Virus record (IMG/VR): IMGVR_UViG_3300007770_000008 | DNA from: an uncultured virus (IMG/VR IMGVR_UViG_3300007770_000008) | Lineage: Duplodnaviria > Heunggongvirae > Uroviricota > Caudoviricetes | Length of the DNA: 64,000 nucleotides | Strand: one strand, 5' to 3' | Shown here: piece by piece, positions 1-64,000 of the stretch | Position numbering within the stretch: position 1 is the first letter of the stretch | How the letters are laid out: every line of letters begins with the position of its first letter | The notes under the pieces: generated by a model | What the model was told of the DNA's origin: nothing | What the model saw: only the letters and a program-made list of their open reading frames with translations | The model's database searches: none | Position numbers and translations under genes: made by a program

Positions 1-40
1 GAAGGCTCCGGCCACCTGTTTTCGCGACAGTCCAGGGGGA

Positions 41-2008
41 CTACGATGGCGTCTCGGAAGCGGCAGAAGATTCGGTCTGCGAGCTGACTCGCTTGGGATT
101 CTTCTTTTTCTTCTTGCTGCCATTACGCGAGCGGTTGTAAGGCTTTCCGGGCCAATGGTACCCAGGCGGAGCATCGTTAGGCTCGCCAAAGTGAAAGTCT
201 ACGCCGCCCAAAGACAAGAGGCAATTGTCCCAGTCCGTATACCGGATTGGTGGAAGGATGACCTCACCGTCTAGAGTAACGAGATCGTCAGCCGATCTCA
301 GGTCCCAAAACAGCTTGATCTCTCCAGCCGAGTTAGCGGTAAAGTAATCCTTTGCAGAACTACTTGTGAGTAACGAGGACATGTACCTCAAATCGAACAG
401 CACGTCCGGGCCTGCCCAGCCATCTTGGCCTGGCCACACGGCTGACTGTGCGAGGAAATCGCCAATGATCACGCTAACATGCCCTCCTGCATGTTCGACA
501 ATCTGCTCGAGATTGTACCGGCGGCGGGGAAGCCAGTCCCCGATCCACTCGCCGCGATCTAAGTTGTCACCAACTTCTAGGGCACGCGTAACGTAGCGTA
601 CCTGATTTACGTCATCTTCTCCCGTCGGCTCTGCCTCCACTTGCTTAAGCAAGCATACACACGCCGGGCAAAGCTGGGTTTCGTCGTCAATCGTGATCTG
701 CACTAGGTCGTCAGAGCCTGCGTAAGGGGCGATAGATTTCACTACGCCAGAGTGCTCTGCGTGCAGCCCGAAATCGCCCTTGAGTCCCAACCCCGCAACG
801 AGGTCGGATATCAGTTTCGGCGTGGCTTTGAAGCCCTCAATCTCTTCTCCTTCGGTAAGAGCATGGGCAAGGTCAATGGATACTTCCAACATGGGTTTCC
901 ACATGAAAGAGCCCGGGTCCACAAGAGGCGGTGGATCAAACTCATCGTCCATGGGGACTGTCATGTCGTTCTGCAGTTCAACCATTTCCTGCAGAGGACG
1001 AAAGTAGTTGGTCTGGAACGCAGACAAGCTGCGACCAGTCCGGGATGTCAGTGCGGGCTTTTGGTGTTCGTCGAGCACGGCCCTTAACATAGTAAAGGAC
1101 CGCCTGACCTCGCCAATTTTCCCCTTGGGCAAGATCTCCCCGCCTTCGACGTATTGCCCGTTCTCCGGAACCTTGACATCGCTGGACAGTATCACCGCTG
1201 GATCGTCACCGACTAAATCTTCTAGATCGAGACGATAGGCAATAGCGGGTAAGTCAACGCTGCCAGGTAGGAGACCGATGCAAATATCAACCTGGTTTGC
1301 TACCCTAGTCAGGCGTAGAACTCCACTGCGATTCCAGGGATTGGTCAAATCTCCGGACGAGGCTACGTACTCCGCTTCCACTGCCTTTTGGCAGGGTTGC
1401 ACAGGAAACGCAGCAAAGTCGATCGAGCGGTGATGCTTAGCATACACGCCGCCGACTCTTGGAACGCCGTGGTCGTCAATAAACGCACTTTGTATGGTAG
1501 CCAACGTCTCGACCCTGCGGGAAGCACCACCTACCTCGCTAGGTTGAGGCCGCGACAGCGGCTTGTCAGCAACCACTAGTACGTCAACGTCGTCATTGTC
1601 CAACAAAAGACACGTGTCTTTGATGGGTGTCGAAACACATTGCCGCCGGGGCGGCTTCTCATCGTGGACTTCCAGTGTTTTAATCCCGTAGTCCACGAAC
1701 GACTGAATCATCTGTTTGGTCATCCGTCGACCAACCGGATAGTTCAAGTACGGACGTTCGAGATACTTGCCTACCGCCTGAGCCAGTGGCAAGTTCTGGG
1801 TACCGCCACGAGGGCGGTGGGGCAAAGGTTTACGCTTCGGGATAAAGGCAATCTGCAACAGAGACCGCCGGACACTGCCGTCAAGCACCGCGTCCATACC
1901 CTCACGGGTTAACTGGCTTAGGTACCGAAATTGCAGTGGCGTACAGCCTACACCTGTTGCGAGATCTTCTCTACGTAACTCCCGCATACTCAACGTTCCC
2001 ATAGTCAC
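41..2008 (-). CDS. Large hypothetical protein, possibly RNA polymerase beta'-like fragment
   Basis: 655 aa ORF. Segments GKYLERPYLNYPVGRRMTK and HAEHSGVVKSI...LEVGDNLDRGEWI recall beta' sandwich-barrel hybrid regions; no DxDxD catalytic motif seen. Confidence 0.3.
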   Translation of the reverse strand: MTMGTLSMRELRREDLATGVGCTPLQFRYLSQLTREGMDAVLDGSVRRSLLQIAFIPKRKPLPHRPRGGTQNLPLAQAVGKYLERPYLNYPVGRRMTKQMIQSFVDYGIKTLEVHDEKPPRRQCVSTPIKDTCLLLDNDDVDVLVVADKPLSRPQPSEVGGASRRVETLATIQSAFIDDHGVPRVGGVYAKHHRSIDFAAFPVQPCQKAVEAEYVASSGDLTNPWNRSGVLRLTRVANQVDICIGLLPGSVDLPAIAYRLDLEDLVGDDPAVILSSDVKVPENGQYVEGGEILPKGKIGEVRRSFTMLRAVLDEHQKPALTSRTGRSLSAFQTNYFRPLQEMVELQNDMTVPMDDEFDPPPLVDPGSFMWKPMLEVSIDLAHALTEGEEIEGFKATPKLISDLVAGLGLKGDFGLHAEHSGVVKSIAPYAGSDDLVQITIDDETQLCPACVCLLKQVEAEPTGEDDVNQVRYVTRALEVGDNLDRGEWIGDWLPRRRYNLEQIVEHAGGHVSVIIGDFLAQSAVWPGQDGWAGPDVLFDLRYMSSLLTSSSAKDYFTANSAGEIKLFWDLRSADDLVTLDGEVILPPIRYTDWDNCLLSLGGVDFHFGEPNDAPPGYHWPGKPYNRSRNGSKKKKKNPKRVSSQTESSAASETPS

Positions 2009-2288
2009 TTCCTTGTACGATCACCCCTTCCTGGGACGGTCGCAGCACTAAGCATCGTCTTCAATGAGTTTCCGATAATCGTCAACTAACAGACAAACGA
2101 TACGTGTCGATTGTTTGCCCTGTTGGTCAGTTCCTAAAAGCTTGAGTCTGATCTTGCCTTTAGGAACACTCTTCATCGTCATGTTCGTCCAAGTCCTGAG
2201 AATTACTTCCCCGGACTTTAGACGTTTGCGTGCCACGGGTGTTTGCGTAAATGCAAGGAACCGTAAATCTTTTCACCTCCTAAGAAAC

Positions 2289-2311
2289 AAGGCCAGCGGA
2301 ATGCTGGCCTT
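2289..2311 (-). terminator. Probable intrinsic terminator
   Basis: aaggccagc-ggaat-gctggcctt hairpin followed on the minus strand by GTTTCTT, downstream of the 2368..2865 ORF. Confidence 0.45.
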
Positions 2312-2367
2312 AGAGGGTTCCCGACATAATGCTGTCCATTTAATTATGACGCGTATGTCAGTAGAAT

Positions 2368-2865
2368 TTACTCGGGAAGTTCGTCGTCCTCACCCCATTC
2401 TTCTAGGTCATCGTCATCGAAAGCGTCCGACTCAGCGTAGTAATCACTGTCCTCTGCTTTAATCACGTCCTCGACATAGTCCGTTCCGAGATAGCCAGAA
2501 GGGTCTGGCACTAGGTTGGGGGTTTGCGGAGGTTGGAATAGCGGTCGCGGGGGGTCCGTAAGCAGGAAACGCCATGGCCCTTGACTCGTGTGAATTACTT
2601 CGCCGCGAATGACAAACGCAGAGGCGTCCTCTTGCGTGTTCAGCGTCATCGCCTCCACAACCTCGTCAATAGTGGCGTACGACTCGAGCCGAAACCCCAG
2701 GCCGTCGTTAACCACTATGTGTAACGGGAGCTGCGACGACTTGGAAGCCGAGTTGCTCACTGAGTTGGGTGAGGAGGGCCTCTCTGGCGTCGTCTGGGAC
2801 GTCGACTCCTGCGGGAAGTCCGGCTCCCTGCTCGGGGAATCCTCCGGGGTTGGGGAGGGCGGCAT
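2368..2865 (-). CDS. Hypothetical protein with acidic C-terminus
   Basis: 165 aa ORF in the co-oriented gene run. Confidence 0.55.
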   Translation of the reverse strand: MPPSPTPEDSPSREPDFPQESTSQTTPERPSSPNSVSNSASKSSQLPLHIVVNDGLGFRLESYATIDEVVEAMTLNTQEDASAFVIRGEVIHTSQGPWRFLLTDPPRPLFQPPQTPNLVPDPSGYLGTDYVEDVIKAEDSDYYAESDAFDDDDLEEWGEDDELPE

Positions 2866-3169
2866 TTGATACTACCTCTTCGGGATGCGTTTTGTCGTCG
2901 TACACAACATCACTAGGTGTGTAGACCATCGCACAGGATGTACGATAGGTGATGACATTTCCGTTGTCGGATGCGTGGATTTGCTCTATTCGCGGAGCCG
3001 ACACAGTAACGGGCTCGGCCTGATTCTTGTCCAGGAACTCGTTGACCATATCGTCTATGGTCTTGGTGCTCTGTGAGTCACTTCGTAACCACTCCTTACC
3101 GTGTCGACGCTGTACGTCCACAGCAGAAAACGTGGCTACCCGCCGGTGCTCACGCGGAAGCTGATTCAT
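2708..3169 (-). CDS. Hypothetical protein
   Basis: 153 aa ORF overlapping its neighbours; co-oriented. Confidence 0.45.
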   Translation of the reverse strand: MNQLPREHRRVATFSAVDVQRRHGKEWLRSDSQSTKTIDDMVNEFLDKNQAEPVTVSAPRIEQIHASDNGNVITYRTSCAMVYTPSDVVYDDKTHPEEVVSNAALPNPGGFPEQGAGLPAGVDVPDDAREALLTQLSEQLGFQVVAAPVTHSG

Positions 3170-3569
3170 CTAAAATCTCCTCATCGTTGGACGCAGCCTT
3201 GCTTGCTCGCTTCTTCGCAGCTTGGTCATAGCGAGACAATACAGTTTTGCTGCGGTCCTCCACAGCCATGCGGCCCGTAGTTCCGGAGATAGTTAGTACA
3301 CCACGCATTGCTACATCGTTGTCGACACTCTTGGACTCCATAAACAGGAGGTTGGGGCGAGCATCCGAGCGGAAGAAATGCGGCTGGATAACCAACATCG
3401 CGGGCTGGGTGTTGAACTTGATACGTTTGCCGTTGTGGTCAAGAAGGATAACTTCAGCTTCCATCGGCGACGGGAGGATCATCTCCGCTTTCATTTTGCG
3501 ACTCCTCGTGGTGAACTCGGTCCACCTCCTTGTAGGGATCGGTGTCGCCATCCTGGATAGCCGAGGCAA
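3150..3569 (-). CDS. Hypothetical protein
   Basis: ORF in tight gene run; true start may be the internal MKAEMIL. Confidence 0.5.
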   Translation of the reverse strand: MPRLSRMATPIPTRRWTEFTTRSRKMKAEMILPSPMEAEVILLDHNGKRIKFNTQPAMLVIQPHFFRSDARPNLLFMESKSVDNDVAMRGVLTISGTTGRMAVEDRSKTVLSRYDQAAKKRASKAASNDEEILDESASA

Positions 3570-4311
3570 ATGCCTGTGTATCTAAGTATTGAACCTTCTC
3601 GTCAAAGACCGCTTTAGGAGCACCCAGACGATCTGGCCAACGCTCCTGTCGGTAAAAGAAGGATCCGTGGTTAGTCTCCACACAGAACATGGTAACGGGG
3701 ATTACCTTGCTACTAGAGCTGAACGGCTTGGAGACTTGATACCACATTGGGTCGAGCATGTGCAGCTCTTGGAACCTGATACGATGCAGCCGCTCATTAC
3801 GCGGATCGCTCAAACTTACCGTGCCCATCCAGTTTTTGTAGTGCTCCCAGTGCTCTTTCTCTAAACAGTACAGTACGTGGTTCCAGGATTCATCTCCGCT
3901 TGGGTGCCCTAGTCCCTGCAAGATCGGGCTCTCGAAGCGAAAACTGATCGGAGAGACCTCCTGTCCGTATTCCATATTGAAGACGTGAATAGGGTCCTGG
4001 TAGAAAGGCATACGCAGGTACATAAGTGCGGGCGTAAAGAAGGCAAAGTCATCCAACGTCTCTGCGAACGACTGTGCCTTCTTAAACGGGGCCTGCCTTA
4101 ACTGTATTTGGTCTTCGGAGAAATCTTCTGTTTTCCCGGAAACCATGCCGGAAGGTATTAGCTTGGGCCCGGGAGAGAATGGGTCGTTAGCTGTCATCGG
4201 GCTCTTCCCAATTGATCTCGTCGACGTCTTGGCCACAGAATGGGCAGAACTCGGGCCCGTCGATACCTGGTTGCCTATTCCAGCAGAGGTTGAATTGGAC
4301 ATCGCAAGCAC
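3454..4311 (-). CDS. Hypothetical protein
   Basis: 285 aa ORF; true start probably the internal MTANDP. Confidence 0.55.
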   Translation of the reverse strand: MLAMSNSTSAGIGNQVSTGPSSAHSVAKTSTRSIGKSPMTANDPFSPGPKLIPSGMVSGKTEDFSEDQIQLRQAPFKKAQSFAETLDDFAFFTPALMYLRMPFYQDPIHVFNMEYGQEVSPISFRFESPILQGLGHPSGDESWNHVLYCLEKEHWEHYKNWMGTVSLSDPRNERLHRIRFQELHMLDPMWYQVSKPFSSSSKVIPVTMFCVETNHGSFFYRQERWPDRLGAPKAVFDEKVQYLDTQAFASAIQDGDTDPYKEVDRVHHEESQNESGDDPPVADGS

Positions 4312-4369
4312 TGCACTTTAACGTAGGCAACTCGCCGCCGAACGAGCCGATGTTAGTTAGCGTTGTCAT
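4187..4369 (-). CDS. Small zinc-ribbon protein
   Basis: CSAC...CPFCG motifs; start overlaps the upstream stop. Confidence 0.55.
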   Translation of the reverse strand: MTTLTNIGSFGGELPTLKCSACDVQFNLCWNRQPGIDGPEFCPFCGQDVDEINWEEPDDS

Positions 4370-5352
4370 GGCATACCCACTAGGAATACTTCTGCGTGTT
4401 TGGAGAACCTGTTAACTGCGTCTGCCGAGTATTGGTCGGCGTCGTCTGGTGCCAGGGGCAACCCCACTATTAGAGCGGCTTTCTCCTCATCGCACCAACG
4501 TCGTAGTTGTTTGAGTGTCTCGTTGGTAGCGGTAACTGGACTCCCGCCGATCACACCGTTGGTAAAACCAGTAACGCCGTCGTAGACGATTAACGCATCC
4601 ACTCGGTGCTTAAACAGGAGTTTTTTGTGTCCGTTCAACAGTTTGGTCATGGCCGATCGGCTGTTGCATAAACCCGCCCACTGGTCGATACCGACGCAGT
4701 GAAGGGTTTTGTCTTTGTCCGTAATGTTTATGTGCAGCTTGTTAGGGGCCAGAACCATCGTGGAGAACTTCTGCTCACCCTCGTGCTCGTTCTGCTGCTC
4801 CAGTCCGTCCACTATTACGTCGATAGCGTCGAGCACGTGATCGTTCTCTCCGACGATCATAGCAGTCTGGTCTCGCTCTAGTTGCGTGTCCCCAGCTCGC
4901 AGCACAATCGGCACAGGCGTCTTGCCGCGAATATCTTCTTCTCGTCGGGCCTGCTCCATTTGCTGGAAACGATCACTCTCCAGTTCTCGTTGTACCTCGT
5001 CCATTACAAACGCGATAACAGGGCCTTTGAGATTGTTCAGCACGTCGTCACGCGAGAAGGGCTGCAGGCCTCGATCCATCATGGCTTTGATCAACAGCTC
5101 TTCTATGCCGGACTCCCACTCGTGACCCTCTTGCTTAAGCTGGCGGCTTAAAGCGTACCGGGCCATGGCGTAGATACGCCGGGAGTTAATCAGTACGTCA
5201 CAGATCAGATTGATCTCTTGGTCTGCGTTAGCAAGGTCAGCCGCCTTGGCTTTGACTTCATCGAGTTGCTCGTCAGACATGTCTTTGAGTACGCCTTCGA
5301 AACCCTCGACCTGGTCGTAGGCGTGCTCGCGGGGGTCAGCTTCGGTGGACAT
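4366..5352 (-). CDS. Hypothetical protein (possible degenerate RecA-fold C-terminal half)
   Basis: 328 aa ORF; LIVYDG...LKQLRRWCDEEKAALIV resembles RecA/DnaB-fold strand-helix order; no Walker A. Confidence 0.5.
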   Translation of the reverse strand: MSTEADPREHAYDQVEGFEGVLKDMSDEQLDEVKAKAADLANADQEINLICDVLINSRRIYAMARYALSRQLKQEGHEWESGIEELLIKAMMDRGLQPFSRDDVLNNLKGPVIAFVMDEVQRELESDRFQQMEQARREEDIRGKTPVPIVLRAGDTQLERDQTAMIVGENDHVLDAIDVIVDGLEQQNEHEGEQKFSTMVLAPNKLHINITDKDKTLHCVGIDQWAGLCNSRSAMTKLLNGHKKLLFKHRVDALIVYDGVTGFTNGVIGGSPVTATNETLKQLRRWCDEEKAALIVGLPLAPDDADQYSADAVNRFSKHAEVFLVGMP

Positions 5353-5363
5353 TCAATAGTCGC

Positions 5364-5927
5364 TTATTGCAATGGTTCAGGGAACGGAAGCTCCTCGGAC
5401 GTACGCATGGCGTAGTCGGCAATGAGGATGGCTTCAGCTAGGGCTTCGTCCTTGACCTTGGGTAATGGAAAGTCGGGGTAGATATCGTTGCATGCCAATA
5501 TGGACTGGGTTTTGTCTGCACCTTTAGGAAGGTACTTAGCCTTCCACTCTGCAGGCTGCAGCATCTTGTAAGGCAAGCCGTTGCCAGCACAGGCCATCTC
5601 CCACAGCCCTTGCCCTCGACCGGTTTGGAACACTTGTCCTTTACCGTCATTAGGCCGTGCGGCTTGCCGCTCCAGCGTCACAGAAACGTTGTGGGACTGG
5701 TTGTGGTACAGCCTAGACAGCTCTAGGATGATCTGGTGCATGGCGGGAAGGTCGTACTCAGTTGACACCTTGTAGCTGGGTTTACCGCTTGGCGTTTTCT
5801 TACGCTTGCGTTTTTCCCGAGTCGTTGTAGTGGGGGTGTGCCAAGCTTCTACGTGACCATTGGCGTAAACAACTGCCACACCCCCTTTCTTGCCGGGGTC
5901 TATGCCGACCCACGCTTTCTTTGTCAT
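5364..5927 (-). CDS. RuvC-like Holliday junction resolvase
   Basis: VGIDPGKKGGVAV, VTLE, P.EWK and DEALAEAILIA motifs. Confidence 0.8.
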   Translation of the reverse strand: MTKKAWVGIDPGKKGGVAVVYANGHVEAWHTPTTTTREKRKRKKTPSGKPSYKVSTEYDLPAMHQIILELSRLYHNQSHNVSVTLERQAARPNDGKGQVFQTGRGQGLWEMACAGNGLPYKMLQPAEWKAKYLPKGADKTQSILACNDIYPDFPLPKVKDEALAEAILIADYAMRTSEELPFPEPLQ

Positions 5928-5932
5928 GCTTG

Positions 5933-6706
5933 TCAGTCTTTCTTTTTGCCATCAGCAATCTCCCGGTATTCCTCGATTAAGAGGTGGGTGAGCATGGCAT
6001 CATATCCGGCAGTGTGGTCTTGCTCAGAATCCAGTTCATACTTTTCTTCCAGCCGATACTTCTGCACGCAGTGGTTATCGAGGTTGTACTTACAGTCGGC
6101 CCATGGTGTAGCCATAACCCGCTTGAAGTACCTCATCATGGACTCTTCTGGAAGAGGGGCCATGCCTACTTGCGAGGCTTTCTCGATAGCAGCAGTATCC
6201 AGGATCTCGTTTTCTTGGAAGTCAAATCGCTTACCCAACCACTCTTCGGTGCCTTGGGCAAACACTCGAGCATCGAAATTACAAATGTTGTGGCCAACAA
6301 AGAGGTTACCCTCTTGGCGAGCCTTGAGCAGGCGACGTCGGTACCAATCCAACACCTGCACAGGGTCCTTCCCGTGCTCACGCAGTGTCTCATAGTCGAA
6401 CCGATACGTTCGCCCTTGCCGAGCCATGTGCTCCCGACAACTGTCCAGCTTATGGCGTAGGAACGCTTCCTCCACATAGGGGTTGCGTGTCCAATCGAGA
6501 ATGTGGCCCTGATAGTACTCGGCCTGGCCGTTCTTAACGGCACAGAAGCCTAGCTCCACTATCAGGTCGTCGCCGCACTGTGTCTCGCCGGGATCTGATT
6601 TGTCCCAGCTGAACTTAAAACCAGTGGTCTCCAGGTCAAAGCAGAAATAGCTTTGCGGGAGTTCCCCTAGCTCTGTTTTCCATTTGTTCAAAATTGTCCG
6701 GATCAT
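5933..6706 (-). CDS. DEDDh 3'-5' exonuclease (DnaQ-like)
   Basis: FDLETTG (Exo I), GHNICNFD (Exo II), HTAGYD (Exo III); start moved to MIRTIL. Confidence 0.85.
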   Translation of the reverse strand: MIRTILNKWKTELGELPQSYFCFDLETTGFKFSWDKSDPGETQCGDDLIVELGFCAVKNGQAEYYQGHILDWTRNPYVEEAFLRHKLDSCREHMARQGRTYRFDYETLREHGKDPVQVLDWYRRRLLKARQEGNLFVGHNICNFDARVFAQGTEEWLGKRFDFQENEILDTAAIEKASQVGMAPLPEESMMRYFKRVMATPWADCKYNLDNHCVQKYRLEEKYELDSEQDHTAGYDAMLTHLLIEEYREIADGKKKD

Positions 6707-6728
6707 CCTAAGCTCGGTAGTTCTTGTG

Positions 6729-7229
6729 TTAAGCGTTGTCGTCAACTGGTTCGACCTTATTGAGGGCGTTTGAGACCTCGTCGCCAGCATCGGTCATGGT
6801 TGGTTCGTCCGATACGACGGTAGACCCGTGGGTAGTCACATCCCGTAGCCCTACGAACATTTGACCAGTCATGATGGTACCCATCATAGCTAGCCAACCA
6901 AACTGGGCAGCAGGGTGTACGTCTTTGAAGCCCGAGCGTTCTAGACACTCAGACACCGTTTCGTCAGGGTTCTCGCAACAGATCTCTAGATAGCGAGAAT
7001 AGGCCACGTTGGCTTTGTCAAGTTCCTCAAAGACATCCGGCTCGTCACCAGGTTGCTTAGGAACAAAATCGGCAAGCATACCTGCTTTAACTACAGCCTC
7101 AAGCTCAGGGCAGTTCCCTAGATTGAAGTTCCGCCGCATGTGCTTGATTATGGCCGGGTATTGGTATGCAAAATCTCTGGATGGTGAGTACATGAGCCCA
7201 CCTGGGCCGCTGTTGTACTGCAAGGGCAT
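6729..7229 (-). CDS. Hypothetical protein
   Basis: 166 aa co-oriented ORF. Confidence 0.55.
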   Translation of the reverse strand: MPLQYNSGPGGLMYSPSRDFAYQYPAIIKHMRRNFNLGNCPELEAVVKAGMLADFVPKQPGDEPDVFEELDKANVAYSRYLEICCENPDETVSECLERSGFKDVHPAAQFGWLAMMGTIMTGQMFVGLRDVTTHGSTVVSDEPTMTDAGDEVSNALNKVEPVDDNA

Positions 7230-7412
7230 TACTGCCTCCTCGAATTCGTTGTCACTGGCCCTCCGTGACCTGTTTCTCCAATCGCCTGATCAAATAGCCA
7301 AGTACACCCATGTCAGGCTTCTGCTGCACTATTACGTCATTGTACCACTTAATGACATCGAGGGCAGCCTTTTCGATTTTGTCAGCCCTGTCAGGCCGCG
7401 TGACTAGCTCGG

Positions 7413-8039
7413 CTACCTCCTGGACCGGCGGCGAGTAGGATCGATCGTTGTGCATACTGGCACCTCTTCTTCAATCGGGATCTCATAGCCCCGTCCTTCA
7501 AAATCACCTGGTGTGGTCAGTTCCACGTCCTCTGCCAACCACCGCTTGTACAAGTGGTCCCACATCACGGTAGAGACCGCTGTGGCTAGATTAAGGCAGT
7601 GGCGGGTGGGAATGACAACAGCTTGGTGACAATGCTGCATGAGCACACTGGGAATCGAGCCGTCCTCGGGCCCAAACACGTACAAGGGATTTTCAGGATG
7701 CTCAAAGGATGTCAAAGGGATACTGCCCTCTCGCACCTCAACAGCCACAGGTGTTACTTCTTTGGGAAATTGGTCAAAGAAGCGATCGTGCTGAATCATT
7801 GTCACGTCACGGTAGCCCTTCATACGCTCCTCGCGAGGAAGGCGACCGCGTTTCTCCAAGTCAAAACCAACACGTTGTCCAGTCCACCACACCTGGCTAA
7901 ACCCATAGCAGGAAGCCAGCCGTACGACCTTAGCAACGTTCTCAGAGTGTTTGGGGTTCACTAGAGCGATCGCGGGTGCTACCCCGTGTTGCTCTGCGTT
8001 CTGTCCCCAGACTCCTTTTTCTTCGGGCTGGTGTTGCAT
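7413..8039 (-). CDS. SpoU/TrmH-family RNA methyltransferase
   Basis: NPKHSENVAKVVR, YVFGPEDGSI and CLNLATAVSTV SPOUT motifs; start moved to MQHQPE. Confidence 0.85.
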   Translation of the reverse strand: MQHQPEEKGVWGQNAEQHGVAPAIALVNPKHSENVAKVVRLASCYGFSQVWWTGQRVGFDLEKRGRLPREERMKGYRDVTMIQHDRFFDQFPKEVTPVAVEVREGSIPLTSFEHPENPLYVFGPEDGSIPSVLMQHCHQAVVIPTRHCLNLATAVSTVMWDHLYKRWLAEDVELTTPGDFEGRGYEIPIEEEVPVCTTIDPTRRRSRR

Positions 8040-8397
8040 CTTTGGTTTCCTTTCATTTGTCCGCCTTCGCAACATCCCTCTGCGATTCGCCCGCAACGAG
8101 GGCACACGTGCTTGTGTTTGATTTCTATTAGCTGGTTGCCGCATACTGGACATTGTTCACCCACCACTGACAGGCTAGTCATCGTCGTGCCGTAGAGTAA
8201 GACGCGGAAAGACCTCGTTGAAGTAAGCCACGGATGCCCCTGCTCGTACCCGGTGCGGCTTAGTTTGCATAAACTCTGCTACATCTGCAGTCGGTCCTAG
8301 CAAGGCCAGTTCGTCGAAACAGTCGTAGCAGATGTAGCCAAACTCCGTAGATTTGCGGCTGCACATATAGCTGTTGCAACCCGGACGGACACACTCT

Positions 8398-8970
8398 CTA
8401 GTAGCCATCGCTACTCACCTCCGCTGTTAGGCCCACGAACTGTTGTTCTAGGGCTTCCTTAAGTGCGGGCTCAGGATGACCCGGCGGCTTGATCAGTTTT
8501 CCGTCCTTTCGCCAGGTATGGCCTGGACCAGACTTATCCAAGTTGTTCTGGTCCACGGCCTCCAAGACAGGTGTGTCAGCGATACCGCAGGCACTTAGCG
8601 TACCCACTGTTACCACTGACACATCGGCACAACCGTCAGCAATCAGCTGCAGGTTGCCCGGGGCTGACGCCTGGTACTCGTGACTTACTACTGTGCCGTG
8701 CCCGTCTGGGTGGGCCTGGTTGAGCAAGAAGTACCTCCGCTTGCTGTCACCGCCCACGTACATGTTTGTGTCAACATGCATAACGATGTCTACACCTAGA
8801 GCACTGATGGTCTCCATCGCCTCCTCGAAAATGAGGGCGGCACGAAGCTTACGTACTTTGGCGTCAGGCAATGTCGGCTCGTCGGGCAGTTCCTGTTTGG
8901 CAAACTGCATAAAGGCCTCGACACGTTGCTGATGCGGGCTCTTAACTCGGTTAGGAATAGCGTTGGTCAT
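8398..8970 (-). CDS. All-alpha NTP pyrophosphohydrolase (MazG/HisE-like)
   Basis: LIFEEAMET, IADGCADVSVV, VDQNNLDK, RKDGKLIKP; start moved to MTNAIP. Confidence 0.8.
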   Translation of the reverse strand: MTNAIPNRVKSPHQQRVEAFMQFAKQELPDEPTLPDAKVRKLRAALIFEEAMETISALGVDIVMHVDTNMYVGGDSKRRYFLLNQAHPDGHGTVVSHEYQASAPGNLQLIADGCADVSVVTVGTLSACGIADTPVLEAVDQNNLDKSGPGHTWRKDGKLIKPPGHPEPALKEALEQQFVGLTAEVSSDGY

Positions 8971-9418
8971 ATTTGTCTTGTTTCCACTGTTGATAACATT
9001 GCCAGTGGATCCATCCGTCCTCGGTCTTGAAACCCCAGTCACGACGTTTCCGACCAGCCCACACGAGAGTCCAGGTGGGTTTGTTGCCAAATAGTTCCAG
9101 ACGGTGGAGTTCTTCAGCCTTCTTTCTCACTAGCCAAATAGCCAGTCGCATCTTAGACCACGTACCGAATTCCCGGTCAGGTATGACCTCCCAGTACCCG
9201 TTCCATATGATCAATGACCAAAAGTCGAACGGGTGATCGTGCAGGTGGCGATCGCCGTCGGACCGCAAAATGTGGTGCAAGTACAGTTTGGCCCATGGCG
9301 TCCATATGAGGCGGTACCGTACCAAATACGGATCACCGTCTTCATCGTAGATCACGTGGCGAAATCGTTTCCAACGATAGTCTAGCCACTCTCCGATCTT
9401 CCGAAGTAAGTTCACCAT
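8951..9418 (-). CDS. Cupin-like phage protein
   Basis: LHHILRSD.DRHLHDHPFDF...GYWE...HRLEL metal-binding pattern; start moved to MVNLLR. Confidence 0.65.
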   Translation of the reverse strand: MVNLLRKIGEWLDYRWKRFRHVIYDEDGDPYLVRYRLIWTPWAKLYLHHILRSDGDRHLHDHPFDFWSLIIWNGYWEVIPDREFGTWSKMRLAIWLVRKKAEELHRLELFGNKPTWTLVWAGRKRRDWGFKTEDGWIHWQCYQQWKQDKYDQRYS

Positions 9419-9429
9419 AGTGTCCTTCC

Positions 9430-9882
9430 TTAGAATAGGTGGGGATGTTGTTGCAACAGCATGTTGAGTGCAGCGAAAGCGGATCCTTGTAATACAGGGC
9501 CGTCGAGCAGGCACGGCTTTATCCACTCCACGCCGTCGAACTTGTCGGGCTCGCCTATAATGGCCTTCTGGCCACCCTGTATTCGAGTCAAGTAAAACTG
9601 GCAAAGATAAGGTGGAAGGTCATCGCGGGTTGTTATGTCGTTTTCCCAGATACCCAGTAATTGGATCGGGGAGTCTCGCAACTCCAACCCGGTTTCCTCA
9701 CGTAACTCTCGAGTAGCACAATCCCGAGTGCTCTCGTATCCCTCCTGCTTACCTCCTGGAAACTCCAGCAAGCCTGTCGCGGTTTTACGCAGGACCAGCA
9801 CCTCTCCGCCTCTGAACGGCAACAGGCTGACGCAAGGGATCTTATACAGCGGTTTCTCGGTTGCCGTGGATTCGTTGGACAT
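9430..9882 (-). CDS. Nudix hydrolase
   Basis: Nudix box GGKQEGYESTRDCATRELREETGL. Confidence 0.9.
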   Translation of the reverse strand: MSNESTATEKPLYKIPCVSLLPFRGGEVLVLRKTATGLLEFPGGKQEGYESTRDCATRELREETGLELRDSPIQLLGIWENDITTRDDLPPYLCQFYLTRIQGGQKAIIGEPDKFDGVEWIKPCLLDGPVLQGSAFAALNMLLQQHPHLF

Positions 9883-10882
9883 GTTTCTCGAGTTCCTCTG
9901 GAAAATCAGAATCTACCAAGCCCAGCCTTACCAGCTTGAGCATAAACTCTTGTCGCTCTCGCGATCGGCGGACCTGCCATTCCGGCACCAGAGCCGAGTA
10001 AGCAGTGTCAGGACTTATGAACAAAGGGAGAGCTTGCACACATTGGGCAATAAACTGGTTCAACTGAGCCAGTTCTGGACCGGTCAGCGACATCGCGTTG
10101 AGGCGGTAATCCTGGAAAGCTTCCCAGGTCACGGGCACCAATTTGCTTACGATTTCTTCGCCGATGATCGTAGCGTAGTCACGGATCTCTTTCTGGGCAT
10201 GTGAATCCATACGCAACCGCAGAAAATGAAGTAGGTTGTGCAAGTTGCACTTCCAGTATGCCTCGGTGTAAGTCGACAACGGTAGATCCTTGCGGGCCTG
10301 CTCCCGGGCAATGCCAAACTGCAGACGCTCGTCGTAGATCTCTCTGGACACGCGGTGGAACGCAGCTTCGCGTTGTGTTAGGTAGCCACCAGGCGTAGTT
10401 GCGTCAAAAGTATCAGGGTCGAGATACTCTGGCTTACTCCAGCCTTCCGGCCAGCCCAGTTCACCGACCTCTGACCCCTGCCTATTGCGGTCAGATTGCT
10501 GTCGCCAACCTTCTGGCCCAGTGTCATCTTTGGAGTCAATAGCCTCGGAGTATCGCGTAGAGTACTCGTTGACCGACGCCGTTCTGTGCCGAATCCATTG
10601 TCGCCATGTGTCCATAGGAACACGTACGCGAAACTTGAGTTCTACCATCTCGAACGGAGTAGTGTGGTGGTGCCGCATTAGATAGCGGATCAGGTGGCGG
10701 TCTGCACTGGTGCGACGAGTACCGGCACCGTAACTGATACGGGCCGCGTCTACGATGTCCTGATCAGTGCCCATACAGTCGACTAAGGCCACATGGCCGT
10801 CGCTGAGGACATCAAATTGAGTGTGGCGTAACGCATCCAAACGCTGGTTGAACTCTTCCTTGGAAAGAAGTTCAGTTGTCAT
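9842..10882 (-). CDS. thyX: Flavin-dependent thymidylate synthase
   Basis: RHRTASVNEYSTRY ThyX motif; HTTPFE; AREQARKDLP; HAQKEIR. Confidence 0.95.
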   Translation of the reverse strand: MTTELLSKEEFNQRLDALRHTQFDVLSDGHVALVDCMGTDQDIVDAARISYGAGTRRTSADRHLIRYLMRHHHTTPFEMVELKFRVRVPMDTWRQWIRHRTASVNEYSTRYSEAIDSKDDTGPEGWRQQSDRNRQGSEVGELGWPEGWSKPEYLDPDTFDATTPGGYLTQREAAFHRVSREIYDERLQFGIAREQARKDLPLSTYTEAYWKCNLHNLLHFLRLRMDSHAQKEIRDYATIIGEEIVSKLVPVTWEAFQDYRLNAMSLTGPELAQLNQFIAQCVQALPLFISPDTAYSALVPEWQVRRSRERQEFMLKLVRLGLVDSDFPEELEKHVQRIHGNRETAV

Positions 10883-11105
10883 TAAGTGTTGTTCTCCTAG
10901 TGTTCGAGATTACTCTGCTGTATCCTGCCGCAGTTGAGACACTTTCGCTCTTGCCAGGTCTTGGTGTAGGCAATGCGTTCTGTGCCGTTAACGTACGACA
11001 TACCATCGTCCGGCAGACACGGACGCGTGTACGTCCCTTTGATCTTCTCCCATTCGGACCACTCGCCGCAGCACTTAAACCCCAACAACTTGAGAAACCA
11101 ATCCT

Positions 11106-12029
11106 TCATTCTTGCCTCACCATTGCTTTGCGGTCCGTGCAACTAACGCACAGACCTAGGGTAGTTTTATCCGGGTCGAACCACGTCGTCTTCTTGCACA
11201 TATCGCAAGCGTGCTTGACGTAAGAGCGTGGGTGAACTGCCAACGGACACTGGTCGTATCCGATAAAGCAGCGGTGGCACGCATGTTTGTAACCTGCTGG
11301 GCAGGCTATCTCTATGCGTTGCCGTTTCTTGATCAGGTCACGATTGTAGTCATGCATACCGGACGGCACGCAGATGTTCTTGAACCCCGGTGCCTTGTTT
11401 GTGCTTAGCTCGGGTTCGAACAGGCCGTAGAGTCGCATACCTACGTAGCTAGCCGAGTCATGGTACGGGTATTTGCCCCATGGCTTGGAATAGCCCATCT
11501 GTTGCGAAGCGAACCGACTCATCGACATAGTCCAGAATGCCGTGACCAGGAACGATGTGGCCGATCCCGCAAGTACCCTGCAAGTGAATAGATCACCTGG
11601 ATCACCCTTGTGGTTTCGCCGCATGACCCGGTCCACAATCTGCATAGGCATCCACTCATACTGGTTTTGTCTGGTCCAAGGCGGAGCGGCGTGGCCCGCC
11701 TTCAACTTGTTGATATTACCGGCAAGGTGCCAGAACAGTTGTGCGAGTTGTTCGTTGCCGAAGTCCTCTCGACAAACATGCTTGATTGAGTCAAACAAAG
11801 CCTTTCGTCTTACACCGTCAGGCATTCGCGTAAGTAGTTTGTCTACATAGCTATCCAGATCTTCGTGTGTGATATCCGAATCCACTATGAAGCATAGCTC
11901 GTCGTCTTGCGACAGGCGACGTTTTAGGTTCATCACCTGCCTAAGGTTTACGACCTGAGGTTTCTCCGGTACTTCCTGTATTTCGTCAAAGGTCTGGACA
12001 ACCGCCATGTTGTCGTCGGTGGTAGTCAT
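11106..12029 (-). CDS. Hypothetical protein with C-terminal Cys-rich zinc-binding region
   Basis: 307 aa; CP..CHRC..C..CDMC..CVSC. Confidence 0.6.
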   Translation of the reverse strand: MTTTDDNMAVVQTFDEIQEVPEKPQVVNLRQVMNLKRRLSQDDELCFIVDSDITHEDLDSYVDKLLTRMPDGVRRKALFDSIKHVCREDFGNEQLAQLFWHLAGNINKLKAGHAAPPWTRQNQYEWMPMQIVDRVMRRNHKGDPGDLFTCRVLAGSATSFLVTAFWTMSMSRFASQQMGYSKPWGKYPYHDSASYVGMRLYGLFEPELSTNKAPGFKNICVPSGMHDYNRDLIKKRQRIEIACPAGYKHACHRCFIGYDQCPLAVHPRSYVKHACDMCKKTTWFDPDKTTLGLCVSCTDRKAMVRQE

Positions 12030-12934
12030 TAGAGCAGTCGCGACCCCTTGAGCTGCCAGTCAGTGTAAAGCCGACCGTTGGGAAAGAAAATCAGCTGCCG
12101 TAACTCGTCGTCATCGTATTCGTGATCCTTCGTCAGGCAATTAGTGATGCACACGTTGTGCCCGTCGTAGTCGTACACCCTGCCATTGTGTGCAAGATCG
12201 TACAGTGGCACGGTATGGCCTTCTGCTATACGCTGCTCTAGAGCTGACATAAAACACTCTATGGCAGCATGTGACATACCGTGCTGAGCAATCCAGTCGC
12301 TGGTATCCACTGAGTCGGTACCGTTAACGGTCTTCGCGACTGGTCGCCACGTCACCTGGTCAATCCCTATCGCGGAGGTATACCTGAGCAACCACTCCAA
12401 CTCTACCAGCGAGTCTATCCCGCCTTTGATGCCCACGGTGGTGTACCGCACAATCATACCGGCTTCGTGAACACGGTCTACTACCTTTTGTAAGTCAATC
12501 CACTCCGCGTGCCTCGGAAAGTAGATCTGCTGGTTAAGGTCTTCCTTGTAGCCGACGTTGGAGATCATAACTGTAGTCATACCCAACCCTGCCCACTGCT
12601 CAAGTAGGCCTGGGACGCTGAACCTCTGGTACCGATCCATCTCCAGTATTGAGCCGTTTGTCTGCAGCTCAATAAACGGGAAACGATCGACCAGATGATT
12701 CATGTAGGCAGTAACGTGCTCCGGGTATAGCGTAGGCTCGCCCTTGCCCGTAATGAGCACGTTAGTCACTCCGCCACGCTCAGCCAGTTGGATGGCTTTC
12801 TTTAGGTTGCGGAAGTTGATTGGCTCGGCTTGATGGTCCATCTGGCGAAGGCCAGTCATCTTGGACACACAAAACGGACATGCGGCATTGCATGTCCGTG
12901 TACCGGCCACGAGACTCATTGTCTGGAAACGCAT
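12029..12934 (-). CDS. Radical SAM protein
   Basis: CNAACPFC (CxxxCxxC), ITGKGEPTL, LQTNG. Confidence 0.9.
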   Translation of the reverse strand: MRFQTMSLVAGTRTCNAACPFCVSKMTGLRQMDHQAEPINFRNLKKAIQLAERGGVTNVLITGKGEPTLYPEHVTAYMNHLVDRFPFIELQTNGSILEMDRYQRFSVPGLLEQWAGLGMTTVMISNVGYKEDLNQQIYFPRHAEWIDLQKVVDRVHEAGMIVRYTTVGIKGGIDSLVELEWLLRYTSAIGIDQVTWRPVAKTVNGTDSVDTSDWIAQHGMSHAAIECFMSALEQRIAEGHTVPLYDLAHNGRVYDYDGHNVCITNCLTKDHEYDDDELRQLIFFPNGRLYTDWQLKGSRLL

Positions 12935-12945
12935 TGCTAACTCCC

Positions 12946-13314
12946 TTACTCTTGGGTAGCTTCACCTTGCTGTAGGGACCTTTCCAGTTTAGAGAAGGCC
13001 ACTGCCAGCTTCCTTGTTACGTTTCGCCAATCTGCGTAGAAATATTGCTGCAATACGCCAAGCCATTGGTCGTATTCGGCATCGTCTTCTAGCGTGTTCA
13101 AGTCAACCACGGCCTTGGTGGGGTTGCCATCCAAGCCGCGAACCGTCATTTCGAGGAGCGGGCGTTCGCCGCCCTCGACAGCTGATACGATTCGATCGTA
13201 AGCAGCGTAGTTACGTTGCCAACGCGGAAGTAGTTCCTCTACCGCCTGTAGGGCTTCTCCTGTCTTGTTTTGTTCTTCTGACATTCTCACGTCGCTTATT
13301 GGATTAGTGGTCAC
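12946..13314 (-). CDS. Hypothetical protein
   Basis: 122 aa co-oriented ORF. Confidence 0.5.
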   Translation of the reverse strand: MTTNPISDVRMSEEQNKTGEALQAVEELLPRWQRNYAAYDRIVSAVEGGERPLLEMTVRGLDGNPTKAVVDLNTLEDDAEYDQWLGVLQQYFYADWRNVTRKLAVAFSKLERSLQQGEATQE

Positions 13315-13714
13315 TGCGGTAAGCTACCCCAGCCCAAAGCTGGTAGCCTTCTTCGACTTCGTACACACTGCCCAGCACTAATTGCATCTTGTCTGGACGT
13401 GCGTCGTCAGGAAGTTCACTCATAGCCAAGGCTCCGAGTTGCATTCCGGTACCGAATACGGCACCAAAGTCTTTAGCGTTGGTGGTGTAGCTAAACAGAG
13501 GTATACGTACCCATTCGCCGTCTTTAGTAAGGGACCATTCTACGGGGGATCCTGGCTGGACTGCTCCGGCAACGTACCACTTGCCTGGAAAGACTTTGGC
13601 AACAGCGTAGGGAGCATTTCGCTCAGGTGGCTTCTCTCGCCGAAGAAACAACGTAGGCTGTTTCTTTTCTGCAAGGAACGGGTCACAGTCTAGAGGGGAA
13701 ACTACGAGTTGCAC
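13304..13714 (-). CDS. Hypothetical protein
   Basis: 136 aa co-oriented ORF. Confidence 0.5.
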   Translation of the reverse strand: MQLVVSPLDCDPFLAEKKQPTLFLRREKPPERNAPYAVAKVFPGKWYVAGAVQPGSPVEWSLTKDGEWVRIPLFSYTTNAKDFGAVFGTGMQLGALAMSELPDDARPDKMQLVLGSVYEVEEGYQLWAGVAYRSDH

Positions 13715-14496
13715 GGTACACCCTCGAAAACAGTTTTGTGGGTTTGGAATTCTTGGTGGTACAGCGTAATTGGTTCTCCGTTGTACCGTCGAGCTATCAC
13801 ATCTTGTGAGACGCCTTTACGCGGAGCCCTGGAATGGTTCCCAGCGTCGTCAGCATTGACTCGCACACCGTTGTCGAAACGCGTGAGGGCTAGCCCCTGG
13901 TGCCGAAGCATCTCGCCCAGCGTCGAGTCTCCGCCGTTGTGTTGCAGCTCTGGCCAAGGCCAGTTATGCTCGTCGAGGATCTTTCGCTGCATACACCACC
14001 AAGCTCCTTGGATAAACTTGAAATTCTTTGGCTTCTGCAGGTCCTTGTTGAACCATGGTTGGGTCATCATCCAGTCCCATTGGTTGCCTTGCGGCCCAAG
14101 CATCCAGACTTGTCCGAGCATATTGGACGTCTCCATGCGTGTTGAGACATCAGCCCAGAAGTTCGTATTGCCCTGCGTAAGGTAGGAATCGTCATCAAAC
14201 CACATAACGTGCTGGGCTAGTAGGTGCTCTTCATCGAAGAACATACGTCGCATCGTAGGGTATTTGAAGACGTTGCCCTCGGGCTCGTAAACGATGACCC
14301 TGGTACCCTTCTCCGCAATCTTGGCTGCCCAGTCGAGGACGTAGGCTTGTAGCTCTTGCGAAGGAACATGCAACGCGACACGAAAATCCTGCACGTGGTC
14401 GCTGTAGTTGGACGCTGCTAGCGAGTCCAAACAACGTTTTGCCAAGTCCAGAAAGGTGTCGTAGAAGAGGGCGTTTACTGAGATGTTTTTGGCCAT
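13702..14496 (-). CDS. GT-A fold glycosyltransferase-like protein
   Basis: VMWFDDDSY (DxD), FIQGAWW, HNGGDSTLG. Confidence 0.65.
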   Translation of the reverse strand: MAKNISVNALFYDTFLDLAKRCLDSLAASNYSDHVQDFRVALHVPSQELQAYVLDWAAKIAEKGTRVIVYEPEGNVFKYPTMRRMFFDEEHLLAQHVMWFDDDSYLTQGNTNFWADVSTRMETSNMLGQVWMLGPQGNQWDWMMTQPWFNKDLQKPKNFKFIQGAWWCMQRKILDEHNWPWPELQHNGGDSTLGEMLRHQGLALTRFDNGVRVNADDAGNHSRAPRKGVSQDVIARRYNGEPITLYHQEFQTHKTVFEGVPCNS

Positions 14497-14502
14497 AGCA
14501 AT

Positions 14503-14532
14503 AAAAAACGCCCCAGGGGTCGCCTGGGGCGT
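14503..14532 (-). terminator. Intrinsic terminator
   Basis: ACGCCCCAGG-CGACC-CCTGGGGCGT hairpin followed by a T run on the minus strand, just after 14551..15474. Confidence 0.75.
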
Positions 14533-14550
14533 AGTCAGGTAGGGAACGGG

Positions 14551-15474
14551 TTAGGCCTTCGCTGTGGCTGCTGCCTTCCGCTTCCCTGCTTTGGCTTTGG
14601 CGGCGGCAATAGCCGCTGCGGTATTACCCTTTGTTCGAGCAGCGGTAGTCGCCCCTGTCTTCTTGGGCTTGCTACTCTTGGCTTTCGCCGCTGGCTTTGT
14701 TTTGGCAGGTCGCGAGGGCGTCTCCGTCTCAACGCCTTGGCGGGACAGGATGACGCGATGCACCGTGTCTAAAGCCGAGGCCACTTTGCGGCGGTTGGCG
14801 TCCAGCTTAACCGATAGAGCGGCCAAATCGCCGTCTGCTGTCTCCAGGGCGTGTAGCAACTTAGCGTCCGCGTTGCTTTCTGGTTCCTCATCGATCTTAT
14901 CAAAGACCGCCTCGTCCAAGTGATCCTGCGACTCCAGCAAGCGGTTGACCAACTTATGTAGTTGCGTCAAGCCTGCTGAAGGTGACCGAGGAGCCGAGCC
15001 AGCACGGCCACCAGCCGAACGCTGCCCCAGCTCCGTTTGAATTGCGTTGTCTAGCTCACGCGTAGTAAGCCCTTCCTTCAACCACGTGTTGTAGAACCGC
15101 TTCCGCGTTTTGGCCGTCCGGATAGACGCCAGAGCCCGCAGATGCGTGAACGTCAGCTCGTTGTTCTTCGCGTTGCGAATCTCTAGGAGTTCCTGGAGAT
15201 CCTCACGAGACCAAGTCACCGACACGTTTTTCAAGTTGTAGATCTCGCCTTCCGATTTGCCCAAAGCCGCTGCCAGTTGGTTCGCGGCGTTCGCTCCATA
15301 CTTTTTCTCGTCCGTCAGTACGTTGTCGATCCGTCGTCCGATCTCGTATCGGGCCATGATGTCATTCTTCGACAACGACCCGAATCGTTTCTGCAGATCC
15401 GCATATACCTTGCGGAGGGCTGCACTCATTTCTTCGACGGCCTTATTGGTCCGACTGGTAGACGTTGTACTCAC
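14551..15474 (-). CDS. DUF1016-N-like DNA-binding protein with Lys/Ala-rich tail
   Basis: RYEIGRRI...KKYG...LTFTHLRAL resembles the DUF1016 N-terminus; histone-H1-like AK-rich C-terminus. Confidence 0.55.
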   Translation of the reverse strand: MSTTSTSRTNKAVEEMSAALRKVYADLQKRFGSLSKNDIMARYEIGRRIDNVLTDEKKYGANAANQLAAALGKSEGEIYNLKNVSVTWSREDLQELLEIRNAKNNELTFTHLRALASIRTAKTRKRFYNTWLKEGLTTRELDNAIQTELGQRSAGGRAGSAPRSPSAGLTQLHKLVNRLLESQDHLDEAVFDKIDEEPESNADAKLLHALETADGDLAALSVKLDANRRKVASALDTVHRVILSRQGVETETPSRPAKTKPAAKAKSSKPKKTGATTAARTKGNTAAAIAAAKAKAGKRKAAATAKA

Positions 15475-15488
15475 CTAATTCTCCTGTG

Positions 15489-16658
15489 TCAATTCACGGC
15501 AAATTTGCCAGTCAGCATTTGATAGGCCAGCTGCTCAGCGTTCTCGCGTTCCTCTATTCCGCGATGCCTGGCCTCGCTTGTTAAAGCGTTAAAGATATCG
15601 AACGCTGTCCGCCGTTCGAATGCAGCTAGAGGATTATCCTCGTCCTTGCGGATGACGTCAACCGCATAACTTCCTTGCCAAATGGCGGTGCTAACAACCG
15701 ACTCCGCAAAGCCTTTCTGGAGGCCTCGCCTGTGGAGTTGGCTCACTATGTTCTGAAGTCGTTTGTCATTCTCATCTTCGGTCCCACCTAGACCCAACTT
15801 CTGGTCCATCAGGATCAGTACCTGGAACTTGTATTTGGTCGCATACCGGACTTTTGTCCGGACTCTCTCCAATAGCCTTTGGAATTTCTGGTTAAATTTG
15901 GGGCCCTTAACGTGGGGAAGTTTACCGCCGTCAATGAATGGGCTAATCGCTTTGCTAATATATGGTTCTCGCGAGAGGACTGCTGCAGCCTTGACAGAAC
16001 AGTCACCTACTTCGGAGTTAGCAAAATGGTAGCCCCCAAAAAACCGCTCGGTTGGGCGGTTTTCGGCGGTCACCTCGAACACTGAGTTTGTGTTAAGAAA
16101 CCGGAGCATAAGCCGACGACCGTACAACGCCGCTTCACAGAATGTGGCGGGATTGTGTGTCTTGGCCGTAAACTCCCTAGCTCGTTGGAATAGGTCTAGA
16201 TTGGGAAAGTACTCGTACTTGCGACCAACAATCCCTTCGATACGGTTGTGGTTGCGATCCAGAATGAAGCTGCAACCAGCCAGTCTATCAAAACGCAGTT
16301 TGAGCACACGGTTCAGAATAGACATGGCCAACTCGGGATCGGTTCGTTTGGCGGCAACGCCGCCAATACCTGCAATGTCCCTAGTCAGGTGTGCCAGCCC
16401 TGGGGCCAGTTTAGAGCACAAATGAGAAAGGGCTGGCACAGTAAGTTTGTACTTACCGTTAACCAGCCCTGACTTATGCAGCATGACGCTACGCGGATCT
16501 GCGATCAACACGTTCTCTGTGTTGCGGTAGTGCGTCTCCAACGTACGCTCTAGTCGCTCCTCGGCAGCAGCGTCCTCGATCAAATTAAAGACGTGTGTTT
16601 CAGGCTCGATAGCGAGCTTGGGCACGTCGGTAAGGGTCAGTCTACTACTGGATCCCAC
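15489..16658 (-). CDS. DUF932-like protein
   Basis: IEGIVGRKYEYFPN and GYHFANSEVGDCSV patterns. Confidence 0.55.
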   Translation of the reverse strand: MGSSSRLTLTDVPKLAIEPETHVFNLIEDAAAEERLERTLETHYRNTENVLIADPRSVMLHKSGLVNGKYKLTVPALSHLCSKLAPGLAHLTRDIAGIGGVAAKRTDPELAMSILNRVLKLRFDRLAGCSFILDRNHNRIEGIVGRKYEYFPNLDLFQRAREFTAKTHNPATFCEAALYGRRLMLRFLNTNSVFEVTAENRPTERFFGGYHFANSEVGDCSVKAAAVLSREPYISKAISPFIDGGKLPHVKGPKFNQKFQRLLERVRTKVRYATKYKFQVLILMDQKLGLGGTEDENDKRLQNIVSQLHRRGLQKGFAESVVSTAIWQGSYAVDVIRKDEDNPLAAFERRTAFDIFNALTSEARHRGIEERENAEQLAYQMLTGKFAVN

Positions 16659-17182
16659 TGCATAGCCTCGATGAACTTCTTAAAGGGCTCGATGCACAAC
16701 GACTTCTTGCCGTGCTTCCAGAACATGCGAAAGCCGTTGTCATTCATATTGACAACAGCATCATGTAGTATAAGCCCACGGTTCAACTTCGGCCAGGCTA
16801 CGATCATTCCAAACGGTTTGTGCTGATGCTCTTCCGGGATAGTATCAGCCAACTCCTCGTATCGCTTAACGAAGCGTCGAGTGCGAAACCGATTGAACAG
16901 ATTCTCTATAGTGCAGTCCTTGACTATGTAAGGGATCTTGGTTGCGGCTAGGTAAACGGGGAAGTCTCCAAACTCCTCGGAGAACTGGAAAAAGGACAAT
17001 CCTTTGTGCCCGTTTAGCCTAAACTGCCTATCAGCAAGTTTGTGCCGATGACCGGCCATACCAAACTCACCTAGGACGTACCGCACACACTTCTCTTCAA
17101 AGCGTTCCTCTCGACGAGCCTCGGGATTCCCCATTTCGCTCATCACTTCGCTGAGCGGATTGAAGTCCTTAGGCGGTTCCAT
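16637..17182 (-). CDS. Hypothetical protein
   Basis: 181 aa ORF coupled to recA. Confidence 0.6.
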   Translation of the reverse strand: MEPPKDFNPLSEVMSEMGNPEARREERFEEKCVRYVLGEFGMAGHRHKLADRQFRLNGHKGLSFFQFSEEFGDFPVYLAATKIPYIVKDCTIENLFNRFRTRRFVKRYEELADTIPEEHQHKPFGMIVAWPKLNRGLILHDAVVNMNDNGFRMFWKHGKKSLCIEPFKKFIEAMQWDPVVD

Positions 17183-18530
17183 TGATTTCCTCCGCTATCT
17201 TCTTTTCTACCTCGGCCAATTGGTCTAGATAGTCGACACCTGGTTGGAAAGCCTTCCGCCGAGTGATGCCGAACAGGTCTTGCAGCTTGCGTACAACCTT
17301 CTTGTCCTTCTCCAAAGCCACTCCGAAATCGTGCTTTGGCAGAGCCTCGGACTTGGGAATGTTCAGCTTGTCTGACCAGTACTTCTGGCCGGTAACTGGG
17401 TGAACGTCCACGACCTCCTGGATCATTTCCTTCCGCTTGCCTTTGTCGTAGGCTTGGATAATATCGACCGTAGCCGCTGGCCAGTCCCAACGAGTGACTT
17501 GCCGCATCCGGTTGGTTACCGGACATGGCTGCTTCTGCCACAAGATCGTAGCGGGGATAATTCGATCCGTCTCGCCCAAGGAGTTCTTCTTGCAGGCGAT
17601 CTTCAAGTTAAGGCCACCAACCTCAAAGACGTCGCCTGAACCTACCAGACTGACCTTGGCGTTCTTGTTCCGTTTCATCTCGAGTTCCCAGGTTTCCTGG
17701 AATGAGATGCTACGCCCGCCAGCCTTGTGCCGTTCGGTATGGAAACCGCCCTCAGCCTTTTGGGGCTTCAAGTGGTTCACAGCGATAAACGACATTGGCC
17801 ATTCTTCGATGTCCTGTGGAAACTTCTTGAGGAAGTTGTTGATCATCAAGGCCTCGACGGGGAACGAACGACCGGCAGCACCGGCCTTCTCGATCTTCTC
17901 TTGAGACTCCTCAGCCAACTTACCCATGATCGAGTCCAGGATCAAAGCAACTGGGAAGATGCGACCTGGGCCGCTCTGTCCGTCCTTGCCAGCCATAACA
18001 GTACGCCACCGATCGGCGTTGAACTGCAAGCGTTCCTGCCACTCGTCTACACTAGCACACGGGATGTGTCCCAGAATCTCGCCGCCACTGGTCTCTGGCC
18101 AGCCGATGATGGAGTTTGCGTATTCCGGCGAGTACTTAGTTTCGTTCTCGAACAACGTTCCGTATCCACCGGCCTGGTGAAACCAACGCACGATCTCGAA
18201 ACACAACGCACTCTTGCAAGTACCCTCAGTGCCCACGATCTGGATCATACGGCTCAGAGGAAATACGCTATTCTGTGTTAAGTACTGGAAAGCAAGCGGT
18301 ATAGGCACACCGATAACGATCCTACCGGCTTCGCCTGCACAACAAATGTTCGGGTCGCCATACTCGGTGCGACAGTCAGCCATAACCGCCTCTAGAAACC
18401 CGCCAGTCTTGTCTGGTAAACGCTCTAGTGACTTCGGTCGTTTCTTCCGTGTGGTCTTTTTCTTTGGAGGAGGAGCTGCTGCCGTAGCCGCCTCGGGCTC
18501 CTTGCCGGTTGTTGTCTTTTTCTTAGCCAT
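17169..18530 (-). CDS. recA: RecA/UvsX-like recombinase
   Basis: Walker A GTEGTCKS, Walker B LILDS, IAVNHLK, GGRSISF, KKNSLG. Confidence 0.85.
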   Translation of the reverse strand: MAKKKTTTGKEPEAATAAAPPPKKKTTRKKRPKSLERLPDKTGGFLEAVMADCRTEYGDPNICCAGEAGRIVIGVPIPLAFQYLTQNSVFPLSRMIQIVGTEGTCKSALCFEIVRWFHQAGGYGTLFENETKYSPEYANSIIGWPETSGGEILGHIPCASVDEWQERLQFNADRWRTVMAGKDGQSGPGRIFPVALILDSIMGKLAEESQEKIEKAGAAGRSFPVEALMINNFLKKFPQDIEEWPMSFIAVNHLKPQKAEGGFHTERHKAGGRSISFQETWELEMKRNKNAKVSLVGSGDVFEVGGLNLKIACKKNSLGETDRIIPATILWQKQPCPVTNRMRQVTRWDWPAATVDIIQAYDKGKRKEMIQEVVDVHPVTGQKYWSDKLNIPKSEALPKHDFGVALEKDKKVVRKLQDLFGITRRKAFQPGVDYLDQLAEVEKKIAEEINGTA

Positions 18531-18546
18531 TCGTCATCTCCAAGAG

Positions 18547-18578
18547 AAAATAAGGGGGCCGCATAACGGCCCCCTTAT
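18547..18578 (-). terminator. Intrinsic terminator
   Basis: ataagggggccg-cataa-cggcccccttat hairpin with T tract on the minus strand. Confidence 0.7.
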
Positions 18579-18597
18579 CGTAGTGTCAGTGAAGTGG

Positions 18598-20226
18598 TTA
18601 TTTCTTCTTCGGCGTAGGCTTCTTGCTGCTACTACGGGCTGCTGATCGGGCTTCCGCAGCTTTGCGTGCCTTGTCAGCTGCCAGGTCCTCAACAACCTCC
18701 TCTACCTCGACGTCATCGACGACGTCTTCGACCTCTTCAATCTCTTCTTCGGCTTCGACAACATCCTCTTCAAAGGCGTCATCGTCATCGCCCGAGATTT
18801 CTTCGACTTCATCCTCAACAACAGTACCGTCGGCCAGTTCCTCTACGACCTCTACGGCGTCCGCATCATCGTCGGTACCTTCGTAGTCGCTGTCGTCGAA
18901 CTCTTCGCTAGCGACCTGGTCGTCTAACTCGTTGTCATCGAAGCTGTCCAGCTCGTCGTCCGGAATCGCTGACGACTCGGTACCCTCATCTGTTGGAACT
19001 TCGGCACCCTGGCCTTGTGTCCGATTGGCCAACAAGCCCTTTACCTCGTCGGTGAAGAACTCAGGATGGTCCGCCCAGCCGTACCTGATCAGGTTCGGGA
19101 TCGATCGGAAACCGTTAGCCAAGTACATACAGATCTCGTCGTGAGTCGGGATGTGCAAAACATCATCCCACCACTGCAAGTTCTTACCGATGGATTTGGC
19201 GTACTTGGTAATATCCGCTTTACACTTGCGTCGACGACGCTTGTTGACGTAGAAAAACTCACGGTCCACCTGGGCTTTCCAGCCTTTGAACTCGCGGGAG
19301 TTTCCGGCAACCTCGACTTCGTTCTCTTCCTCGATGTTGTCATCGTCGGTGGCGTCGATCACCTCCGTGTCAAGATTGTGCTTCTCCGGGTTGTAGAACG
19401 TGATGAACGAGCCGTCCACCAAGTCGACCGTCTCACCGTATACGTAGTATTCGGCGTGATTGTCTGTGTCACCGGTGAAACCTTCGTGGGTCTCGTTCAA
19501 CAGGTTAGCCAGATCCTCGCCACCAGTTTTGGAGACTTGGATGATTTGCGGGAGATCGTTCTCACGAGCACCCTTTGGCGGCTGACCGTCCTTGACGAAG
19601 ATTTCGTCACGGTGCTGGTAGATCAAGCCCTGCGAATAGTAGAGCTTGGTGACCGAGCTAAAGGCCTTCTTCTTGCTGCGGTCGCTAACCAGCGGAGCCC
19701 ACTTTGAGATGTTCAAACGGTGGCGACCCAAGATGGCTTCGCCCTCGTCTACCGCGTCTCGTATGGCTCGGTTGAGAATCACGTAGGGGTTGCTACGCGG
19801 GTCGTACTCACCCATCCGTTCCGAGACCGGGTCCCAGAGCAGGAATGTGAATTTATTGTCCACGCCGACATACTTGGCGGCGGGCATACCTCGAATCCAG
19901 TCCGAGAGATCGTATGCGTCCGTGGACAGTCGGGTAGGATCGAATTCTTCCGGGTTCTCCGGGCAGAACGCCGGGAAGGGTCGGAAGGTCGTAGGAAGGT
20001 TTCCGTTCCACGCAGGCCGAACCAGCTCAATCTGTGCTGTCCGCTTGATAGTGCGGTCATCCGATGGTGCTCGGCTGGTCGGTGTGCTCGTCTCGCTATA
20101 GCGATATCGGCGAGCACGGGGAGCCCCGGCATTCCGGGACTTAACAACTGGACGCGACGGTGTCGCAGCACCCTTGGTGGTTTTGGTCTTCTTGTCGCGT
20201 GCGTTCGTGTTGGTCTTTGCCATCAC
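18598..20226 (-). CDS. Putative single-stranded DNA-binding protein (gp32-like role)
   Basis: 542 aa with very acidic C-terminal region, between polymerase and recA; function inferred from composition and position only. Confidence 0.45.
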   Translation of the reverse strand: MMAKTNTNARDKKTKTTKGAATPSRPVVKSRNAGAPRARRYRYSETSTPTSRAPSDDRTIKRTAQIELVRPAWNGNLPTTFRPFPAFCPENPEEFDPTRLSTDAYDLSDWIRGMPAAKYVGVDNKFTFLLWDPVSERMGEYDPRSNPYVILNRAIRDAVDEGEAILGRHRLNISKWAPLVSDRSKKKAFSSVTKLYYSQGLIYQHRDEIFVKDGQPPKGARENDLPQIIQVSKTGGEDLANLLNETHEGFTGDTDNHAEYYVYGETVDLVDGSFITFYNPEKHNLDTEVIDATDDDNIEEENEVEVAGNSREFKGWKAQVDREFFYVNKRRRRKCKADITKYAKSIGKNLQWWDDVLHIPTHDEICMYLANGFRSIPNLIRYGWADHPEFFTDEVKGLLANRTQGQGAEVPTDEGTESSAIPDDELDSFDDNELDDQVASEEFDDSDYEGTDDDADAVEVVEELADGTVVEDEVEEISGDDDDAFEEDVVEAEEEIEEVEDVVDDVEVEEVVEDLAADKARKAAEARSAARSSSKKPTPKKK

Positions 20227-20839
20227 TTACCTCATTCTCGTTACGGATTGGAAGGTTTAACGTCCCTGCCAATCTGCGAAGCTTGCCGTAGTACTCGGAA
20301 AGAGTTCCGCAGTTACGTACTACGATATCGCAATCGTCAGCTGTGTACTCCACGGTCGGGTCTTTAGCGACTCGATCGTTCTCGACCCAGACAGATAGGT
20401 CAATTACCCCCAGACGGGAGCATTCGAACAACTCGTTGGCAGAACGGATTCCGCCCACAATGTCATTCTCGGATAACGTCATCTTGACCAAAAGGGTTGG
20501 ATCGTGCCGTCGGAGTTCGTTACAGAACTCGTACCAGTACATCCGGTTTTCGTGACGTTCGGCATACGCCGTGTCAACATCTTGATTCAACCCGGTAGCA
20601 ATAAGAGGGGCAACGATACTTGATACGCTGCCTTTGAAACGAATACTGCAACCACTGGCAAGATAGATCCCTGCTGTGTCTTTGCCACAGCGGCCCATGC
20701 CACAGAAAGCAACCGCAGGATATTGCCTGTTGTTGCGTGCAGATTCATACTCGGTAAGACAGGAGGCCATGTACTCTTGATGTGTATCAAGGGCACGACG
20801 GACGTCCTGTTCAACCTGAGCTAGGTCAACAGAAGTCAT
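20141..20839 (-). CDS. Deoxynucleoside monophosphate kinase-like protein
   Basis: FCGMGRCGKDTA P-loop; GIRSANE; DIVVRN.GTL. Confidence 0.7.
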   Translation of the reverse strand: MTSVDLAQVEQDVRRALDTHQEYMASCLTEYESARNNRQYPAVAFCGMGRCGKDTAGIYLASGCSIRFKGSVSSIVAPLIATGLNQDVDTAYAERHENRMYWYEFCNELRRHDPTLLVKMTLSENDIVGGIRSANELFECSRLGVIDLSVWVENDRVAKDPTVEYTADDCDIVVRNCGTLSEYYGKLRRLAGTLNLPIRNENEVSDGKDQHERTRQEDQNHQGCCDTVASSC

Positions 20840-20960
20840 AAACGCTAATGGAGTCTTTCGGCTTAACGGATCGTCAAAAACAGATCGTCAGATTGTGGGA
20901 TTTTCGATACTCTAATTGTACCGCACCCGCTGAGCCTTGGGAACCCATTCTCCTGAAAAG

Positions 20961-23900
20961 TTATGCGTACTTGGGGTCAATCCCTCGTGCGATACACTCT
21001 TCCTCGGTCATGGCCACACCCCAGTGTAGCCCGATCTCCGTGTCGATCCCCAGTGTGTACGGTCCGGTGCCATTCGGCACACCATCCAAGCCCGTAGGGT
21101 AGATCGGCACTGAGTCGATCATACAGGCTGGAAGGACCTCGTCAATGTAGTGCTCTACGTGATCGTATCGCACGAGAGCCATGATCGCGTCATGGACCTG
21201 GAGACAAATCTTGAAGTCCAAGTCATCTTCGGTCCAGCCACTTTCGTAGGCAGCTTCCCGGTAGTCATAGACGTTCGCAATGGCCAGGCTAACCGCATCT
21301 GCGATCATCCCTTGGATGGGGAAGTTCATTGCTTGTCGTTCGATATCACCCTTTACCTGCCGGTCGTTAGTAGCCGGGAAGCGACGGAGACGGCCAAATG
21401 CCCCGCAGAGCCACTGGGGAGCAGGCTCGTCAGACCTTGACGGTGTGACTGCTCGGCCTCGGCATTCGTCGAAGAACGGGATCAGCCCGGGATACATGAG
21501 GAAGATCGTATCAATGATCTGCTGGGCTTCTCGCACCGAAACCTCCACGCCCTCCTCTTTGGCTGCTAGGGCGATCGCCTTGGCACCGCGTCCATACGCG
21601 ATGCCGAAGATAACCGCCTTGGCCACGATCCGCATGTGCGACTTCCCGATCGCTTTCAGACCTGACTTAGTGGGCTCACAGTCATAGCCGAACGCAAGTT
21701 TGGCCACGTTGCTGTGGATATCGTAGAAATCGTCGATAGACTCGTCCAGCTGATTCCTCTGGGCGTGGTCTATCATCGTAGGATCGCCAGACATAATGGC
21801 CATACCGAATAGTTCGGCACCGATGTAATCGGCTTCCACTAGCACGTATCCCTCGGGAGCGGTAATAACGCTACGCAGTGGCCAAGTATAGCGGTCGCCC
21901 AAGATCCTCTTGTAGTCTGGCTCACGCCGCTTACTGATATTCTGCAGCGGAGGCCTAGCTGATGACCACCGACCGGTTTCCTTAGTCTGGTAGATAGTGG
22001 TCCTGATCCTACCGTCGCTACAAACGGCCCCAGGCAGCCCGCCAGAGTACTCGAAGTCCCCTTCGTCGTCTACCATCCAGGCGTTCTCAGCGTCCGCATT
22101 TGGCGGCCTCAGAACGGATTTGAGGATCTGGCTGATGAAACGATAGTCTCGGATCCAGCCGATCTGCTCTTTGTAGTTCCTGGTTACCCACTTACCATCA
22201 CGCCAAACTCGGAGGTTCTCGGCCTCATTCTGCATTATGGCCAAGGTCATCTTGTTGGTGCTGGCTGTGTGGTCGTCTTCCTTGCCGTCGTTGATCACTT
22301 CTTCCCAACGTTTGGGTCGCTTGTCAGTTGTCAGGATCGGCATAGCTTCTATCGAGATAGCCTCTTCGGGCCGAAGCCGTGGTCTCTCGCCGTCGACCAA
22401 TTCCTTGCCGTTGTAGTTGGTGCCAAACAGTAGTTCGCGGACGTGGAAAGTGGAATTCATATTCATTTCCGGCCACTTCGCCCACTGCTTGATTCGGTCC
22501 TCGAGATCTGACTTCACCTCCATGTAGGTGACCGTCATTTCGTCGACCCGCTTCTTGTCCAGCGGGATGCCTGTTGTGTTAATCTCCAACACGGCCAGTG
22601 CCGCACGCTGACTGATCCAAAATGGCTCCCAGCAGCAGTTACCAAAGCGATCCGAATCCAGGTTCTTCATGTGAGCCTGACAAATTCGCCAAGTCACGTC
22701 GGCGTCGTAGATGGCGTATGGGTACAGTACCTCGTCAGGGCACTCACCAAAACCCTCAAGGTCCTTAGCCTTTATCTTGTTGTCCTTACAATACTGCTCT
22801 TTCCATTTGAGCAGCGGGACGTCGTACCTTGGGGCTGCTGTGTAACGCAGCGTCTGGCCAGTTAGAGTGAAGTCGCCAGTCTCATCGACGGCGTGAGCCA
22901 TAAGGGCTGTGTCCAACCCGCCTTTCTCACGGCACTCTTGCCAGGTGCTCGGGGCGGCAAACTGCTTTTGCAGATCTAGACCGTGTGGCGTAAGCCACTC
23001 CATATCTGCACAGAAGAAGTGGCCGCAAGGTCGCTTATCCCGCATGAACTGCCGCATTAACTCCATGCAGCGTTCTTGCCCGCCCTCAGTGGTCCAAACC
23101 CGTTTCCCATCTTTCTTGACGATCCGTTTGAAGGCGGGCTTGCCTCCTGCTGCTCTTAGCACGACGGCAGCGGCTTTCTTAAACCCCCAACCCAGCTGAA
23201 AACATCGCATGTAGGCACCTTCGTTTTGAGGGTGCTCACCATGCCACTCGGCGTCCATAGCGATAATTTTGCTGGGACACGTCTCCTCGATCTCCGCCAT
23301 TAGTTTGCAGAGATCTACCTCGTTGTCAATGATGCGGTGGTCGAGATCCTCTTCGGCCTTGTCCCATCGGATACCTTGTATGAGTTGTCCGAAACGACCT
23401 ATAGCTAACTCCATCTTGTCCGTCATCTCTGGCGAACGGAGTACAGCTGCCGGGTGCACGCTGGCCATAATCTGGCATTGATGCATTTCGGGGTCTGGAT
23501 CGTCAGGGTCTTTGCTTACTGGGAACTCGTAGTCGATCACACGCCCTTCCATTTTGCCAAGCGTGAAATTCTTTCCTAGCAAAGCTTTAACCGCGTCGGA
23601 GCCTAGACACAATAAGTACTTTGGCCGCACCAGTCGAAGCTCTTGGTGCAGTAAGTGCATAAAGTTCTTAACCCAGCCCGCTCGCCAACCAGTACCGTCG
23701 TCAGGGTGCTCAGTCTTTAGCACGTTAGTCACGTACCATCGACTGGCCCCGGTGATTCCTAGCTTGTTCACGGTTTCCAACAGTAACTTACCGGTAGGCC
23801 CCATCAGGCACCGGCTCCTGTTGACTTCGTGCTCACCAAGCATCTTACCGATCACCATTACGTCACAAGGCTCAGGCCCAGCCGCCGGTCCTTTCGGATC

Positions 23901-24263
23901 GGCTGCCCACCTATGCCCGGGAATGACATCCATGAGTTTCGTACGCGTGCCCTTTACGGTCACGTGCATTTGGAATTTGCCTTTACCGTACAGAGCTTCC
24001 TTAATCACTTGCTCTAACTCTGGCCCGCTTTGAGACAGACGGAGAGATTTGCCTCGTCCTGTCAGCGTGGTAAACTCGTCCCCCCGAGCCTTGGCCTCTT
24101 CCAAAAAGTCACCGCCGGGTATTGGCATGCCGGGGGCAGTTACTGGCCAGACCTCACGCTCATTTGCTGGTAGGTGATGAATGCATTGTGGGCACCTACC
24201 TTCACCTAGCCTATGCGGTATACTTGCACCGCAATTCTTACAAAACTCGGCTACTGCTGTCAT
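20961..24263 (-). CDS. polA: Family A DNA polymerase with N-terminal uracil-DNA-glycosylase-like domain
   Basis: UDG family 4-like (YVTNVLK, HPAAVLR); 3'-5' exo (DAEWHG, YAIYD); TGRWSS..PPLQNI; motif A EADYIGAEL; motif B R..AK..IFGIAYG; motif C QVHD. Confidence 0.93.
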   Translation of the reverse strand: MTAVAEFCKNCGASIPHRLGEGRCPQCIHHLPANEREVWPVTAPGMPIPGGDFLEEAKARGDEFTTLTGRGKSLRLSQSGPELEQVIKEALYGKGKFQMHVTVKGTRTKLMDVIPGHRWAADPKGPAAGPEPCDVMVIGKMLGEHEVNRSRCLMGPTGKLLLETVNKLGITGASRWYVTNVLKTEHPDDGTGWRAGWVKNFMHLLHQELRLVRPKYLLCLGSDAVKALLGKNFTLGKMEGRVIDYEFPVSKDPDDPDPEMHQCQIMASVHPAAVLRSPEMTDKMELAIGRFGQLIQGIRWDKAEEDLDHRIIDNEVDLCKLMAEIEETCPSKIIAMDAEWHGEHPQNEGAYMRCFQLGWGFKKAAAVVLRAAGGKPAFKRIVKKDGKRVWTTEGGQERCMELMRQFMRDKRPCGHFFCADMEWLTPHGLDLQKQFAAPSTWQECREKGGLDTALMAHAVDETGDFTLTGQTLRYTAAPRYDVPLLKWKEQYCKDNKIKAKDLEGFGECPDEVLYPYAIYDADVTWRICQAHMKNLDSDRFGNCCWEPFWISQRAALAVLEINTTGIPLDKKRVDEMTVTYMEVKSDLEDRIKQWAKWPEMNMNSTFHVRELLFGTNYNGKELVDGERPRLRPEEAISIEAMPILTTDKRPKRWEEVINDGKEDDHTASTNKMTLAIMQNEAENLRVWRDGKWVTRNYKEQIGWIRDYRFISQILKSVLRPPNADAENAWMVDDEGDFEYSGGLPGAVCSDGRIRTTIYQTKETGRWSSARPPLQNISKRREPDYKRILGDRYTWPLRSVITAPEGYVLVEADYIGAELFGMAIMSGDPTMIDHAQRNQLDESIDDFYDIHSNVAKLAFGYDCEPTKSGLKAIGKSHMRIVAKAVIFGIAYGRGAKAIALAAKEEGVEVSVREAQQIIDTIFLMYPGLIPFFDECRGRAVTPSRSDEPAPQWLCGAFGRLRRFPATNDRQVKGDIERQAMNFPIQGMIADAVSLAIANVYDYREAAYESGWTEDDLDFKICLQVHDAIMALVRYDHVEHYIDEVLPACMIDSVPIYPTGLDGVPNGTGPYTLGIDTEIGLHWGVAMTEEECIARGIDPKYA

Positions 24264-25384
24264 ACTGTCACCTCGAAAGATACGGGTAGGTTGGCTTTGT
24301 CCGCCTCATAGCGGATCATGTCTCGCATGTATTCCCGGTCTAACTCGCCGGGGTCAGTGCCTTCCGGCAGATACACGCGGAGCACCCGTCCTTTGAACTT
24401 CCTTCGAGCCTCTAATCTTAGAGCCACGGTCTCAATGTGGTGGGGTTTATTTCGGAGCTTAGCATCCGGGCTACGGTCAGGGTCTAGCATCACAACAACC
24501 ACGTCGCCAGCTTGAGAGGCCTTCTCTAGAACGTCGATCTGTTGTTCGCTAATGTTCTTACCGATCAGCCCCATGGCTTGGCGTCCGAAGCCCCATACGT
24601 CAGGCGGACCTTCAACCAGCACCTTTGTCTGGTACTGTATGCCGAAGTCGTAGTTATAGAGAACAAGCTTCCTGGGCATACCGGGTAAGGTAAACCATTT
24701 GGGTGTGCCGCTATCGTCTGGTTCGCCCAGACAGCGGGCTTGCCACCCTACCAGTTTGTGTCGCATGTAGATGGGTGCGATCAATCGTCGCGATACCCAT
24801 CTATGCGAAGCATCCGGGCAATAGCCCACCTTGAATGCCTTACCCAGATAAAACGGGTCCATCAATCGTTGCTGCACATATTGTACAGCCTCGTGCCTTG
24901 GCCGTCTCTGTAGCATGTCGTCAAGTCGCCAGACCGCTCCGGGTAGGCGAACCTCTTCAAGCTTTGCGGGCTTGGAGAGCGGGGTCTTGTCAAGAACCAC
25001 CCGGTTGGTTCGGGCGTTAGAGTCATAGACCATGTCATAGAGTTGCCCGCGTGCCTCGTAGTCAGACATGCAAGCAGTTTCGTTCCAACACTGGGCCAAC
25101 CACAAGTTTAGCGTCCCTGATGTTGGATCCCGCAGGCCCCAGCGGTGGTTTACGTAAAGTCGGTGTCGCGTGTCATTGCAAAACGGGCAACTAATTCGGA
25201 ACTCCTCGCCAGAGGAATCTACGTTAAGTTGCTTCCGGTATTCCTTACCTCGAACGCTGCCGCAACGCCGTGCCGTGGCCACCGTCGAGTAGGCAGAAGC
25301 CATTGGCACATTCTCGTTTACGACTAGTACGTTGCCTTGCCCGAACCGCTTCTCCAACAAACGGAATAACGTCGGATTAAGCAT
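24260..25384 (-). CDS. DNA primase (zinc finger + TOPRIM)
   Basis: CPFCND.RH, GWQAR, LVEGPPD, MLDPD, LPEGTDP. Confidence 0.85.
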   Translation of the reverse strand: MLNPTLFRLLEKRFGQGNVLVVNENVPMASAYSTVATARRCGSVRGKEYRKQLNVDSSGEEFRISCPFCNDTRHRLYVNHRWGLRDPTSGTLNLWLAQCWNETACMSDYEARGQLYDMVYDSNARTNRVVLDKTPLSKPAKLEEVRLPGAVWRLDDMLQRRPRHEAVQYVQQRLMDPFYLGKAFKVGYCPDASHRWVSRRLIAPIYMRHKLVGWQARCLGEPDDSGTPKWFTLPGMPRKLVLYNYDFGIQYQTKVLVEGPPDVWGFGRQAMGLIGKNISEQQIDVLEKASQAGDVVVVMLDPDRSPDAKLRNKPHHIETVALRLEARRKFKGRVLRVYLPEGTDPGELDREYMRDMIRYEADKANLPVSFEVTV

Positions 25385-27012
25385 TACACTCCAATATCAT
25401 CGCCAAAGGAATTACCAAAAAGGCTTCCAGCATCCGCCACGTCTCCTGTGGTTTCGTCGTCCACGACTCGCGAGCGATCCTCTCGCTTAGTAATTTTACC
25501 GCCGTCCACGATATAGCGGCCACGTGTGTCCCGTACAGTAGCTAGGGCACCGTCGATAAACAGCACGCGGTCGTTTTGTCTGCGAGCACGACGCTGCTTG
25601 CCGTTAGTGAGCACGCACAGATGGTCCAAAGTTGGTACGCCGACCATGAACCCAAAGTTCGCGTTCTCGAAGAAGTTGTTGGCCTCTGCACAATCCGTAG
25701 GCTTGGGAGCCACGCCCGCTGCTCTTGCGTTGGCCTTGGTATTGAGCTGGTGCATCAACCACACAGGGCAACTGAATGGTAGGGCCAGCCGATTCTTTGC
25801 TCGGATGGGCATACCACCAATTAGATGCCGCTTGGCGTTGTCTGGATCCTTGTTGTTGTAGTCGCAATACCGCTCTGCGGCAGCACCAGCATAGTCCATT
25901 GCTATCATAGCCACACCTGGCTGGTTCAACTCGTCTTGATCGTCTCTGATCGCTTCCTCTACGCCAGACACCATCTGACCGGACCACTCGCGAAACTTCT
26001 CGTAACCGCCAGTGAAGTCTACAAAGCGTAACGTCTTGTTAAGTAGCCGAATCCAGCTTTGGACCCGTTCGTACTCGCCGTCGACGACGCTGCCTGCGTC
26101 TAACTGGGCTTTGAACATCTTCTTCTCGTAACCCTTTAGGTTGCTAGTACGGCTGAGCGTCTTAAAGCCTTCTTCCAATGAGTCGCGGCGGACTTGACCA
26201 GCGTAAGCTAGGGCCCGATGTTGCAGTGACTCCTGCTCTTCTTCCCACGCCACTAAGTATGTAAGTGGTATGGGATCGACCTCGGGGTCACCACCAGCCT
26301 CCAGGCATTTTTCGTATTCCCGTATACAGGACTCCACAGCCAGCTGCACCCCGAGAGTAGTCTTACAACTACCGTACGGACCGCAAAAGCAATACACTTC
26401 GCCGGGGGCCTGTCCGCCACCCATGTATTCATCAATGAACGAAACACCGGTAGTAGTCTTGTCTAGCGGTTTGATCTCCTCCACGGTCTCTGGAAACGGC
26501 TCAGGTATCGGGCCTGTCTCCAACGACTTTAGGCGAGTCGCTTGCTCAGTCTTCTCCTTGAGCATGTCCGGAAGATCGTCGATCTGATCACCGGAAGTCA
26601 TCGCCTGTATATCTTGTTGCAAGTGCTCTTCAAGCAATCGCTTCAGATAGCCCATAGCTGTTTGCTTGCGGTAAGCGTCTATGTTAGCCGCATAAGCGAA
26701 CCCCATGAACTTGTTCAGCTCGTCTACGTCATCTTCGTCCAGATAGTCTGGGTCTTCCGCATCCCTTGCCAAGATCTCTGTAGTAATCTCATCAGCATTT
26801 GGGAGCTTATCGTGCTCCGCATGAAAGTCAAGCACCACGGCCCATAACAAGGCAAACCATTGCTCGTTTCTAGCTTCCAAGTGCTGCGGGTCGAGCTGCT
26901 GCTTGGCTGTGTTGAAGGCAGAGTCCTGCCGAATGATAGTCACCATTAAGTGTTCGAGCTGACTACCACTCAGCGTTGCTCGCCTGTCAACAAATTTTCT
27001 TCTGCTAGGCAT
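25384..27012 (-). CDS. DnaB-like replicative helicase
   Basis: TTGVSFID, GPYGSCKTT, AMDYAG, HQLN; translationally coupled to the primase. Confidence 0.8.
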   Translation of the reverse strand: MPSRRKFVDRRATLSGSQLEHLMVTIIRQDSAFNTAKQQLDPQHLEARNEQWFALLWAVVLDFHAEHDKLPNADEITTEILARDAEDPDYLDEDDVDELNKFMGFAYAANIDAYRKQTAMGYLKRLLEEHLQQDIQAMTSGDQIDDLPDMLKEKTEQATRLKSLETGPIPEPFPETVEEIKPLDKTTTGVSFIDEYMGGGQAPGEVYCFCGPYGSCKTTLGVQLAVESCIREYEKCLEAGGDPEVDPIPLTYLVAWEEEQESLQHRALAYAGQVRRDSLEEGFKTLSRTSNLKGYEKKMFKAQLDAGSVVDGEYERVQSWIRLLNKTLRFVDFTGGYEKFREWSGQMVSGVEEAIRDDQDELNQPGVAMIAMDYAGAAAERYCDYNNKDPDNAKRHLIGGMPIRAKNRLALPFSCPVWLMHQLNTKANARAAGVAPKPTDCAEANNFFENANFGFMVGVPTLDHLCVLTNGKQRRARRQNDRVLFIDGALATVRDTRGRYIVDGGKITKREDRSRVVDDETTGDVADAGSLFGNSFGDDIGV

Positions 27013-27691
27013 TGCTTTGTTGACCCGTTATTGTACTTGCTATGGCTCTCGCTGATTCTCTGAAAGTATCAGGAATAGAGTCGCCCCAGATCTCGTCGTA
27101 ATCGTCTGGAAATCTGAGGTACTGCACAAGAGCTTCGCGACGATATCTACGTGATGCGGCCTTGCGTCGTGTTTCACGGGCAAGGCTATATCGAAACAAA
27201 GGAGAAAGCGGGTACCCGTCGTTGAGTAAGACTTCGTCCAGAATGTCGTCCATCCCTCGCGTATCGCTACGGAGGTGGTGCATAACCGTAAGTCGCTTAC
27301 GACAGAATGCCTTCTCGAAATCGAAAGCGTGTCGTAAGCCAGAACGGACGTCCTCGGTCATACCCAGGTAGTCTTCCAAATACTTGGGTAATGCAATTTG
27401 GTTAGGGAGCACTGGCCGATAGACGCCCCGGGATCCAGTCATAAATCTGTACTGGATACATTGCTGAGGGTCCAAGTTGTGCTTCAACATGAACTTGGCG
27501 ATCTTGGGCCATACCGGGGTGGCGTTGACGCCGTCCCTAGTTACGCCACCGTCCCACTTCGGCCCTGGACTATACCGTGAGGCTCGCCCTCGCACTGTTA
27601 GCTCGTAGTTCTGACGCTCTTTGATGTAGATCTCGCGACAAGTACGGGCCAAATCCTCCAGCAACATGTCGCTGCGTTCTTTTAGGCTCAT
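27005..27691 (-). CDS. Hypothetical protein
   Basis: 228 aa ORF coupled between the two helicases. Confidence 0.6.
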   Translation of the reverse strand: MSLKERSDMLLEDLARTCREIYIKERQNYELTVRGRASRYSPGPKWDGGVTRDGVNATPVWPKIAKFMLKHNLDPQQCIQYRFMTGSRGVYRPVLPNQIALPKYLEDYLGMTEDVRSGLRHAFDFEKAFCRKRLTVMHHLRSDTRGMDDILDEVLLNDGYPLSPLFRYSLARETRRKAASRRYRREALVQYLRFPDDYDEIWGDSIPDTFRESARAIASTITGQQSNA

Positions 27692-29202
27692 ACGTTCATC
27701 AGGAGCTGACGGAAATCGCCGCCTCCTGCCTCATCGTCAGGTTCAATCTGGAGCCAGCCTTTGGCTTTGTAGTCTCGCTTCCGTGCCGCCGCTTTGCGAC
27801 GAAGGTTATCGTCAAACTGGTCTTTGTAGTCAATAAGGATACCGCACTTCTTGTCGATGGTATCTGTGATACGCGACATTCGTCCAGGAATTTGCGTGTC
27901 GTCGATCGCACTGCTGCTGGCATCCCCCCGGATAAGTACCTGGAGCTGGTGGAAGTTCACACCACGGTTCCATACAGAAGTAGCGATAGCTTTCTTCAAC
28001 TTACCGGACTCGAAGTTTTTCTTAAGCCTGCGTAACCGATCATCGGTCATGATTGGCTCGTCGCGAGGGATTAGCCCCCAACGATAGTACATGTCCAACT
28101 TCTCTTCGTAGAGTTCGCTGGGAGCGTAGCACATCTCGTAGTCGGGAAGCAACTTCTTAAGATGGCAAGCATGGTCGAGTGTCTTGACCGTGATAAGCAC
28201 CTGGTCGTCAGGAAAGCACTTAGCGTCGTTGGCAATAAGCTCGTTGCGGTACTCGTTTCGCCAGATGCCGTGCCGCAACCTTGGAACCCCCTCCATACCT
28301 GCGGCTGGGTTGGTGTCCATCAACACGTTACGCCAGTACACGTGGATGGGGACGATCATACCGTGCTCGACTGCTTCTTCGTAGGTCATCTTTGCCACTA
28401 GTGGCCCGAAGATACCCTCCAGCTCGAAGTCGGCACCGTCCATGCGATCTTTGAAGTTCGCACTGAAGCCGTACATGCGGTTACGTCGCCACTGGGCAAA
28501 CACCCCGAACATTTTGGCTGTTGCCAGTTCGTGGTGTTCGTCAGCGATCAGTACGTCGAAGTCCTTAGGGTCGAAATGGTGTAGGCACCCTGACGACACC
28601 ACCATGACTCGGCGGCCTTGCTTCTTTTTCTTGCTATGGTAGATACCCACGCTGGGTAGCATTTGGTTGAGTTGGTGATAGCGGTCTTCCAGTACCGACG
28701 CGAATTTGGTTACCACGGCTATGTTGCACTGGTTTAACGCTCGGCAAAGCATACCGATCAGGAAGCTTTTACCGGTACCGGTAGGCCACCAGATCTGGCC
28801 TCGCTCGGCGGCACATATCGCCTCTAGAGTTTCTTTTTGCTTATGCCGGAAGTCGTACTCGGCTAGAAGGTCCCAGTCCGGTTGGTAGACTTCTGGATGT
28901 GCGTGTGGTCGGTGCTCAATCAACTTCACTCGGAAGCCGTGAGCCCTCAACGCTTGCGTGACTCGTTGCTGGTATCCAGAGTTAGTCACAATGTGCGTCT
29001 TGCCCTGGATCTGTTTGATCCGGAAGCAGTACACGTCCTCAGTAGCTACGGTCTTTCCTTTGTGCTGTCGCCGCTCCTCGGCAGTAGCTAGGTACTTGAC
29101 TCTTGTATAGGTCAGCTCCTCTGACAGAATCTGCCGCACTTTAAGCGTTGCTGGGTAAACCCTCAGCAAGTTGCCATCTTTGTGCAGTTCGAGTTCTGAC
29201 AC
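27688..29202 (-). CDS. Superfamily 2 helicase (UvsW/RAD25-like)
   Basis: PTGTGKS, DEHH, GFSA, QIPGRMSR. Confidence 0.9.
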   Translation of the reverse strand: MSELELHKDGNLLRVYPATLKVRQILSEELTYTRVKYLATAEERRQHKGKTVATEDVYCFRIKQIQGKTHIVTNSGYQQRVTQALRAHGFRVKLIEHRPHAHPEVYQPDWDLLAEYDFRHKQKETLEAICAAERGQIWWPTGTGKSFLIGMLCRALNQCNIAVVTKFASVLEDRYHQLNQMLPSVGIYHSKKKKQGRRVMVVSSGCLHHFDPKDFDVLIADEHHELATAKMFGVFAQWRRNRMYGFSANFKDRMDGADFELEGIFGPLVAKMTYEEAVEHGMIVPIHVYWRNVLMDTNPAAGMEGVPRLRHGIWRNEYRNELIANDAKCFPDDQVLITVKTLDHACHLKKLLPDYEMCYAPSELYEEKLDMYYRWGLIPRDEPIMTDDRLRRLKKNFESGKLKKAIATSVWNRGVNFHQLQVLIRGDASSSAIDDTQIPGRMSRITDTIDKKCGILIDYKDQFDDNLRRKAAARKRDYKAKGWLQIEPDDEAGGGDFRQLLMNV

Positions 29203-29210
29203 AGCTACTC

Positions 29211-29699
29211 CTATTGGTTCTTGGAACGTCTGGTCGGTGTGATGGACTCAACAACGAATTGGCCGTATTCCTTGTGCCCGAAGGGGCTGATACCTCGATA
29301 CTGTCCTACGTAGGTCATCAGCTTCCAGAAATCATCATCAGATATGTTGCTGGGGACGACACAGTTTACTCCGATCAGATCGCCCTCTTTGAAAGCCTCG
29401 TGCTTAACGTACCGTCTGTTATCCATATATCGCCTGTAGAAGTTGGCCGAGTTGGTATCCGGCCTCCCGTCTACAATTACATCAAATTGAATCTTGTTAA
29501 CCGTCTTGTGGTGCCGCCCCAGGATCTCTGAGGCGAAACGCAAACTGCTCTTCCACCATGTGGCCTCGAACCGGATCTCTCCGTCCGGGTTACGCGGAAG
29601 ATAGTAGCAAGGCCAGGTCTTCTCGTCCTTCTGCAAATGTCTCTTGACGTTGCCTAGACAAGCCTTGGTGAACTTTATCCTTACGGTTAACTCTCGCAT
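29211..29699 (-). CDS. Solo RAMP (Cas7/Csm3-like) protein
   Basis: N-terminal strand ending in LG; GEIRFEATWWKSSLR resembling the RAMP IPgSslKGalR helix; C-terminal glycine loop GQYRGISPFGHKEYGQFVV. Confidence 0.55.
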   Translation of the reverse strand: MRELTVRIKFTKACLGNVKRHLQKDEKTWPCYYLPRNPDGEIRFEATWWKSSLRFASEILGRHHKTVNKIQFDVIVDGRPDTNSANFYRRYMDNRRYVKHEAFKEGDLIGVNCVVPSNISDDDFWKLMTYVGQYRGISPFGHKEYGQFVVESITPTRRSKNQ

Positions 29700-29732
29700 G
29701 AGAACGTGCCATGTTATGCGGGGTGGTTGGTA

Positions 29733-30782
29733 TTAGTTATTTGCTTTATCGAATAACTGGGCATGAGCGGTATAGGCGTTAGCTGTAAAGCCAGAGCTGT
29801 CTATCGCAGCCACTCGCTCACCTGTACGAGTGAAAAAGTAACTCGGCACGAACAACTCCGACCCAGTTGACACTTCGTCCAGCCAGACGGCTCGGATGAA
29901 CGAAATAAACATGGCTGTTGCCCGCAGATTGCCTCGGGGTGTGCCAGTGCCCGCATCGGTAACGTGTTCGCGGTAACGCCGCTCCAAAAACCAACGGGGG
30001 TCGCGTCTTGCAAGTATGAGGTCTTCTGCCGTTTGGTTTGCCTGGGTCTCTGTCCATGCTTGGAAACAGTTCTCGGCTGCTTCCCAGTTGTAGCGACGGG
30101 AGTCAGGCTCCAAACTAAAGTCCATGTTCCGCTCGTGAATTCCTAGGTAGTTCATTAGCCGAGCGAGCCTATCCGGAAAACGCGGATCGACATACCATCG
30201 CGGATCAGTAATCCGGGCCAGCACTCTCATCGTAGCGACCGGGACATATCCTGGTAAAAACGAAAGTGCCTTGAATGTGGGGTGCTTCTCTATAATACGT
30301 GCAGCGGTGGTCGCCTGCTTCATAGGAGACTTCATTGCCAAAACTGCTGGCAACAACGCACACGTATTATAGGCGTGATAATCCTTTTCGGTTACCTCGT
30401 GCCAGCCACCTAGGCTAGAGGGCATGCTATAGAGTTCCGCCATGCCTGCCAATACCGTATGCGTCAGCTTGTGCTTCGGCTTTGTGGCAAAAATGGCTGG
30501 CGTACCTACACGCAACGTAAGGTCATCCCTGTGTCGTTTCTTGTACCGATAAAGTGCACATATCAAAGGTGTGTTGTCTTCAAAACCTACGACGCTAATA
30601 GTCCGGGCTCGCTGTACAGCCTCCAGGCGGTCGAGACGAGAAAGCGGCACCTTGACACTGTCAGGAGCTGTCTTTCCGTCTCCGAACCAGATCGTGGCGT
30701 CACGATCCTGAAACATGCGTAAGTCGGTAGCGTTCATCGTTGGCATACTAGGCCTCTCGGGATAACTCGACGACCTGGTCAA
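29733..30782 (-). CDS. Degenerate IS110-transposase C-terminal-like protein
   Basis: LSFLPGYVPVATMRVLARITDPRWY...RLARLMNYLGI matches the IS110 HhH-like 'PGiG...igD..RF...laaYaGl' pattern; no DEDD N-terminus evident. Confidence 0.45.
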   Translation of the reverse strand: MTRSSSYPERPSMPTMNATDLRMFQDRDATIWFGDGKTAPDSVKVPLSRLDRLEAVQRARTISVVGFEDNTPLICALYRYKKRHRDDLTLRVGTPAIFATKPKHKLTHTVLAGMAELYSMPSSLGGWHEVTEKDYHAYNTCALLPAVLAMKSPMKQATTAARIIEKHPTFKALSFLPGYVPVATMRVLARITDPRWYVDPRFPDRLARLMNYLGIHERNMDFSLEPDSRRYNWEAAENCFQAWTETQANQTAEDLILARRDPRWFLERRYREHVTDAGTGTPRGNLRATAMFISFIRAVWLDEVSTGSELFVPSYFFTRTGERVAAIDSSGFTANAYTAHAQLFDKANN

Positions 30783-32874
30783 ATACCCTCTCTAGTCGTC
30801 GGTCATGGGTAATAATTATCAGCTGCTGTCCTCTTTTTCTCGCTGACCTCGTGACATTTTCCATCGCCTCCATTAAATAATCCAAATTGTCTTCGTCAAG
30901 TCCGGCGGTGGGCTCGTCAAGCACCATCATACCAATGTCCTTTGCGAACGTGGCGTTGATGGCAAATCGGAACGCAATCGCCAGGACGACCTTCTCGCCG
31001 CCAGATAGCCGTGCTGCGGGTTCGCAGGTGCCGTCTGGCTTGTGGGCTAGAAAGGTCAAGCTGTCATCAGCTGAGACTTTGAAGGGACTGCCGAACTCAT
31101 CAAGAGTCTCGTTTACCCTTTCGACCATATCTTCCAGCATCTCTTGTGAGACGATATTTGGCAAGGCGTCTCGGTGAACCACCGATCGCCATCGCTCTAA
31201 ATCCTCTAGCCAGCTGTTGGCATCCTTGTTCTGGCGTTTGACCTTGGCTATCCGTTTTATGGCCTGCTTTTCCTGCTCTATCTGCTCCTCAGCCATGGTC
31301 ACTGTCTCGGTGGCCTGGTCAATTTCGGCCCGAGCCCGGCGGTGATCGTCGAGAGCCCTTTGAGCCTCTTTGGCTTTGGCTTCCGTAACACCTAGGAGAC
31401 TTTCCAGCTTGTCATCGATCTCCTGAATGCTCTCTTTCAGCGAATCCAGCTTAGCCTGGTTCGTGTTGACGTTACTTTTCAGCGTGCCTACGTGAGTCCT
31501 TTCGGCAGACGCCTCTCTCGACACCTTTTGGTACTGCTGGACCATTCGTCGCAGGCCCACGGCATCTGCTGTGGGCTCGACCAGCTTACCTAAGGTGGCC
31601 AGCATCTTGTTTGCGGCCTCGGTCTCGGTCTTGTACTCGAAAATGGCCGCATCGTAGTTGGTGACCGTCTTGTCGTGCTTGGCTGATAAATCAATCCTGC
31701 GTCGTAGCTGTACAAGACGTCCTGGATACGTTTTGGCCACCTCTTGATGCTCTTCTAAGCAGTCGTGTAGCTCAGAGACCTGTGTGCCGCAAGTAGGACA
31801 CGCCATGGTGCCGGTATCGACGAGGACACCCAGAACACGGTGGGCCTCGTTTAGTCGCTGTTGGAGGCCTGCCAATTTTGCCTCGGCCTTCGGTATATTT
31901 ACATACTTCTCAGGCCTCGCCGGGTGTTCAGGTTTTACCTGGTCTCGCTTCTTTATCCAGTAGTCCTGGTCCGCTTTGCGGCGAGCATACTCCTCGGCAC
32001 CTTTCAGAGCGGTCTCGGCCTCGTCGGCTCTCGCTTTGAAGTCATCGACATCGCGAGCAGTATCCAGGTACCGCTTCTCGGCCTCATGCAACTCCTTTTC
32101 GGCAAAGTCAAGCATCCCTTGCAAGGCTCTGATCTTGCCACGATGTTGGTCGCGTTGCTCGTGGAGCACCTTGGCTCGGCTGTAATCAGCAATCGCTTGC
32201 TTGTTTGCAAGGCCTGCACTTTTCTTAAGCAGCTTGCTCTGAGCAGTGACCAGCTTCTCATTGGCTTCCGCTAACCGAGCCTCCCATCGCTTTATGCTGG
32301 CTCTACGCTCGTCAGAATCGTCGACGAAGTCAGCGGCCATGCTACGGTCTTCCCGAATCTGGTCACCGATGGCTTCCCACACCTTCTCCGACATACCGGT
32401 GTTGCACAACGCCATGAAAGATAGGGCACGATCCTGCGGTTTGGCCGACATGAAGTCGAAGATCCGCCACTGGTCAACAAAGATGAACTCGTTGACAATC
32501 TGCTTGGAAAGGCCGCACGATTCTTTGAGCCGTGTCTCAATCTCTCGGGCATTGCGAATGGGGTTCTCGCCAGGGAAAATTAGGTGGTTGCAAATCGGCT
32601 GCAACCCTCGTTTCAGCTCAAACTGCGTACCTTCGTGTTCCCATATGGTTATGATCCTGGATTCTTCTTTTTCGCCAGTTCCGAGCCGTATGTTGCTTTC
32701 CTTGTTACCCGGGTTGACTTTGAAGTCGTTCGTCAAGCAGGCTTTGGCCATCTTGACCAGGTTACTCTTGCCAGCTCCGTTGGGCCCGAAAATACCTGTG
32801 ACGCCGGGCTGGAACGTGACTTCGGTGTGCTCGTGCTGGCAAACGTTTTTTAAGCTAATCTCGACCAGCCGCAT
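30748..32874 (-). CDS. sbcC: SbcC/Rad50-like ATPase
   Basis: GPNGAGKS, coiled coil with CPTCG zinc hook, LSGGE, VLDEPT, ITHD. Confidence 0.92.
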   Translation of the reverse strand: MRLVEISLKNVCQHEHTEVTFQPGVTGIFGPNGAGKSNLVKMAKACLTNDFKVNPGNKESNIRLGTGEKEESRIITIWEHEGTQFELKRGLQPICNHLIFPGENPIRNAREIETRLKESCGLSKQIVNEFIFVDQWRIFDFMSAKPQDRALSFMALCNTGMSEKVWEAIGDQIREDRSMAADFVDDSDERRASIKRWEARLAEANEKLVTAQSKLLKKSAGLANKQAIADYSRAKVLHEQRDQHRGKIRALQGMLDFAEKELHEAEKRYLDTARDVDDFKARADEAETALKGAEEYARRKADQDYWIKKRDQVKPEHPARPEKYVNIPKAEAKLAGLQQRLNEAHRVLGVLVDTGTMACPTCGTQVSELHDCLEEHQEVAKTYPGRLVQLRRRIDLSAKHDKTVTNYDAAIFEYKTETEAANKMLATLGKLVEPTADAVGLRRMVQQYQKVSREASAERTHVGTLKSNVNTNQAKLDSLKESIQEIDDKLESLLGVTEAKAKEAQRALDDHRRARAEIDQATETVTMAEEQIEQEKQAIKRIAKVKRQNKDANSWLEDLERWRSVVHRDALPNIVSQEMLEDMVERVNETLDEFGSPFKVSADDSLTFLAHKPDGTCEPAARLSGGEKVVLAIAFRFAINATFAKDIGMMVLDEPTAGLDEDNLDYLMEAMENVTRSARKRGQQLIIITHDRRLERVFDQVVELSREA

Positions 32875-34036
32875 CGCTCACCTCCGCTGGGTTAAATCGC
32901 TCATCTCGCATCTCTTTCAACACAACCCTAGGGTCGCTGCTAGATAGTAGCCTGTAGAGTGGTGCGTAGTCGTAATCATCTTTGGGCACTAACAGCTCCA
33001 GGCAGCCTGTAAGGCCACGCTCCACAACTTCCTGCCTACGCTGGCGGCTTACCACGATCTCCGGTGTCTCGATAGGGATCGCCTTGTGGAAGAAGTGAGC
33101 ACCCTGTCCCGCTAGTGTCCGACGTAGCCGCTTGAACGCGTTGTCCAGGTCTTCTGGATAGGTTACGTGTACGATCGGGTCGAACAGACCCGGGGGTAGC
33201 CCCTCTTGCTCAGCCAACTCGCAGTGCTTGCTGATCAACTTCTCTGAATTGGATAGGAAATCCTCCAAGTCATCGTCGTCGGATAGCACCGGACGGAGAA
33301 CGTGACGTGTGGGGATTTTGCACTTACGCCAGCTCCAATCGCTGAATAATAAGAAGAAGTGCTTAGCCTCCGGCTCGTCCACCTTACGTAGGTTGGTCGA
33401 TCCTGGGGATATAACGGTAAGTGGCTGTCCGTTAGCTCCCACAAAGGCTCGACCTTTGTCACCCTCCAGGTAGTGTGTGTCATGGTAGTCGCCAGTGAAC
33501 AGCACGCTTGCGTACGGCACATGGCTCCAACTACCTTCGCAACCTCGAATTTCACCCATGAACTCGTCCCATACTTGGTGCATAACCAGTATGTCGGTGT
33601 GCTCAGGGACCTTAGCCAACTCGTCTTGAAGCATATCGGCTGGTGTCCAGTCGATACAGTAGACGACCGCATCGTCGCGGATAGAAAACCATTTCTGGTG
33701 GGACCAGGTTGGCCAGTTATGTAAGGCTTTGAGCCAAGGCGGCAACGAGTACTCGTGTTGGCCCTGGGTAAAGTAGAAATCAATCTGGGCCGACTGTAGC
33801 CGTGATATTTGCCTGCGAAGAAATCTTGCGGTGGCGGTATCTGGCTTCTTCACGTCAATCAAGTCGCCAGCACCGACAATATGATCCACACCCAGTTCAA
33901 TTGCCTTGTCGACAATATATTGGAATGAGAACTGAGAGTCGCCGCGTAAGGTTGGTCTAGATGACCAGGCTGCTTGATCCAAGTGAGAGTCGGCAAAAAA
34001 CAGAGCCACAGGCTCTGGTTTGCTTCGCTCTGTCAT
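32855..34036 (-). CDS. sbcD: SbcD/Mre11-like nuclease
   Basis: ADSHLD, AGDLID, GQHE, MHQ, GDYH, PGS; start moved to MTERSK. Confidence 0.88.
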   Translation of the reverse strand: MTERSKPEPVALFFADSHLDQAAWSSRPTLRGDSQFSFQYIVDKAIELGVDHIVGAGDLIDVKKPDTATARFLRRQISRLQSAQIDFYFTQGQHEYSLPPWLKALHNWPTWSHQKWFSIRDDAVVYCIDWTPADMLQDELAKVPEHTDILVMHQVWDEFMGEIRGCEGSWSHVPYASVLFTGDYHDTHYLEGDKGRAFVGANGQPLTVISPGSTNLRKVDEPEAKHFFLLFSDWSWRKCKIPTRHVLRPVLSDDDDLEDFLSNSEKLISKHCELAEQEGLPPGLFDPIVHVTYPEDLDNAFKRLRRTLAGQGAHFFHKAIPIETPEIVVSRQRRQEVVERGLTGCLELLVPKDDYDYAPLYRLLSSSDPRVVLKEMRDERFNPAEVSDAAGRD

Positions 34037-34072
34037 ATGTTCCTCCGAGAGGTATATTTTCGCAGTTGTGTC

Positions 34073-34115
34073 AAAAAAGAACAAGGCGGAGGGCGTTAGT
34101 GACCCTCCGCCTTGT
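34073..34115 (-). terminator. Intrinsic terminator ending the ubiquitin-like operon
   Basis: acaaggcggaggg / ccctccgccttgt inverted repeat followed by TCTTTTTT on the minus strand. Confidence 0.8.
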
Positions 34116-34136
34116 CTTGTTAACTAGCCACGACGA

Positions 34137-34844
34137 CTAACCTTCGGCCGTAGCCTCTTCTGGCTGCGGTGTTGTCGTTTCGACGGCCATGTAGTCAGCC
34201 GAAGGAAGGTCAAGCATCATGTGCGGCTCGAGCAGAGCTTCTCGCAACCACCGAGTGAACTGATGCACCATAAGTCCCGCTGCGATCGCAGCGGTGTAGA
34301 CCGTAGCCTGGCCAGTGCAACGACCCGTTGCCGCTTCAGACTCGTCGAAGAACGAGTTGTCGTACGTCAACAGTTCGCGTTCGGGACCGCCGTTGCTGAC
34401 GGCCAACACTTGCATGGTCTCACCCAACATTCGACCGTCGACAACGAGGCCGTAGCTGTTCTTCACTGCGTTCCAGATCTCCTGGCGAACGGTGATGCTG
34501 TCAACGCAGACGAAGTATGTCTCGCCTTCGCGAACATGGCGGCCAACCAGGAACCGACACGCCTCGGCTTCGACTTCGCACTCAGGGTAAATGCCGAGCA
34601 CCTCGTCCTTGACTACCTCAACCTTAGGCGTACCAATGTCGCCTTGGTTGTAGCCTTGCGTGACGACATTGGTTTCCTCGACCGTGTCGTGGTCGATGAC
34701 TCGCAGTTTGGTAACGCCGATTGACGCCAACATGACTGCAACTTGGCGACCTATAGCACCAACTCCGATGACGGTGACGTTGCGTTCAGTAATGGACTCT
34801 CGCGGTACGAAGTCCGCCTGACGAATAAAGCGATCCGTAGTCAA
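34137..34844 (-). CDS. ThiF/E1-like activating enzyme
   Basis: RFIRQ, VIGVGAIG, IDHDTVEETN..TQGY, PKV, CVDS, DGRM, candidate catalytic Cys in GRCT. Confidence 0.9.
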   Translation of the reverse strand: MTTDRFIRQADFVPRESITERNVTVIGVGAIGRQVAVMLASIGVTKLRVIDHDTVEETNVVTQGYNQGDIGTPKVEVVKDEVLGIYPECEVEAEACRFLVGRHVREGETYFVCVDSITVRQEIWNAVKNSYGLVVDGRMLGETMQVLAVSNGGPERELLTYDNSFFDESEAATGRCTGQATVYTAAIAAGLMVHQFTRWLREALLEPHMMLDLPSADYMAVETTTPQPEEATAEG

Positions 34845-34889
34845 TGTTCAGCTTCCTTGTAATATCGTAAGGGGAAAGTAAGCAGGCGG

Positions 34890-36011
34890 CTACGTGCAAG
34901 CGTCGCCGTACTGCTCCTGGTAAGCCATCAGCAGTACTTCCAGCTTGTCTTCGTCAGTCTCTTTTTCGATGGCCGAGATTAGGTCATCGTGAGTCCATTC
35001 GTCAACGAAGCCACCAGCGGCCTCGGTTTGATCGGCGATCGATCCATCGGTATTGTCTTCAAGGAAGCCCATCGTTGTGAGCATTTCCTCGTTGGCTGCC
35101 TCTACGTCGCTGTCGTCAACAACGTAGTCGGACAGGTCGTACTGTGTGGTGTCCGTCTTCTCGGCAGGTTTGCCGACCTTGGTAGGGTCAGCTTTGTTCC
35201 CCAGATACGATGAGCCCGTCGGGCCCGTGTTTGGGGATACGGTGGTCTTACCGGGACTGGGACGCCACACACCGTTGACTACGTAACCTTCATCGTCACC
35301 ATAGCGGTACTTGCCCGAGTAACCTCGGCCCCAGTACGTCTTGTTGACTGTGACAGTGTCCTCGTACTCGTCATCCCAGGCATCGTGGTCAGATGCTGCG
35401 AAGGGGTACTGGAAATCCACGCTGTGGTCGATTTCCATCGTGCCGCGTGGGCCGTGTTCAAGCTGCCAACGAAGACGACAATAGGTCTTACCTTCTTTGG
35501 CAAGGATAAACATGATGGCCCAGTGACAGTCGCCGAAGACCTCATTGAAAGTGTCTTCGTCTTGGCCGCTAGGTATCGGCGAAGAACCCGGATGGGTGTG
35601 AATCCAGATTCGGAGGAACTGGAACGGCTGTAAACCGTTGTCCACCATGTCCTCGGTGAAGTCAGCAACGCCGACATCGTCCATGGACACGAACGCGGCG
35701 GAGGCTGATTGCTTGACCATCAAGAAGTCAGTTATCAACATAGGCCGGTCCAAATCGCCGCAAACGCCAAAGCCTGCTACCTCAGTGCTGCCGATGTCAC
35801 GCACGTATTGGAGTTTCGCCCATGCCGTAGGCACAAATTCGAGTTTCGGGGGTACAGTCTTGGGTACGTACTCCCTGTACTGGTAACCAGTTTGGTACGA
35901 GTTGGAGTACCGACCTGTATGCCCTCCTCGCGGGGTTGTGTTGGTAGCTTTGCCCGGCGAGGGGGTAGACCCTTTCTTGGAGTTCCCTGATTGCGAGTTC
36001 CCTTTGCTCAT
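34890..36011 (-). CDS. JAB/MPN+ metallopeptidase (deubiquitinase-like)
   Basis: TEVAGFG and WIHTHPGSSPIPSGQD (JAMM HxH-x7-S-x2-D); long low-complexity acidic tail. Confidence 0.88.
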   Translation of the reverse strand: MSKGNSQSGNSKKGSTPSPGKATNTTPRGGHTGRYSNSYQTGYQYREYVPKTVPPKLEFVPTAWAKLQYVRDIGSTEVAGFGVCGDLDRPMLITDFLMVKQSASAAFVSMDDVGVADFTEDMVDNGLQPFQFLRIWIHTHPGSSPIPSGQDEDTFNEVFGDCHWAIMFILAKEGKTYCRLRWQLEHGPRGTMEIDHSVDFQYPFAASDHDAWDDEYEDTVTVNKTYWGRGYSGKYRYGDDEGYVVNGVWRPSPGKTTVSPNTGPTGSSYLGNKADPTKVGKPAEKTDTTQYDLSDYVVDDSDVEAANEEMLTTMGFLEDNTDGSIADQTEAAGGFVDEWTHDDLISAIEKETDEDKLEVLLMAYQEQYGDACT

Positions 36012-37140
36012 TACATGTCCTACAGACGGGGGTTTCTTCTGGTGAGCCAGGCGTAACGCATGCCTGGCAGGCCCGGTGGCCGGGGTTCATACCTGTACCT
36101 GTACTCGTACAGGCAACGCTGTGCTCATAGCACGCCCGATGACCACACGACATTTGCGACAAACAGAAGTGGCATAAGCTAGCTTTGCAGTCAGGCTTCG
36201 AGCAGCACCTACTGGTCGTACAGTCCTCGCAAGACACACGCTCGCAACCTGGTGTGCTGCAAGCCACGTCGGCATCGGAGTCACCACAGTAGCCGCAATG
36301 TGAGTGTGTTTGCCAGGCCCGAAGCTCCCTGTAAGGGCTCTCAGGGTTGTATGTGTCGTACAGTTGTGTGACGATCTCAAAGGCGTCGAACCATCTGGCT
36401 TGCTGCAAGGCCAATCGAATGGCGTCATGGTGTCCGCCTAAACAGGTCTTGCCGCCTGAAACGTGCGGATGGAACGTAGTGCCGCCGAAGTCGGCAGGAT
36501 TCGGCTCCAGAGCCAACGTGGTGGCGTATGGTTCGTCGAACGATTTAGTCAGGTCGATAGTCCAAGCAAATCGACCGAAATCGATACCCTCTAACTGAGC
36601 GGGCTGCCTCGTAATAAAACCAAACAACTGGGTTTTATTAGTTCTTCGGCCTTCGCCCTGTGCTGCCGAATGTCCGCCGATTATAAGCGGGCCGAGTTCT
36701 CGCTCAATATCGTCGAACTCCTGCATAACAGAAGCTATGGTAGGTAAGTCAATTCCGTCAGCCAGCTCTGTCGGGGAGGCGTCGGGTAAGGTGGCAAGGA
36801 TGGTAGCCATTGCAGTGGAGTCATTTAACAAACTAACCAGCAACTCGCTGGTTAGCTGAAGATCAATCAGTCGGCGAGCAGTGGCGACCGGGGCACGGTT
36901 GAACCTGACCCCTACGTAAACTTTCCGTAACTGCTCACTGTAGACGTCAAGAAGCTCTGGCGGAAGTCGGTGGACAGCGTCTGTAGGCCATTCACGGTTT
37001 CGCCTGGCCATCAAAAGCAACGGATTGTGTTTTGGCTCTCGATAGCGTGCAACAAGTTTTGACGCAACGCGAAGGCGGAGCGTCGGATCATCAGACAACT
37101 CTCGAAAATGGACATTCGTGTAGGTGTCGTAGCGTAACAT
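35797..37140 (-). CDS. Prokaryotic E2-like protein with Cys-rich zinc-finger region
   Basis: FHPHVSGGKTCLG (E2 HPH...CLG), YNPESPY, followed by many CxxC pairs. Confidence 0.75.
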   Translation of the reverse strand: MLRYDTYTNVHFRELSDDPTLRLRVASKLVARYREPKHNPLLLMARRNREWPTDAVHRLPPELLDVYSEQLRKVYVGVRFNRAPVATARRLIDLQLTSELLVSLLNDSTAMATILATLPDASPTELADGIDLPTIASVMQEFDDIERELGPLIIGGHSAAQGEGRRTNKTQLFGFITRQPAQLEGIDFGRFAWTIDLTKSFDEPYATTLALEPNPADFGGTTFHPHVSGGKTCLGGHHDAIRLALQQARWFDAFEIVTQLYDTYNPESPYRELRAWQTHSHCGYCGDSDADVACSTPGCERVSCEDCTTSRCCSKPDCKASLCHFCLSQMSCGHRACYEHSVACTSTGTGMNPGHRACQACVTPGSPEETPVCRTCNEQRELAIRELQERVYPLAGQSYQHNPARRAYRSVLQLVPNWLPVQGVRTQDCTPETRICAYGMGETPIRA

Positions 37141-37154
37141 GCTCCGCTCCTCGG

Positions 37155-37187
37155 AAAAGAAACGGCCCCACCGAAGTGGGGCCGTCT
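37155..37187 (-). terminator. Intrinsic terminator between Ubl and E2
   Basis: Minus strand ACGGCCCCAC-TTCG-GTGGGGCCGT-TTCTTTT. Confidence 0.75.
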
Positions 37188-37211
37188 AGAATTGTCACGC
37201 AAAGGAGAGAA

Positions 37212-37469
37212 CTAGGCTCCCTGCACCTTCGTCGGGGTGAAGCTGACGCGGTCGCGGTCGGCCAAAAGCTGACCACGGCTCACGTTCTGACGGTTGACGC
37301 GGATCAAGAAGTTGGCCGCGTTCTTACCTTCGAGCTTTTGGTCGAAGAGATTTCCAACCGTCGTGCCCGCTGCGACTTCGATCTTTTCAGCAAAGCCGCC
37401 GCCGTCGTTGTTCACGAAAAGGATGGTGATTTTGTCAAGGTCAGCGTTCAATGCGTTGTCGTTGGACAT
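37212..37469 (-). CDS. Ubiquitin-like (beta-grasp) protein
   Basis: ILFVNNDGGGFAEKIEV..GTTV...FLIRVNRQ...DRVSFTPTKVQGA; Gly followed by one C-terminal residue. Confidence 0.85.
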   Translation of the reverse strand: MSNDNALNADLDKITILFVNNDGGGFAEKIEVAAGTTVGNLFDQKLEGKNAANFLIRVNRQNVSRGQLLADRDRVSFTPTKVQGA

Positions 37470-37530
37470 TGCGTAATGCGTCCTTCAATCAGTGTGGTGG
37501 TACCAAAACATACAGCGTGTCAGCCTGGAA

Positions 37531-37908
37531 CTATATTTGAAGTTCCGGCAATGCGTCGGCCAAGTTTGTCGGACCGACCCAGCTTAAGAGTTCAAGCTGC
37601 TGTCCAAAATCCGGGGCGGCAAGCACCTCGAAAATTCGACAGGACGTAGCAGCCAGGTGCCGCCGGTGGGCGGTCGCCGGGAAGTTAGAGCAGTGGGAAA
37701 CAACGGCCTGCCAACCGACTTTCGGGTGCTTCTGATAACACGTGAAGCGAAGCAGTGGCTCGTCGTATTCGTCATCGGGATTGTAGGCCCCGTTGTGCCC
37801 TTCACCGTTGAAGTGCCATACAACACGAAAGTTGTCGTCAATCATCTCTAGTGACGGGAATGCCGGGTGTGTCATCAAGCTCGCTCCTTGTGGGATACGT
37901 ACGCTCAA
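37531..37908 (-). CDS. Hypothetical protein
   Basis: 125 aa; GEGHNGAYNPDDEYDEPLLRF looks like a conserved phage motif. Confidence 0.55.
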   Translation of the reverse strand: MSVRIPQGASLMTHPAFPSLEMIDDNFRVVWHFNGEGHNGAYNPDDEYDEPLLRFTCYQKHPKVGWQAVVSHCSNFPATAHRRHLAATSCRIFEVLAAPDFGQQLELLSWVGPTNLADALPELQI

Positions 37909-37929
37909 TTGAGCCTACTGGATGATACG

Positions 37930-38511
37930 CTACTCTTCTTCTGCCTCTTCGTCATATTCTTCCTCGGCGTCATCCTCATACTCTTCTTCGGCATCCGTGT
38001 CGAAAGGAACCTCCTCGTCAACGTAGTCTTCTTCGACAGGTTCCTCCGATAAATCGCCGTCCTCGTCGTCAACGGTGTCAGAATCATCTGCGAGGTCAGC
38101 GTCTTCGCTCTCCTCTGTTTCGTCACCTTCGAAATTCGGTTGGGCGACAATCCAGTCAGCGAGGAGTTCGAACTTCGGTCCAGTCACCTGGATCAGCTTA
38201 CCTGATCCAGGGAACAGTCCATCGATCATCACGCGATCCCAGGCCCATGCCTCCGGAGAGGGAACCGGACCAAGAAACACGTTACACTGGTGCGTGATAG
38301 GAGTAATCCTGCCACGGTTAGAGAAGTCGAAATAGGGAACGGCAAATACCGCCTCCTCTTCGACGTCAACAAAGATGTCGACCTTGAGTTGGCTTCCAAA
38401 ACGACGAGCAGTCTCGCTGTTCGGGAACTCAATTCGTTGCAGGTATGGTGTGGCTACACCGCCTACGTCCTCAAGGCCCACAGTCAGCTTTAGCTTTCTC
38501 GCTGCAGCCAA
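37930..38511 (-). CDS. Hypothetical protein with very acidic tail
   Basis: 193 aa; D/E-rich C-terminal third. Confidence 0.6.
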   Translation of the reverse strand: MAAARKLKLTVGLEDVGGVATPYLQRIEFPNSETARRFGSQLKVDIFVDVEEEAVFAVPYFDFSNRGRITPITHQCNVFLGPVPSPEAWAWDRVMIDGLFPGSGKLIQVTGPKFELLADWIVAQPNFEGDETEESEDADLADDSDTVDDEDGDLSEEPVEEDYVDEEVPFDTDAEEEYEDDAEEEYDEEAEEE

Positions 38512-38528
38512 TGTAGGTTACCTCGTGG

Positions 38529-38801
38529 TTAGGCCGACGGGTCAGCAACCTGGACCTCCGCCGATACTTCTATCGACTCGGGTTCAGTCTGGGCTTGCTG
38601 TGCAGCTTCCGCTGCCTGCTTCGCCTCGGCTTTTTGAGCATCGTCCAACTCTTGCCTCAGGATTTGGATATTGTCACTGGCTTCAAAGCCAAGACGTACC
38701 GTCTGTCCTGTGACGCGGTTGACCTGAACCTTGACTTCTTCGCCAGTGGTCAGATCTCGCAGGATGATGCTCTCGTTAGTTTTTCTGCTTAAAACAAGCA
38801 T
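38529..38801 (-). CDS. csrA: Carbon storage regulator CsrA
   Basis: MLVLSRKTNESI...VRLGFEA...I.R.E. Confidence 0.9.
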   Translation of the reverse strand: MLVLSRKTNESIILRDLTTGEEVKVQVNRVTGQTVRLGFEASDNIQILRQELDDAQKAEAKQAAEAAQQAQTEPESIEVSAEVQVADPSA

Positions 38802-38821
38802 TTCATCTCCAGTTAGCTTCT

Positions 38822-39295
38822 CTAGAAACCTAGAGCTTCTCTACGCAACCGTCGACGCCGTTCGGCAACTATCTCGGCGTGCGTTCGCTCTGGCCGGTGT
38901 CCCTCCCGGTAAAATCCTTTTTCGGCCAACTTATCATAGATGCAGTCCAGTGTTTTTTGGCCAAAGTTTGGTACTTGAAGAAGCTCAGCATTCGACATCG
39001 ACAAAAGATCCTTCACAGCCAGAATGTTGCGGAAGCCATCCTCTATATAAGCCCTCACTCTAGAGGTGTATTCCGCTCTGGCTCTATCCTCATCATCGAA
39101 CTGCTCCACAGCTCGAGATGCTTCATCAGATCCGTCGATAATTCCACTTATCGTGGTTAGCTCCTTGCCATGTAGCCGCACATACCAGAACTCACCGTTG
39201 CAGCGGTAGTAGTTCTCCAGAGTGTTAATAACCCTTACAGGTATCTCTAGTACGTGAAGCGATTCGTCAAGCAGGGCTTGCTGCTCTGGATTCAT
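38822..39295 (-). CDS. RNA polymerase alpha-CTD-like protein with WGR-like insertion
   Basis: LEIPVRVINTL and VKDLLSMSNAELLQVPNFGQKTL flank a FWYV...F..E..A......GF segment. Confidence 0.65.
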   Translation of the reverse strand: MNPEQQALLDESLHVLEIPVRVINTLENYYRCNGEFWYVRLHGKELTTISGIIDGSDEASRAVEQFDDEDRARAEYTSRVRAYIEDGFRNILAVKDLLSMSNAELLQVPNFGQKTLDCIYDKLAEKGFYREGHRPERTHAEIVAERRRRLRREALGF

Positions 39296-40229
39296 CTGAC
39301 TCTCCTTGGTCGCTTATTGGGTTGCCTCTAAGCACACCCTTGAACGACAAGAGACGAACAGAGCAGTCCCCGGGACTAAACCTAGCCTGCAGCATTGGGA
39401 GGACCTTTTCGATCGGAGCCGTGAGGATCCGTTTGGGGTATCGGAAGGCCCAACCAACTGCCTCAGCCAGATTGTCTCTTTGGACTGGTGCAGGGTAGTA
39501 TTGCACCGGTCTTTCCCAAAGATCAATAGTCTCGGGGACAAGTTCGTCGGGGACGCAGACGTCCAGGTCTACGAGGAACAAGCCGCAGTCAAAAACTCTC
39601 CACTGAGTCGAGGACCCTTCGACCGGTTCAAAACAAATTGTTTGAGCCGAGCCGACCTGGGTCTTCTGGAAGAATTTGTGATACGTTCTGGGCAAGCGGT
39701 TACGAATATTCAGAATGAATTCGCGATGATGCTCGCCGGGGTCAATTTCAGTTATCTCGCGTGTCGCGTACAGACCAAGTTGATTGGCCTCTGCAAGAAC
39801 GGGCCAACCGCCAGGGCCGTCAATCCATCTGTTGTTGGTGCCGTAGACAGCTCGCTCGATTCTGTCATAGGTTTGTTGAGCGACCTTGCGTCCCCAGCAC
39901 CAAGGACAGTAGTAGGCTTTACGACATTGCCTAGACTTCTCGGGCGTGTAAAACCCAGCAGGCGGACAGTTTACCATGCGAAGCGATGCCCGCAAGGCAA
40001 GTGGCCACGCGGTATTATGCAGGGCAATGGTTCGATCGCGAAAGCGAGAAAGCAAGCGGTTGTAGTTTTTTCGGAGGTCTAGTTCAGACTTCAAGCCAGG
40101 ACCGAACAGACTGTCACGTATCGCATTATTGCGAGGTGTCTGTGCAAATACCCGGCGAGGAAAGCGTTTAAGTTGCCAGGGCATGTGTGACTTACCTAGA
40201 TTAACAGAGAATGACAAGTTAAGGGCCAA
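39267..40229 (-). CDS. Hypothetical protein with Rep-like zinc motif
   Basis: CRKAYYCPWC; later EAVGWAFRYP; start uncertain. Confidence 0.5.
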   Translation of the reverse strand: MALNLSFSVNLGKSHMPWQLKRFPRRVFAQTPRNNAIRDSLFGPGLKSELDLRKNYNRLLSRFRDRTIALHNTAWPLALRASLRMVNCPPAGFYTPEKSRQCRKAYYCPWCWGRKVAQQTYDRIERAVYGTNNRWIDGPGGWPVLAEANQLGLYATREITEIDPGEHHREFILNIRNRLPRTYHKFFQKTQVGSAQTICFEPVEGSSTQWRVFDCGLFLVDLDVCVPDELVPETIDLWERPVQYYPAPVQRDNLAEAVGWAFRYPKRILTAPIEKVLPMLQARFSPGDCSVRLLSFKGVLRGNPISDQGESDESRAASPA

Positions 40230-40376
40230 CCTATCTTTAAGATAGATAGGGAGACTCCCTCCGGTCGTCTCTTAGGCTTCCCTGCGGTCAGCCATTTGGC
40301 GGCTGACGCCGCCCAAAGTTTCTTTCTTGTCCTGCGGACGGCTTACGGACCGTCTGCAAGGAACACAGGAAACTGG

Positions 40377-41126
40377 TTAGCAAGCACAGACTGCGAGCAC
40401 TAGCCATTTGATTCCATCGTTCTGTGTCTCGTACTTGTAAAGCTTCTTCCTATGGCCACTGTTGGTACTGTCGAAGCTTTTCTTGGCTTTGTCGTAAGCC
40501 CGCTTAGCTCGAGTAGTGTCGTTACGAGCCCGCTTGAGGTGTTTCCATGACTCAACCCCGAACTCCTGGTCGGCTCGCTTCATCTGGTCGATCCAGTACT
40601 GGAACGTCTTGTTGTGCCGATTGAGGATTTCCAGGGCCCCTTGGTAGTCCTCGTGTCGCTGGGTAAACACTTTCTTCTGTTTATCCGTCAGCTGGTCCGC
40701 AGGAACAAACACACGTTCCTTCCTACTATATTTGTAGTCATAGCTGTTGGTGTGAAAGCAGCCAGTTTTCTTGCCAAAGGTCGGTTTGCCTACTAGTACC
40801 TGTTTGACATCGTGGAACCGTACAGCGGAAGCCGCCCTTTTCTCTGTGCGTGCCTCGAGCCAGTCGTGGGCTTCTTGCTGGCTTTTGAACGGAGGTATTG
40901 TTTCGACGGATATGTCGTAGACCGTTGCTAAGCTGCCACTATAGGCATCCGCCCCGTACTCGTGTTCTTCCAGTGCTCGGTTGTTCTGAAACCACTTGAC
41001 GACTTCTGGCCGGGAACAGTCTGCCAGTTCGTAAGTTTTACTAACAGCACCCATATCAACACGTGACTCCTTGTTTAGTCGTTCTTCTCTTCCTCGTCGC
41101 TGCCCCAAGGAATTAGTTTTTGCCAA
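40377..41126 (-). CDS. Hypothetical protein
   Basis: 249 aa; probable start at MGAVSK; EYGADAYSGS motif. Confidence 0.55.
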   Translation of the reverse strand: MAKTNSLGQRRGREERLNKESRVDMGAVSKTYELADCSRPEVVKWFQNNRALEEHEYGADAYSGSLATVYDISVETIPPFKSQQEAHDWLEARTEKRAASAVRFHDVKQVLVGKPTFGKKTGCFHTNSYDYKYSRKERVFVPADQLTDKQKKVFTQRHEDYQGALEILNRHNKTFQYWIDQMKRADQEFGVESWKHLKRARNDTTRAKRAYDKAKKSFDSTNSGHRKKLYKYETQNDGIKWLVLAVCAC

Positions 41127-41461
41127 AACTGCGATCGCTCTTCCGTTCGCTCGGTTGCTTCCTTCTCGTGTATCTCAGCCTCCTTGACCGCTCGGTCGGC
41201 GTCGATCTTCGCTCTCTCTAGCAGTGTGTGCGTGCCGACCATAAGTGCCGCACCTATGACGATCGCGATAACGGCTGTTACCTGCACTGCATTGCTGGAT
41301 AGTTTATCGCTCATTATGGTTCAGTCCCTTCTAAGACTATTCTGGCGGCCTCGGCCCAGGCAGCAGCCTTGTCCGAATCCGACATCTGTTTGTTCTCTAC
41401 GAGAGCGACTCCGACTTCTAGCATCTTGCGTAACACGTCGATGTCCCCGCGAAGATAGGCT

Positions 41462-42391
41462 TCATACAAGTTCGTGCTCATCGCGTTCCTCCAGTTGGGC
41501 TGTCCATAGTTCGCAGCAGGACCGGCACATACCGTCGGCGTAAAGCAGCTCGTTACAGTCCTCTACCGTACATGTAGGGGGTTCGAACACGCGTACGGCC
41601 ACAGGACGCTCTGTTTCGACCCATACGTGGGCTCCGCAGCTTAGGGGTCTATCGGGTCGGTAAACCACTTTGAAGCCGTCTCCGGCCGCCTCATGGCCGT
41701 ACACGGCCTTTCCTCGGCCGCCTCCGTCCTTGACTGTAATCACCGGATCTGTGGTTCCGTGCTTACGGTTGGCCTTAATCACGTGCTGATTCACGTGAAT
41801 TATCGTCCGGTCACCCTTCTGAGGTGGGGCATAACGGTTCCAGATGATTAGATCGAACTCCGCTGGTGTAAAGGGTTTAGGTACCAGCTTGAGGAATTCC
41901 TGCTCGAGCCTTAGGTAATTGCTACCTGACGGGGTGCTTTTAGGAACCCGCTCGACACCGTTGGCTTTGAGGAACTTAAGGACATGCGTGTCCAGAATGG
42001 CGACCTGAAGGCCTGGCCTGAAGCACGATAGAAAGAAGCGGCTGGTCTTAGGACCGATGCCGTGACAACCCTCGAGGTCGTCGAGACCAATGTTGCGGAG
42101 ATCTTCCAGTTGTAGGGCGTCTTTGAATGCCTGCGTCAGCCGCTGGTACTGTCCGAGGCCAGACTCCTTGAGCAATTCTTGTAGGCCTTTTTGAGACCAG
42201 TTGAGTCCTGCTTCGAGCAGGTCGAGAGGGGTCTCGTCGCCGAACTTCTCTCGGAGGCGATCAAGAAACTTCTCTACGTTGCGAGCAGTGGTTCTAGCAT
42301 TCTTGCCTGCTACCGCAATACAAAAAATGAGCAGCTCTTCAAGCTGCTCATCTGTGTAGTCGTCCCTGACAATTTTGTCAGGATAGATCAT
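41462..42391 (-). CDS. HhH-GPD DNA glycosylase (Ogg-like) fused to a small phage domain
   Basis: GIGPKTSRFF and AILDTHVLK; second domain IHVNQHVIKAN...PLSCGAHVWVET. Confidence 0.75.
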   Translation of the reverse strand: MIYPDKIVRDDYTDEQLEELLIFCIAVAGKNARTTARNVEKFLDRLREKFGDETPLDLLEAGLNWSQKGLQELLKESGLGQYQRLTQAFKDALQLEDLRNIGLDDLEGCHGIGPKTSRFFLSCFRPGLQVAILDTHVLKFLKANGVERVPKSTPSGSNYLRLEQEFLKLVPKPFTPAEFDLIIWNRYAPPQKGDRTIIHVNQHVIKANRKHGTTDPVITVKDGGGRGKAVYGHEAAGDGFKVVYRPDRPLSCGAHVWVETERPVAVRVFEPPTCTVEDCNELLYADGMCRSCCELWTAQLEERDEHELV

Positions 42392-42579
42392 GTTAGTCCT
42401 TGGCTCCCCGTTCGATCTGGTCGGCCTGCTTTTGCAGCCTTCGGCCTTCTCTGTGCTGTCCGGCAGCGTTGCCTGGGTACCCTATACGAGCATACTGCTC
42501 AGATCGGGCGAAGGACTGTCGGGCCTGTTCTCGTAACTCAGCCGCACTTTGGTCTCGGTCGTTATTGTTATTGGTCATC

Positions 42580-43134
42580 TCAGTCTTCCGGGTTGGCTTT
42601 GTAGATGTCTTCGTCGAAATCCTTCCGTACCTGGATCTGGCTACGCCTTGCCATGTTCGCTAGATTGTGGGACAGCTTGTTGAGGTCGATGATATCGCGT
42701 GGGATATGGTGCGACTTGATCAGCAAACCTTTTCGACGTGTCATGTGCATGGCCATCCAAAGCTCTCGATTGGTTTTGAGGTCATGGATCCAAATAGGAT
42801 CCATCTTAGCCAGGCCATTGACTACGTACTCGCTGTCGGAGATAACATGCACTTTGAGCCCGCCGGGTTTTACTCCGGACTTGGCTTGTGTCAGGAACAT
42901 GAGAGGCTGCAGCACAGCCATCATCTCGCCCATATTGTTGGTGCCGTGACTCATCGCACCGTAGAACGCTTTACGCTCAAAGGTGTCACTGCGAATGAGC
43001 ACTGAGCCCCAGCCCATTTCTTTTTCCCAAGTGGTGCCAGAACCGTCGCCGATGATGATTACGTCCCACTCATCCTTCTTGATCCCCAGATATCTCCGGA
43101 GGGATGGTAGGGTCGTCACCTCTATCGGCTTCAT
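42580..43134 (-). CDS. Ribonuclease H-like protein
   Basis: IGDGSG, TNNMGEM, ISDSEYV, NRELW; start moved to MKPIEV to avoid a long overlap. Confidence 0.75.
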   Translation of the reverse strand: MKPIEVTTLPSLRRYLGIKKDEWDVIIIGDGSGTTWEKEMGWGSVLIRSDTFERKAFYGAMSHGTNNMGEMMAVLQPLMFLTQAKSGVKPGGLKVHVISDSEYVVNGLAKMDPIWIHDLKTNRELWMAMHMTRRKGLLIKSHHIPRDIIDLNKLSHNLANMARRSQIQVRKDFDEDIYKANPED

Positions 43135-43693
43135 CCGAGATAGTTTGGCCGTCTTCTCGACTTCCTTTGTCGGGGAGGTCTTCGGCGAACGTGCCGTCGG
43201 TGTCCCCGAACTGTCTAGGTCGAAGGGCAACTGTGTTTCGGGCGATGGCGAGGGCGTTGAGTTCGTCGAGTTCATCTGTTCGTCGTCGGATATGAACTCG
43301 GAGTTCTTCAAGTCGTTCTTGAAGCTGGCTCTCCTCTGCCGTGGCTTCCTCGAGGGTTTCGCGTCTGTCATGGATTTGGTTCATCATCTTTCGCCCACGC
43401 TCTGCCCACTCTTCCATGTCCGTAAGAATCACCCGTGCAGAGGCGTTGGCCTCTTGTATGAGGTGGGCCATAAGCTTAAGCGTCTGTTGGAGAGTGCCTA
43501 CCGTCGCAAGTGCATCTCCCGTAGGAACTTTTCCGTGCTCGTCTAACCATATGGAAGCGACGTTTTCTAGGTCGTGATTGCCACTACCTGTCCAATCGAT
43601 GATAAGAGCGACGGAGCGGATGTCATCGCGGCTGCGGAGCCAATGAGTTAGGGCGGTTGCCATATCTTCTAGAGTGTGTGGATCATTCTTCAT
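43070..43693 (-). CDS. Hypothetical coiled-coil protein
   Basis: 207 aa ORF coupled to upstream gene. Confidence 0.5.
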   Translation of the reverse strand: MKNDPHTLEDMATALTHWLRSRDDIRSVALIIDWTGSGNHDLENVASIWLDEHGKVPTGDALATVGTLQQTLKLMAHLIQEANASARVILTDMEEWAERGRKMMNQIHDRRETLEEATAEESQLQERLEELRVHIRRRTDELDELNALAIARNTVALRPRQFGDTDGTFAEDLPDKGSREDGQTISDEADRGDDPTIPPEISGDQEG

Positions 43694-44003
43694 TGTCGCT
43701 TATTGGTTCGTTGTGGACTTTCGTCCATTTGTGGAAGAAGTCGTTGGCCAGGTTCGCACCCCGTGTCACCGCCAAGGCGTACACGGGGATTTGCCATATC
43801 CCGGCTGAAGTCATCATCATCCATAAAGCGAACCAAAACCCTACATGGGTTGAAAGACAGAACATGCAGGTTGCTAATTCAGCTTTCAATCCACCGTCAG
43901 CCTGGAGACTGGCTCTTGCGTTAGCGAAGATCGATCCGTGGTGCCATACTTCTATAGCGTGCCACGTTGCCATCACCAGGATGAAGTATTCGAAAGGGGT
44001 CAT
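43683..44003 (-). CDS. DUF1360-like membrane protein
   Basis: Hydrophobic; LATCMFCLSTH (CxxC) pattern. Confidence 0.55.
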   Translation of the reverse strand: MTPFEYFILVMATWHAIEVWHHGSIFANARASLQADGGLKAELATCMFCLSTHVGFWFALWMMMTSAGIWQIPVYALAVTRGANLANDFFHKWTKVHNEPISDNEE

Positions 44004-44428
44004 TAGGTTATATCGTCTAGATTTGGCTTGTCTGATTTGGGAGGTTTGGGCGGACCCGTGCCGCTCAGTATCTGTTGAGCCTGGTATAGCCTCATACCGA
44101 GTGCTTGGTCCTTATCTACTGCGGCTTGTATCTTGTTCATAAACAACACGCGTACGAGTGGTTCGGCGTGAGCAAGCGTTTGATTGACTTCCGCCACTGT
44201 CGCTAACAGGTCGTGACCAGTATGCGACTTTAACGCGTCCACCATGTTGTCTGTCATAACGTCGGTGTAGTGTAGGTCGACAAGTCGCTGTACCGGAATT
44301 CCGTTTCGGCGTAGCCCAACTGCTGTTCGATATGCAGGATCATGCTTTACAAGCACAGCTCCGGTTAGAAGTGCACCTATGCCTGAGCCCACGAACAACA
44401 AAGCCAGCGATTGTAGTACTTTCCACAT
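44003..44428 (-). CDS. Membrane-anchored hypothetical protein
   Basis: N-terminal hydrophobic helix. Confidence 0.55.
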   Translation of the reverse strand: MWKVLQSLALLFVGSGIGALLTGAVLVKHDPAYRTAVGLRRNGIPVQRLVDLHYTDVMTDNMVDALKSHTGHDLLATVAEVNQTLAHAEPLVRVLFMNKIQAAVDKDQALGMRLYQAQQILSGTGPPKPPKSDKPNLDDIT

Positions 44429-44948
44429 GATTTAGCCTTCCTCGGCAAATGGGTGTGGGTCATTGTCCCGAAATATCCAGGCGGCTGCGAGTATCCCTCC
44501 ACAGACAGCTGCTAACGGGAGAAACCCATAAAATGGCACAACGAGAATCGCTCCAACAAATGCTCCGCCGATGGTCGCAACCAAAGCAGAATCGATCGGG
44601 GAAATCTCGTCAGGTTTAACTTGTGTCACTAGTCAGACTCCGGGTGTGGCCACTCTTGTGTAGCGTAGCGGTCCGGAGGCGAAGGATCGCCGTCCAGATG
44701 CTGCTGCAGAAGTGGCAACGGCAACGGTGGCGAGAGTTCTATGTCGTGGACCTTGAAGGCCCTCGGCGACACGCGAGGTTCGTGATTTCGGAAGGTCGGG
44801 ATTGCCCCGATACGTTCCAGGAAAGAAGTACCTCTCTTGGTGTCAGGCATCTCGTCACCTATACTGAAAGTCATGTCCGTATCGTAAGTGCTGTCTCTTC
44901 CAGGAGATAGTGTACCACATTAAGACGATTTACTGCAGGGAGGAACCC

Positions 44949-46811
44949 GTGCCCAGTCTGTCTTCACTGAGCAAACACAAGATCGATTCCAACGTTGTCA
45001 TCGAGATGATTGACAAAATGGCCGATCATTCCGGAGATACCGCAGCGGCGACACAGCTGCGAGAGACGTCTAAACGCCTCGTCAAAACTGGGTTACCGAA
45101 TCTGGCTCCGGTCCTCCCGATACTCCTGAACTTGAAGGGCGATCCATACAGTCTGATTAATCACTTCCCGTTCGAGCCCTTCTTCAACACGTTCATGTCG
45201 AGGAATATCGTCTTGAAGTGCGGACGGCAGGTGTCGAAATCGACTAGCCTGGCCGCACAAGGAGTTGTAGTCTCTAACACGATCCCCCACTTCAACACGC
45301 TGTACGTTACGCCGCTCTATGAAATGATTCGGCGTTTCAGTAACAACTACGTGCGGGGTTTCATTGACCAGAGCCCGGTGAAGCGTCTGTGGACTTCCAC
45401 AGCAACTAGCTCCAATGTGCTCCAGCGAGGATTCACTAACAACTCCAACATGTTCTTTTCATTCGCTTTTCTAGATGCGGATAGAACGCGTGGTCTTAAC
45501 TGTGATAAGGTCGGATACGATGAGGTTCAAGATTTGGATTCGTCGTTCATTCCGATCATTCGAGAAACCATGTCTGGCTCACCGCACGGCGGTATTAGCC
45601 AGTACACAGGGACGCCTAAGACGCTGGACAACACTCTAGAAGGGTTGTGGCAGCGATCGTCTCAGGGTGAGTGGGTCATCACTTGTCGTAACTGTCGTTA
45701 CGAGAACGTGCCCGCGATGGACTACGATCTGGATGACATGATCGGACCTTGGACCGATGATATTTCCGAAGAGAATCCCGGCACCATTTGTGCCAAGTGC
45801 GGCCATAAAGTATTCCCGCGTGATGGTATGTGGTACCACGCACATCCGGAGCGGCTATCAGAGTTTGCTGGTTACCATGTTCCACAGTGCGTTATGCCAA
45901 TGCACTATGCTGACCCAGACAAATGGGCCATTCTGATTGGCAAGCGGGAAGGTGCCTACAACACGCCTATCAACGTTTATTACAACGAAGTCTGCGGCGA
46001 GTCGTATGACACGGGAGCCAAGTTGGTAACAAAGACCGACTTGCTCGAGGCGGCCTCTTTGCATGAGAACAAAGAGGAGCTGGCAATGAAGACTATCAGT
46101 CAGTATCAGTATCGGGTTCTTGGGATTGACTGGGGCGGTGGCGGTGAGAAGGAAGTCTCGTTTACCACCTATGCGGTTTGTGGGATTAAGAATGATGGGT
46201 CGATTGATGTTATCTACGGATTCAGGTCCCTGACTCCGTATGATCGAGAGCGTGAGGCTAGGATTGCTTTGGATTTGGCTGGTAAGTTTCGGTGTCAACT
46301 GATGGCACACGACTACAACGGTGCTGGACAGGATCGTGAGAAGTACATCATCGATGCTGGCTATCCCATCACACGTATCGTACCGATGTGGTATGTCCGA
46401 GCAGCTTCGCAGGGTATGCTTCGCTACGTAGAGGGTACACCGCTGCATCCTCGTGATCACTACAAGCTAGATAAAGCCCGTAGCCTGGTGCTTGTTTGTA
46501 GTCAGATCAAGCACAGACAGATTAAGTTCTTTGCTTATGACCATCACGGTGAAGACGACCCCGGTTTGCTGCATGACTTCTTGGCTCTTGTTGAAGACAA
46601 GGTCGATAGCAGAACCGGACGAGACATCTACACCATCATTCGGCAACAGAACCAGAAGGACGACTTCGCACACTCGGTCAATTTCGCGTGCTGTACACTG
46701 TGGCACATTACGCAGTCGTGGCCTAACCTTGCAGAGGTTGACCGCTACCGAGCGAATGAGGACGTGCTTAAAGCAGTGGAGCCTCGAGCCGACCAGCAAG
46801 ACTGGGACTAG
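44949..46811 (+). CDS. Terminase large subunit (lambda gpA-like)
   Basis: KCGRQVSKS Walker A, YDEVQD Walker B, GTPK, CxxC pairs, GIDWGG nuclease and DDFAHS; start moved to GTG after an AGGAGG RBS. Confidence 0.85.
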   Translation: MPSLSSLSKHKIDSNVVIEMIDKMADHSGDTAAATQLRETSKRLVKTGLPNLAPVLPILLNLKGDPYSLINHFPFEPFFNTFMSRNIVLKCGRQVSKSTSLAAQGVVVSNTIPHFNTLYVTPLYEMIRRFSNNYVRGFIDQSPVKRLWTSTATSSNVLQRGFTNNSNMFFSFAFLDADRTRGLNCDKVGYDEVQDLDSSFIPIIRETMSGSPHGGISQYTGTPKTLDNTLEGLWQRSSQGEWVITCRNCRYENVPAMDYDLDDMIGPWTDDISEENPGTICAKCGHKVFPRDGMWYHAHPERLSEFAGYHVPQCVMPMHYADPDKWAILIGKREGAYNTPINVYYNEVCGESYDTGAKLVTKTDLLEAASLHENKEELAMKTISQYQYRVLGIDWGGGGEKEVSFTTYAVCGIKNDGSIDVIYGFRSLTPYDREREARIALDLAGKFRCQLMAHDYNGAGQDREKYIIDAGYPITRIVPMWYVRAASQGMLRYVEGTPLHPRDHYKLDKARSLVLVCSQIKHRQIKFFAYDHHGEDDPGLLHDFLALVEDKVDSRTGRDIYTIIRQQNQKDDFAHSVNFACCTLWHITQSWPNLAEVDRYRANEDVLKAVEPRADQQDWD

Positions 46812-47161
46812 GAATACATGTACACGTGATTGAACGTGGCCTGGTCCTGGGGAGTTATAGGAACCATCTCGAGCCTATCGTTCCACTCTTGTCGCTCGCG
46901 GTCGCTGGCGTCGTGATGACAGTGGTTGATCAACCGAGCTTGGATTGAGCTGACCTTGATCCAAGTGTCCTTAAGCGGCACCTTTGTGAGATACGCCACT
47001 CGGCAGAACATGTTGAAGGCTACCGGCGTAAAGGTACGCACATCCATCGCTTTCAACAGCAGATTGCCCTCGAAAGCTATCTCTTCGATCAACGGCTCCA
47101 GGTCCCTGGGGTCATCTACCGATACTACTCGGTTGGTGCTTGTATGTTTGGAGCGTAGCAA
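46808..47161 (-). CDS. Hypothetical protein
   Basis: 117 aa ORF convergent with the terminase. Confidence 0.45.
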   Translation of the reverse strand: MLRSKHTSTNRVVSVDDPRDLEPLIEEIAFEGNLLLKAMDVRTFTPVAFNMFCRVAYLTKVPLKDTWIKVSSIQARLINHCHHDASDRERQEWNDRLEMVPITPQDQATFNHVYMYS

Positions 47162-48145
47162 GGGCTCACCTCCTAGTGTTAAACTCGATATCTTCTTGGT
47201 TAAGCCGTCGAATGATAGCTACGATGGAGACTGGCAATGCGTCAAACAGTTGTGTCGGGGAGTAGATTCTGTGATCGATTGTCTGGTCGTCATCGTCGGT
47301 CTCTTTCCAATGGACGGTCCATCGACTTAGCCCGTTGTCGTCCGAACTGACAAACTCGATATGGACGATACCGGAGCTGGGATGCATCGCCCATAGCTGG
47401 TCGTTCGCCATCTCTGTCAGTATGTCGGCCAGCTGCCCATTGTCGTAAGGGTGTTGGCATTTGTTTGAGTCATGACAGAATAGCTCGGCTATGTTAAACG
47501 ATACTTCTCTTGCCGTAAGTCTCATTGAAGCCCTCCGTCTATCTTGACCCGTGCGACCTCGAGGGCTGCTTCGGGTGACATACCCTCCGTGTTGAACATA
47601 TGAATCTTCCCGGGCGACAATAGCTTGCGGGCGATCGCCACCCAAGGCGGGCCCATACACTGGCGATGAACAGCTATATCCCAGTCATTGTATGTCTCTA
47701 TGTGGAAGCGAGACTTAGAAGAGGTCTTTTGTGATTTTGTCATACAGCCCTACTTTGATTAAGTGCCGAGTACGGAGCCGAGATCTCCGATGAGACTTCT
47801 GCTTGCTAGCCCGACCGGGCTCAGTGGCGTTCCATTTCGTTGCCCGATAGCTCCAATACTCGTATCCAGTTGGTTTTCTTCCCCGCACTGTACGACCCAT
47901 CACTAGCTCCCTTTGTGAAAAGTGTAGACGCCCTTACGGGACGCCTGTCCGCAGCCACGCCCAAGCAGTAACTCGGGCGACATGTTGCGGAATTCGTCAG
48001 AGGAAACACCATCGAACAACTTTGTAACGTGTTGGCATTTTCCTCGGGCAATTAGCATGAACAAAGGTTCTCGGGTGGAAAGAATATCCCATCCCAATAA
48101 ACCTGCGAACAGTTCTTCTTGGTGTGACATAACAGTATTCTCCAG

Positions 48146-48217
48146 TACCCCGTGGGGGAATCGAACCCCCGACTCCGGATAGAAAGTCCGGCGTCCTACG
48201 CACTAGACTAACGGGGC
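48146..48217 (-). tRNA. tRNA-Glu(TTC)
   Basis: GCCCCGT/ACGGGGT acceptor, CCGGA-CTTTCTA-TCCGG anticodon arm, GGGGG-TTCGATT-CCCCC T arm; CCA not encoded. Confidence 0.85.
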
Positions 48218-48403
48218 AACGCTCCTATTTTCCGACGACGGACTGAGCTGCTCGGTAGGCCTTTCGCAAGTCTTCCCACTCAGTCCAATCTACATCGTCA
48301 CTGTACTTTTTGTCGACACGTTCGGCAGCAGACGCTAGGCGAAACAGGAGCACTTCCGCTCTGCGTAGCCGTTGCCGGTTTTTGCGGACCGTCTTGTGGT
48401 GGC

Positions 48404-48940
48404 TCACTCCTTAACGAGGATTGACATCGTCGGCGGCGTCGCCAACTTGAGCGGCTTGTCTGCCAACATGTAGTCACCCATCCACTCGACGTAAGTACCG
48501 TCGGTCGTGAAGAAGAAGATCGCGTCACCGTTGGTGCCGTACGAGCCGTCCTCTGCCGGACTGGGCAGTACACCGTGTTGCATATGGTAACCGCCACCCC
48601 GGTGGTGCCACCTAGAGGCCATCTGGTTGGGGTTCGTGATCTGCGAGTTGACCGACGACACCTTCCCCTTTACCGGGTAGAAGGCCATGACCTTACCATA
48701 GTTGACGAGGTAGATGTATGACACCTTCGCCTCGTCGTTCCACAGCTCGGTACGTCGGTTGATGTTGGCCCGCTCCAGCGACCACTTTAGATGGACTGGC
48801 GGCTGGGATTTGAGTAACGTTCGTTGGTTCTGCTCGGTTTGCTCTTGTTCCAAATTGGCAGTGCTGCGACTTACGTTATTTTCGCAACCCACGAACAACA
48901 AACACGCGGCGAGCAAGACGATGGAGGTAAGCGGTTTCAT
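48404..48940 (-). CDS. Lipoprotein
   Basis: Signal peptide with lipobox FVGC. Confidence 0.7.
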   Translation of the reverse strand: MKPLTSIVLLAACLLFVGCENNVSRSTANLEQEQTEQNQRTLLKSQPPVHLKWSLERANINRRTELWNDEAKVSYIYLVNYGKVMAFYPVKGKVSSVNSQITNPNQMASRWHHRGGGYHMQHGVLPSPAEDGSYGTNGDAIFFFTTDGTYVEWMGDYMLADKPLKLATPPTMSILVKE

Positions 48941-49506
48941 TCTGGAATCCTTTGCGGTAGTTCTACATCACCCATTTTGAAAATTGAACGATTCGCCATA
49001 CGCCCTCGAGCGTTGTACTCAGCAGCCATGTCGGCACGCTGTTGTGTCAGTCCGAGAGCAACGGCGGCGAGTCTCGAGTGCTCGATGCGGTCCTCTCGGT
49101 GCCATGTGTCACGTGGTCCGGCCTCCTTTTTGAAGGTGTCAGCAGCGGCCTCAGCATCGGCGACTTTTTTGTCTAGTGCCGAGATGCTTTCGTGCCGCTG
49201 TTTGAACCACTCGTAGTTGTAGATGACGTTGTCGGCGTCGATCGTCTTGTTGATGATTCGTCCCGCCTGCTTGAACGGGTTAAAGACGAACCCAACAGCA
49301 CCGACGATGATGCCAACGGCCAGCAGTCGCCAGAAGACCCACATGAACAGGGCCTCGGGTCCTTTATCGCCAGCTTTTTCAAGTCTATCCCAACTCATGT
49401 TTAGTCCTCTGTAGTTTGTTGTTTTCGTAGTCTTCCGCCCACCCGCGTGCTTTACAGGGCTTAACGACCTCGACGGTTGTATTTCACGCCGTCTACGACC
49501 AGCCAA
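48937..49506 (-). CDS. Membrane-anchored coiled-coil protein
   Basis: TM helix then NYEWF...EYNA; coupled to the lipoprotein; start probably MSWDRL. Confidence 0.6.
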   Translation of the reverse strand: MAGRRRREIQPSRSLSPVKHAGGRKTTKTTNYRGLNMSWDRLEKAGDKGPEALFMWVFWRLLAVGIIVGAVGFVFNPFKQAGRIINKTIDADNVIYNYEWFKQRHESISALDKKVADAEAAADTFKKEAGPRDTWHREDRIEHSRLAAVALGLTQQRADMAAEYNARGRMANRSIFKMGDVELPQRIPE

Positions 49507-49934
49507 TGCAGTGTGCGGTGGTCGATCATGCGATAGCGGTTCTCGCTCGCGTCGATGTCGAGGTCCTCGGCATGGCTGTAACCATCCGGAGTACTGGGTT
49601 TGATCAGTCGCCCTCGCAGCGTTCGGTTGTCACCGTTCTGCTTGTCGAAGTTGACGGTGAACGGGCGGTCGAAAGCACTCATCAGGATGCCGATCATGTC
49701 GGTTCGGGTGATCTCCTCCTCCCGCTCGAAGTAGTCAGCCGAGCGAGTGGTTTCAACCAGCTCGATGCCGTTGACGCCAAAGTCGTGACCATGATCCAGG
49801 TCGGTGACGTTCAAGCGGTCACTGCCGTTTGTGTCGTTGACACGGACATAGTACAGAATAGCGAGGATGTCGCCACGATTTACTTGTTCGGTCTTGGGGC
49901 GTGCTTGGATGTCCGGAGTGGTTTGAGCGGCCAT
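49461..49934 (-). CDS. Hypothetical protein (possible SH3/WYL-like fold)
   Basis: FTVNFDKQNGDNRTLRG...YRMID pattern. Confidence 0.55.
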   Translation of the reverse strand: MAAQTTPDIQARPKTEQVNRGDILAILYYVRVNDTNGSDRLNVTDLDHGHDFGVNGIELVETTRSADYFEREEEITRTDMIGILMSAFDRPFTVNFDKQNGDNRTLRGRLIKPSTPDGYSHAEDLDIDASENRYRMIDHRTLHWLVVDGVKYNRRGR

Positions 49935-49946
49935 GTGCCTACCTTT

Positions 49947-50867
49947 TCAAGAGGGACGTTGGAGAGCCTTGTAGGCGATCTCGTGAATCTGACGCAGTGC
50001 GACATCCGCCGCATCTGGAACAAAGATAGCGTTCTCAAGGCTGCCGTAGTGGTGCTCAAGGCAATCCAGAAGCAGCTGCTTGATTACAGACTCGTCAGGG
50101 GAGTACGGAAGCTTAGAGGTTTCGTAGAGTTTCTCAAGGCTTTTCTCCTTCTCGGACGCCCATTTGCGGATGTCCTCTTCAGGCACCTCACCACGTCGCA
50201 CAGCTTTCATGTGCTCGCGTCGACCTTTCTCCCGTAGATCCAAATCCCCAGTAGCGAGGATCTGTTCTGCCTGAGAGAGTAGGCGAACAACGTGGTAAGC
50301 AAACTTTACGTCAAATCCATACTGTTCTCGAAGAGCGGCCCGGTTACTGCCGGGGACAGGCTTTTTGCCCGCCATCTTATGCAGCTGACTGTAGGCATAG
50401 CCTTTGAGCTTGTGCCAGCAGCCTTTGTGAAGAAACTGGTGTCTCTTCTCGCGGACCATGTTCCCTATTTGATTAATGTACAGCACACAGGTCTGCGGCA
50501 CAAACAGGGAATCCAACATGTTGGGGTTGTTCTCCATACACAGCGAGAAGTACTTGACGATGTTGTAGATCGTCAAGTCGTACACCGTATCTTCAGGCCC
50601 ACGTTTTCCGTGAACTGGAACATGGTGCTGCTGGTACTGGTCAAACCGTTTCTTTTGTCGTCCGAATCCTTGGATCTCCCCAGTTAGATGGGGAAACACC
50701 ACGTCCTTTGGCGGAGTACAGAAGCCGTAAACGTCCACGTCGGAAGTGTCTGAGGATACGCCATAAGCGACGCTGCCCATCATGACCTCGTAGTGAACGT
50801 TGTCGGCGAGGAAGCCAGGAGGCCTGATCAGCCCCTTGTCTTCCAGCATTCGAACTGTGCTTGCCAT
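49947..50867 (-). CDS. Predicted nucleotidyltransferase (RlaP/Nuc-transf-like)
   Basis: GSVAYG...SDVDVYG, NPNMLD, KGYAYSQL, GFDVKFAYHVVRL. Confidence 0.85.
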   Translation of the reverse strand: MASTVRMLEDKGLIRPPGFLADNVHYEVMMGSVAYGVSSDTSDVDVYGFCTPPKDVVFPHLTGEIQGFGRQKKRFDQYQQHHVPVHGKRGPEDTVYDLTIYNIVKYFSLCMENNPNMLDSLFVPQTCVLYINQIGNMVREKRHQFLHKGCWHKLKGYAYSQLHKMAGKKPVPGSNRAALREQYGFDVKFAYHVVRLLSQAEQILATGDLDLREKGRREHMKAVRRGEVPEEDIRKWASEKEKSLEKLYETSKLPYSPDESVIKQLLLDCLEHHYGSLENAIFVPDAADVALRQIHEIAYKALQRPS

Positions 50868-50879
50868 TGGTCTCTTGCC

Positions 50880-51488
50880 TTACGCGAGTGTCACTTCGTA
50901 CCGTACAGTGGGTTTGAAGGTGCCGTCGTGGTCGACGATGTTTTGCATGATCGCTACGAGGCGATCATGGGTGTTGCCAAAGTCCATACCGAAGTTAACT
51001 GCCGCAACATGGCTTGCCGGACCGAATGCACCCCTGCCGCGATCAAACGCCGCAACAATAAGCCCTATCTGGGCGTATGAAAAAGCTCCACGCAGCACGC
51101 GAGCCATTTCGTCGTTACCGTCAGCGTAGTGTTGGAACAGGCTAGAGGGAGCCAGATTGACGATCGGGTCATCCATGTAATCGGCACCTTCTGCTTCCAT
51201 ATCCTCCCATGTAATCTGGTCAAATAGTTCGATACGGGCCAGTGCCAGTGCCGATACCGCACACACTCGGCAGTTCTTTCGAATGTCTTTGACCGCCCTC
51301 GGAGTTACACGGCGGTACAGATCGTCGCTGGTTATACTGGTCTCGCCGCCTTTGCGGTAAGTCACAGCGTAGCTGTCTGTTACGGGGCGGACCTTGCCGG
51401 TGTTAGCCCACCGAATAACTTTTTTGGCCAGAGCAACCCGGCGTTCAGCTTTCGACAGGCTTTTCCACTTCTCTTGTTTCTTGTTCAT
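50880..51488 (-). CDS. Hypothetical protein
   Basis: 202 aa co-oriented ORF. Confidence 0.55.
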   Translation of the reverse strand: MNKKQEKWKSLSKAERRVALAKKVIRWANTGKVRPVTDSYAVTYRKGGETSITSDDLYRRVTPRAVKDIRKNCRVCAVSALALARIELFDQITWEDMEAEGADYMDDPIVNLAPSSLFQHYADGNDEMARVLRGAFSYAQIGLIVAAFDRGRGAFGPASHVAAVNFGMDFGNTHDRLVAIMQNIVDHDGTFKPTVRYEVTLA

Positions 51489-51807
51489 TTTGTCGATACT
51501 CCGGGTACTCCGTTATGGTTACCTTGTCAGTGATCTCTGCAACCATGATGGCCTCTTGTTCGTAGAACTTCGCCGTCATGTCAGTGATCTGTGACATGAT
51601 TTTGTCAGTTGTCACGATGCGTACCGGTATCATCCGCTCAGTGAACAGCTCACCGGACGGGTTGATCCAGTACCCTTTGCTGGGTGACAAGATCGTCAAG
51701 CCACCTGTCAACCGCCGCACGCGTCGGTCCCACTCTCGGTGATGCCGCGTGCGGATCGGTACGCCCTGGTTTGTTTGGCAGGGCACCAAGATCTCGAACA
51801 ACTTCAT
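51445..51807 (-). CDS. Hypothetical protein
   Basis: Start moved to MKLFEI (AGGAGG RBS) because the longer ORF overlaps tRNA-Pro. Confidence 0.55.
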   Translation of the reverse strand: MKLFEILVPCQTNQGVPIRTRHHREWDRRVRRLTGGLTILSPSKGYWINPSGELFTERMIPVRIVTTDKIMSQITDMTAKFYEQEAIMVAEITDKVTITEYPEYRQNEQETREVEKPVES

Positions 51808-51820
51808 AACCCCTCCTAAG

Positions 51821-51893
51821 TCTGGCAGGTAGGATTCGAACCTACAGCCTGAGGCTCCCAAAGCCTCCGTGCTACCTTACGCACCCCTGCCAG
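51821..51893 (-). tRNA. tRNA-Pro(TGG)
   Basis: CTGGCAG/CTGCCAG acceptor, GAGGC-TTTGGGA-GCCTC, GTAGG-TTCGAAT-CCTAC; G rather than T at position 8. Confidence 0.85.
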
Positions 51894-52456
51894 GTTATGC
51901 TTTGACGGAGCCTGGTGCGAATCGGATCAAGCCCTCGTCTTTGATATCTTCTAAGTAGATCGCTACCTTGTGCTTCAAGGTCTTGGCGGGTTTCCACAGT
52001 CCTTGTAAGTGCTTGGCCATTACGCTACCGACTACGGTGTACTTACCAGCGGCATTGCCGTAGGCCAAAAAGATCTCGTCGTCAGCAGCCGGATCGACAT
52101 AAAGCGGGTCACGGCGATCGCAGGTCCATGAGTTCGTTCTCTCCCGCTCCAAGTAGCTACACATCTTAGAGTGGAAAGGACCACCGCTGTAGTCGGGGTC
52201 GTAGCCAGGCTTTTCATAGAAGGCCCAGTCCAGTTTACCTAGGTCACGCCCGCACACCCGGTACCAATTACGCGTTCCCAGTTCTGTGCTTTTGCCAGCA
52301 CGTTCTCGGATCAGTCGATGCGGTCCGGAGTCGCTGTTGTGTATATCTCTCCTTGAACGTAGTTCCTGCAGCTTGGTACACCAGGTCCGAATTCGAGTCA
52401 CGACGCGAGGATGCAGCTGCCGGGTAGGCAACCACATCCCCACGGCTCGCTCGTAC

Positions 52457-53266
52457 TCAAGGGAGCACAGCTGCCTCGGTGCATGGGTCTTGTCCAAAGA
52501 ATACAACCTCCTCGCGATTCAGGATCTGTGTCAGCCTTGGTAGGTGACTTCGCTGATATCGTCGTCGGAATGTAGGTTGAGACTCCTCCTCGTCATTCAT
52601 CGGCAATTCGTCATAAAACCGCCGAACGTAAGTGCCCCGCTTCTTCCAGTCATCGAGGTTGTTCCAGTTGACCCCGTGCTCCTGAAATACAAGTTCTTGA
52701 ACCGCGTCGTTCTTGAGCCCATTCATCCTTGCGTGCCCCAGCAAGTGCTGCCCCAGGCTTTGGATGCTGTTGCGTACGGCGTCCTGCTCTCGCCAGATCA
52801 GGTAGTTTATGGCTTCCATCCGGTCGGGCACGTTCCAGCAGCGACAGTCGAATAGAGCGGACGGCTTGTTCCGCAACACCTCGGATGAGGACTTGGCCAG
52901 CCTGCCCATGAACTGTATTGAGCAGGTGGCCGCAAGGATCGAGTTGATCTTGTCACGACGACCGTCGAACCACACGTCACTGTTGGGGATGTAGCGGCCC
53001 TCTTCGTCACTGTTGGGATCAAGCACCAACGAGATCTCGTCGGATTGGGTGTAGGCACAACAGGCGTTCGCCTCCTCCGCCAGGAGCCGGGTAGTGGCCT
53101 TCATAGCGTTATGGAAGAAAGGATCGAAAGGGCGGTCTAATCCTTTAGTCCAGGTATGAAATGCCCGACCGTCCAAGCGAATGAGGACAGGTTGTCGCGG
53201 CATCATTCGCGGCGGACTGAAGCTCTCGTAGTGCTTCATCCGGTCGCCTAGCGTTTTGAATTCCAT
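52457..53266 (-). CDS. Thg1-like 3'-5' nucleotidyltransferase (tRNA-His guanylyltransferase family)
   Basis: IRLDGRAFH, YTQSDEISL, FDGR..K, FDCR, WREQDAVRNSI. Confidence 0.92.
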   Translation of the reverse strand: MEFKTLGDRMKHYESFSPPRMMPRQPVLIRLDGRAFHTWTKGLDRPFDPFFHNAMKATTRLLAEEANACCAYTQSDEISLVLDPNSDEEGRYIPNSDVWFDGRRDKINSILAATCSIQFMGRLAKSSSEVLRNKPSALFDCRCWNVPDRMEAINYLIWREQDAVRNSIQSLGQHLLGHARMNGLKNDAVQELVFQEHGVNWNNLDDWKKRGTYVRRFYDELPMNDEEESQPTFRRRYQRSHLPRLTQILNREEVVFFGQDPCTEAAVLP

Positions 53267-53373
53267 CGATTACACCGGGGGAGGAAAGAATATCGCGGAG
53301 AATACAGGGGTAAGCAAAGCACACAGGATACAGATGATCGCAACAATCACAAGCCACTCGACAGCGGACATTT

Positions 53374-53778
53374 TCATTGGTTCTTCTCGTTTGCGAAGGT
53401 TAGGTGAAAGGGGTAGAAGGGCTCGGGACCCAAACCCAGCTCCACGCGGATCTCCGTCAAGCGGGGACTGCGAACAGGCAGCCAGTAGTGTAGCCCGTCG
53501 GTCTTCGCTTCTAGCGAGTAATCGATAGTTACGATTTCGCCGTTGTAGGCAGCCCAAGCTTCTTTGTTGGGTGGCTCTTCGTCACGGATCACAGTCACGT
53601 GTTCCCGCCAAGCTGGCCGTATCAGCTTCTTGGTGAAGCAGGTCGACATGTGATACAGGTGGCGATAGTACTTACCGATCTCCGTTAGCTCACCGTTCTC
53701 GGCCACTAACCACCACTTCGACGCGGACTTACTGCCCAGCAGTTCAGGGCTGTAGCGGAGGACCGCTTTGGCCATCAT
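53374..53778 (-). CDS. 2H phosphoesterase-like protein
   Basis: Two HxT motifs: EHVTVI and FHLTFA. Confidence 0.7.
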   Translation of the reverse strand: MMAKAVLRYSPELLGSKSASKWWLVAENGELTEIGKYYRHLYHMSTCFTKKLIRPAWREHVTVIRDEEPPNKEAWAAYNGEIVTIDYSLEAKTDGLHYWLPVRSPRLTEIRVELGLGPEPFYPFHLTFANEKNQ

Positions 53779-53988
53779 AGTCGGGTCCCTCCCAGATCTC
53801 GGTCAGCACGGGTTTTATTCCGCGTGTGGTCATTTCCTCTAGCCGATGGAGGAACGTAGTGCACAGTAGTGCGATCAGAGATAAGAGCATGATCGCGAGG
53901 AAGAACTTAATCAAGTCGGACATGTTTGGTCTCCAAAACCCGGTGTAGTATATATACTACACCGGGTTCCATTACTCCGCTCGTGTTA

Positions 53989-55620
53989 TCAGCCTCGAAT
54001 GAATTCACTCATCACGGCTGGTGCCGACGTGTCAAACCCGACAATGTCGAGCATTCCTGCGTCGTTCGGGTCGGCGATGGAGAAGCCGTTGCTCACCATA
54101 CCTACCACGATCAACTTAGCCGGAATACCTGTCTTCTGTCGGTATTGTTCCAAGGCCTGGACTGGTTGGATGTTACCTGCCCATGTTTCGCTGTCCGTGT
54201 AGACGACAAAAGCATCGGCCTCGATCTTGTTCTCTAAGGCATACAGTATCGGAAGTGAGCAGTCAGTGCCGCCGAACGGCAAACCGCTAACCTTCTTGAT
54301 GGCTGTATCCAATCGCATCTTACGACTGAAGTCCAGCTGCAAAAGCGACTTAGGCGTTAGGGCCTGGAACCAACCACGACCAGTGGTTTTGGCCGAGAAG
54401 CCGATGCAGTGAGTCCATGCCTCGGTTTTCGTAGTCACCATAGCCAGGGCCGCCGTAGCATCTCGGCAGGTGATCTGCGAATTCTGCATAGCACAACCCA
54501 TCGATCCCGATACGTCCAAAGCCAGCAAGTGACGCTTGCCTGTCGGAACCACGTTGTCAAAAGCCATGTAGAAGGCATCTTCCAACGCGTCGCCGATGTT
54601 GTTGTCAACGTTCCAGCTTAGCTGGCCACGGAAACCACGTCCCGAGCGGTACGTGTACATTGCGTTCATGATGTTAAACGGATGCAGCCGCGAGGCCTTG
54701 ATGTATTCCGGATCGGTCAACTTCGACACGATCAACTGCGTAGCCGAGCCCATCGGCGTGATAAGCCCCACTTGAGACATCTTGCCCAGGTTCCGCATCA
54801 TCGCGTTCAGCGGCATTGACGGAAGCATTGCCGCCCACACTTCTGGGTCCTTGAACCACTGAGTAGGAATGACTTCGCGAACCAGACCGTGCTCTTCGAT
54901 CAGCTGGAGGATATTCCGCTTATCGGTAACAACCTTGGCCTGCTCAACCGCGTTCAGGTAGTCGCGGGCCTCACCTTCCGGCAATTTCGATCGCCAGTCC
55001 TTGCCGGTCGTGTAAGCTAACACGCCGTCCAGATGAGCATCTTCGGTCTTGGGCTTTACGCAACGCAGTACGTCACGGTGTGACCAGCCTTCTCGTTGCT
55101 GGTACTTGGTGACCTGGTAAGCCAGGTTCTTGGCCCGACGACCTAGGTACCAGTTGCCGACAGCTCGGCGGACGGCTCGGCCACGGCCCCGGAAATGACT
55201 CAACATCCCCATGAATTGGAAGAGGTGCGTGCCAATACGTGCGACCTTGTTCAGCTCAGCCAGTGCCTTACCGCTCTGTGCCGGGTCGGGACGACTGCAC
55301 AAGAGAGCCAGTGCGAAAAGTGCTTCGTCGTTCTTCGGGGCACGCCCCTGATCGCTGATCTCGACAACGGTAGCCAGTGTGCGATCGAAATCCTCATTCG
55401 CACAGTCCTCTACGGCCTGGGCCGCTTCTTTCGTCATCTTGCGTTCGGAGGCATAGTAGGAGCCGCCCGAGTTTCCGAGAACCAGAAACCTGTGCAACCG
55501 CGTCCAGTTGTCAACGGGAAACGAGTACCCGCCAGCCTGGTTTTGCACCATGACTTTACCTGGAATCGCTTCCGACTGCGGAGTCTTTTTCCGACTAACG
55601 TGTCCTGCATACTTGGCCAT
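53989..55620 (-). CDS. rsr: Ro60/Rsr TROVE-domain RNA-binding protein
   Basis: NQAGGYSF, RLHRFLVLG..GGSYY, KYQQREGWSHRD, RLHP, vWA MIDAS DVSGSM, GGTDC, TDSETW, VGFD. Confidence 0.95.
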   Translation of the reverse strand: MAKYAGHVSRKKTPQSEAIPGKVMVQNQAGGYSFPVDNWTRLHRFLVLGNSGGSYYASERKMTKEAAQAVEDCANEDFDRTLATVVEISDQGRAPKNDEALFALALLCSRPDPAQSGKALAELNKVARIGTHLFQFMGMLSHFRGRGRAVRRAVGNWYLGRRAKNLAYQVTKYQQREGWSHRDVLRCVKPKTEDAHLDGVLAYTTGKDWRSKLPEGEARDYLNAVEQAKVVTDKRNILQLIEEHGLVREVIPTQWFKDPEVWAAMLPSMPLNAMMRNLGKMSQVGLITPMGSATQLIVSKLTDPEYIKASRLHPFNIMNAMYTYRSGRGFRGQLSWNVDNNIGDALEDAFYMAFDNVVPTGKRHLLALDVSGSMGCAMQNSQITCRDATAALAMVTTKTEAWTHCIGFSAKTTGRGWFQALTPKSLLQLDFSRKMRLDTAIKKVSGLPFGGTDCSLPILYALENKIEADAFVVYTDSETWAGNIQPVQALEQYRQKTGIPAKLIVVGMVSNGFSIADPNDAGMLDIVGFDTSAPAVMSEFIRG

Positions 55621-55690
55621 TCTTTTCAGCCCTCCTTAGGGCAAAGTGCAATAAAAAAGACGCGGACCAGAAGGCCCACGTCATGTGAGG

Positions 55691-55838
55691 TGCGGGTAAG
55701 CAAGGCGAAGAACGCGTGCTTTCGATATAGAGGTGGAACCCCTATTGCTCTCACCAGTGAGCGGCCTCCCCGTGAGTTGGCAGCGGGGAGGGTTGAATTC
55801 GAATCAACAAATCGTTAACGTTCATCTATCAACCCGCA
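55691..55838 (-). ncRNA. YrlA-like Y RNA with tRNA-like module
   Basis: Terminal stem GCGGGTTGA/CTTACCCGC; internal T arm GTTGA-TTCGAAT-TCAAC, closed acceptor CCTCCCCG/CGGGGAGG, D arm GCTC/GAGC; directly upstream of rsr. Confidence 0.8.
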
Positions 55839-55846
55839 TGTGTTGA

Positions 55847-55938
55847 GTCGAGCAAGTTAGTTGAAACTCCGGGTAACCTGGAAGTCGAAACACCAGGTCG
55901 CTAATTGGCAGCGATAACAGAATTTCTTTCAGCTCGAC
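55847..55938 (-). ncRNA. Y-RNA-like element
   Basis: GTCGAGCTGA...GTTATC...CTTGCTCGAC terminal stem; internal CTGCCAA and a TTCGA hairpin. Confidence 0.7.
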
Positions 55939-55941
55939 GAG

Positions 55942-56015
55942 TGACCCGGCCTGGGTTTGAACCAGGATAACCACGTGATTGTGTACACGCCGCTCTCACT
56001 TGGCGTAACGGGTCA
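55942..56015 (-). ncRNA. Degenerate tRNA-like RNA
   Basis: GACCCG/CGGGTC acceptor and CCTGG-TTCAAAC-CCAGG T arm; irregular 8-nt anticodon loop. Confidence 0.5.
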
Positions 56016-56018
56016 GTG

Positions 56019-56603
56019 TCAAATGTCGGCTGGCTTGGTGGCCACGCCTGTGACCATATAAACCAACTTCTCAAGTTTAGCCCAAATCCCGAATCCGTCA
56101 AGTATAGGGTTCAGGAACTCGCTCATCACACAATAGCTGCTATCGTATGGAGGCGTATGGTGGGTTTTGTGTGTAGCAGGGCTTTGCAACAGGCCTATGG
56201 CCTGTAGCTTACGGATCACGGCGTTGCATTTCATATGCTCCCAGCAGTGTATCTCGTTAGCCTGGGACACAAACAACAAAACCAATAACCCCCAGTAGTA
56301 GGCCGCCGACAGCTGCCAAACGACCAAGATACTCAGATAGGTCACCCCTAACAACAACGGAGGGATCAGGGTAGTGTAATTGCGTTGCCAGTAGTTGCCT
56401 CTGGTAAACGCTGCTGGCCGCTCGTGGTGGACCTTGTTTGGCTCAGCTACGTACTTCCCGAAGATGGGAATATCTTTCAAGTAGCCGTAGTACCGGTCCT
56501 CGAACCAGTGAAACGCACCGGCTATAAAGTCCGCAGCCAACCAGCACAATACAACATTGCCAAGTGCTCCCATCATTGCCCGCTCCTTAGCTAATTCTGT
56601 CAC
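56019..56603 (-). CDS. CarF/TMEM189-like lipid desaturase
   Basis: ADFIAGAFHWFED, VHH, NEIHCWEH, HKTHH..P...YC His boxes with TM helices. Confidence 0.8.
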   Translation of the reverse strand: MTELAKERAMMGALGNVVLCWLAADFIAGAFHWFEDRYYGYLKDIPIFGKYVAEPNKVHHERPAAFTRGNYWQRNYTTLIPPLLLGVTYLSILVVWQLSAAYYWGLLVLLFVSQANEIHCWEHMKCNAVIRKLQAIGLLQSPATHKTHHTPPYDSSYCVMSEFLNPILDGFGIWAKLEKLVYMVTGVATKPADI

Positions 56604-56752
56604 TAAAAAGAACCGTGCGGGGCGTGACTCCGCCTTACACTCCTTCGGTAGCCCGATTACTACAGGTGTGCTAGACCTGATCTATATTCGAAGGACGGTT
56701 CTTGGGTAAGCCGTTCTGTCTCCTATGTGGGTGTTAAGAGAGTATCGGCTTG

Positions 56753-56806
56753 GGTAACGATCTACCGGCAGCCCTGTTGCCAGGGTAAGTTGTGGTCGAT
56801 CGGTGC
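56753..56806 (-). ncRNA. Orphan permuted Ro-stem module
   Basis: CTTACCCTG-GCAA-CAGGGCTG...GTTACC, same layout as the tRNA inserts but with no flanking tRNA recognised. Confidence 0.55.
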
Positions 56807-56840
56807 TCCGCAGCGGACGTTTCCGCCTGAACGGAGCGAG

Positions 56841-56909
56841 TTGCGGATCCAGGGGTCGCACCTGGCGGGTCGGGCTTATGAGGCCTAACTGGGCACTGGC
56901 CCATCCGCA
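56841..56909 (-). tRNA. tRNA with CAT anticodon (Met or Ile2), atypical
   Basis: TGCGGAT/ATCCGCA acceptor, GGC-CTCATAA-GCC, CCAGG-TGCGACC-CCTGG; short D arm. Confidence 0.65.
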
Positions 56910-57532
56910 ACTAGCAATTTAGTGCTACAACGTCATCAGGTCAACTAGATCTGCCACCTAACCAGTAACCGACGCTGAACCAGAAAAAGAACCAGCCTGT
57001 GGCGAGCAAAACCCAGCCCACTATTTCTATAAACGACATCGCGGCTTCTCCTGTGTGGTGCGGGTTCGGCGTTTACTTGGTCGCCAACGGATACGCATCC
57101 ACAAACGCAGATCGCGACAAATCGCCCAGGAGGCGATGACGGCCATAGCTAGCAGAGCCAGTGTGTAACCCAGCGGCATGTTATTCTCCCGGACAAGCAC
57201 ATTTTTCGGGTTTATCCGCCAAGGGATAGATTTCGTCCCATCCACCTGGCCCGAGTGCGTCACCGTAGTAATTTTCGTGACGCCCGCACTTACGGCATTC
57301 CCGTGCCCAGGGGTTACGGTATTTCCAGTCATGTCCGCCGAAGAACAGCCACCACAGGCGTCTGATGATCATGCGAAACTCTCTCCTGACGGGTCTTGGA
57401 ACTCGCAGTAGATTGGTCTGGCGTCGACCTCTACATCACTGGGTGGGTCGATTGTTTCGCAGTGGATGACTAACGTATACCCATCCCCCACTAACCTGCC
57501 ACCGCAATTCGGACATGAGTCGAAGTTAGGCG

Positions 57533-58237
57533 TCATGCGAAACACTCTTCCGGGATCTCGACGACATCCTGACCCAGGCGGAAATCACGAGCTTTAAGTT
57601 TGGTGATGATACGGTTACCCATACGGTCTTTGAGTTCCGTGCTAGGCCGCAACACCAAACCCTCAGCCCACTGGGTGCCTACAAACGATGTAAACCCGGT
57701 TTGGGTATACTTTGCGGCCTCGAGCAAAGTACCTTTGCCCACGACGGGTACGAAGGGTAAACCCATTTCCCGTCCGTATTCTTCAACGTCTTCTCGAGCG
57801 AAGAACACATCCAGCCCATTTTCGTCATTGACCGACATGATATCGAACAGGATAAATCGCTGCTCTCCGTCAGTCATGTAGTCGCCACCGCCTTTCATGA
57901 TGCCCGAACCGTAGCCTTCGCCACACAGTACCAGGTTACCCTCGGGACCGAAGACGCTCTTAAGCATTTCGGGCGTGAAGGTCTTGGCCAGGTATTGCAC
58001 CAGCCTGCCAGGGATCTGTGCGTTGTCGGTGCGGCCACCGAAGATGACGTCATCGTTGTGTAGGGCCCCTCCCCAGAAGATACGGATGTTGGTACCGTCG
58101 ATCTTCTCGGTCCAGGTCCATTCGTTGTTTCGTAGCAAGTGGAACTCGGGGCGGCTCCACTCGCCAAAGTTAAACGTCTTGTTGTTATTCACCGGGTCCC
58201 GATGAAACAGGCTCTGGATCTTGTGATACTTTTGCAT
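57533..58237 (-). CDS. Rnl2-like RNA ligase
   Basis: Motif I TEKIDGTN, GEGYG, FDI, EGLVLR, ITKLK. Confidence 0.85.
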   Translation of the reverse strand: MQKYHKIQSLFHRDPVNNNKTFNFGEWSRPEFHLLRNNEWTWTEKIDGTNIRIFWGGALHNDDVIFGGRTDNAQIPGRLVQYLAKTFTPEMLKSVFGPEGNLVLCGEGYGSGIMKGGGDYMTDGEQRFILFDIMSVNDENGLDVFFAREDVEEYGREMGLPFVPVVGKGTLLEAAKYTQTGFTSFVGTQWAEGLVLRPSTELKDRMGNRIITKLKARDFRLGQDVVEIPEECFA

Positions 58238-58240
58238 CGG

Positions 58241-58816
58241 TCACCTGAAAGTTGTTGAGAAGGTCAGTTCTGTCCTTTTGTCGTAATGGTCTCGTTTGAA
58301 ACCTGCTGTCTCGATCGCCGCTAACGCCTCGTCGTACAAGGTGTCGCTGGCGTGACCAATTCGCTTGAGCAAATTGACCTTCTCGGCAACGAACAGGCTG
58401 GCGAATTGCTCCGGGGCTCCGCCCATGTCTTGTATATTGTCAATGACGTCGATCATCTTGATTCGCTTGGCCCAGTCGCTCACGCCCGCGAGACGCTGGT
58501 GATCGAGGTACTTCCGTACCGGGCGGCTTAGGTCCGGCACCCATTTGGACACGTTTGTCAGCTCGTCTACTAGCTGGATAGTTTCAAACGAGAATTTGAG
58601 ATTGTGCAACGTGCGAAGACTATAGGCCCCGCAGTCCTCAACTACGTCATGGAGCCAAGCTGCCGCGATCTGGTCTTCAGTAACGTTCGTCTCAAGCGTC
58701 GTTCTTGCGGCAACCCTAGCCGGGTGTTCAATGAACGGGCGACCAGTCCACTTTCGTGTCTGGTCCTCATGGGCCACGTCTGCGAGTTGTGCCGCAAATA
58801 TAATGGTGTTTTGCAT
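58241..58816 (-). CDS. HD-domain hydrolase (Mesh1/SpoT-HD-like)
   Basis: AHEDQTRK...FIEHP, AWLHDVVED, IKMID.IDN; start moved to MQNTII. Confidence 0.85.
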   Translation of the reverse strand: MQNTIIFAAQLADVAHEDQTRKWTGRPFIEHPARVAARTTLETNVTEDQIAAAWLHDVVEDCGAYSLRTLHNLKFSFETIQLVDELTNVSKWVPDLSRPVRKYLDHQRLAGVSDWAKRIKMIDVIDNIQDMGGAPEQFASLFVAEKVNLLKRIGHASDTLYDEALAAIETAGFKRDHYDKRTELTFSTTFR

Positions 58817-58833
58817 GGTGTCCTTTCGATCGT

Positions 58834-59472
58834 TTAAGCCTCGTAGGCCATAATTTGCTGAACAGCAATGATGGCACGATCGGTGCTGAACCAGCCCGAA
58901 TCGTCCCGAAGCTTGCTCTCCATGTCTATCCACCAGTGATCGCCTTGCAGCAAATCTCCAATCCGGGGCAGCTCGGTGGCCAAGTTGTCAGGCCCCAGGC
59001 CTCCTGCAAACCCTACAGGCTTGACGGTGTCGGGCCTGCTCCAGGTTTCTGGCGTGATCCCTCGGCCACCAGAATTGTCGACGAGTATTGAGTGATTAGG
59101 TAGTTCCAAATCAATCAGGTCGTGATTGTTTTCGGTGGCTTGGGTGATGATCGTGTGATCCGTGTATATTTCACACAGATCTATCAGAAGCTTCTCGGAG
59201 ACAGTACCGTTCACCTGTATTCTCTGAACAAGGTGAGTCAGCTCCGGTATTTCGTAGTTCTCTAGCTGCTGCCGGGCTTCCCGACCGCATACATGCAGAG
59301 CGGTTAGTCGGTGGCGTAGTTCCGAAAGTATTCGCCAGGCAGTCTTACGTGAAGGGTACCGTGTACGCCCTCGCGGCCTACAAGTGTATAGCACCGCTAG
59401 TTCGCAACTCTTAGGTAGCCACTGCACATCGGTGCGGGCATCTAGCCCGGTAAGGGTGATTTTGTGAAGCAT
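58834..59472 (-). CDS. TrpF-like TIM-barrel protein
   Basis: ITLTGLD, LVDNSGGRG, GFAGGLGPDN, WIDMESKLR; start moved to MLHKIT. Confidence 0.7.
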   Translation of the reverse strand: MLHKITLTGLDARTDVQWLPKSCELAVLYTCRPRGRTRYPSRKTAWRILSELRHRLTALHVCGREARQQLENYEIPELTHLVQRIQVNGTVSEKLLIDLCEIYTDHTIITQATENNHDLIDLELPNHSILVDNSGGRGITPETWSRPDTVKPVGFAGGLGPDNLATELPRIGDLLQGDHWWIDMESKLRDDSGWFSTDRAIIAVQQIMAYEA

Positions 59473-59479
59473 CGTATAT

Positions 59480-60853
59480 CTAGTCCCCTGGGAAGAACAC
59501 TGGCTGGCCTTCGCTCTTGGCACTTGCGTCTTGTAGTCCGAAGGCCATTTCAAGGTCCTCCTTTGGTGGTTTCCTGTTTTCGACACGAACAGTGCAGCTC
59601 GGCGGCGTCGGGTTGTCCGGGCTTAAAATGGCTCGCAACAGCTTTGCCTGAATATCCGCCATGCTTTTGCCGCGTTCTACGTAGCCGAGCAGTTGCTGTG
59701 TTTCTTTTGGGTCAAGTTCGCGATCAAGCAATGCGGTAGCCATGTTAAGTGCTTGTTCGTTGGTGGCAGCAGGCAAGTGCACTTGAAGGTCCACGCGACC
59801 CGGTCTGATCAGTGCCGGGTCTAGCTTTTCAGGGTGATTGCTAGTCATGATGACTAGCCTGCCTGCTGAGCGGGTAATCCCGTCCAAAGCATTGAGAATA
59901 CCCGACAACGTCAAGCCGTAACCCATTTCACCGTCAATAAGCGTAATAGACGTCTGCCTGTCTTCTTCGTCGTCACCCCGTCGACGTTGTGTAACGGCGG
60001 CACAGTCTATGTCTTCGATCAGCAGAACGCAGCGAGAAGGTATTCCTTCTACCAGCTTGGCGAATTTCGCGTCGTTCAACCCACTCGCCAGCGACAACGT
60101 GTATACGTTCAACTCGAGGTGGCTAGCAATCGCGGCAACAGCAGTGGTCTTACCGCAGCCAGGTGGGCCAGCAAACAGGTAGCCTCTGCGGTGCGGTAAG
60201 CCATGTTGCTCATACCAGTCGCCGTCGGCAATGAATTTGTCAACGTCCTGTATAACGCGGTGCAACTGACCTTCCGGCCAGAAGACATTGTCTAAGCTAC
60301 GTTGTTGCCCTTTACCGACGCTGTACCAGCCGCTGTCGAAACGGTATACCCAGTACCAGCCTCTAGACGGTGGGCCCCAAGACGCGTCTCTCGCGGTGGC
60401 GACGAAGTCGTATATGAATTCTTTTCCCCAACATAGGGTACTGAGCTGCACCGTTTCCTCGTATGCCTTGTTAGACCCGGCCTTGCTTTCAAGCTCACGC
60501 CTGGTCCGGTCGAACCACAGCGGCCAACCTTTGAACCAGATTATGTGCCAACCTGGTGCCAGGCTTATTCGTAGATCCGGCCTCTCGCCGTAGTCTCCTG
60601 GGTTGACTGTTCTGAGTGACCAGAATCCTCGTACGTAGTGTTCAGTGTGTTCGTCTAGCCAGTCGAAAATCCAGCCAGTCGCAGGATCATTGTCCGTCAG
60701 CAACATCGTGGTCACTGTATAACGCTTGATCCAGTAGTAGATCTTGTGCGGTACGTTTCGTAGGTAGGCCAGGATTCCTGCTAGTATGCCTAGCATCAGC
60801 CCGCCGGTGAAGAACTGGTTGTCGGACGTTAGCAGGCTTGTGAGCCATTCCAT
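59480..60853 (-). CDS. BCS1-like membrane-anchored AAA+ ATPase
   Basis: N-terminal TM, PG.H..W, RRGYLFAGPPGCGKT, LLIEDID, TLSGILNALDG, LDPALIRPGRVD. Confidence 0.9.
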   Translation of the reverse strand: MEWLTSLLTSDNQFFTGGLMLGILAGILAYLRNVPHKIYYWIKRYTVTTMLLTDNDPATGWIFDWLDEHTEHYVRGFWSLRTVNPGDYGERPDLRISLAPGWHIIWFKGWPLWFDRTRRELESKAGSNKAYEETVQLSTLCWGKEFIYDFVATARDASWGPPSRGWYWVYRFDSGWYSVGKGQQRSLDNVFWPEGQLHRVIQDVDKFIADGDWYEQHGLPHRRGYLFAGPPGCGKTTAVAAIASHLELNVYTLSLASGLNDAKFAKLVEGIPSRCVLLIEDIDCAAVTQRRRGDDEEDRQTSITLIDGEMGYGLTLSGILNALDGITRSAGRLVIMTSNHPEKLDPALIRPGRVDLQVHLPAATNEQALNMATALLDRELDPKETQQLLGYVERGKSMADIQAKLLRAILSPDNPTPPSCTVRVENRKPPKEDLEMAFGLQDASAKSEGQPVFFPGD

Positions 60854-60873
60854 TACATAGCTCCTAGGGTATG

Positions 60874-60902
60874 AAAAAAGCCCCGCCAGAACGGCGGGGC
60901 TT
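60874..60902 (-). terminator. Intrinsic terminator closing the RNA array
   Basis: Minus strand AAGCCCCGCC-GTTCT-GGCGGGGCTT-TTTT. Confidence 0.8.
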
Positions 60903-60957
60903 AGTTGGGGCAGGGGCTCGGTTTTTCACCGATAAAGCATGCACACCCCTACATAAG

Positions 60958-61079
60958 TTGCAGGCCTGGGAGTCGAACCCAGTCGGCCTCAGTTCAAATG
61001 AGGATAACAGTCTTGCGATCAGCCCGTTGCCGGGCAAGTTAGTGCTGGACCGCGTTTAGCCTGTCACCAGACACCTGCA
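60958..61079 (-). ncRNA. tRNA-Y chimera, anticodon loop TGA (Ser)
   Basis: TGCAGGT/GCCTGCA acceptor, T arm CTGGG-TTCGACT-CCCAG, insert 61003..61058, CCTCA-TTTGAAC-TGAGG. Confidence 0.75.
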
Positions 61080-61341
61080 ATTGATGATTGTAATTGTACC
61101 CTTACTACTTGTTTCTAGCAACCACCTGAGGGATCGACTAACTCTATAGTAGCGAAGATATGCGGCTCGTCCTCCGCACTGTACTGGTGTTTCAGGTCAG
61201 TATGGTAGAGCTGGGTTACACGGTAGCGGCCAGGGACGACCTCGACTTGCTCGTGATAATCGTCCACAAGTTCGTCATACAGTTCCGCCCCGCACGTGCC
61301 CAGGGTTACTGGGCAGAGGTAGGCCAGATGAAGCCCTAGAG

Positions 61342-61467
61342 TGGTAGGGGCAGGATTCGAACCTGCACTAACTCGGTGTAAACGAGATAACAATCTACCT
61401 GTCAGCCTGTTGCCGGGCAAGGTAGTGGTGGATCGTGTTGTTGTGCTAACCATTACACTACCCTACC
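61342..61467 (-). ncRNA. tRNA-Y chimera, anticodon loop TAC (Val)
   Basis: GGTAGGG/CCCTACC acceptor, D arm, insert 61386..61439, AC|TCG-TTTACAC-CGAGT, GCAGG-TTCGAAT-CCTGC. Confidence 0.8.
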
Positions 61468-61473
61468 AAATTA

Positions 61474-61539
61474 CCGGGTAAGTGGACGTCGTGAAGGGCG
61501 GATCATTTACAGTGATAACCTTCATTGACTTCAACCCGG
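61474..61539 (-). ncRNA. Minimal Y RNA with Tyr(GTA) loop
   Basis: CCGGGTTGA...GTTATCA-CTGTAAA-TGAT...CTTACCCGG. Confidence 0.7.
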
Positions 61540-61542
61540 AAG

Positions 61543-61669
61543 CTGCAGGCCCTGGAATCGAACCAGGTCTAGCCTCTTAGCAGGAGGATAACAATCTACC
61601 TGTCAGCCCATTACTGGGCAAGTGTACGGTGGATCGGTTTTTGCTGTGCTACCATTACACTAGCCTGCA
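61543..61669 (-). ncRNA. tRNA-Y chimera, anticodon loop GCT (Ser)
   Basis: TGCAGGC/GCCTGCA acceptor, insert 61587..61642, GC|CTC-CTGCTAA-GAGGC, CCTGG-TTCGATT-CCAGG. Confidence 0.8.
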
Positions 61670-61674
61670 AAATA

Positions 61675-61750
61675 TGCGGGTAAGGGTTTGGGGAAGGCGT
61701 TTCGTACATCTTCCAAAAAGTTGTGATAACCTTCTTCCAATCAACCCGCA
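61675..61750 (-). ncRNA. Minimal Y RNA (loop identity unclear)
   Basis: TGCGGGTTGA...GAAGGTTATC...CCTTC...CTTACCCGCA. Confidence 0.7.
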
Positions 61751-61752
61751 AG

Positions 61753-61821
61753 TCGTAAAGCCGGGAGTCGAACCCAGTACCCGCACAAGCGGGCAAGCCA
61801 GCGTTTGCTACGCACTTCACA
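61753..61821 (-). ncRNA. Short tRNA-like RNA with truncated Ro stem
   Basis: TGTGAAG/CTTTACG acceptor, GCGT/ACGC D-like arm, CTTGCCCGC-TTGT-GCGGGT, CTGGG-TTCGACT-CCCGG T arm. Confidence 0.55.
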
Positions 61822-61827
61822 ATAAAG

Positions 61828-61955
61828 AGCCAGAGCTGGGACTCGAACCCAGGACCTAAAGTTGGAGTTAACGATTAACCTTCAGCCCGTCGATCGGGCA
61901 AGCTAACGGAAAACCGTGTTTAAGACTTTTGCTCTACCAACTGAGCTACTCCGGC
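61828..61955 (-). ncRNA. tRNA-Y chimera, insert in the anticodon loop, TCC (Gly)-like
   Basis: GCCGGAG/CTCTGGC acceptor, canonical GCTCAGTTGGTAGAGC D arm, AAAGT-CT|TCCA-ACTTT, insert 61867..61922. Confidence 0.75.
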
Positions 61956-62028
61956 TTGGTGCGATTGGTAGCCCTTTCAATGCTACTTTTAGGGCGTTGC
62001 CTCTCAGCACTCCGCAACCGCATAAATA

Positions 62029-62090
62029 GCGAGCAAGTGGACGCGTTAGGGGTGATATCTTAAAAGGATAACCCTAGTGCTTCAGCTCGC
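62029..62090 (-). ncRNA. Minimal Y RNA with Lys(TTT) loop
   Basis: GCGAGCTGA...GTTATC-CTTTTAA-GATA...CTTGCTCGC. Confidence 0.7.
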
Positions 62091-62095
62091 GTGTG

Positions 62096-62462
62096 TCATC
62101 GTAGGAGGTCGATCCTCCCCTTTCCTAGTACTTGTTTGATTGTAGCGGATTTACCTGACCGGTGATCCTTTACCAGGCCCGACTTGAAGTCATAGGTTCG
62201 GACCGTCGTATTGTCATGGATCTTTGCGTCTCGGTCGGCTTTCTTCTCAGCAGCCCGTTTCTCCGCTTTGGCTTCGGCAAGTCTCTTGCTAAAGACGCCG
62301 TAACGCTTCCCGCTTGTTCTTGTGCTGGTCACGTCCGTCGATAGTGACGGAAATACCAGTAGGAATGTGGGTGGCTCGGACACAGGAATCGGTTTTATTC
62401 TTGTGCTGTCCGCCTTTACCCTTTCCACGGAAGGTTTCGATCTTCACGTCTTTCTTGTTCAC
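62096..62462 (-). CDS. GGQ peptidyl-tRNA hydrolase / release-factor-like protein, split by a +1 frameshift
   Basis: AGGAG RBS and GTG at 62462; [28 protein letters not shown] stops at CTT-TAG (62294..62289); VRTYDF...VKDHR continues in the +1 frame. Confidence 0.75.
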
Positions 62463-62491
62463 GAGACTGCTCCTAAGTAATCATCAGCAAG

Positions 62492-62618
62492 GCAGGCCAC
62501 TAGGAGTTGCACCTAGACTACCGGCTCCGAATGCGTTAACGATTTCCATTCAGCCCGTTTCCGGACAAGGGGCTGGAGACCGCGTTTTACGGCGTGCTAT
62601 CTGTTACACTATGGCCTG
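62492..62618 (-). ncRNA. tRNA-Y chimera, anticodon loop TCG (Arg)
   Basis: CAGGCCA/TGGCCTG acceptor, insert 62535..62589, CCG|GC-ATTCGGA-GCCGG, CTAGG-TGCAACT-CCTAG. Confidence 0.75.
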
Positions 62619-62626
62619 CATAAGTA

Positions 62627-62694
62627 ATGTGGGTAAGGTGATTGTTCGAAGGGGTTCTTCATTTGGGGTGATAACCTTCAACTTCAACCCACAT
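62627..62694 (-). ncRNA. Minimal Y RNA with Trp(CCA)-like loop
   Basis: ATGTGGGTTGA...GTTATCA-CCCCAAA-TGA...CTTACCCACAT. Confidence 0.7.
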
Positions 62695-62731
62695 AACTAT
62701 CGTAGTAACGCCCCCTGGAGGCGTCAAGTGC

Positions 62732-63640
62732 TTAATTCGGATTGAGCGTAGCAAAGGCTTCTTCAACCAGAGCCCTTGCCTTGTCCGACGGCTCGTCCGG
62801 CGTTTCGTCTTCTCCGAAGTCGTCCCCTTCCAACTCTCGGATTCGGGCAATAGCCTCGTCCGACGTCTTCTGGAAAACTACTACGGAAATCAGCAGCTCT
62901 TTGAGGGCTGCCAGACTAAAGCCCTCTGTTTGGCTTGCCCAGGTAGCCAGGGTTTCCGCAGGCACGTCAAAACTGCTTTGACCGGCGACGAACTCCAAGT
63001 ACTCTTGCCGTTGGGGCTTACCAGGCTGGCCTATCTCCAGCAAGGTGTCGATCCGGGAAGGTCGGCAACGAATTCGCTTCGGAACTTCGTCAAGGTTATT
63101 GGTTGTTGCCAGGAAAAGGATCCCGTGGCCCATGCTCGTAGAGCCGTCCATGAGTTCCAGTAGTTCTTCCTCTTCGCCGTACTCACAGATACGCTCGATG
63201 TCTTCGATTACACCTAGTACCGGACGTCCCGGCTCGATTTGACGAAGCAGTGGCATGCAGCTCCGGAAATGGTCCACCCCGGATATGAACGTGACAACTC
63301 CCTTACGCTCGATCGTGTCCCGGATTACCAGTTGGACAATTCCGGTTTTGCCGCAACCAGGAGGCCCGTGGAGGAGTACACCACGTTTGTGGGTCACGCC
63401 CAGGTTTTTGTAGTGCTCGCCTGTGCTCCAAAACCGCCGGATCTCCTCAACGATTTCATGAGCAGGTCCGTTACGGAATTCACACAACCGCTCATCTTTC
63501 TGCTGCTTGCGGTTTGCCAGCGGGTTGCCCCAGTTGTCTGTTTTGAAGTGGTACAGCCCAGAAGGCAACTGGTCAACAGTCTCGTGCGTGCCGGTGTAGA
63601 CATCACGAGACGTGTTGTGGCTCCATTGCTTAAAACTCAT
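62732..63640 (-). CDS. AAA+ ATPase
   Basis: KRGVLLHGPPGCGKT, VIEDIE, LATTN, RPSRID. Confidence 0.88.
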   Translation of the reverse strand: MSFKQWSHNTSRDVYTGTHETVDQLPSGLYHFKTDNWGNPLANRKQQKDERLCEFRNGPAHEIVEEIRRFWSTGEHYKNLGVTHKRGVLLHGPPGCGKTGIVQLVIRDTIERKGVVTFISGVDHFRSCMPLLRQIEPGRPVLGVIEDIERICEYGEEEELLELMDGSTSMGHGILFLATTNNLDEVPKRIRCRPSRIDTLLEIGQPGKPQRQEYLEFVAGQSSFDVPAETLATWASQTEGFSLAALKELLISVVVFQKTSDEAIARIRELEGDDFGEDETPDEPSDKARALVEEAFATLNPN

Positions 63641-63683
63641 TGCATCCTCGTGTTAGTGTCTAGTGTCCGCAAGTAAGGCGGAG

Positions 63684-64000
63684 TTACCGCTTGCCGCCGC
63701 TAGTGCTTGCCGCAGCGGCTTGCACTTCGCTCAACGCCTGTCGACCGGAAGCGGATTCCAGGGCAGCCTGGGTGATAGCCTTCGCGTCGTCATGGGCTTG
63801 GGCCAGCTGTGCTTGCAACGCTTCGATCTGAGCGTCAGCAGCGTCACAGCGTGCGTTGGCATTGCTGAGCTGAGCCTTGGCCAGTTTGACTTCGGTGTCA
63901 CATTGAGACTTGACTGACGCCAAGGCATGTTGATGGTCACGGTCAGCCGCCGCCTTCGCGTCGTCATGGGCCTCTTGAACCGCCTCGGCCAGCTTGTCGC
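63684..64000 (-). CDS. Ala-rich coiled-coil protein, 5' end beyond the window
   Basis: ORF 63684..63923 frame stays open up to the window edge. Confidence 0.5.
   Translation of the reverse strand, partial: DKLAEAVQEAHDDAKAAADRDHQHALASVKSQCDTEVKLAKAQLSNANARCDAADAQIEALQAQLAQAHDDAKAITQAALESASGRQALSEVQAAAASTSGGKR

What the first reader, a model, noticed from the sequence alone, without database searches (positions are those of the whole stretch)
55691..62694. A library of anticodon loops displayed on Ro60-binding RNAs: possible anticodon-nuclease decoy array
Seen: in most family members the GTTAWC box is followed within 0-4 nt by an anticodon-type loop, and the loop differs between copies. They are CTGTAAA (Tyr), CTTTTAA (Lys), CCCCAAA (Trp-like), CTGCCAA (Gly), TTTGAAC (Ser), TTTACAC (Val), CTGCTAA (Ser) and ATTCGGA (Arg). 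The Tyr, Lys and Ser(GCT) loops match typical bacterial tRNA loops. The minimal forms have no acceptor or T arm, so cannot decode. The two Ser chimeras lack the long variable arm SerRS needs. Established: anti-phage and toxin nucleases cut anticodon loops (PrrC and PARIS AriB on tRNA-Lys, colicin E5 on Tyr/His/Asn/Asp, colicin D on Arg, VapCs), and Rsr/YrlA operons are linked to tRNA damage and RtcB repair. Inference: a constant scaffold with variable payload that lets phage Ro60 RNPs decoy, sense or template repair of tRNA cleavage.
Basis: partly seen in the sequence, partly recalled or inferred. Interest (0 to 1): 0.88.

Follow-up and report, generated by a model that had tools for sequence, protein, structure and literature searches.

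The report
Phage Y RNAs carrying anticodon-arm mimics

Summary
All elements lie on the minus strand, upstream of a Ro60 gene (53989-55620), inside a phage RNA-repair gene island. There are 12 clear Y-RNA modules plus 2-3 fragments. Some are short hairpins of the YrlB type. Others are whole tRNAs with a capped Ro60-binding hairpin inserted between the D arm and the anticodon arm.

- Five hold up: M2 CUUUUAA, M4 CUGUAAA, C3 CUGCUAA, C4 UUUACAC, C5 UUUGAAC.
- Two are weak: M1 and C1.
- One is not there: M6.

The pattern is far above chance. In the window it is 5 of 11 modules, against 0.3 in shuffles. It also generalises:
- 47 of 136 modules in viral relatives;
- 54 of 179 modules next to bacterial rsr genes.

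Those loops have a C32-U33-NNN-A37-A38 profile with few A34. In 46 of 52 T-arm modules the loop sits at tRNA-like distance from the T stem.

This stem-loop is the one that published YrlA models draw as a "variable arm". The decoy idea is untested, and a competitive-inhibitor role for YrlA is already in print. Known nuclease-target anticodons are not clearly enriched. Verdict: a real new variant of a known kind, function open.

The parts
53989..55620 (-). Ro60 gene (TROVE + Ro60 vWA domains), 543 aa
   Evidence: Pfam PF05731 at 1e-39 and PF25045 at 5e-65. It is 42-53% identical to Ro-like proteins of actinophages and IMG/VR contigs.
55659..55682 (-). Terminator-like hairpin plus T run, directly after M5 and before the Ro60 ribosome-binding site
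   Evidence: 10-bp stem followed by TTTTTT.
55691..55838 (-). M5: long Y RNA. Terminal stem UGCGGGU/ACCCGCA, box GUUAAC, then a T-arm-like hairpin GUUGA/UUCGAAU/UCAAC and three more hairpins. No anticodon-like loop after the box.
   Evidence: z = -3.35.
55847..55938 (-). M6: Y RNA with box UGUUAUC.
55945..56012 (-). M7: fragment with GGUUAUC followed directly by a T-arm-like hairpin CCUGG/UUCAAAC/CCAGG. It lacks the Ro60 5'-strand motif.
56753..56803 (-). C6: capped Ro60-type hairpin (CUUACCCUGG-CAA-CAGGGCUGCC) with the variant box GUUACC. No anticodon-like loop follows.
56836..56910 (-). Degenerate tRNA-Met-like cloverleaf (GGC/CUCAUAA/GCC, T loop UGCGACC), just upstream of C6
   Evidence: ARAGORN calls tRNA-Met(cat) at 56840-56909. 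It is not reported by Rfam's tRNA model even at E <= 1. Fold. A promoter-like site lies at 56944-56916.
60878..60902 (-). Terminator-like hairpin plus T run, closing the upstream array after C5
   Evidence: 11-bp stem.
60958..61079 (-). C5: tRNA-Y chimera. Parts are acceptor UGCAGGU/GCCUGCA, a capped Ro60 hairpin, box UGUUAUC, anticodon-arm mimic CCUCA/UUUGAAC/UGAGG (UGA, Ser-like), a 4-nt linker and a T arm.
   Evidence: The MFE shows all helices. Unpermuted class. Geometry. ARAGORN calls Ser(tga) in 46 of 196 hairpin-deleted variants.
61342..61467 (-). C4: tRNA-Y chimera with anticodon-arm mimic CUCG/UUUACAC/CGAG (UAC, Val-like)
   Evidence: Rfam tRNA model, 47.8 bits with a 67-nt insert. 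Other evidence.
61474..61539 (-). M4: minimal Y RNA. Terminal stem CCGGGU/ACCCGG, box GGUUAUC, apical AUCA/CUGUAAA/UGAU (GUA, Tyr-like).
   Evidence: The hairpin is in both MFE and centroid.
61543..61669 (-). C3: tRNA-Y chimera with anticodon-arm mimic CCUC/CUGCUAA/GAGG (GCU, Ser-like) and discriminator G
   Evidence: (Ser(gct) in 91 of 196 variants), 70 and 90. ARAGORN calls its 3' part tRNA-Ser(gct).
61675..61750 (-). M3: minimal Y RNA whose apical hairpin has a 3-5-nt loop, not anticodon-like
   Evidence: The folded range was shifted: it cut 5 nt of the 3' strand. The apical part is unaffected.
61755..61812 (-). X: fragment made of a Ro60-type 3'-strand hairpin (CUUGCCCG...CGGGUA) plus a T arm. 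No box.
61828..61955 (-). C2: tRNA-Y chimera. The Ro60 hairpin is embedded in the anticodon-stem position, and there is no separate stem-loop after the box.
   Evidence: Rfam tRNA model, 58.5 bits with a 56-nt insert. Unpermuted class.
62029..62090 (-). M2: minimal Y RNA with apical UAUC/CUUUUAA/GAUA (UUU, Lys-like)
   Evidence: The hairpin is in both MFE and centroid.
62096..62462 (-). GGQ-domain (RF-1 domain) gene inside the array, in two frames joined at CTT TAG C
62491..62620 (-). C1: tRNA-Y chimera with a non-canonical T loop (UGCAACU). After box GUUAAC comes GC/AUUCGGA/GC, a degenerate 2-bp stem.
   Evidence: The same loop at the same place occurs in L014.
62629..62692 (-). M1: minimal Y RNA. 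After the box comes UCA/CCCCAAA/UGA, with 3 bp and C33: weak.
62699..62727 (-). Promoter-like site whose -10 hexamer ends 7 nt before the first base of M1
   Evidence: TTGACG-17-TACGAT. Promoter-like sites overall are not above shuffles (6 found against 4.7).

Best explanation
This is an array of Y RNAs, partners of the phage's own Ro60.

Shared parts of every copy:
- The Ro60-docking helix: 5' strand GGG-Y-UGA, 3' strand CUU-R-CCC.
- The Y-RNA box GUUAUC.

Two builds:
- 'Chimeras' (C1-C5) are complete tRNAs in normal gene order. The docking helix, capped by a small loop, is grafted between the D arm (position 26) and the anticodon stem (position 27).
- 'Minimal' forms (M1-M4) keep only the docking helix. 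It is open at the RNA ends and capped by the anticodon stem-loop.

What the 'anticodon loops' are. They are retained anticodon arms of tRNA-derived Y RNAs. This is the element that published YrlA models call the V (variable) stem-loop.

Shown:
- the anatomy;
- the tRNA-like spacing;
- the C-U-NNN-A-A profile;
- recurrence in relatives.

Inferred:
- The RNAs are cut out of long transcripts by tRNA-processing enzymes and bound by Ro60.
- They present a tRNA or anticodon-arm look-alike to proteins that read anticodon loops.

The leading concrete version is competitive inhibition, or baiting, of tRNA-cleaving nucleases during the phage-host conflict over tRNAs. The neighbouring ligase and end-healing enzymes would deal with the damage. 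Which protein reads the loops is unknown.
For: Anatomy and setting
- All modules lie on the strand of Ro60 and upstream of it.
- The docking motif resembles the GGUCCGA / GNCGAAN0-1G motif of PMC4201824 (section 6 read).
- The box contains the UUAUC motif conserved in animal Y RNAs and sbRNAs (PMC4726728, passage). It also contains the YUAY said to begin the V loop in YrlA (PMC4201824).

tRNA nature of the chimeras
- The Rfam tRNA model hits C2 and C4 with 56- and 67-nt inserts.
- In 24 aligned chimeras, 3 of them from the window, acceptor pairs 1-7 covary. Positions 3-5 changed on both sides in 13-14 of the 24 sequences.
- Unpermuted order is found in 4 of 4 window modules that have a canonical T arm.

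Anticodon-arm nature of the stem-loop
- Window: 5 of 11 modules, against 0.3 in shuffles.
- Viral relatives: 47 of 136, against 65 of 690 background boxes, p = 2e-12.
- Bacterial rsr loci: 54 of 179, against 7.5 +/- 2.7 in shuffles.
- Profile of the 101 loops: C32 in 67, A34 in only 10, A37 in 79, A38 in 77, with 44 different triplets.
- Spacing: 9 or 10 nt between loop end and T stem in 46 of 52. That is the length of a 5-bp stem plus a 4-5-nt variable loop, often reading AGGUC.
- Identical loops sit on different stems in different genomes. CUGUUAA occurs on five different stems. CUGCUAA sits on UUCAA/UUGAA in one genome and UCUAA/UUAGA in another.

Processing
- The two ordinary tRNAs of the window lack an encoded CCA and end N73-CUG or N73-CUU. 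Four of the five chimeras end N73-CUU or N73-CUC.
- Minimal forms end about 6 nt before the next chimera's acceptor stem.
- Terminators close both arrays.

Context and precedent
- Neighbouring genes: RlaP, Thg1-like, 2H phosphoesterase, Rnl2-like RNA ligase, HD hydrolase and a GGQ-domain gene.
- PMC7790460 (section 17 passage) proposes that YrlA's tRNA-like domain 'acts as a competitive inhibitor' of an anticodon nuclease. It also links rsr-yrlBA-rtcBA to tRNA cleavage.
Against: - Seven of the 12 window modules have no convincing anticodon-like loop. About two thirds of modules in relatives have none either. The loop therefore cannot be essential to every Y RNA.
- Nothing shows that the RNAs are made, bound by Ro60, or touched by any nuclease.
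- Within-locus diversity equals random expectation: 1 of 26 loci has a repeated anticodon, against 1.45 expected.
- The feature is equally frequent next to bacterial rsr. That argues against a phage-specific counter-defence.
- The only YrlA tested at the bench (Salmonella) has no anticodon loop and is not cleaved (10.1101/312249 and PMC7790460, passages).
- The ARAGORN check is weak. Deleting the hairpin gives tRNA calls with the expected anticodon, but variants with a shuffled stem-loop are also often called. The counts are 127 against a shuffled mean of 65 (max 125) for C3; 156 against 93 (max 143) for C4; and 52 against 9 (max 25) for C5.
- The modules counted are not phylogenetically independent.
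Confidence: 0.55

Rival explanations
1. The loops are relics. Y RNAs of this clade are born again and again from tRNA genes, by grafting or losing the docking helix. The anticodon arm then survives only as a stable hairpin cap, and its triplet has no reader and no meaning.
For: - The triplets are broad: 44 different among 101 loops, with no clear enrichment of nuclease targets.
- Within-locus diversity is as expected by chance.
- Many modules have lost the arm or carry 3-6-nt or 8-nt loops instead.
- Y modules sit inside or beside tRNA arrays, for example in phage Forza.
Against: - C32, U33, A37 and A38 are kept while 34-36 vary. A34 is avoided, as in working tRNAs.
- The minimal forms have lost every other tRNA part yet keep the 7-nt loop.
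- The same loop recurs on different stems across distant genomes.
Confidence: 0.2
2. The stem-loop is a U-turn docking site for a Ro60 partner unrelated to tRNA reading, for example PNPase or another nuclease or helicase. In this reading Y-RNA loops tether effectors, and the likeness to anticodon loops is structural convergence or reuse.
For: - Y RNAs are known tethers of Ro60 to PNPase (PMC4201824, introduction passages).
- Loops of the form AUUGGRA and AUGCAAA recur in several relatives, as a protein-binding motif might.
- The adjacent UUAUC motif is functionally important in animal Y RNAs for reasons unrelated to tRNA (PMC4726728, passage).
Against: - The arm sits at exact tRNA spacing within a complete tRNA body carrying an AGGUC-type variable loop.
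- The central triplet is highly variable, which is unlike a single protein's binding site.
Confidence: 0.13
3. The chimeras are working or regulated tRNAs. They would be processed, given CCA and charged, with Ro60 holding or releasing them. Alternatively their tRNA body serves mainly as a punctuation mark, so that RNase P and RNase Z release the neighbouring minimal Y RNAs.
For: - They have normal gene order with free acceptor ends.
- Their 3' trailers resemble those of the phage's true tRNAs.
- M. smegmatis YrlA is cut by RNase P and receives CCA (PMC4201824, section 8 passages).
- C4 has Val-like A35, C36 and A73 (the identity rules are recalled).
- Minimal forms directly precede chimeras.
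Against: - A hairpin of about 50 nt at the 26/27 hinge is unknown in decoding tRNAs.
- The Ser-like chimeras lack the long variable arm.
- C1 and C2 have no usable anticodon arm.
- The minimal forms carry the same loops without any acceptor.
- Punctuation does not explain the conserved loop profile.
Confidence: 0.1

Closest known systems
YrlA / YrlB, the Y RNAs of Salmonella Typhimurium, Mycobacterium smegmatis and mycobacteriophages (Chen et al. 2014, PMC4201824; Rfam RF02553; structure in 10.1101/312249)
   Same: - Encoded beside and on the strand of Ro60.
- Docking motif near the GNCGAA type.
- Conserved YUAY/UUAUC box.
- tRNA-like T and D arms.
- A less conserved stem-loop between the box and the T arm.
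- A second, shorter hairpin RNA (YrlB) next to it.
- Several RNAs cut from one precursor.
   Different: - Published YrlA is circularly permuted: the T arm lies before the D arm, the acceptor is closed by a loop, and the docking helix sits at the RNA ends. The window's chimeras have normal tRNA order, with the docking helix as a capped insert.
- RF02553 gives no hit in the window at E <= 1. It gives 36 and 27 bits on phages Catera and BearBQ.
- The stem-loop is drawn as a variable arm in print. Here it has the size, profile and spacing of an anticodon arm.
- There are about 12 copies rather than 2.
Deinococcus radiodurans Yrn1
   Same: A Y RNA whose tRNA-like part was modelled with a possible 'anticodon arm' of 5 bp. 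Its arm order also differs from YrlA (PMC4201824, sections 6 and 10 passages).
   Different: Its loop has 6 nt and there is no full D arm. It is a single RNA, not a set with different triplets.
Animal Y RNAs and nematode stem-bulge RNAs
   Same: A bulged Ro60-binding helix with a GGUCCGA-like 5' strand, and the UUAUC motif at the start of the loop domain (PMC4201824 and PMC4726728, passages). The Rfam sbRNA family RF01656 weakly hits the two Y RNAs of phage BearBQ, at E = 0.02-0.03.
   Different: They have no tRNA body and no anticodon-like hairpin is described for them. Their functions are in RNA surveillance and DNA replication.
Phage tRNA genes that replace or outwit host tRNAs attacked by anticodon nucleases
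   Same: Both are phage-borne and carry tRNA-shaped anticodon loops. They lie near RNA-ligase and end-healing genes, in a conflict over tRNA integrity.
   Different: Those are decoding tRNAs. Most elements here cannot decode, and all carry a Ro60 handle.

Membership tests
Y RNA (Ro60-bound noncoding RNA, broad sense) | Encoded close to, and on the same strand as, a Ro60/TROVE gene | tested here: met
   The Ro60 gene lies at 53989-55620(-). All modules lie on the minus strand, 70 nt to 7 kb upstream.
Y RNA (Ro60-bound noncoding RNA, broad sense) | Helix with the conserved 5'-strand motif (GGUCCGA in animals, GNCGAAN0-1G in bacteria) and a partly complementary 3' strand | tested here: met
   GGG-Y-UGA pairs with CUU-R-CCC in 12 modules. 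RNAalifold keeps this helix in 24 of 24 chimeras. It is a variant of the published motif, with U in place of C before the GA.
Y RNA (Ro60-bound noncoding RNA, broad sense) | UUAUC / YUAY motif after the upper stem | tested here: met
   GUUAUC in 8 modules, GUUAAC in 3 and GUUACC in 1. The motif is taken from PMC4726728 and PMC4201824.
Y RNA (Ro60-bound noncoding RNA, broad sense) | Physical binding to Ro60, and dependence on it for stability | not testable with these tools
   Needs immunoprecipitation or Northern blots.
YrlA (Rfam RF02553) | Match to the family's covariance model | tested here: not met
   There is no RF02553 hit in the window at gathering score. There is none at E <= 1 in 55500-62800. 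Known phage YrlAs score 36.1 and 26.7 bits, against a gathering score of 69.
YrlA (Rfam RF02553) | Circularly permuted tRNA-like domain: T arm 5' of the D arm, acceptor stem closed by a loop | tested here: not met
   The acceptor 5' strand and D arm lie about 80 nt upstream of the box in C2-C5. Acceptor pairs 1-7 covary in unpermuted order. C1 has the same order by reading.
YrlA (Rfam RF02553) | tRNA-like T and D arms, and a stem-loop ('V') between the YUAY box and the T arm | tested here: met
   for C3-C5. C1 and C2 lack the stem-loop.
Bona fide tRNA | Recognised as a tRNA by standard models | tested here: inconclusive
   Rfam's tRNA model passes C2 and C4, but only with 56-67-nt inserts. C1, C3 and C5 are not reported. 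ARAGORN finds none of the intact chimeras as a whole. After in-silico removal of the hairpin it calls Ser(gct), Val(tac) and Ser(tga), but the shuffled control is also often called.
Bona fide tRNA | 7-nt anticodon loop with U33 and a purine at 37, on a stem at 9-10 nt from the T stem | tested here: met
   C3, C4 and C5. The same spacing holds in 46 of the 52 T-arm modules examined.
Bona fide tRNA | Aminoacylation and decoding | not testable with these tools
   Needs charging assays. The minimal forms cannot qualify because they have no acceptor.
Anticodon-nuclease decoy or inhibitor | Bound or cut by a nuclease in a loop-specific way, protecting the real tRNA | not testable with these tools
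   Bench assay only. The idea is in print for YrlA (PMC7790460, section 17).
Anticodon-nuclease decoy or inhibitor | Loops enriched for anticodons of known nuclease targets | tested here: inconclusive
   Lys, Tyr, His, Asn, Asp and Arg (ACG/CCG/UCU/CCU) triplets make up 27 of 101 loops. The expectation is about 16-22%, depending on the null chosen.

The most novel reading that the evidence does not exclude
Ro60 RNPs are a programmable, renewable bait system for tRNA-cleaving toxins. Each Y RNA shows one anticodon arm and soaks up the nuclease that reads it. The docking helix and Ro60 hold the two halves of a cut bait together. The neighbouring ligase and end-healing enzymes then reseal it. The set of triplets in an array would therefore record which tRNA nucleases that phage or bacterium meets. 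This would finally give a function to the tRNA-like domain of bacterial Y RNAs.
Probability: 0.15. Interest if true: 0.9.

Novelty: new variant of a known kind. Interest (0 to 1): 0.62.

Why it matters
What the tRNA-like domain of bacterial and phage Y RNAs binds has been open since 2014. This locus and its relatives show three things:
- Many of these RNAs mimic a whole tRNA, anticodon arm included.
- The commonest build in this Ro60 clade is an ordinary-order tRNA with the Ro60 handle inserted at the D-stem/anticodon-stem hinge. The published covariance model does not find this form.
- One genome can carry up to five different 'anticodons' on the same handle.

That turns a vague idea (YrlA as a competitor of tRNA nucleases) into a loop-by-loop testable one. 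It also tells annotators that odd 'tRNAs with 50-70-nt inserts' next to Ro60 are Y RNAs.

Tried and rejected
- Megablast of the region against 50,697 phage records: no match.
- No whole genome is held for the window.
- Rfam YrlA: no hit in the window.
- Public runs: no RNA holder is listed. Four DNA runs from one marine-metagenome study hold the stretch.
- C2 as a tRNA-Leu(UAA) with an intron at 37/38, which is ARAGORN's intron-mode call: rejected. Its CUUAAAC matches the conserved CUAAAC that follows the D arm in relatives' Y RNAs. No stem-loop follows the box.
- RNAalifold on 24 chimeras. The set was the 3 window chimeras plus 21 of the 36 unpermuted relatives. I left out 15 that showed no 7-nt-loop hairpin by eye. 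It recovers the acceptor, D, docking and T helices. It does not recover the anticodon-like stem, because its register shifts by 1-2 nt between sequences.
- Covariance model R1 (box, stem-loop, T arm). It finds C3, C4, C5 and C2 in the window (E from 2e-9 to 1e-6) but forces one register. I therefore did not use it for pair counts.
- ARAGORN on hairpin-deleted chimeras and on un-permuted relatives. 27 of the 54 T-loop modules gave at least one call; the script's own '24' counted call types, not modules. The test proved permissive in the shuffled control.
- Within-locus diversity test: no signal.
- Enrichment of known nuclease targets: no clear signal.
- Literature searches found no paper describing anticodon-like loops or unpermuted chimeras in Y RNAs within the searchable library. 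The terms were 'Y RNA'+Ro60+phage+tRNA-like, YrlA+anticodon, 'Ro-like RNA binding protein'+tRNA, 'Y RNA'+Rsr+'anticodon stem-loop', and RlaP/'Y RNA'/TROVE.
- The 2020 Annual Review on bacterial Ro60 was not held. I did not open the supplements of PMC4201824. Either might bear on this.

Full report
WHAT IS THERE

The window is part of a phage-like contig. It has a large terminase subunit at 44910-46811, most genes lie on the minus strand, no host genome is held, and the DNA occurs in marine metagenome runs.

The gene at 53989-55620(-) is a Ro60 protein with TROVE and Ro60-vWA domains. Upstream of it, on the same strand, I count 12 modules. Each has a Ro60-type docking motif followed 7-16 nt later by the box GUUAWC, or GUUACC in C6. 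There are also fragments X and M7 and a degenerate tRNA-Met-like gene.

The modules come in two builds.
- Minimal forms (M1-M4; M5 and M6 are longer) are single hairpins. The docking helix is formed by the two RNA ends, and the box lies near the apex.
- Chimeras (C1-C5) start and end with a tRNA acceptor stem and have D and T arms. Between the D arm and the box they carry the docking helix in reverse strand order, closed by a 3-5-nt cap.

Rfam's tRNA model hits C2 (58.5 bits) and C4 (47.8 bits), with inserts of 56 and 67 nt. From 62692 down to 61342 the order is M1-C1-(GGQ gene)-M2-C2-X-M3-C3-M4-C4. C5 follows at 61079-60958.

Folding each element on its own, together with a rule-based hairpin search, gives five well-formed anticodon-type hairpins at the box:
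- M2 CUUUUAA
- M4 CUGUAAA
- C3 CUGCUAA
- C4 UUUACAC
- C5 UUUGAAC

M1's CCCCAAA has a 3-bp stem and C at position 33, and it is not in the MFE. C1's AUUCGGA has a 2-bp stem, and in the MFE it is part of another stem. However, relative L014 has the same loop at the same place on a 3-bp stem. M6's CUGCCAA is not a loop: the fold gives a 5-nt loop.

So the count is 5 of 12, not most.

In 500 shuffles of the 40 nt after each box, the 11 tested modules gave a mean of 0.3 such hairpins and at most 3. My filter dropped M6, which is negative.

RELATIVES

Ro60 homologues occur in 363 phage records. They also occur in hundreds of IMG/VR contigs and bacterial genomes: 485 IMG/VR stretches and 250 genome-contig stretches were confirmed, and the best 80 of each were fetched.

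The docking-motif-plus-box pattern piles up in the 1 kb upstream of Ro60 on its strand. 154 of the 234 plus-strand hits lie there, against 69 hits on the opposite strand anywhere.

Results for non-redundant modules within 1.5 kb upstream:

| Set | Modules | Loci | With N-U-NNN-R-N hairpin at the box (T loops excluded) | Control |
|---|---|---|---|---|
| Viral | 136 | 48 | 47 | 65 of 690 boxes lacking the docking motif, Fisher p = 2e-12 |
| Bacterial | 179 | 60 | 54 | shuffles 7.5 +/- 2.7 |

The shuffle mean for the viral set was 6.2 +/- 2.3, with T loops included.

The 101 loops read like tRNA anticodon loops:
- C32 in 67;
- A34 in only 10;
- U36 in 46;
- A37 in 79;
- A38 in 77;
- 44 different triplets, the commonest being GUU 9, GCA 7, GCU 6, UGG 6, GAU 5 and CAU 5.

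Both builds carry them.
- With a T arm: 49 of 119 modules.
- Without a T arm: 25 of the 54 bacterial loops come from such modules. About half of the 40 viral loops listed do too.

Among the 52 T-arm modules examined, 3 of them from the window, the loop end lies 10 nt (31 cases) or 9 nt (15 cases) before the T stem. That is the length of a 5-bp stem plus a 4-5-nt variable loop. The linker often reads AGGUC.

The same loop recurs on different stems in different genomes. CUGUUAA occurs on ATC, ATCA, TATCA, ACCA and TCAC. CUGCUAA occurs on TTCAA/TTGAA and TCTAA/TTAGA.

TOPOLOGY

Published YrlA is a circularly permuted tRNA-like RNA (PMC4201824, section 6; 10.1101/312249, passages). In this Ro60 clade the normal-order chimera is the commoner form among modules with a T arm:

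| Set | Unpermuted (perfect 7-bp match, plus 6-of-7) | Permuted |
|---|---|---|
| Viral | 24 (+6) | 13 (+1) |
| Bacterial | 35 (+5) | 14 (+2) |
| Window | 4 of 4 | 0 |

In an alignment of 24 chimeras the acceptor pairs covary strongly. The D, docking and T helices are recovered as well. Relative L009, whose Ro60 is 53% identical, has the same alternation of minimal forms and chimeras.

Rfam's YrlA model does not see the window's elements. It scores known phage YrlAs below its threshold.

WHAT IS ALREADY KNOWN

- Chen et al. [quoted passage not shown] The hairpin is therefore known; its reading as an anticodon arm is not in the text I read.
- For D. radiodurans Yrn1 they do mention a possible anticodon arm with a 6-nt loop.
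- The UUAUC motif is conserved in animal Y RNAs and nematode sbRNAs (PMC4726728, passage).
- Hughes et al. 2020 link the rsr-yrlBA-rtcBA operon to tRNA cleavage. They suggest that YrlA's tRNA-like domain 'acts as a competitive inhibitor' of the anticodon nuclease (PMC7790460, section 17 passage).
Another (e1-5268046) found that rows of three to five Y RNAs are common.

CONTEXT AND EXPRESSION SIGNALS

The array sits in an RNA-repair island:
- RlaP nucleotidyltransferase (49947-50867)
- Thg1-like enzyme (52457-53266)
- 2H phosphoesterase (53374-53778)
- Rnl2-like RNA ligase (57533-58237)
- RelA/SpoT-type HD hydrolase (58241-58933)
- two AAA ATPases
- a GGQ-domain gene inside the array

Strong terminator-like hairpins follow C5 and M5. 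Promoter-like sites end 7-15 nt before M1, C5 and the tRNA-Met-like gene, although such sites are not more frequent than in shuffles.

The window's tRNA-Glu and tRNA-Pro lack an encoded CCA and have trailers like those of the chimeras. The chimeras are therefore probably matured like tRNAs. This is an inference, helped by the RNase P and CCA result for M. smegmatis YrlA in PMC4201824.

HOW IT MOST LIKELY WORKS

Shown: a constant Ro60 handle joined to a tRNA, or to a bare anticodon stem-loop, whose triplet differs between copies.

Inferred: Ro60 binds the handle, and the rest is shown to proteins that read tRNAs or anticodon loops.

The most concrete reading is a bait or competitor for tRNA-cleaving nucleases, with the neighbouring ligase and end-healing enzymes handling the damage. 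It fits the gene context and the published proposal.

It is not supported by the two tests I could run:
- Target anticodons are 27 of 101 loops.
- Loops within a locus are no more diverse than chance.

The feature is as common in bacteria as in phages. Whatever it does is therefore a general property of this Y-RNA clade, not a phage invention.

The rivals cannot be excluded:
- a relic of tRNA ancestry;
- a partner-docking U-turn;
- chargeable or punctuating tRNAs.

LIMITS

- There are no expression data.
- The modules are related to each other, so the counts overstate independence.
- The module finder is a regular expression and misses variants.
- Stems of 3 bp were accepted.
- The ARAGORN support is weak.

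Noticed in passing
window 62096-62462 (-): A small GGQ-domain (release-factor domain 3, ArfB/PrfH-like) gene lies inside the Y-RNA array and is split between two frames. The first piece ends ...REALRRL at a TAG. The continuation, which matches release-factor residues 267-331, is in the +1 frame. The junction reads CTT TAG C: a Leu codon, an in-frame stop, then C. This is the design I recall for the programmed +1 frameshift of prfB. It is either programmed frameshifting or a broken gene.
   Followed up: partly
window 56836-56910 (-): A degenerate tRNA-Met-like gene. It has a CUCAUAA loop on a 3-bp stem, a 4-nt D loop and a non-canonical T loop UGCGACC. ARAGORN calls it but Rfam's tRNA model does not report it. 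It sits behind a promoter-like site and directly before the capped docking hairpin C6. C1 has a similar odd T loop (UGCAACU).
   Followed up: partly
L009:2638-2771 and L032:3376-3497: In some relatives the cap of the inserted docking hairpin is itself a 7-nt anticodon-like loop: GACGC/CUCAUAA/GCGUC in L009 and GCC/UUGUAAG/GGC in L032. One RNA may therefore show two such loops. In the window the caps are only 3-5 nt.
   Followed up: no
L003 (Gordonia phage Forza) 7390-8000: Four further docking-motif-plus-box modules lie inside the phage's tRNA array, downstream of Ro60 and the tmRNA. One of them overlaps the feature annotated tRNA-Gln at 7540-7607, which Rfam's tRNA model does not report. It may be a Y RNA filed as a tRNA.
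   Followed up: partly
L002 (Gordonia phage BearBQ) 3730-3950: The Rfam family for nematode stem-bulge RNAs (RF01656) weakly matches both Y RNAs of this phage, at E = 0.02-0.03. This hints at how far the Ro60-binding helix is conserved.
   Followed up: no
window 56019-56603 (-): A lipid-desaturase-domain gene (PF10520, E = 4.6e-39) sits between the two groups of Y RNAs. It is an odd neighbour for an RNA-repair island.
   Followed up: no
window 49947-53778 and 57533-58933 (-): The Ro60 gene is flanked by a full RNA end-healing and sealing kit: RlaP, a Thg1-like 3'-5' polymerase, a 2H phosphoesterase, an Rnl2-like ligase and an HD hydrolase of the RelA/SpoT type. tRNA-Glu and tRNA-Pro genes lie among them.
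   Followed up: partly
bacterial loci L089-L168: Up to 8 Y-RNA modules lie within 1.5 kb upstream of rsr in bacterial genomes of many phyla. Most T-arm-bearing ones are normal-order tRNA chimeras, which the published YrlA model would miss.
   Followed up: partly
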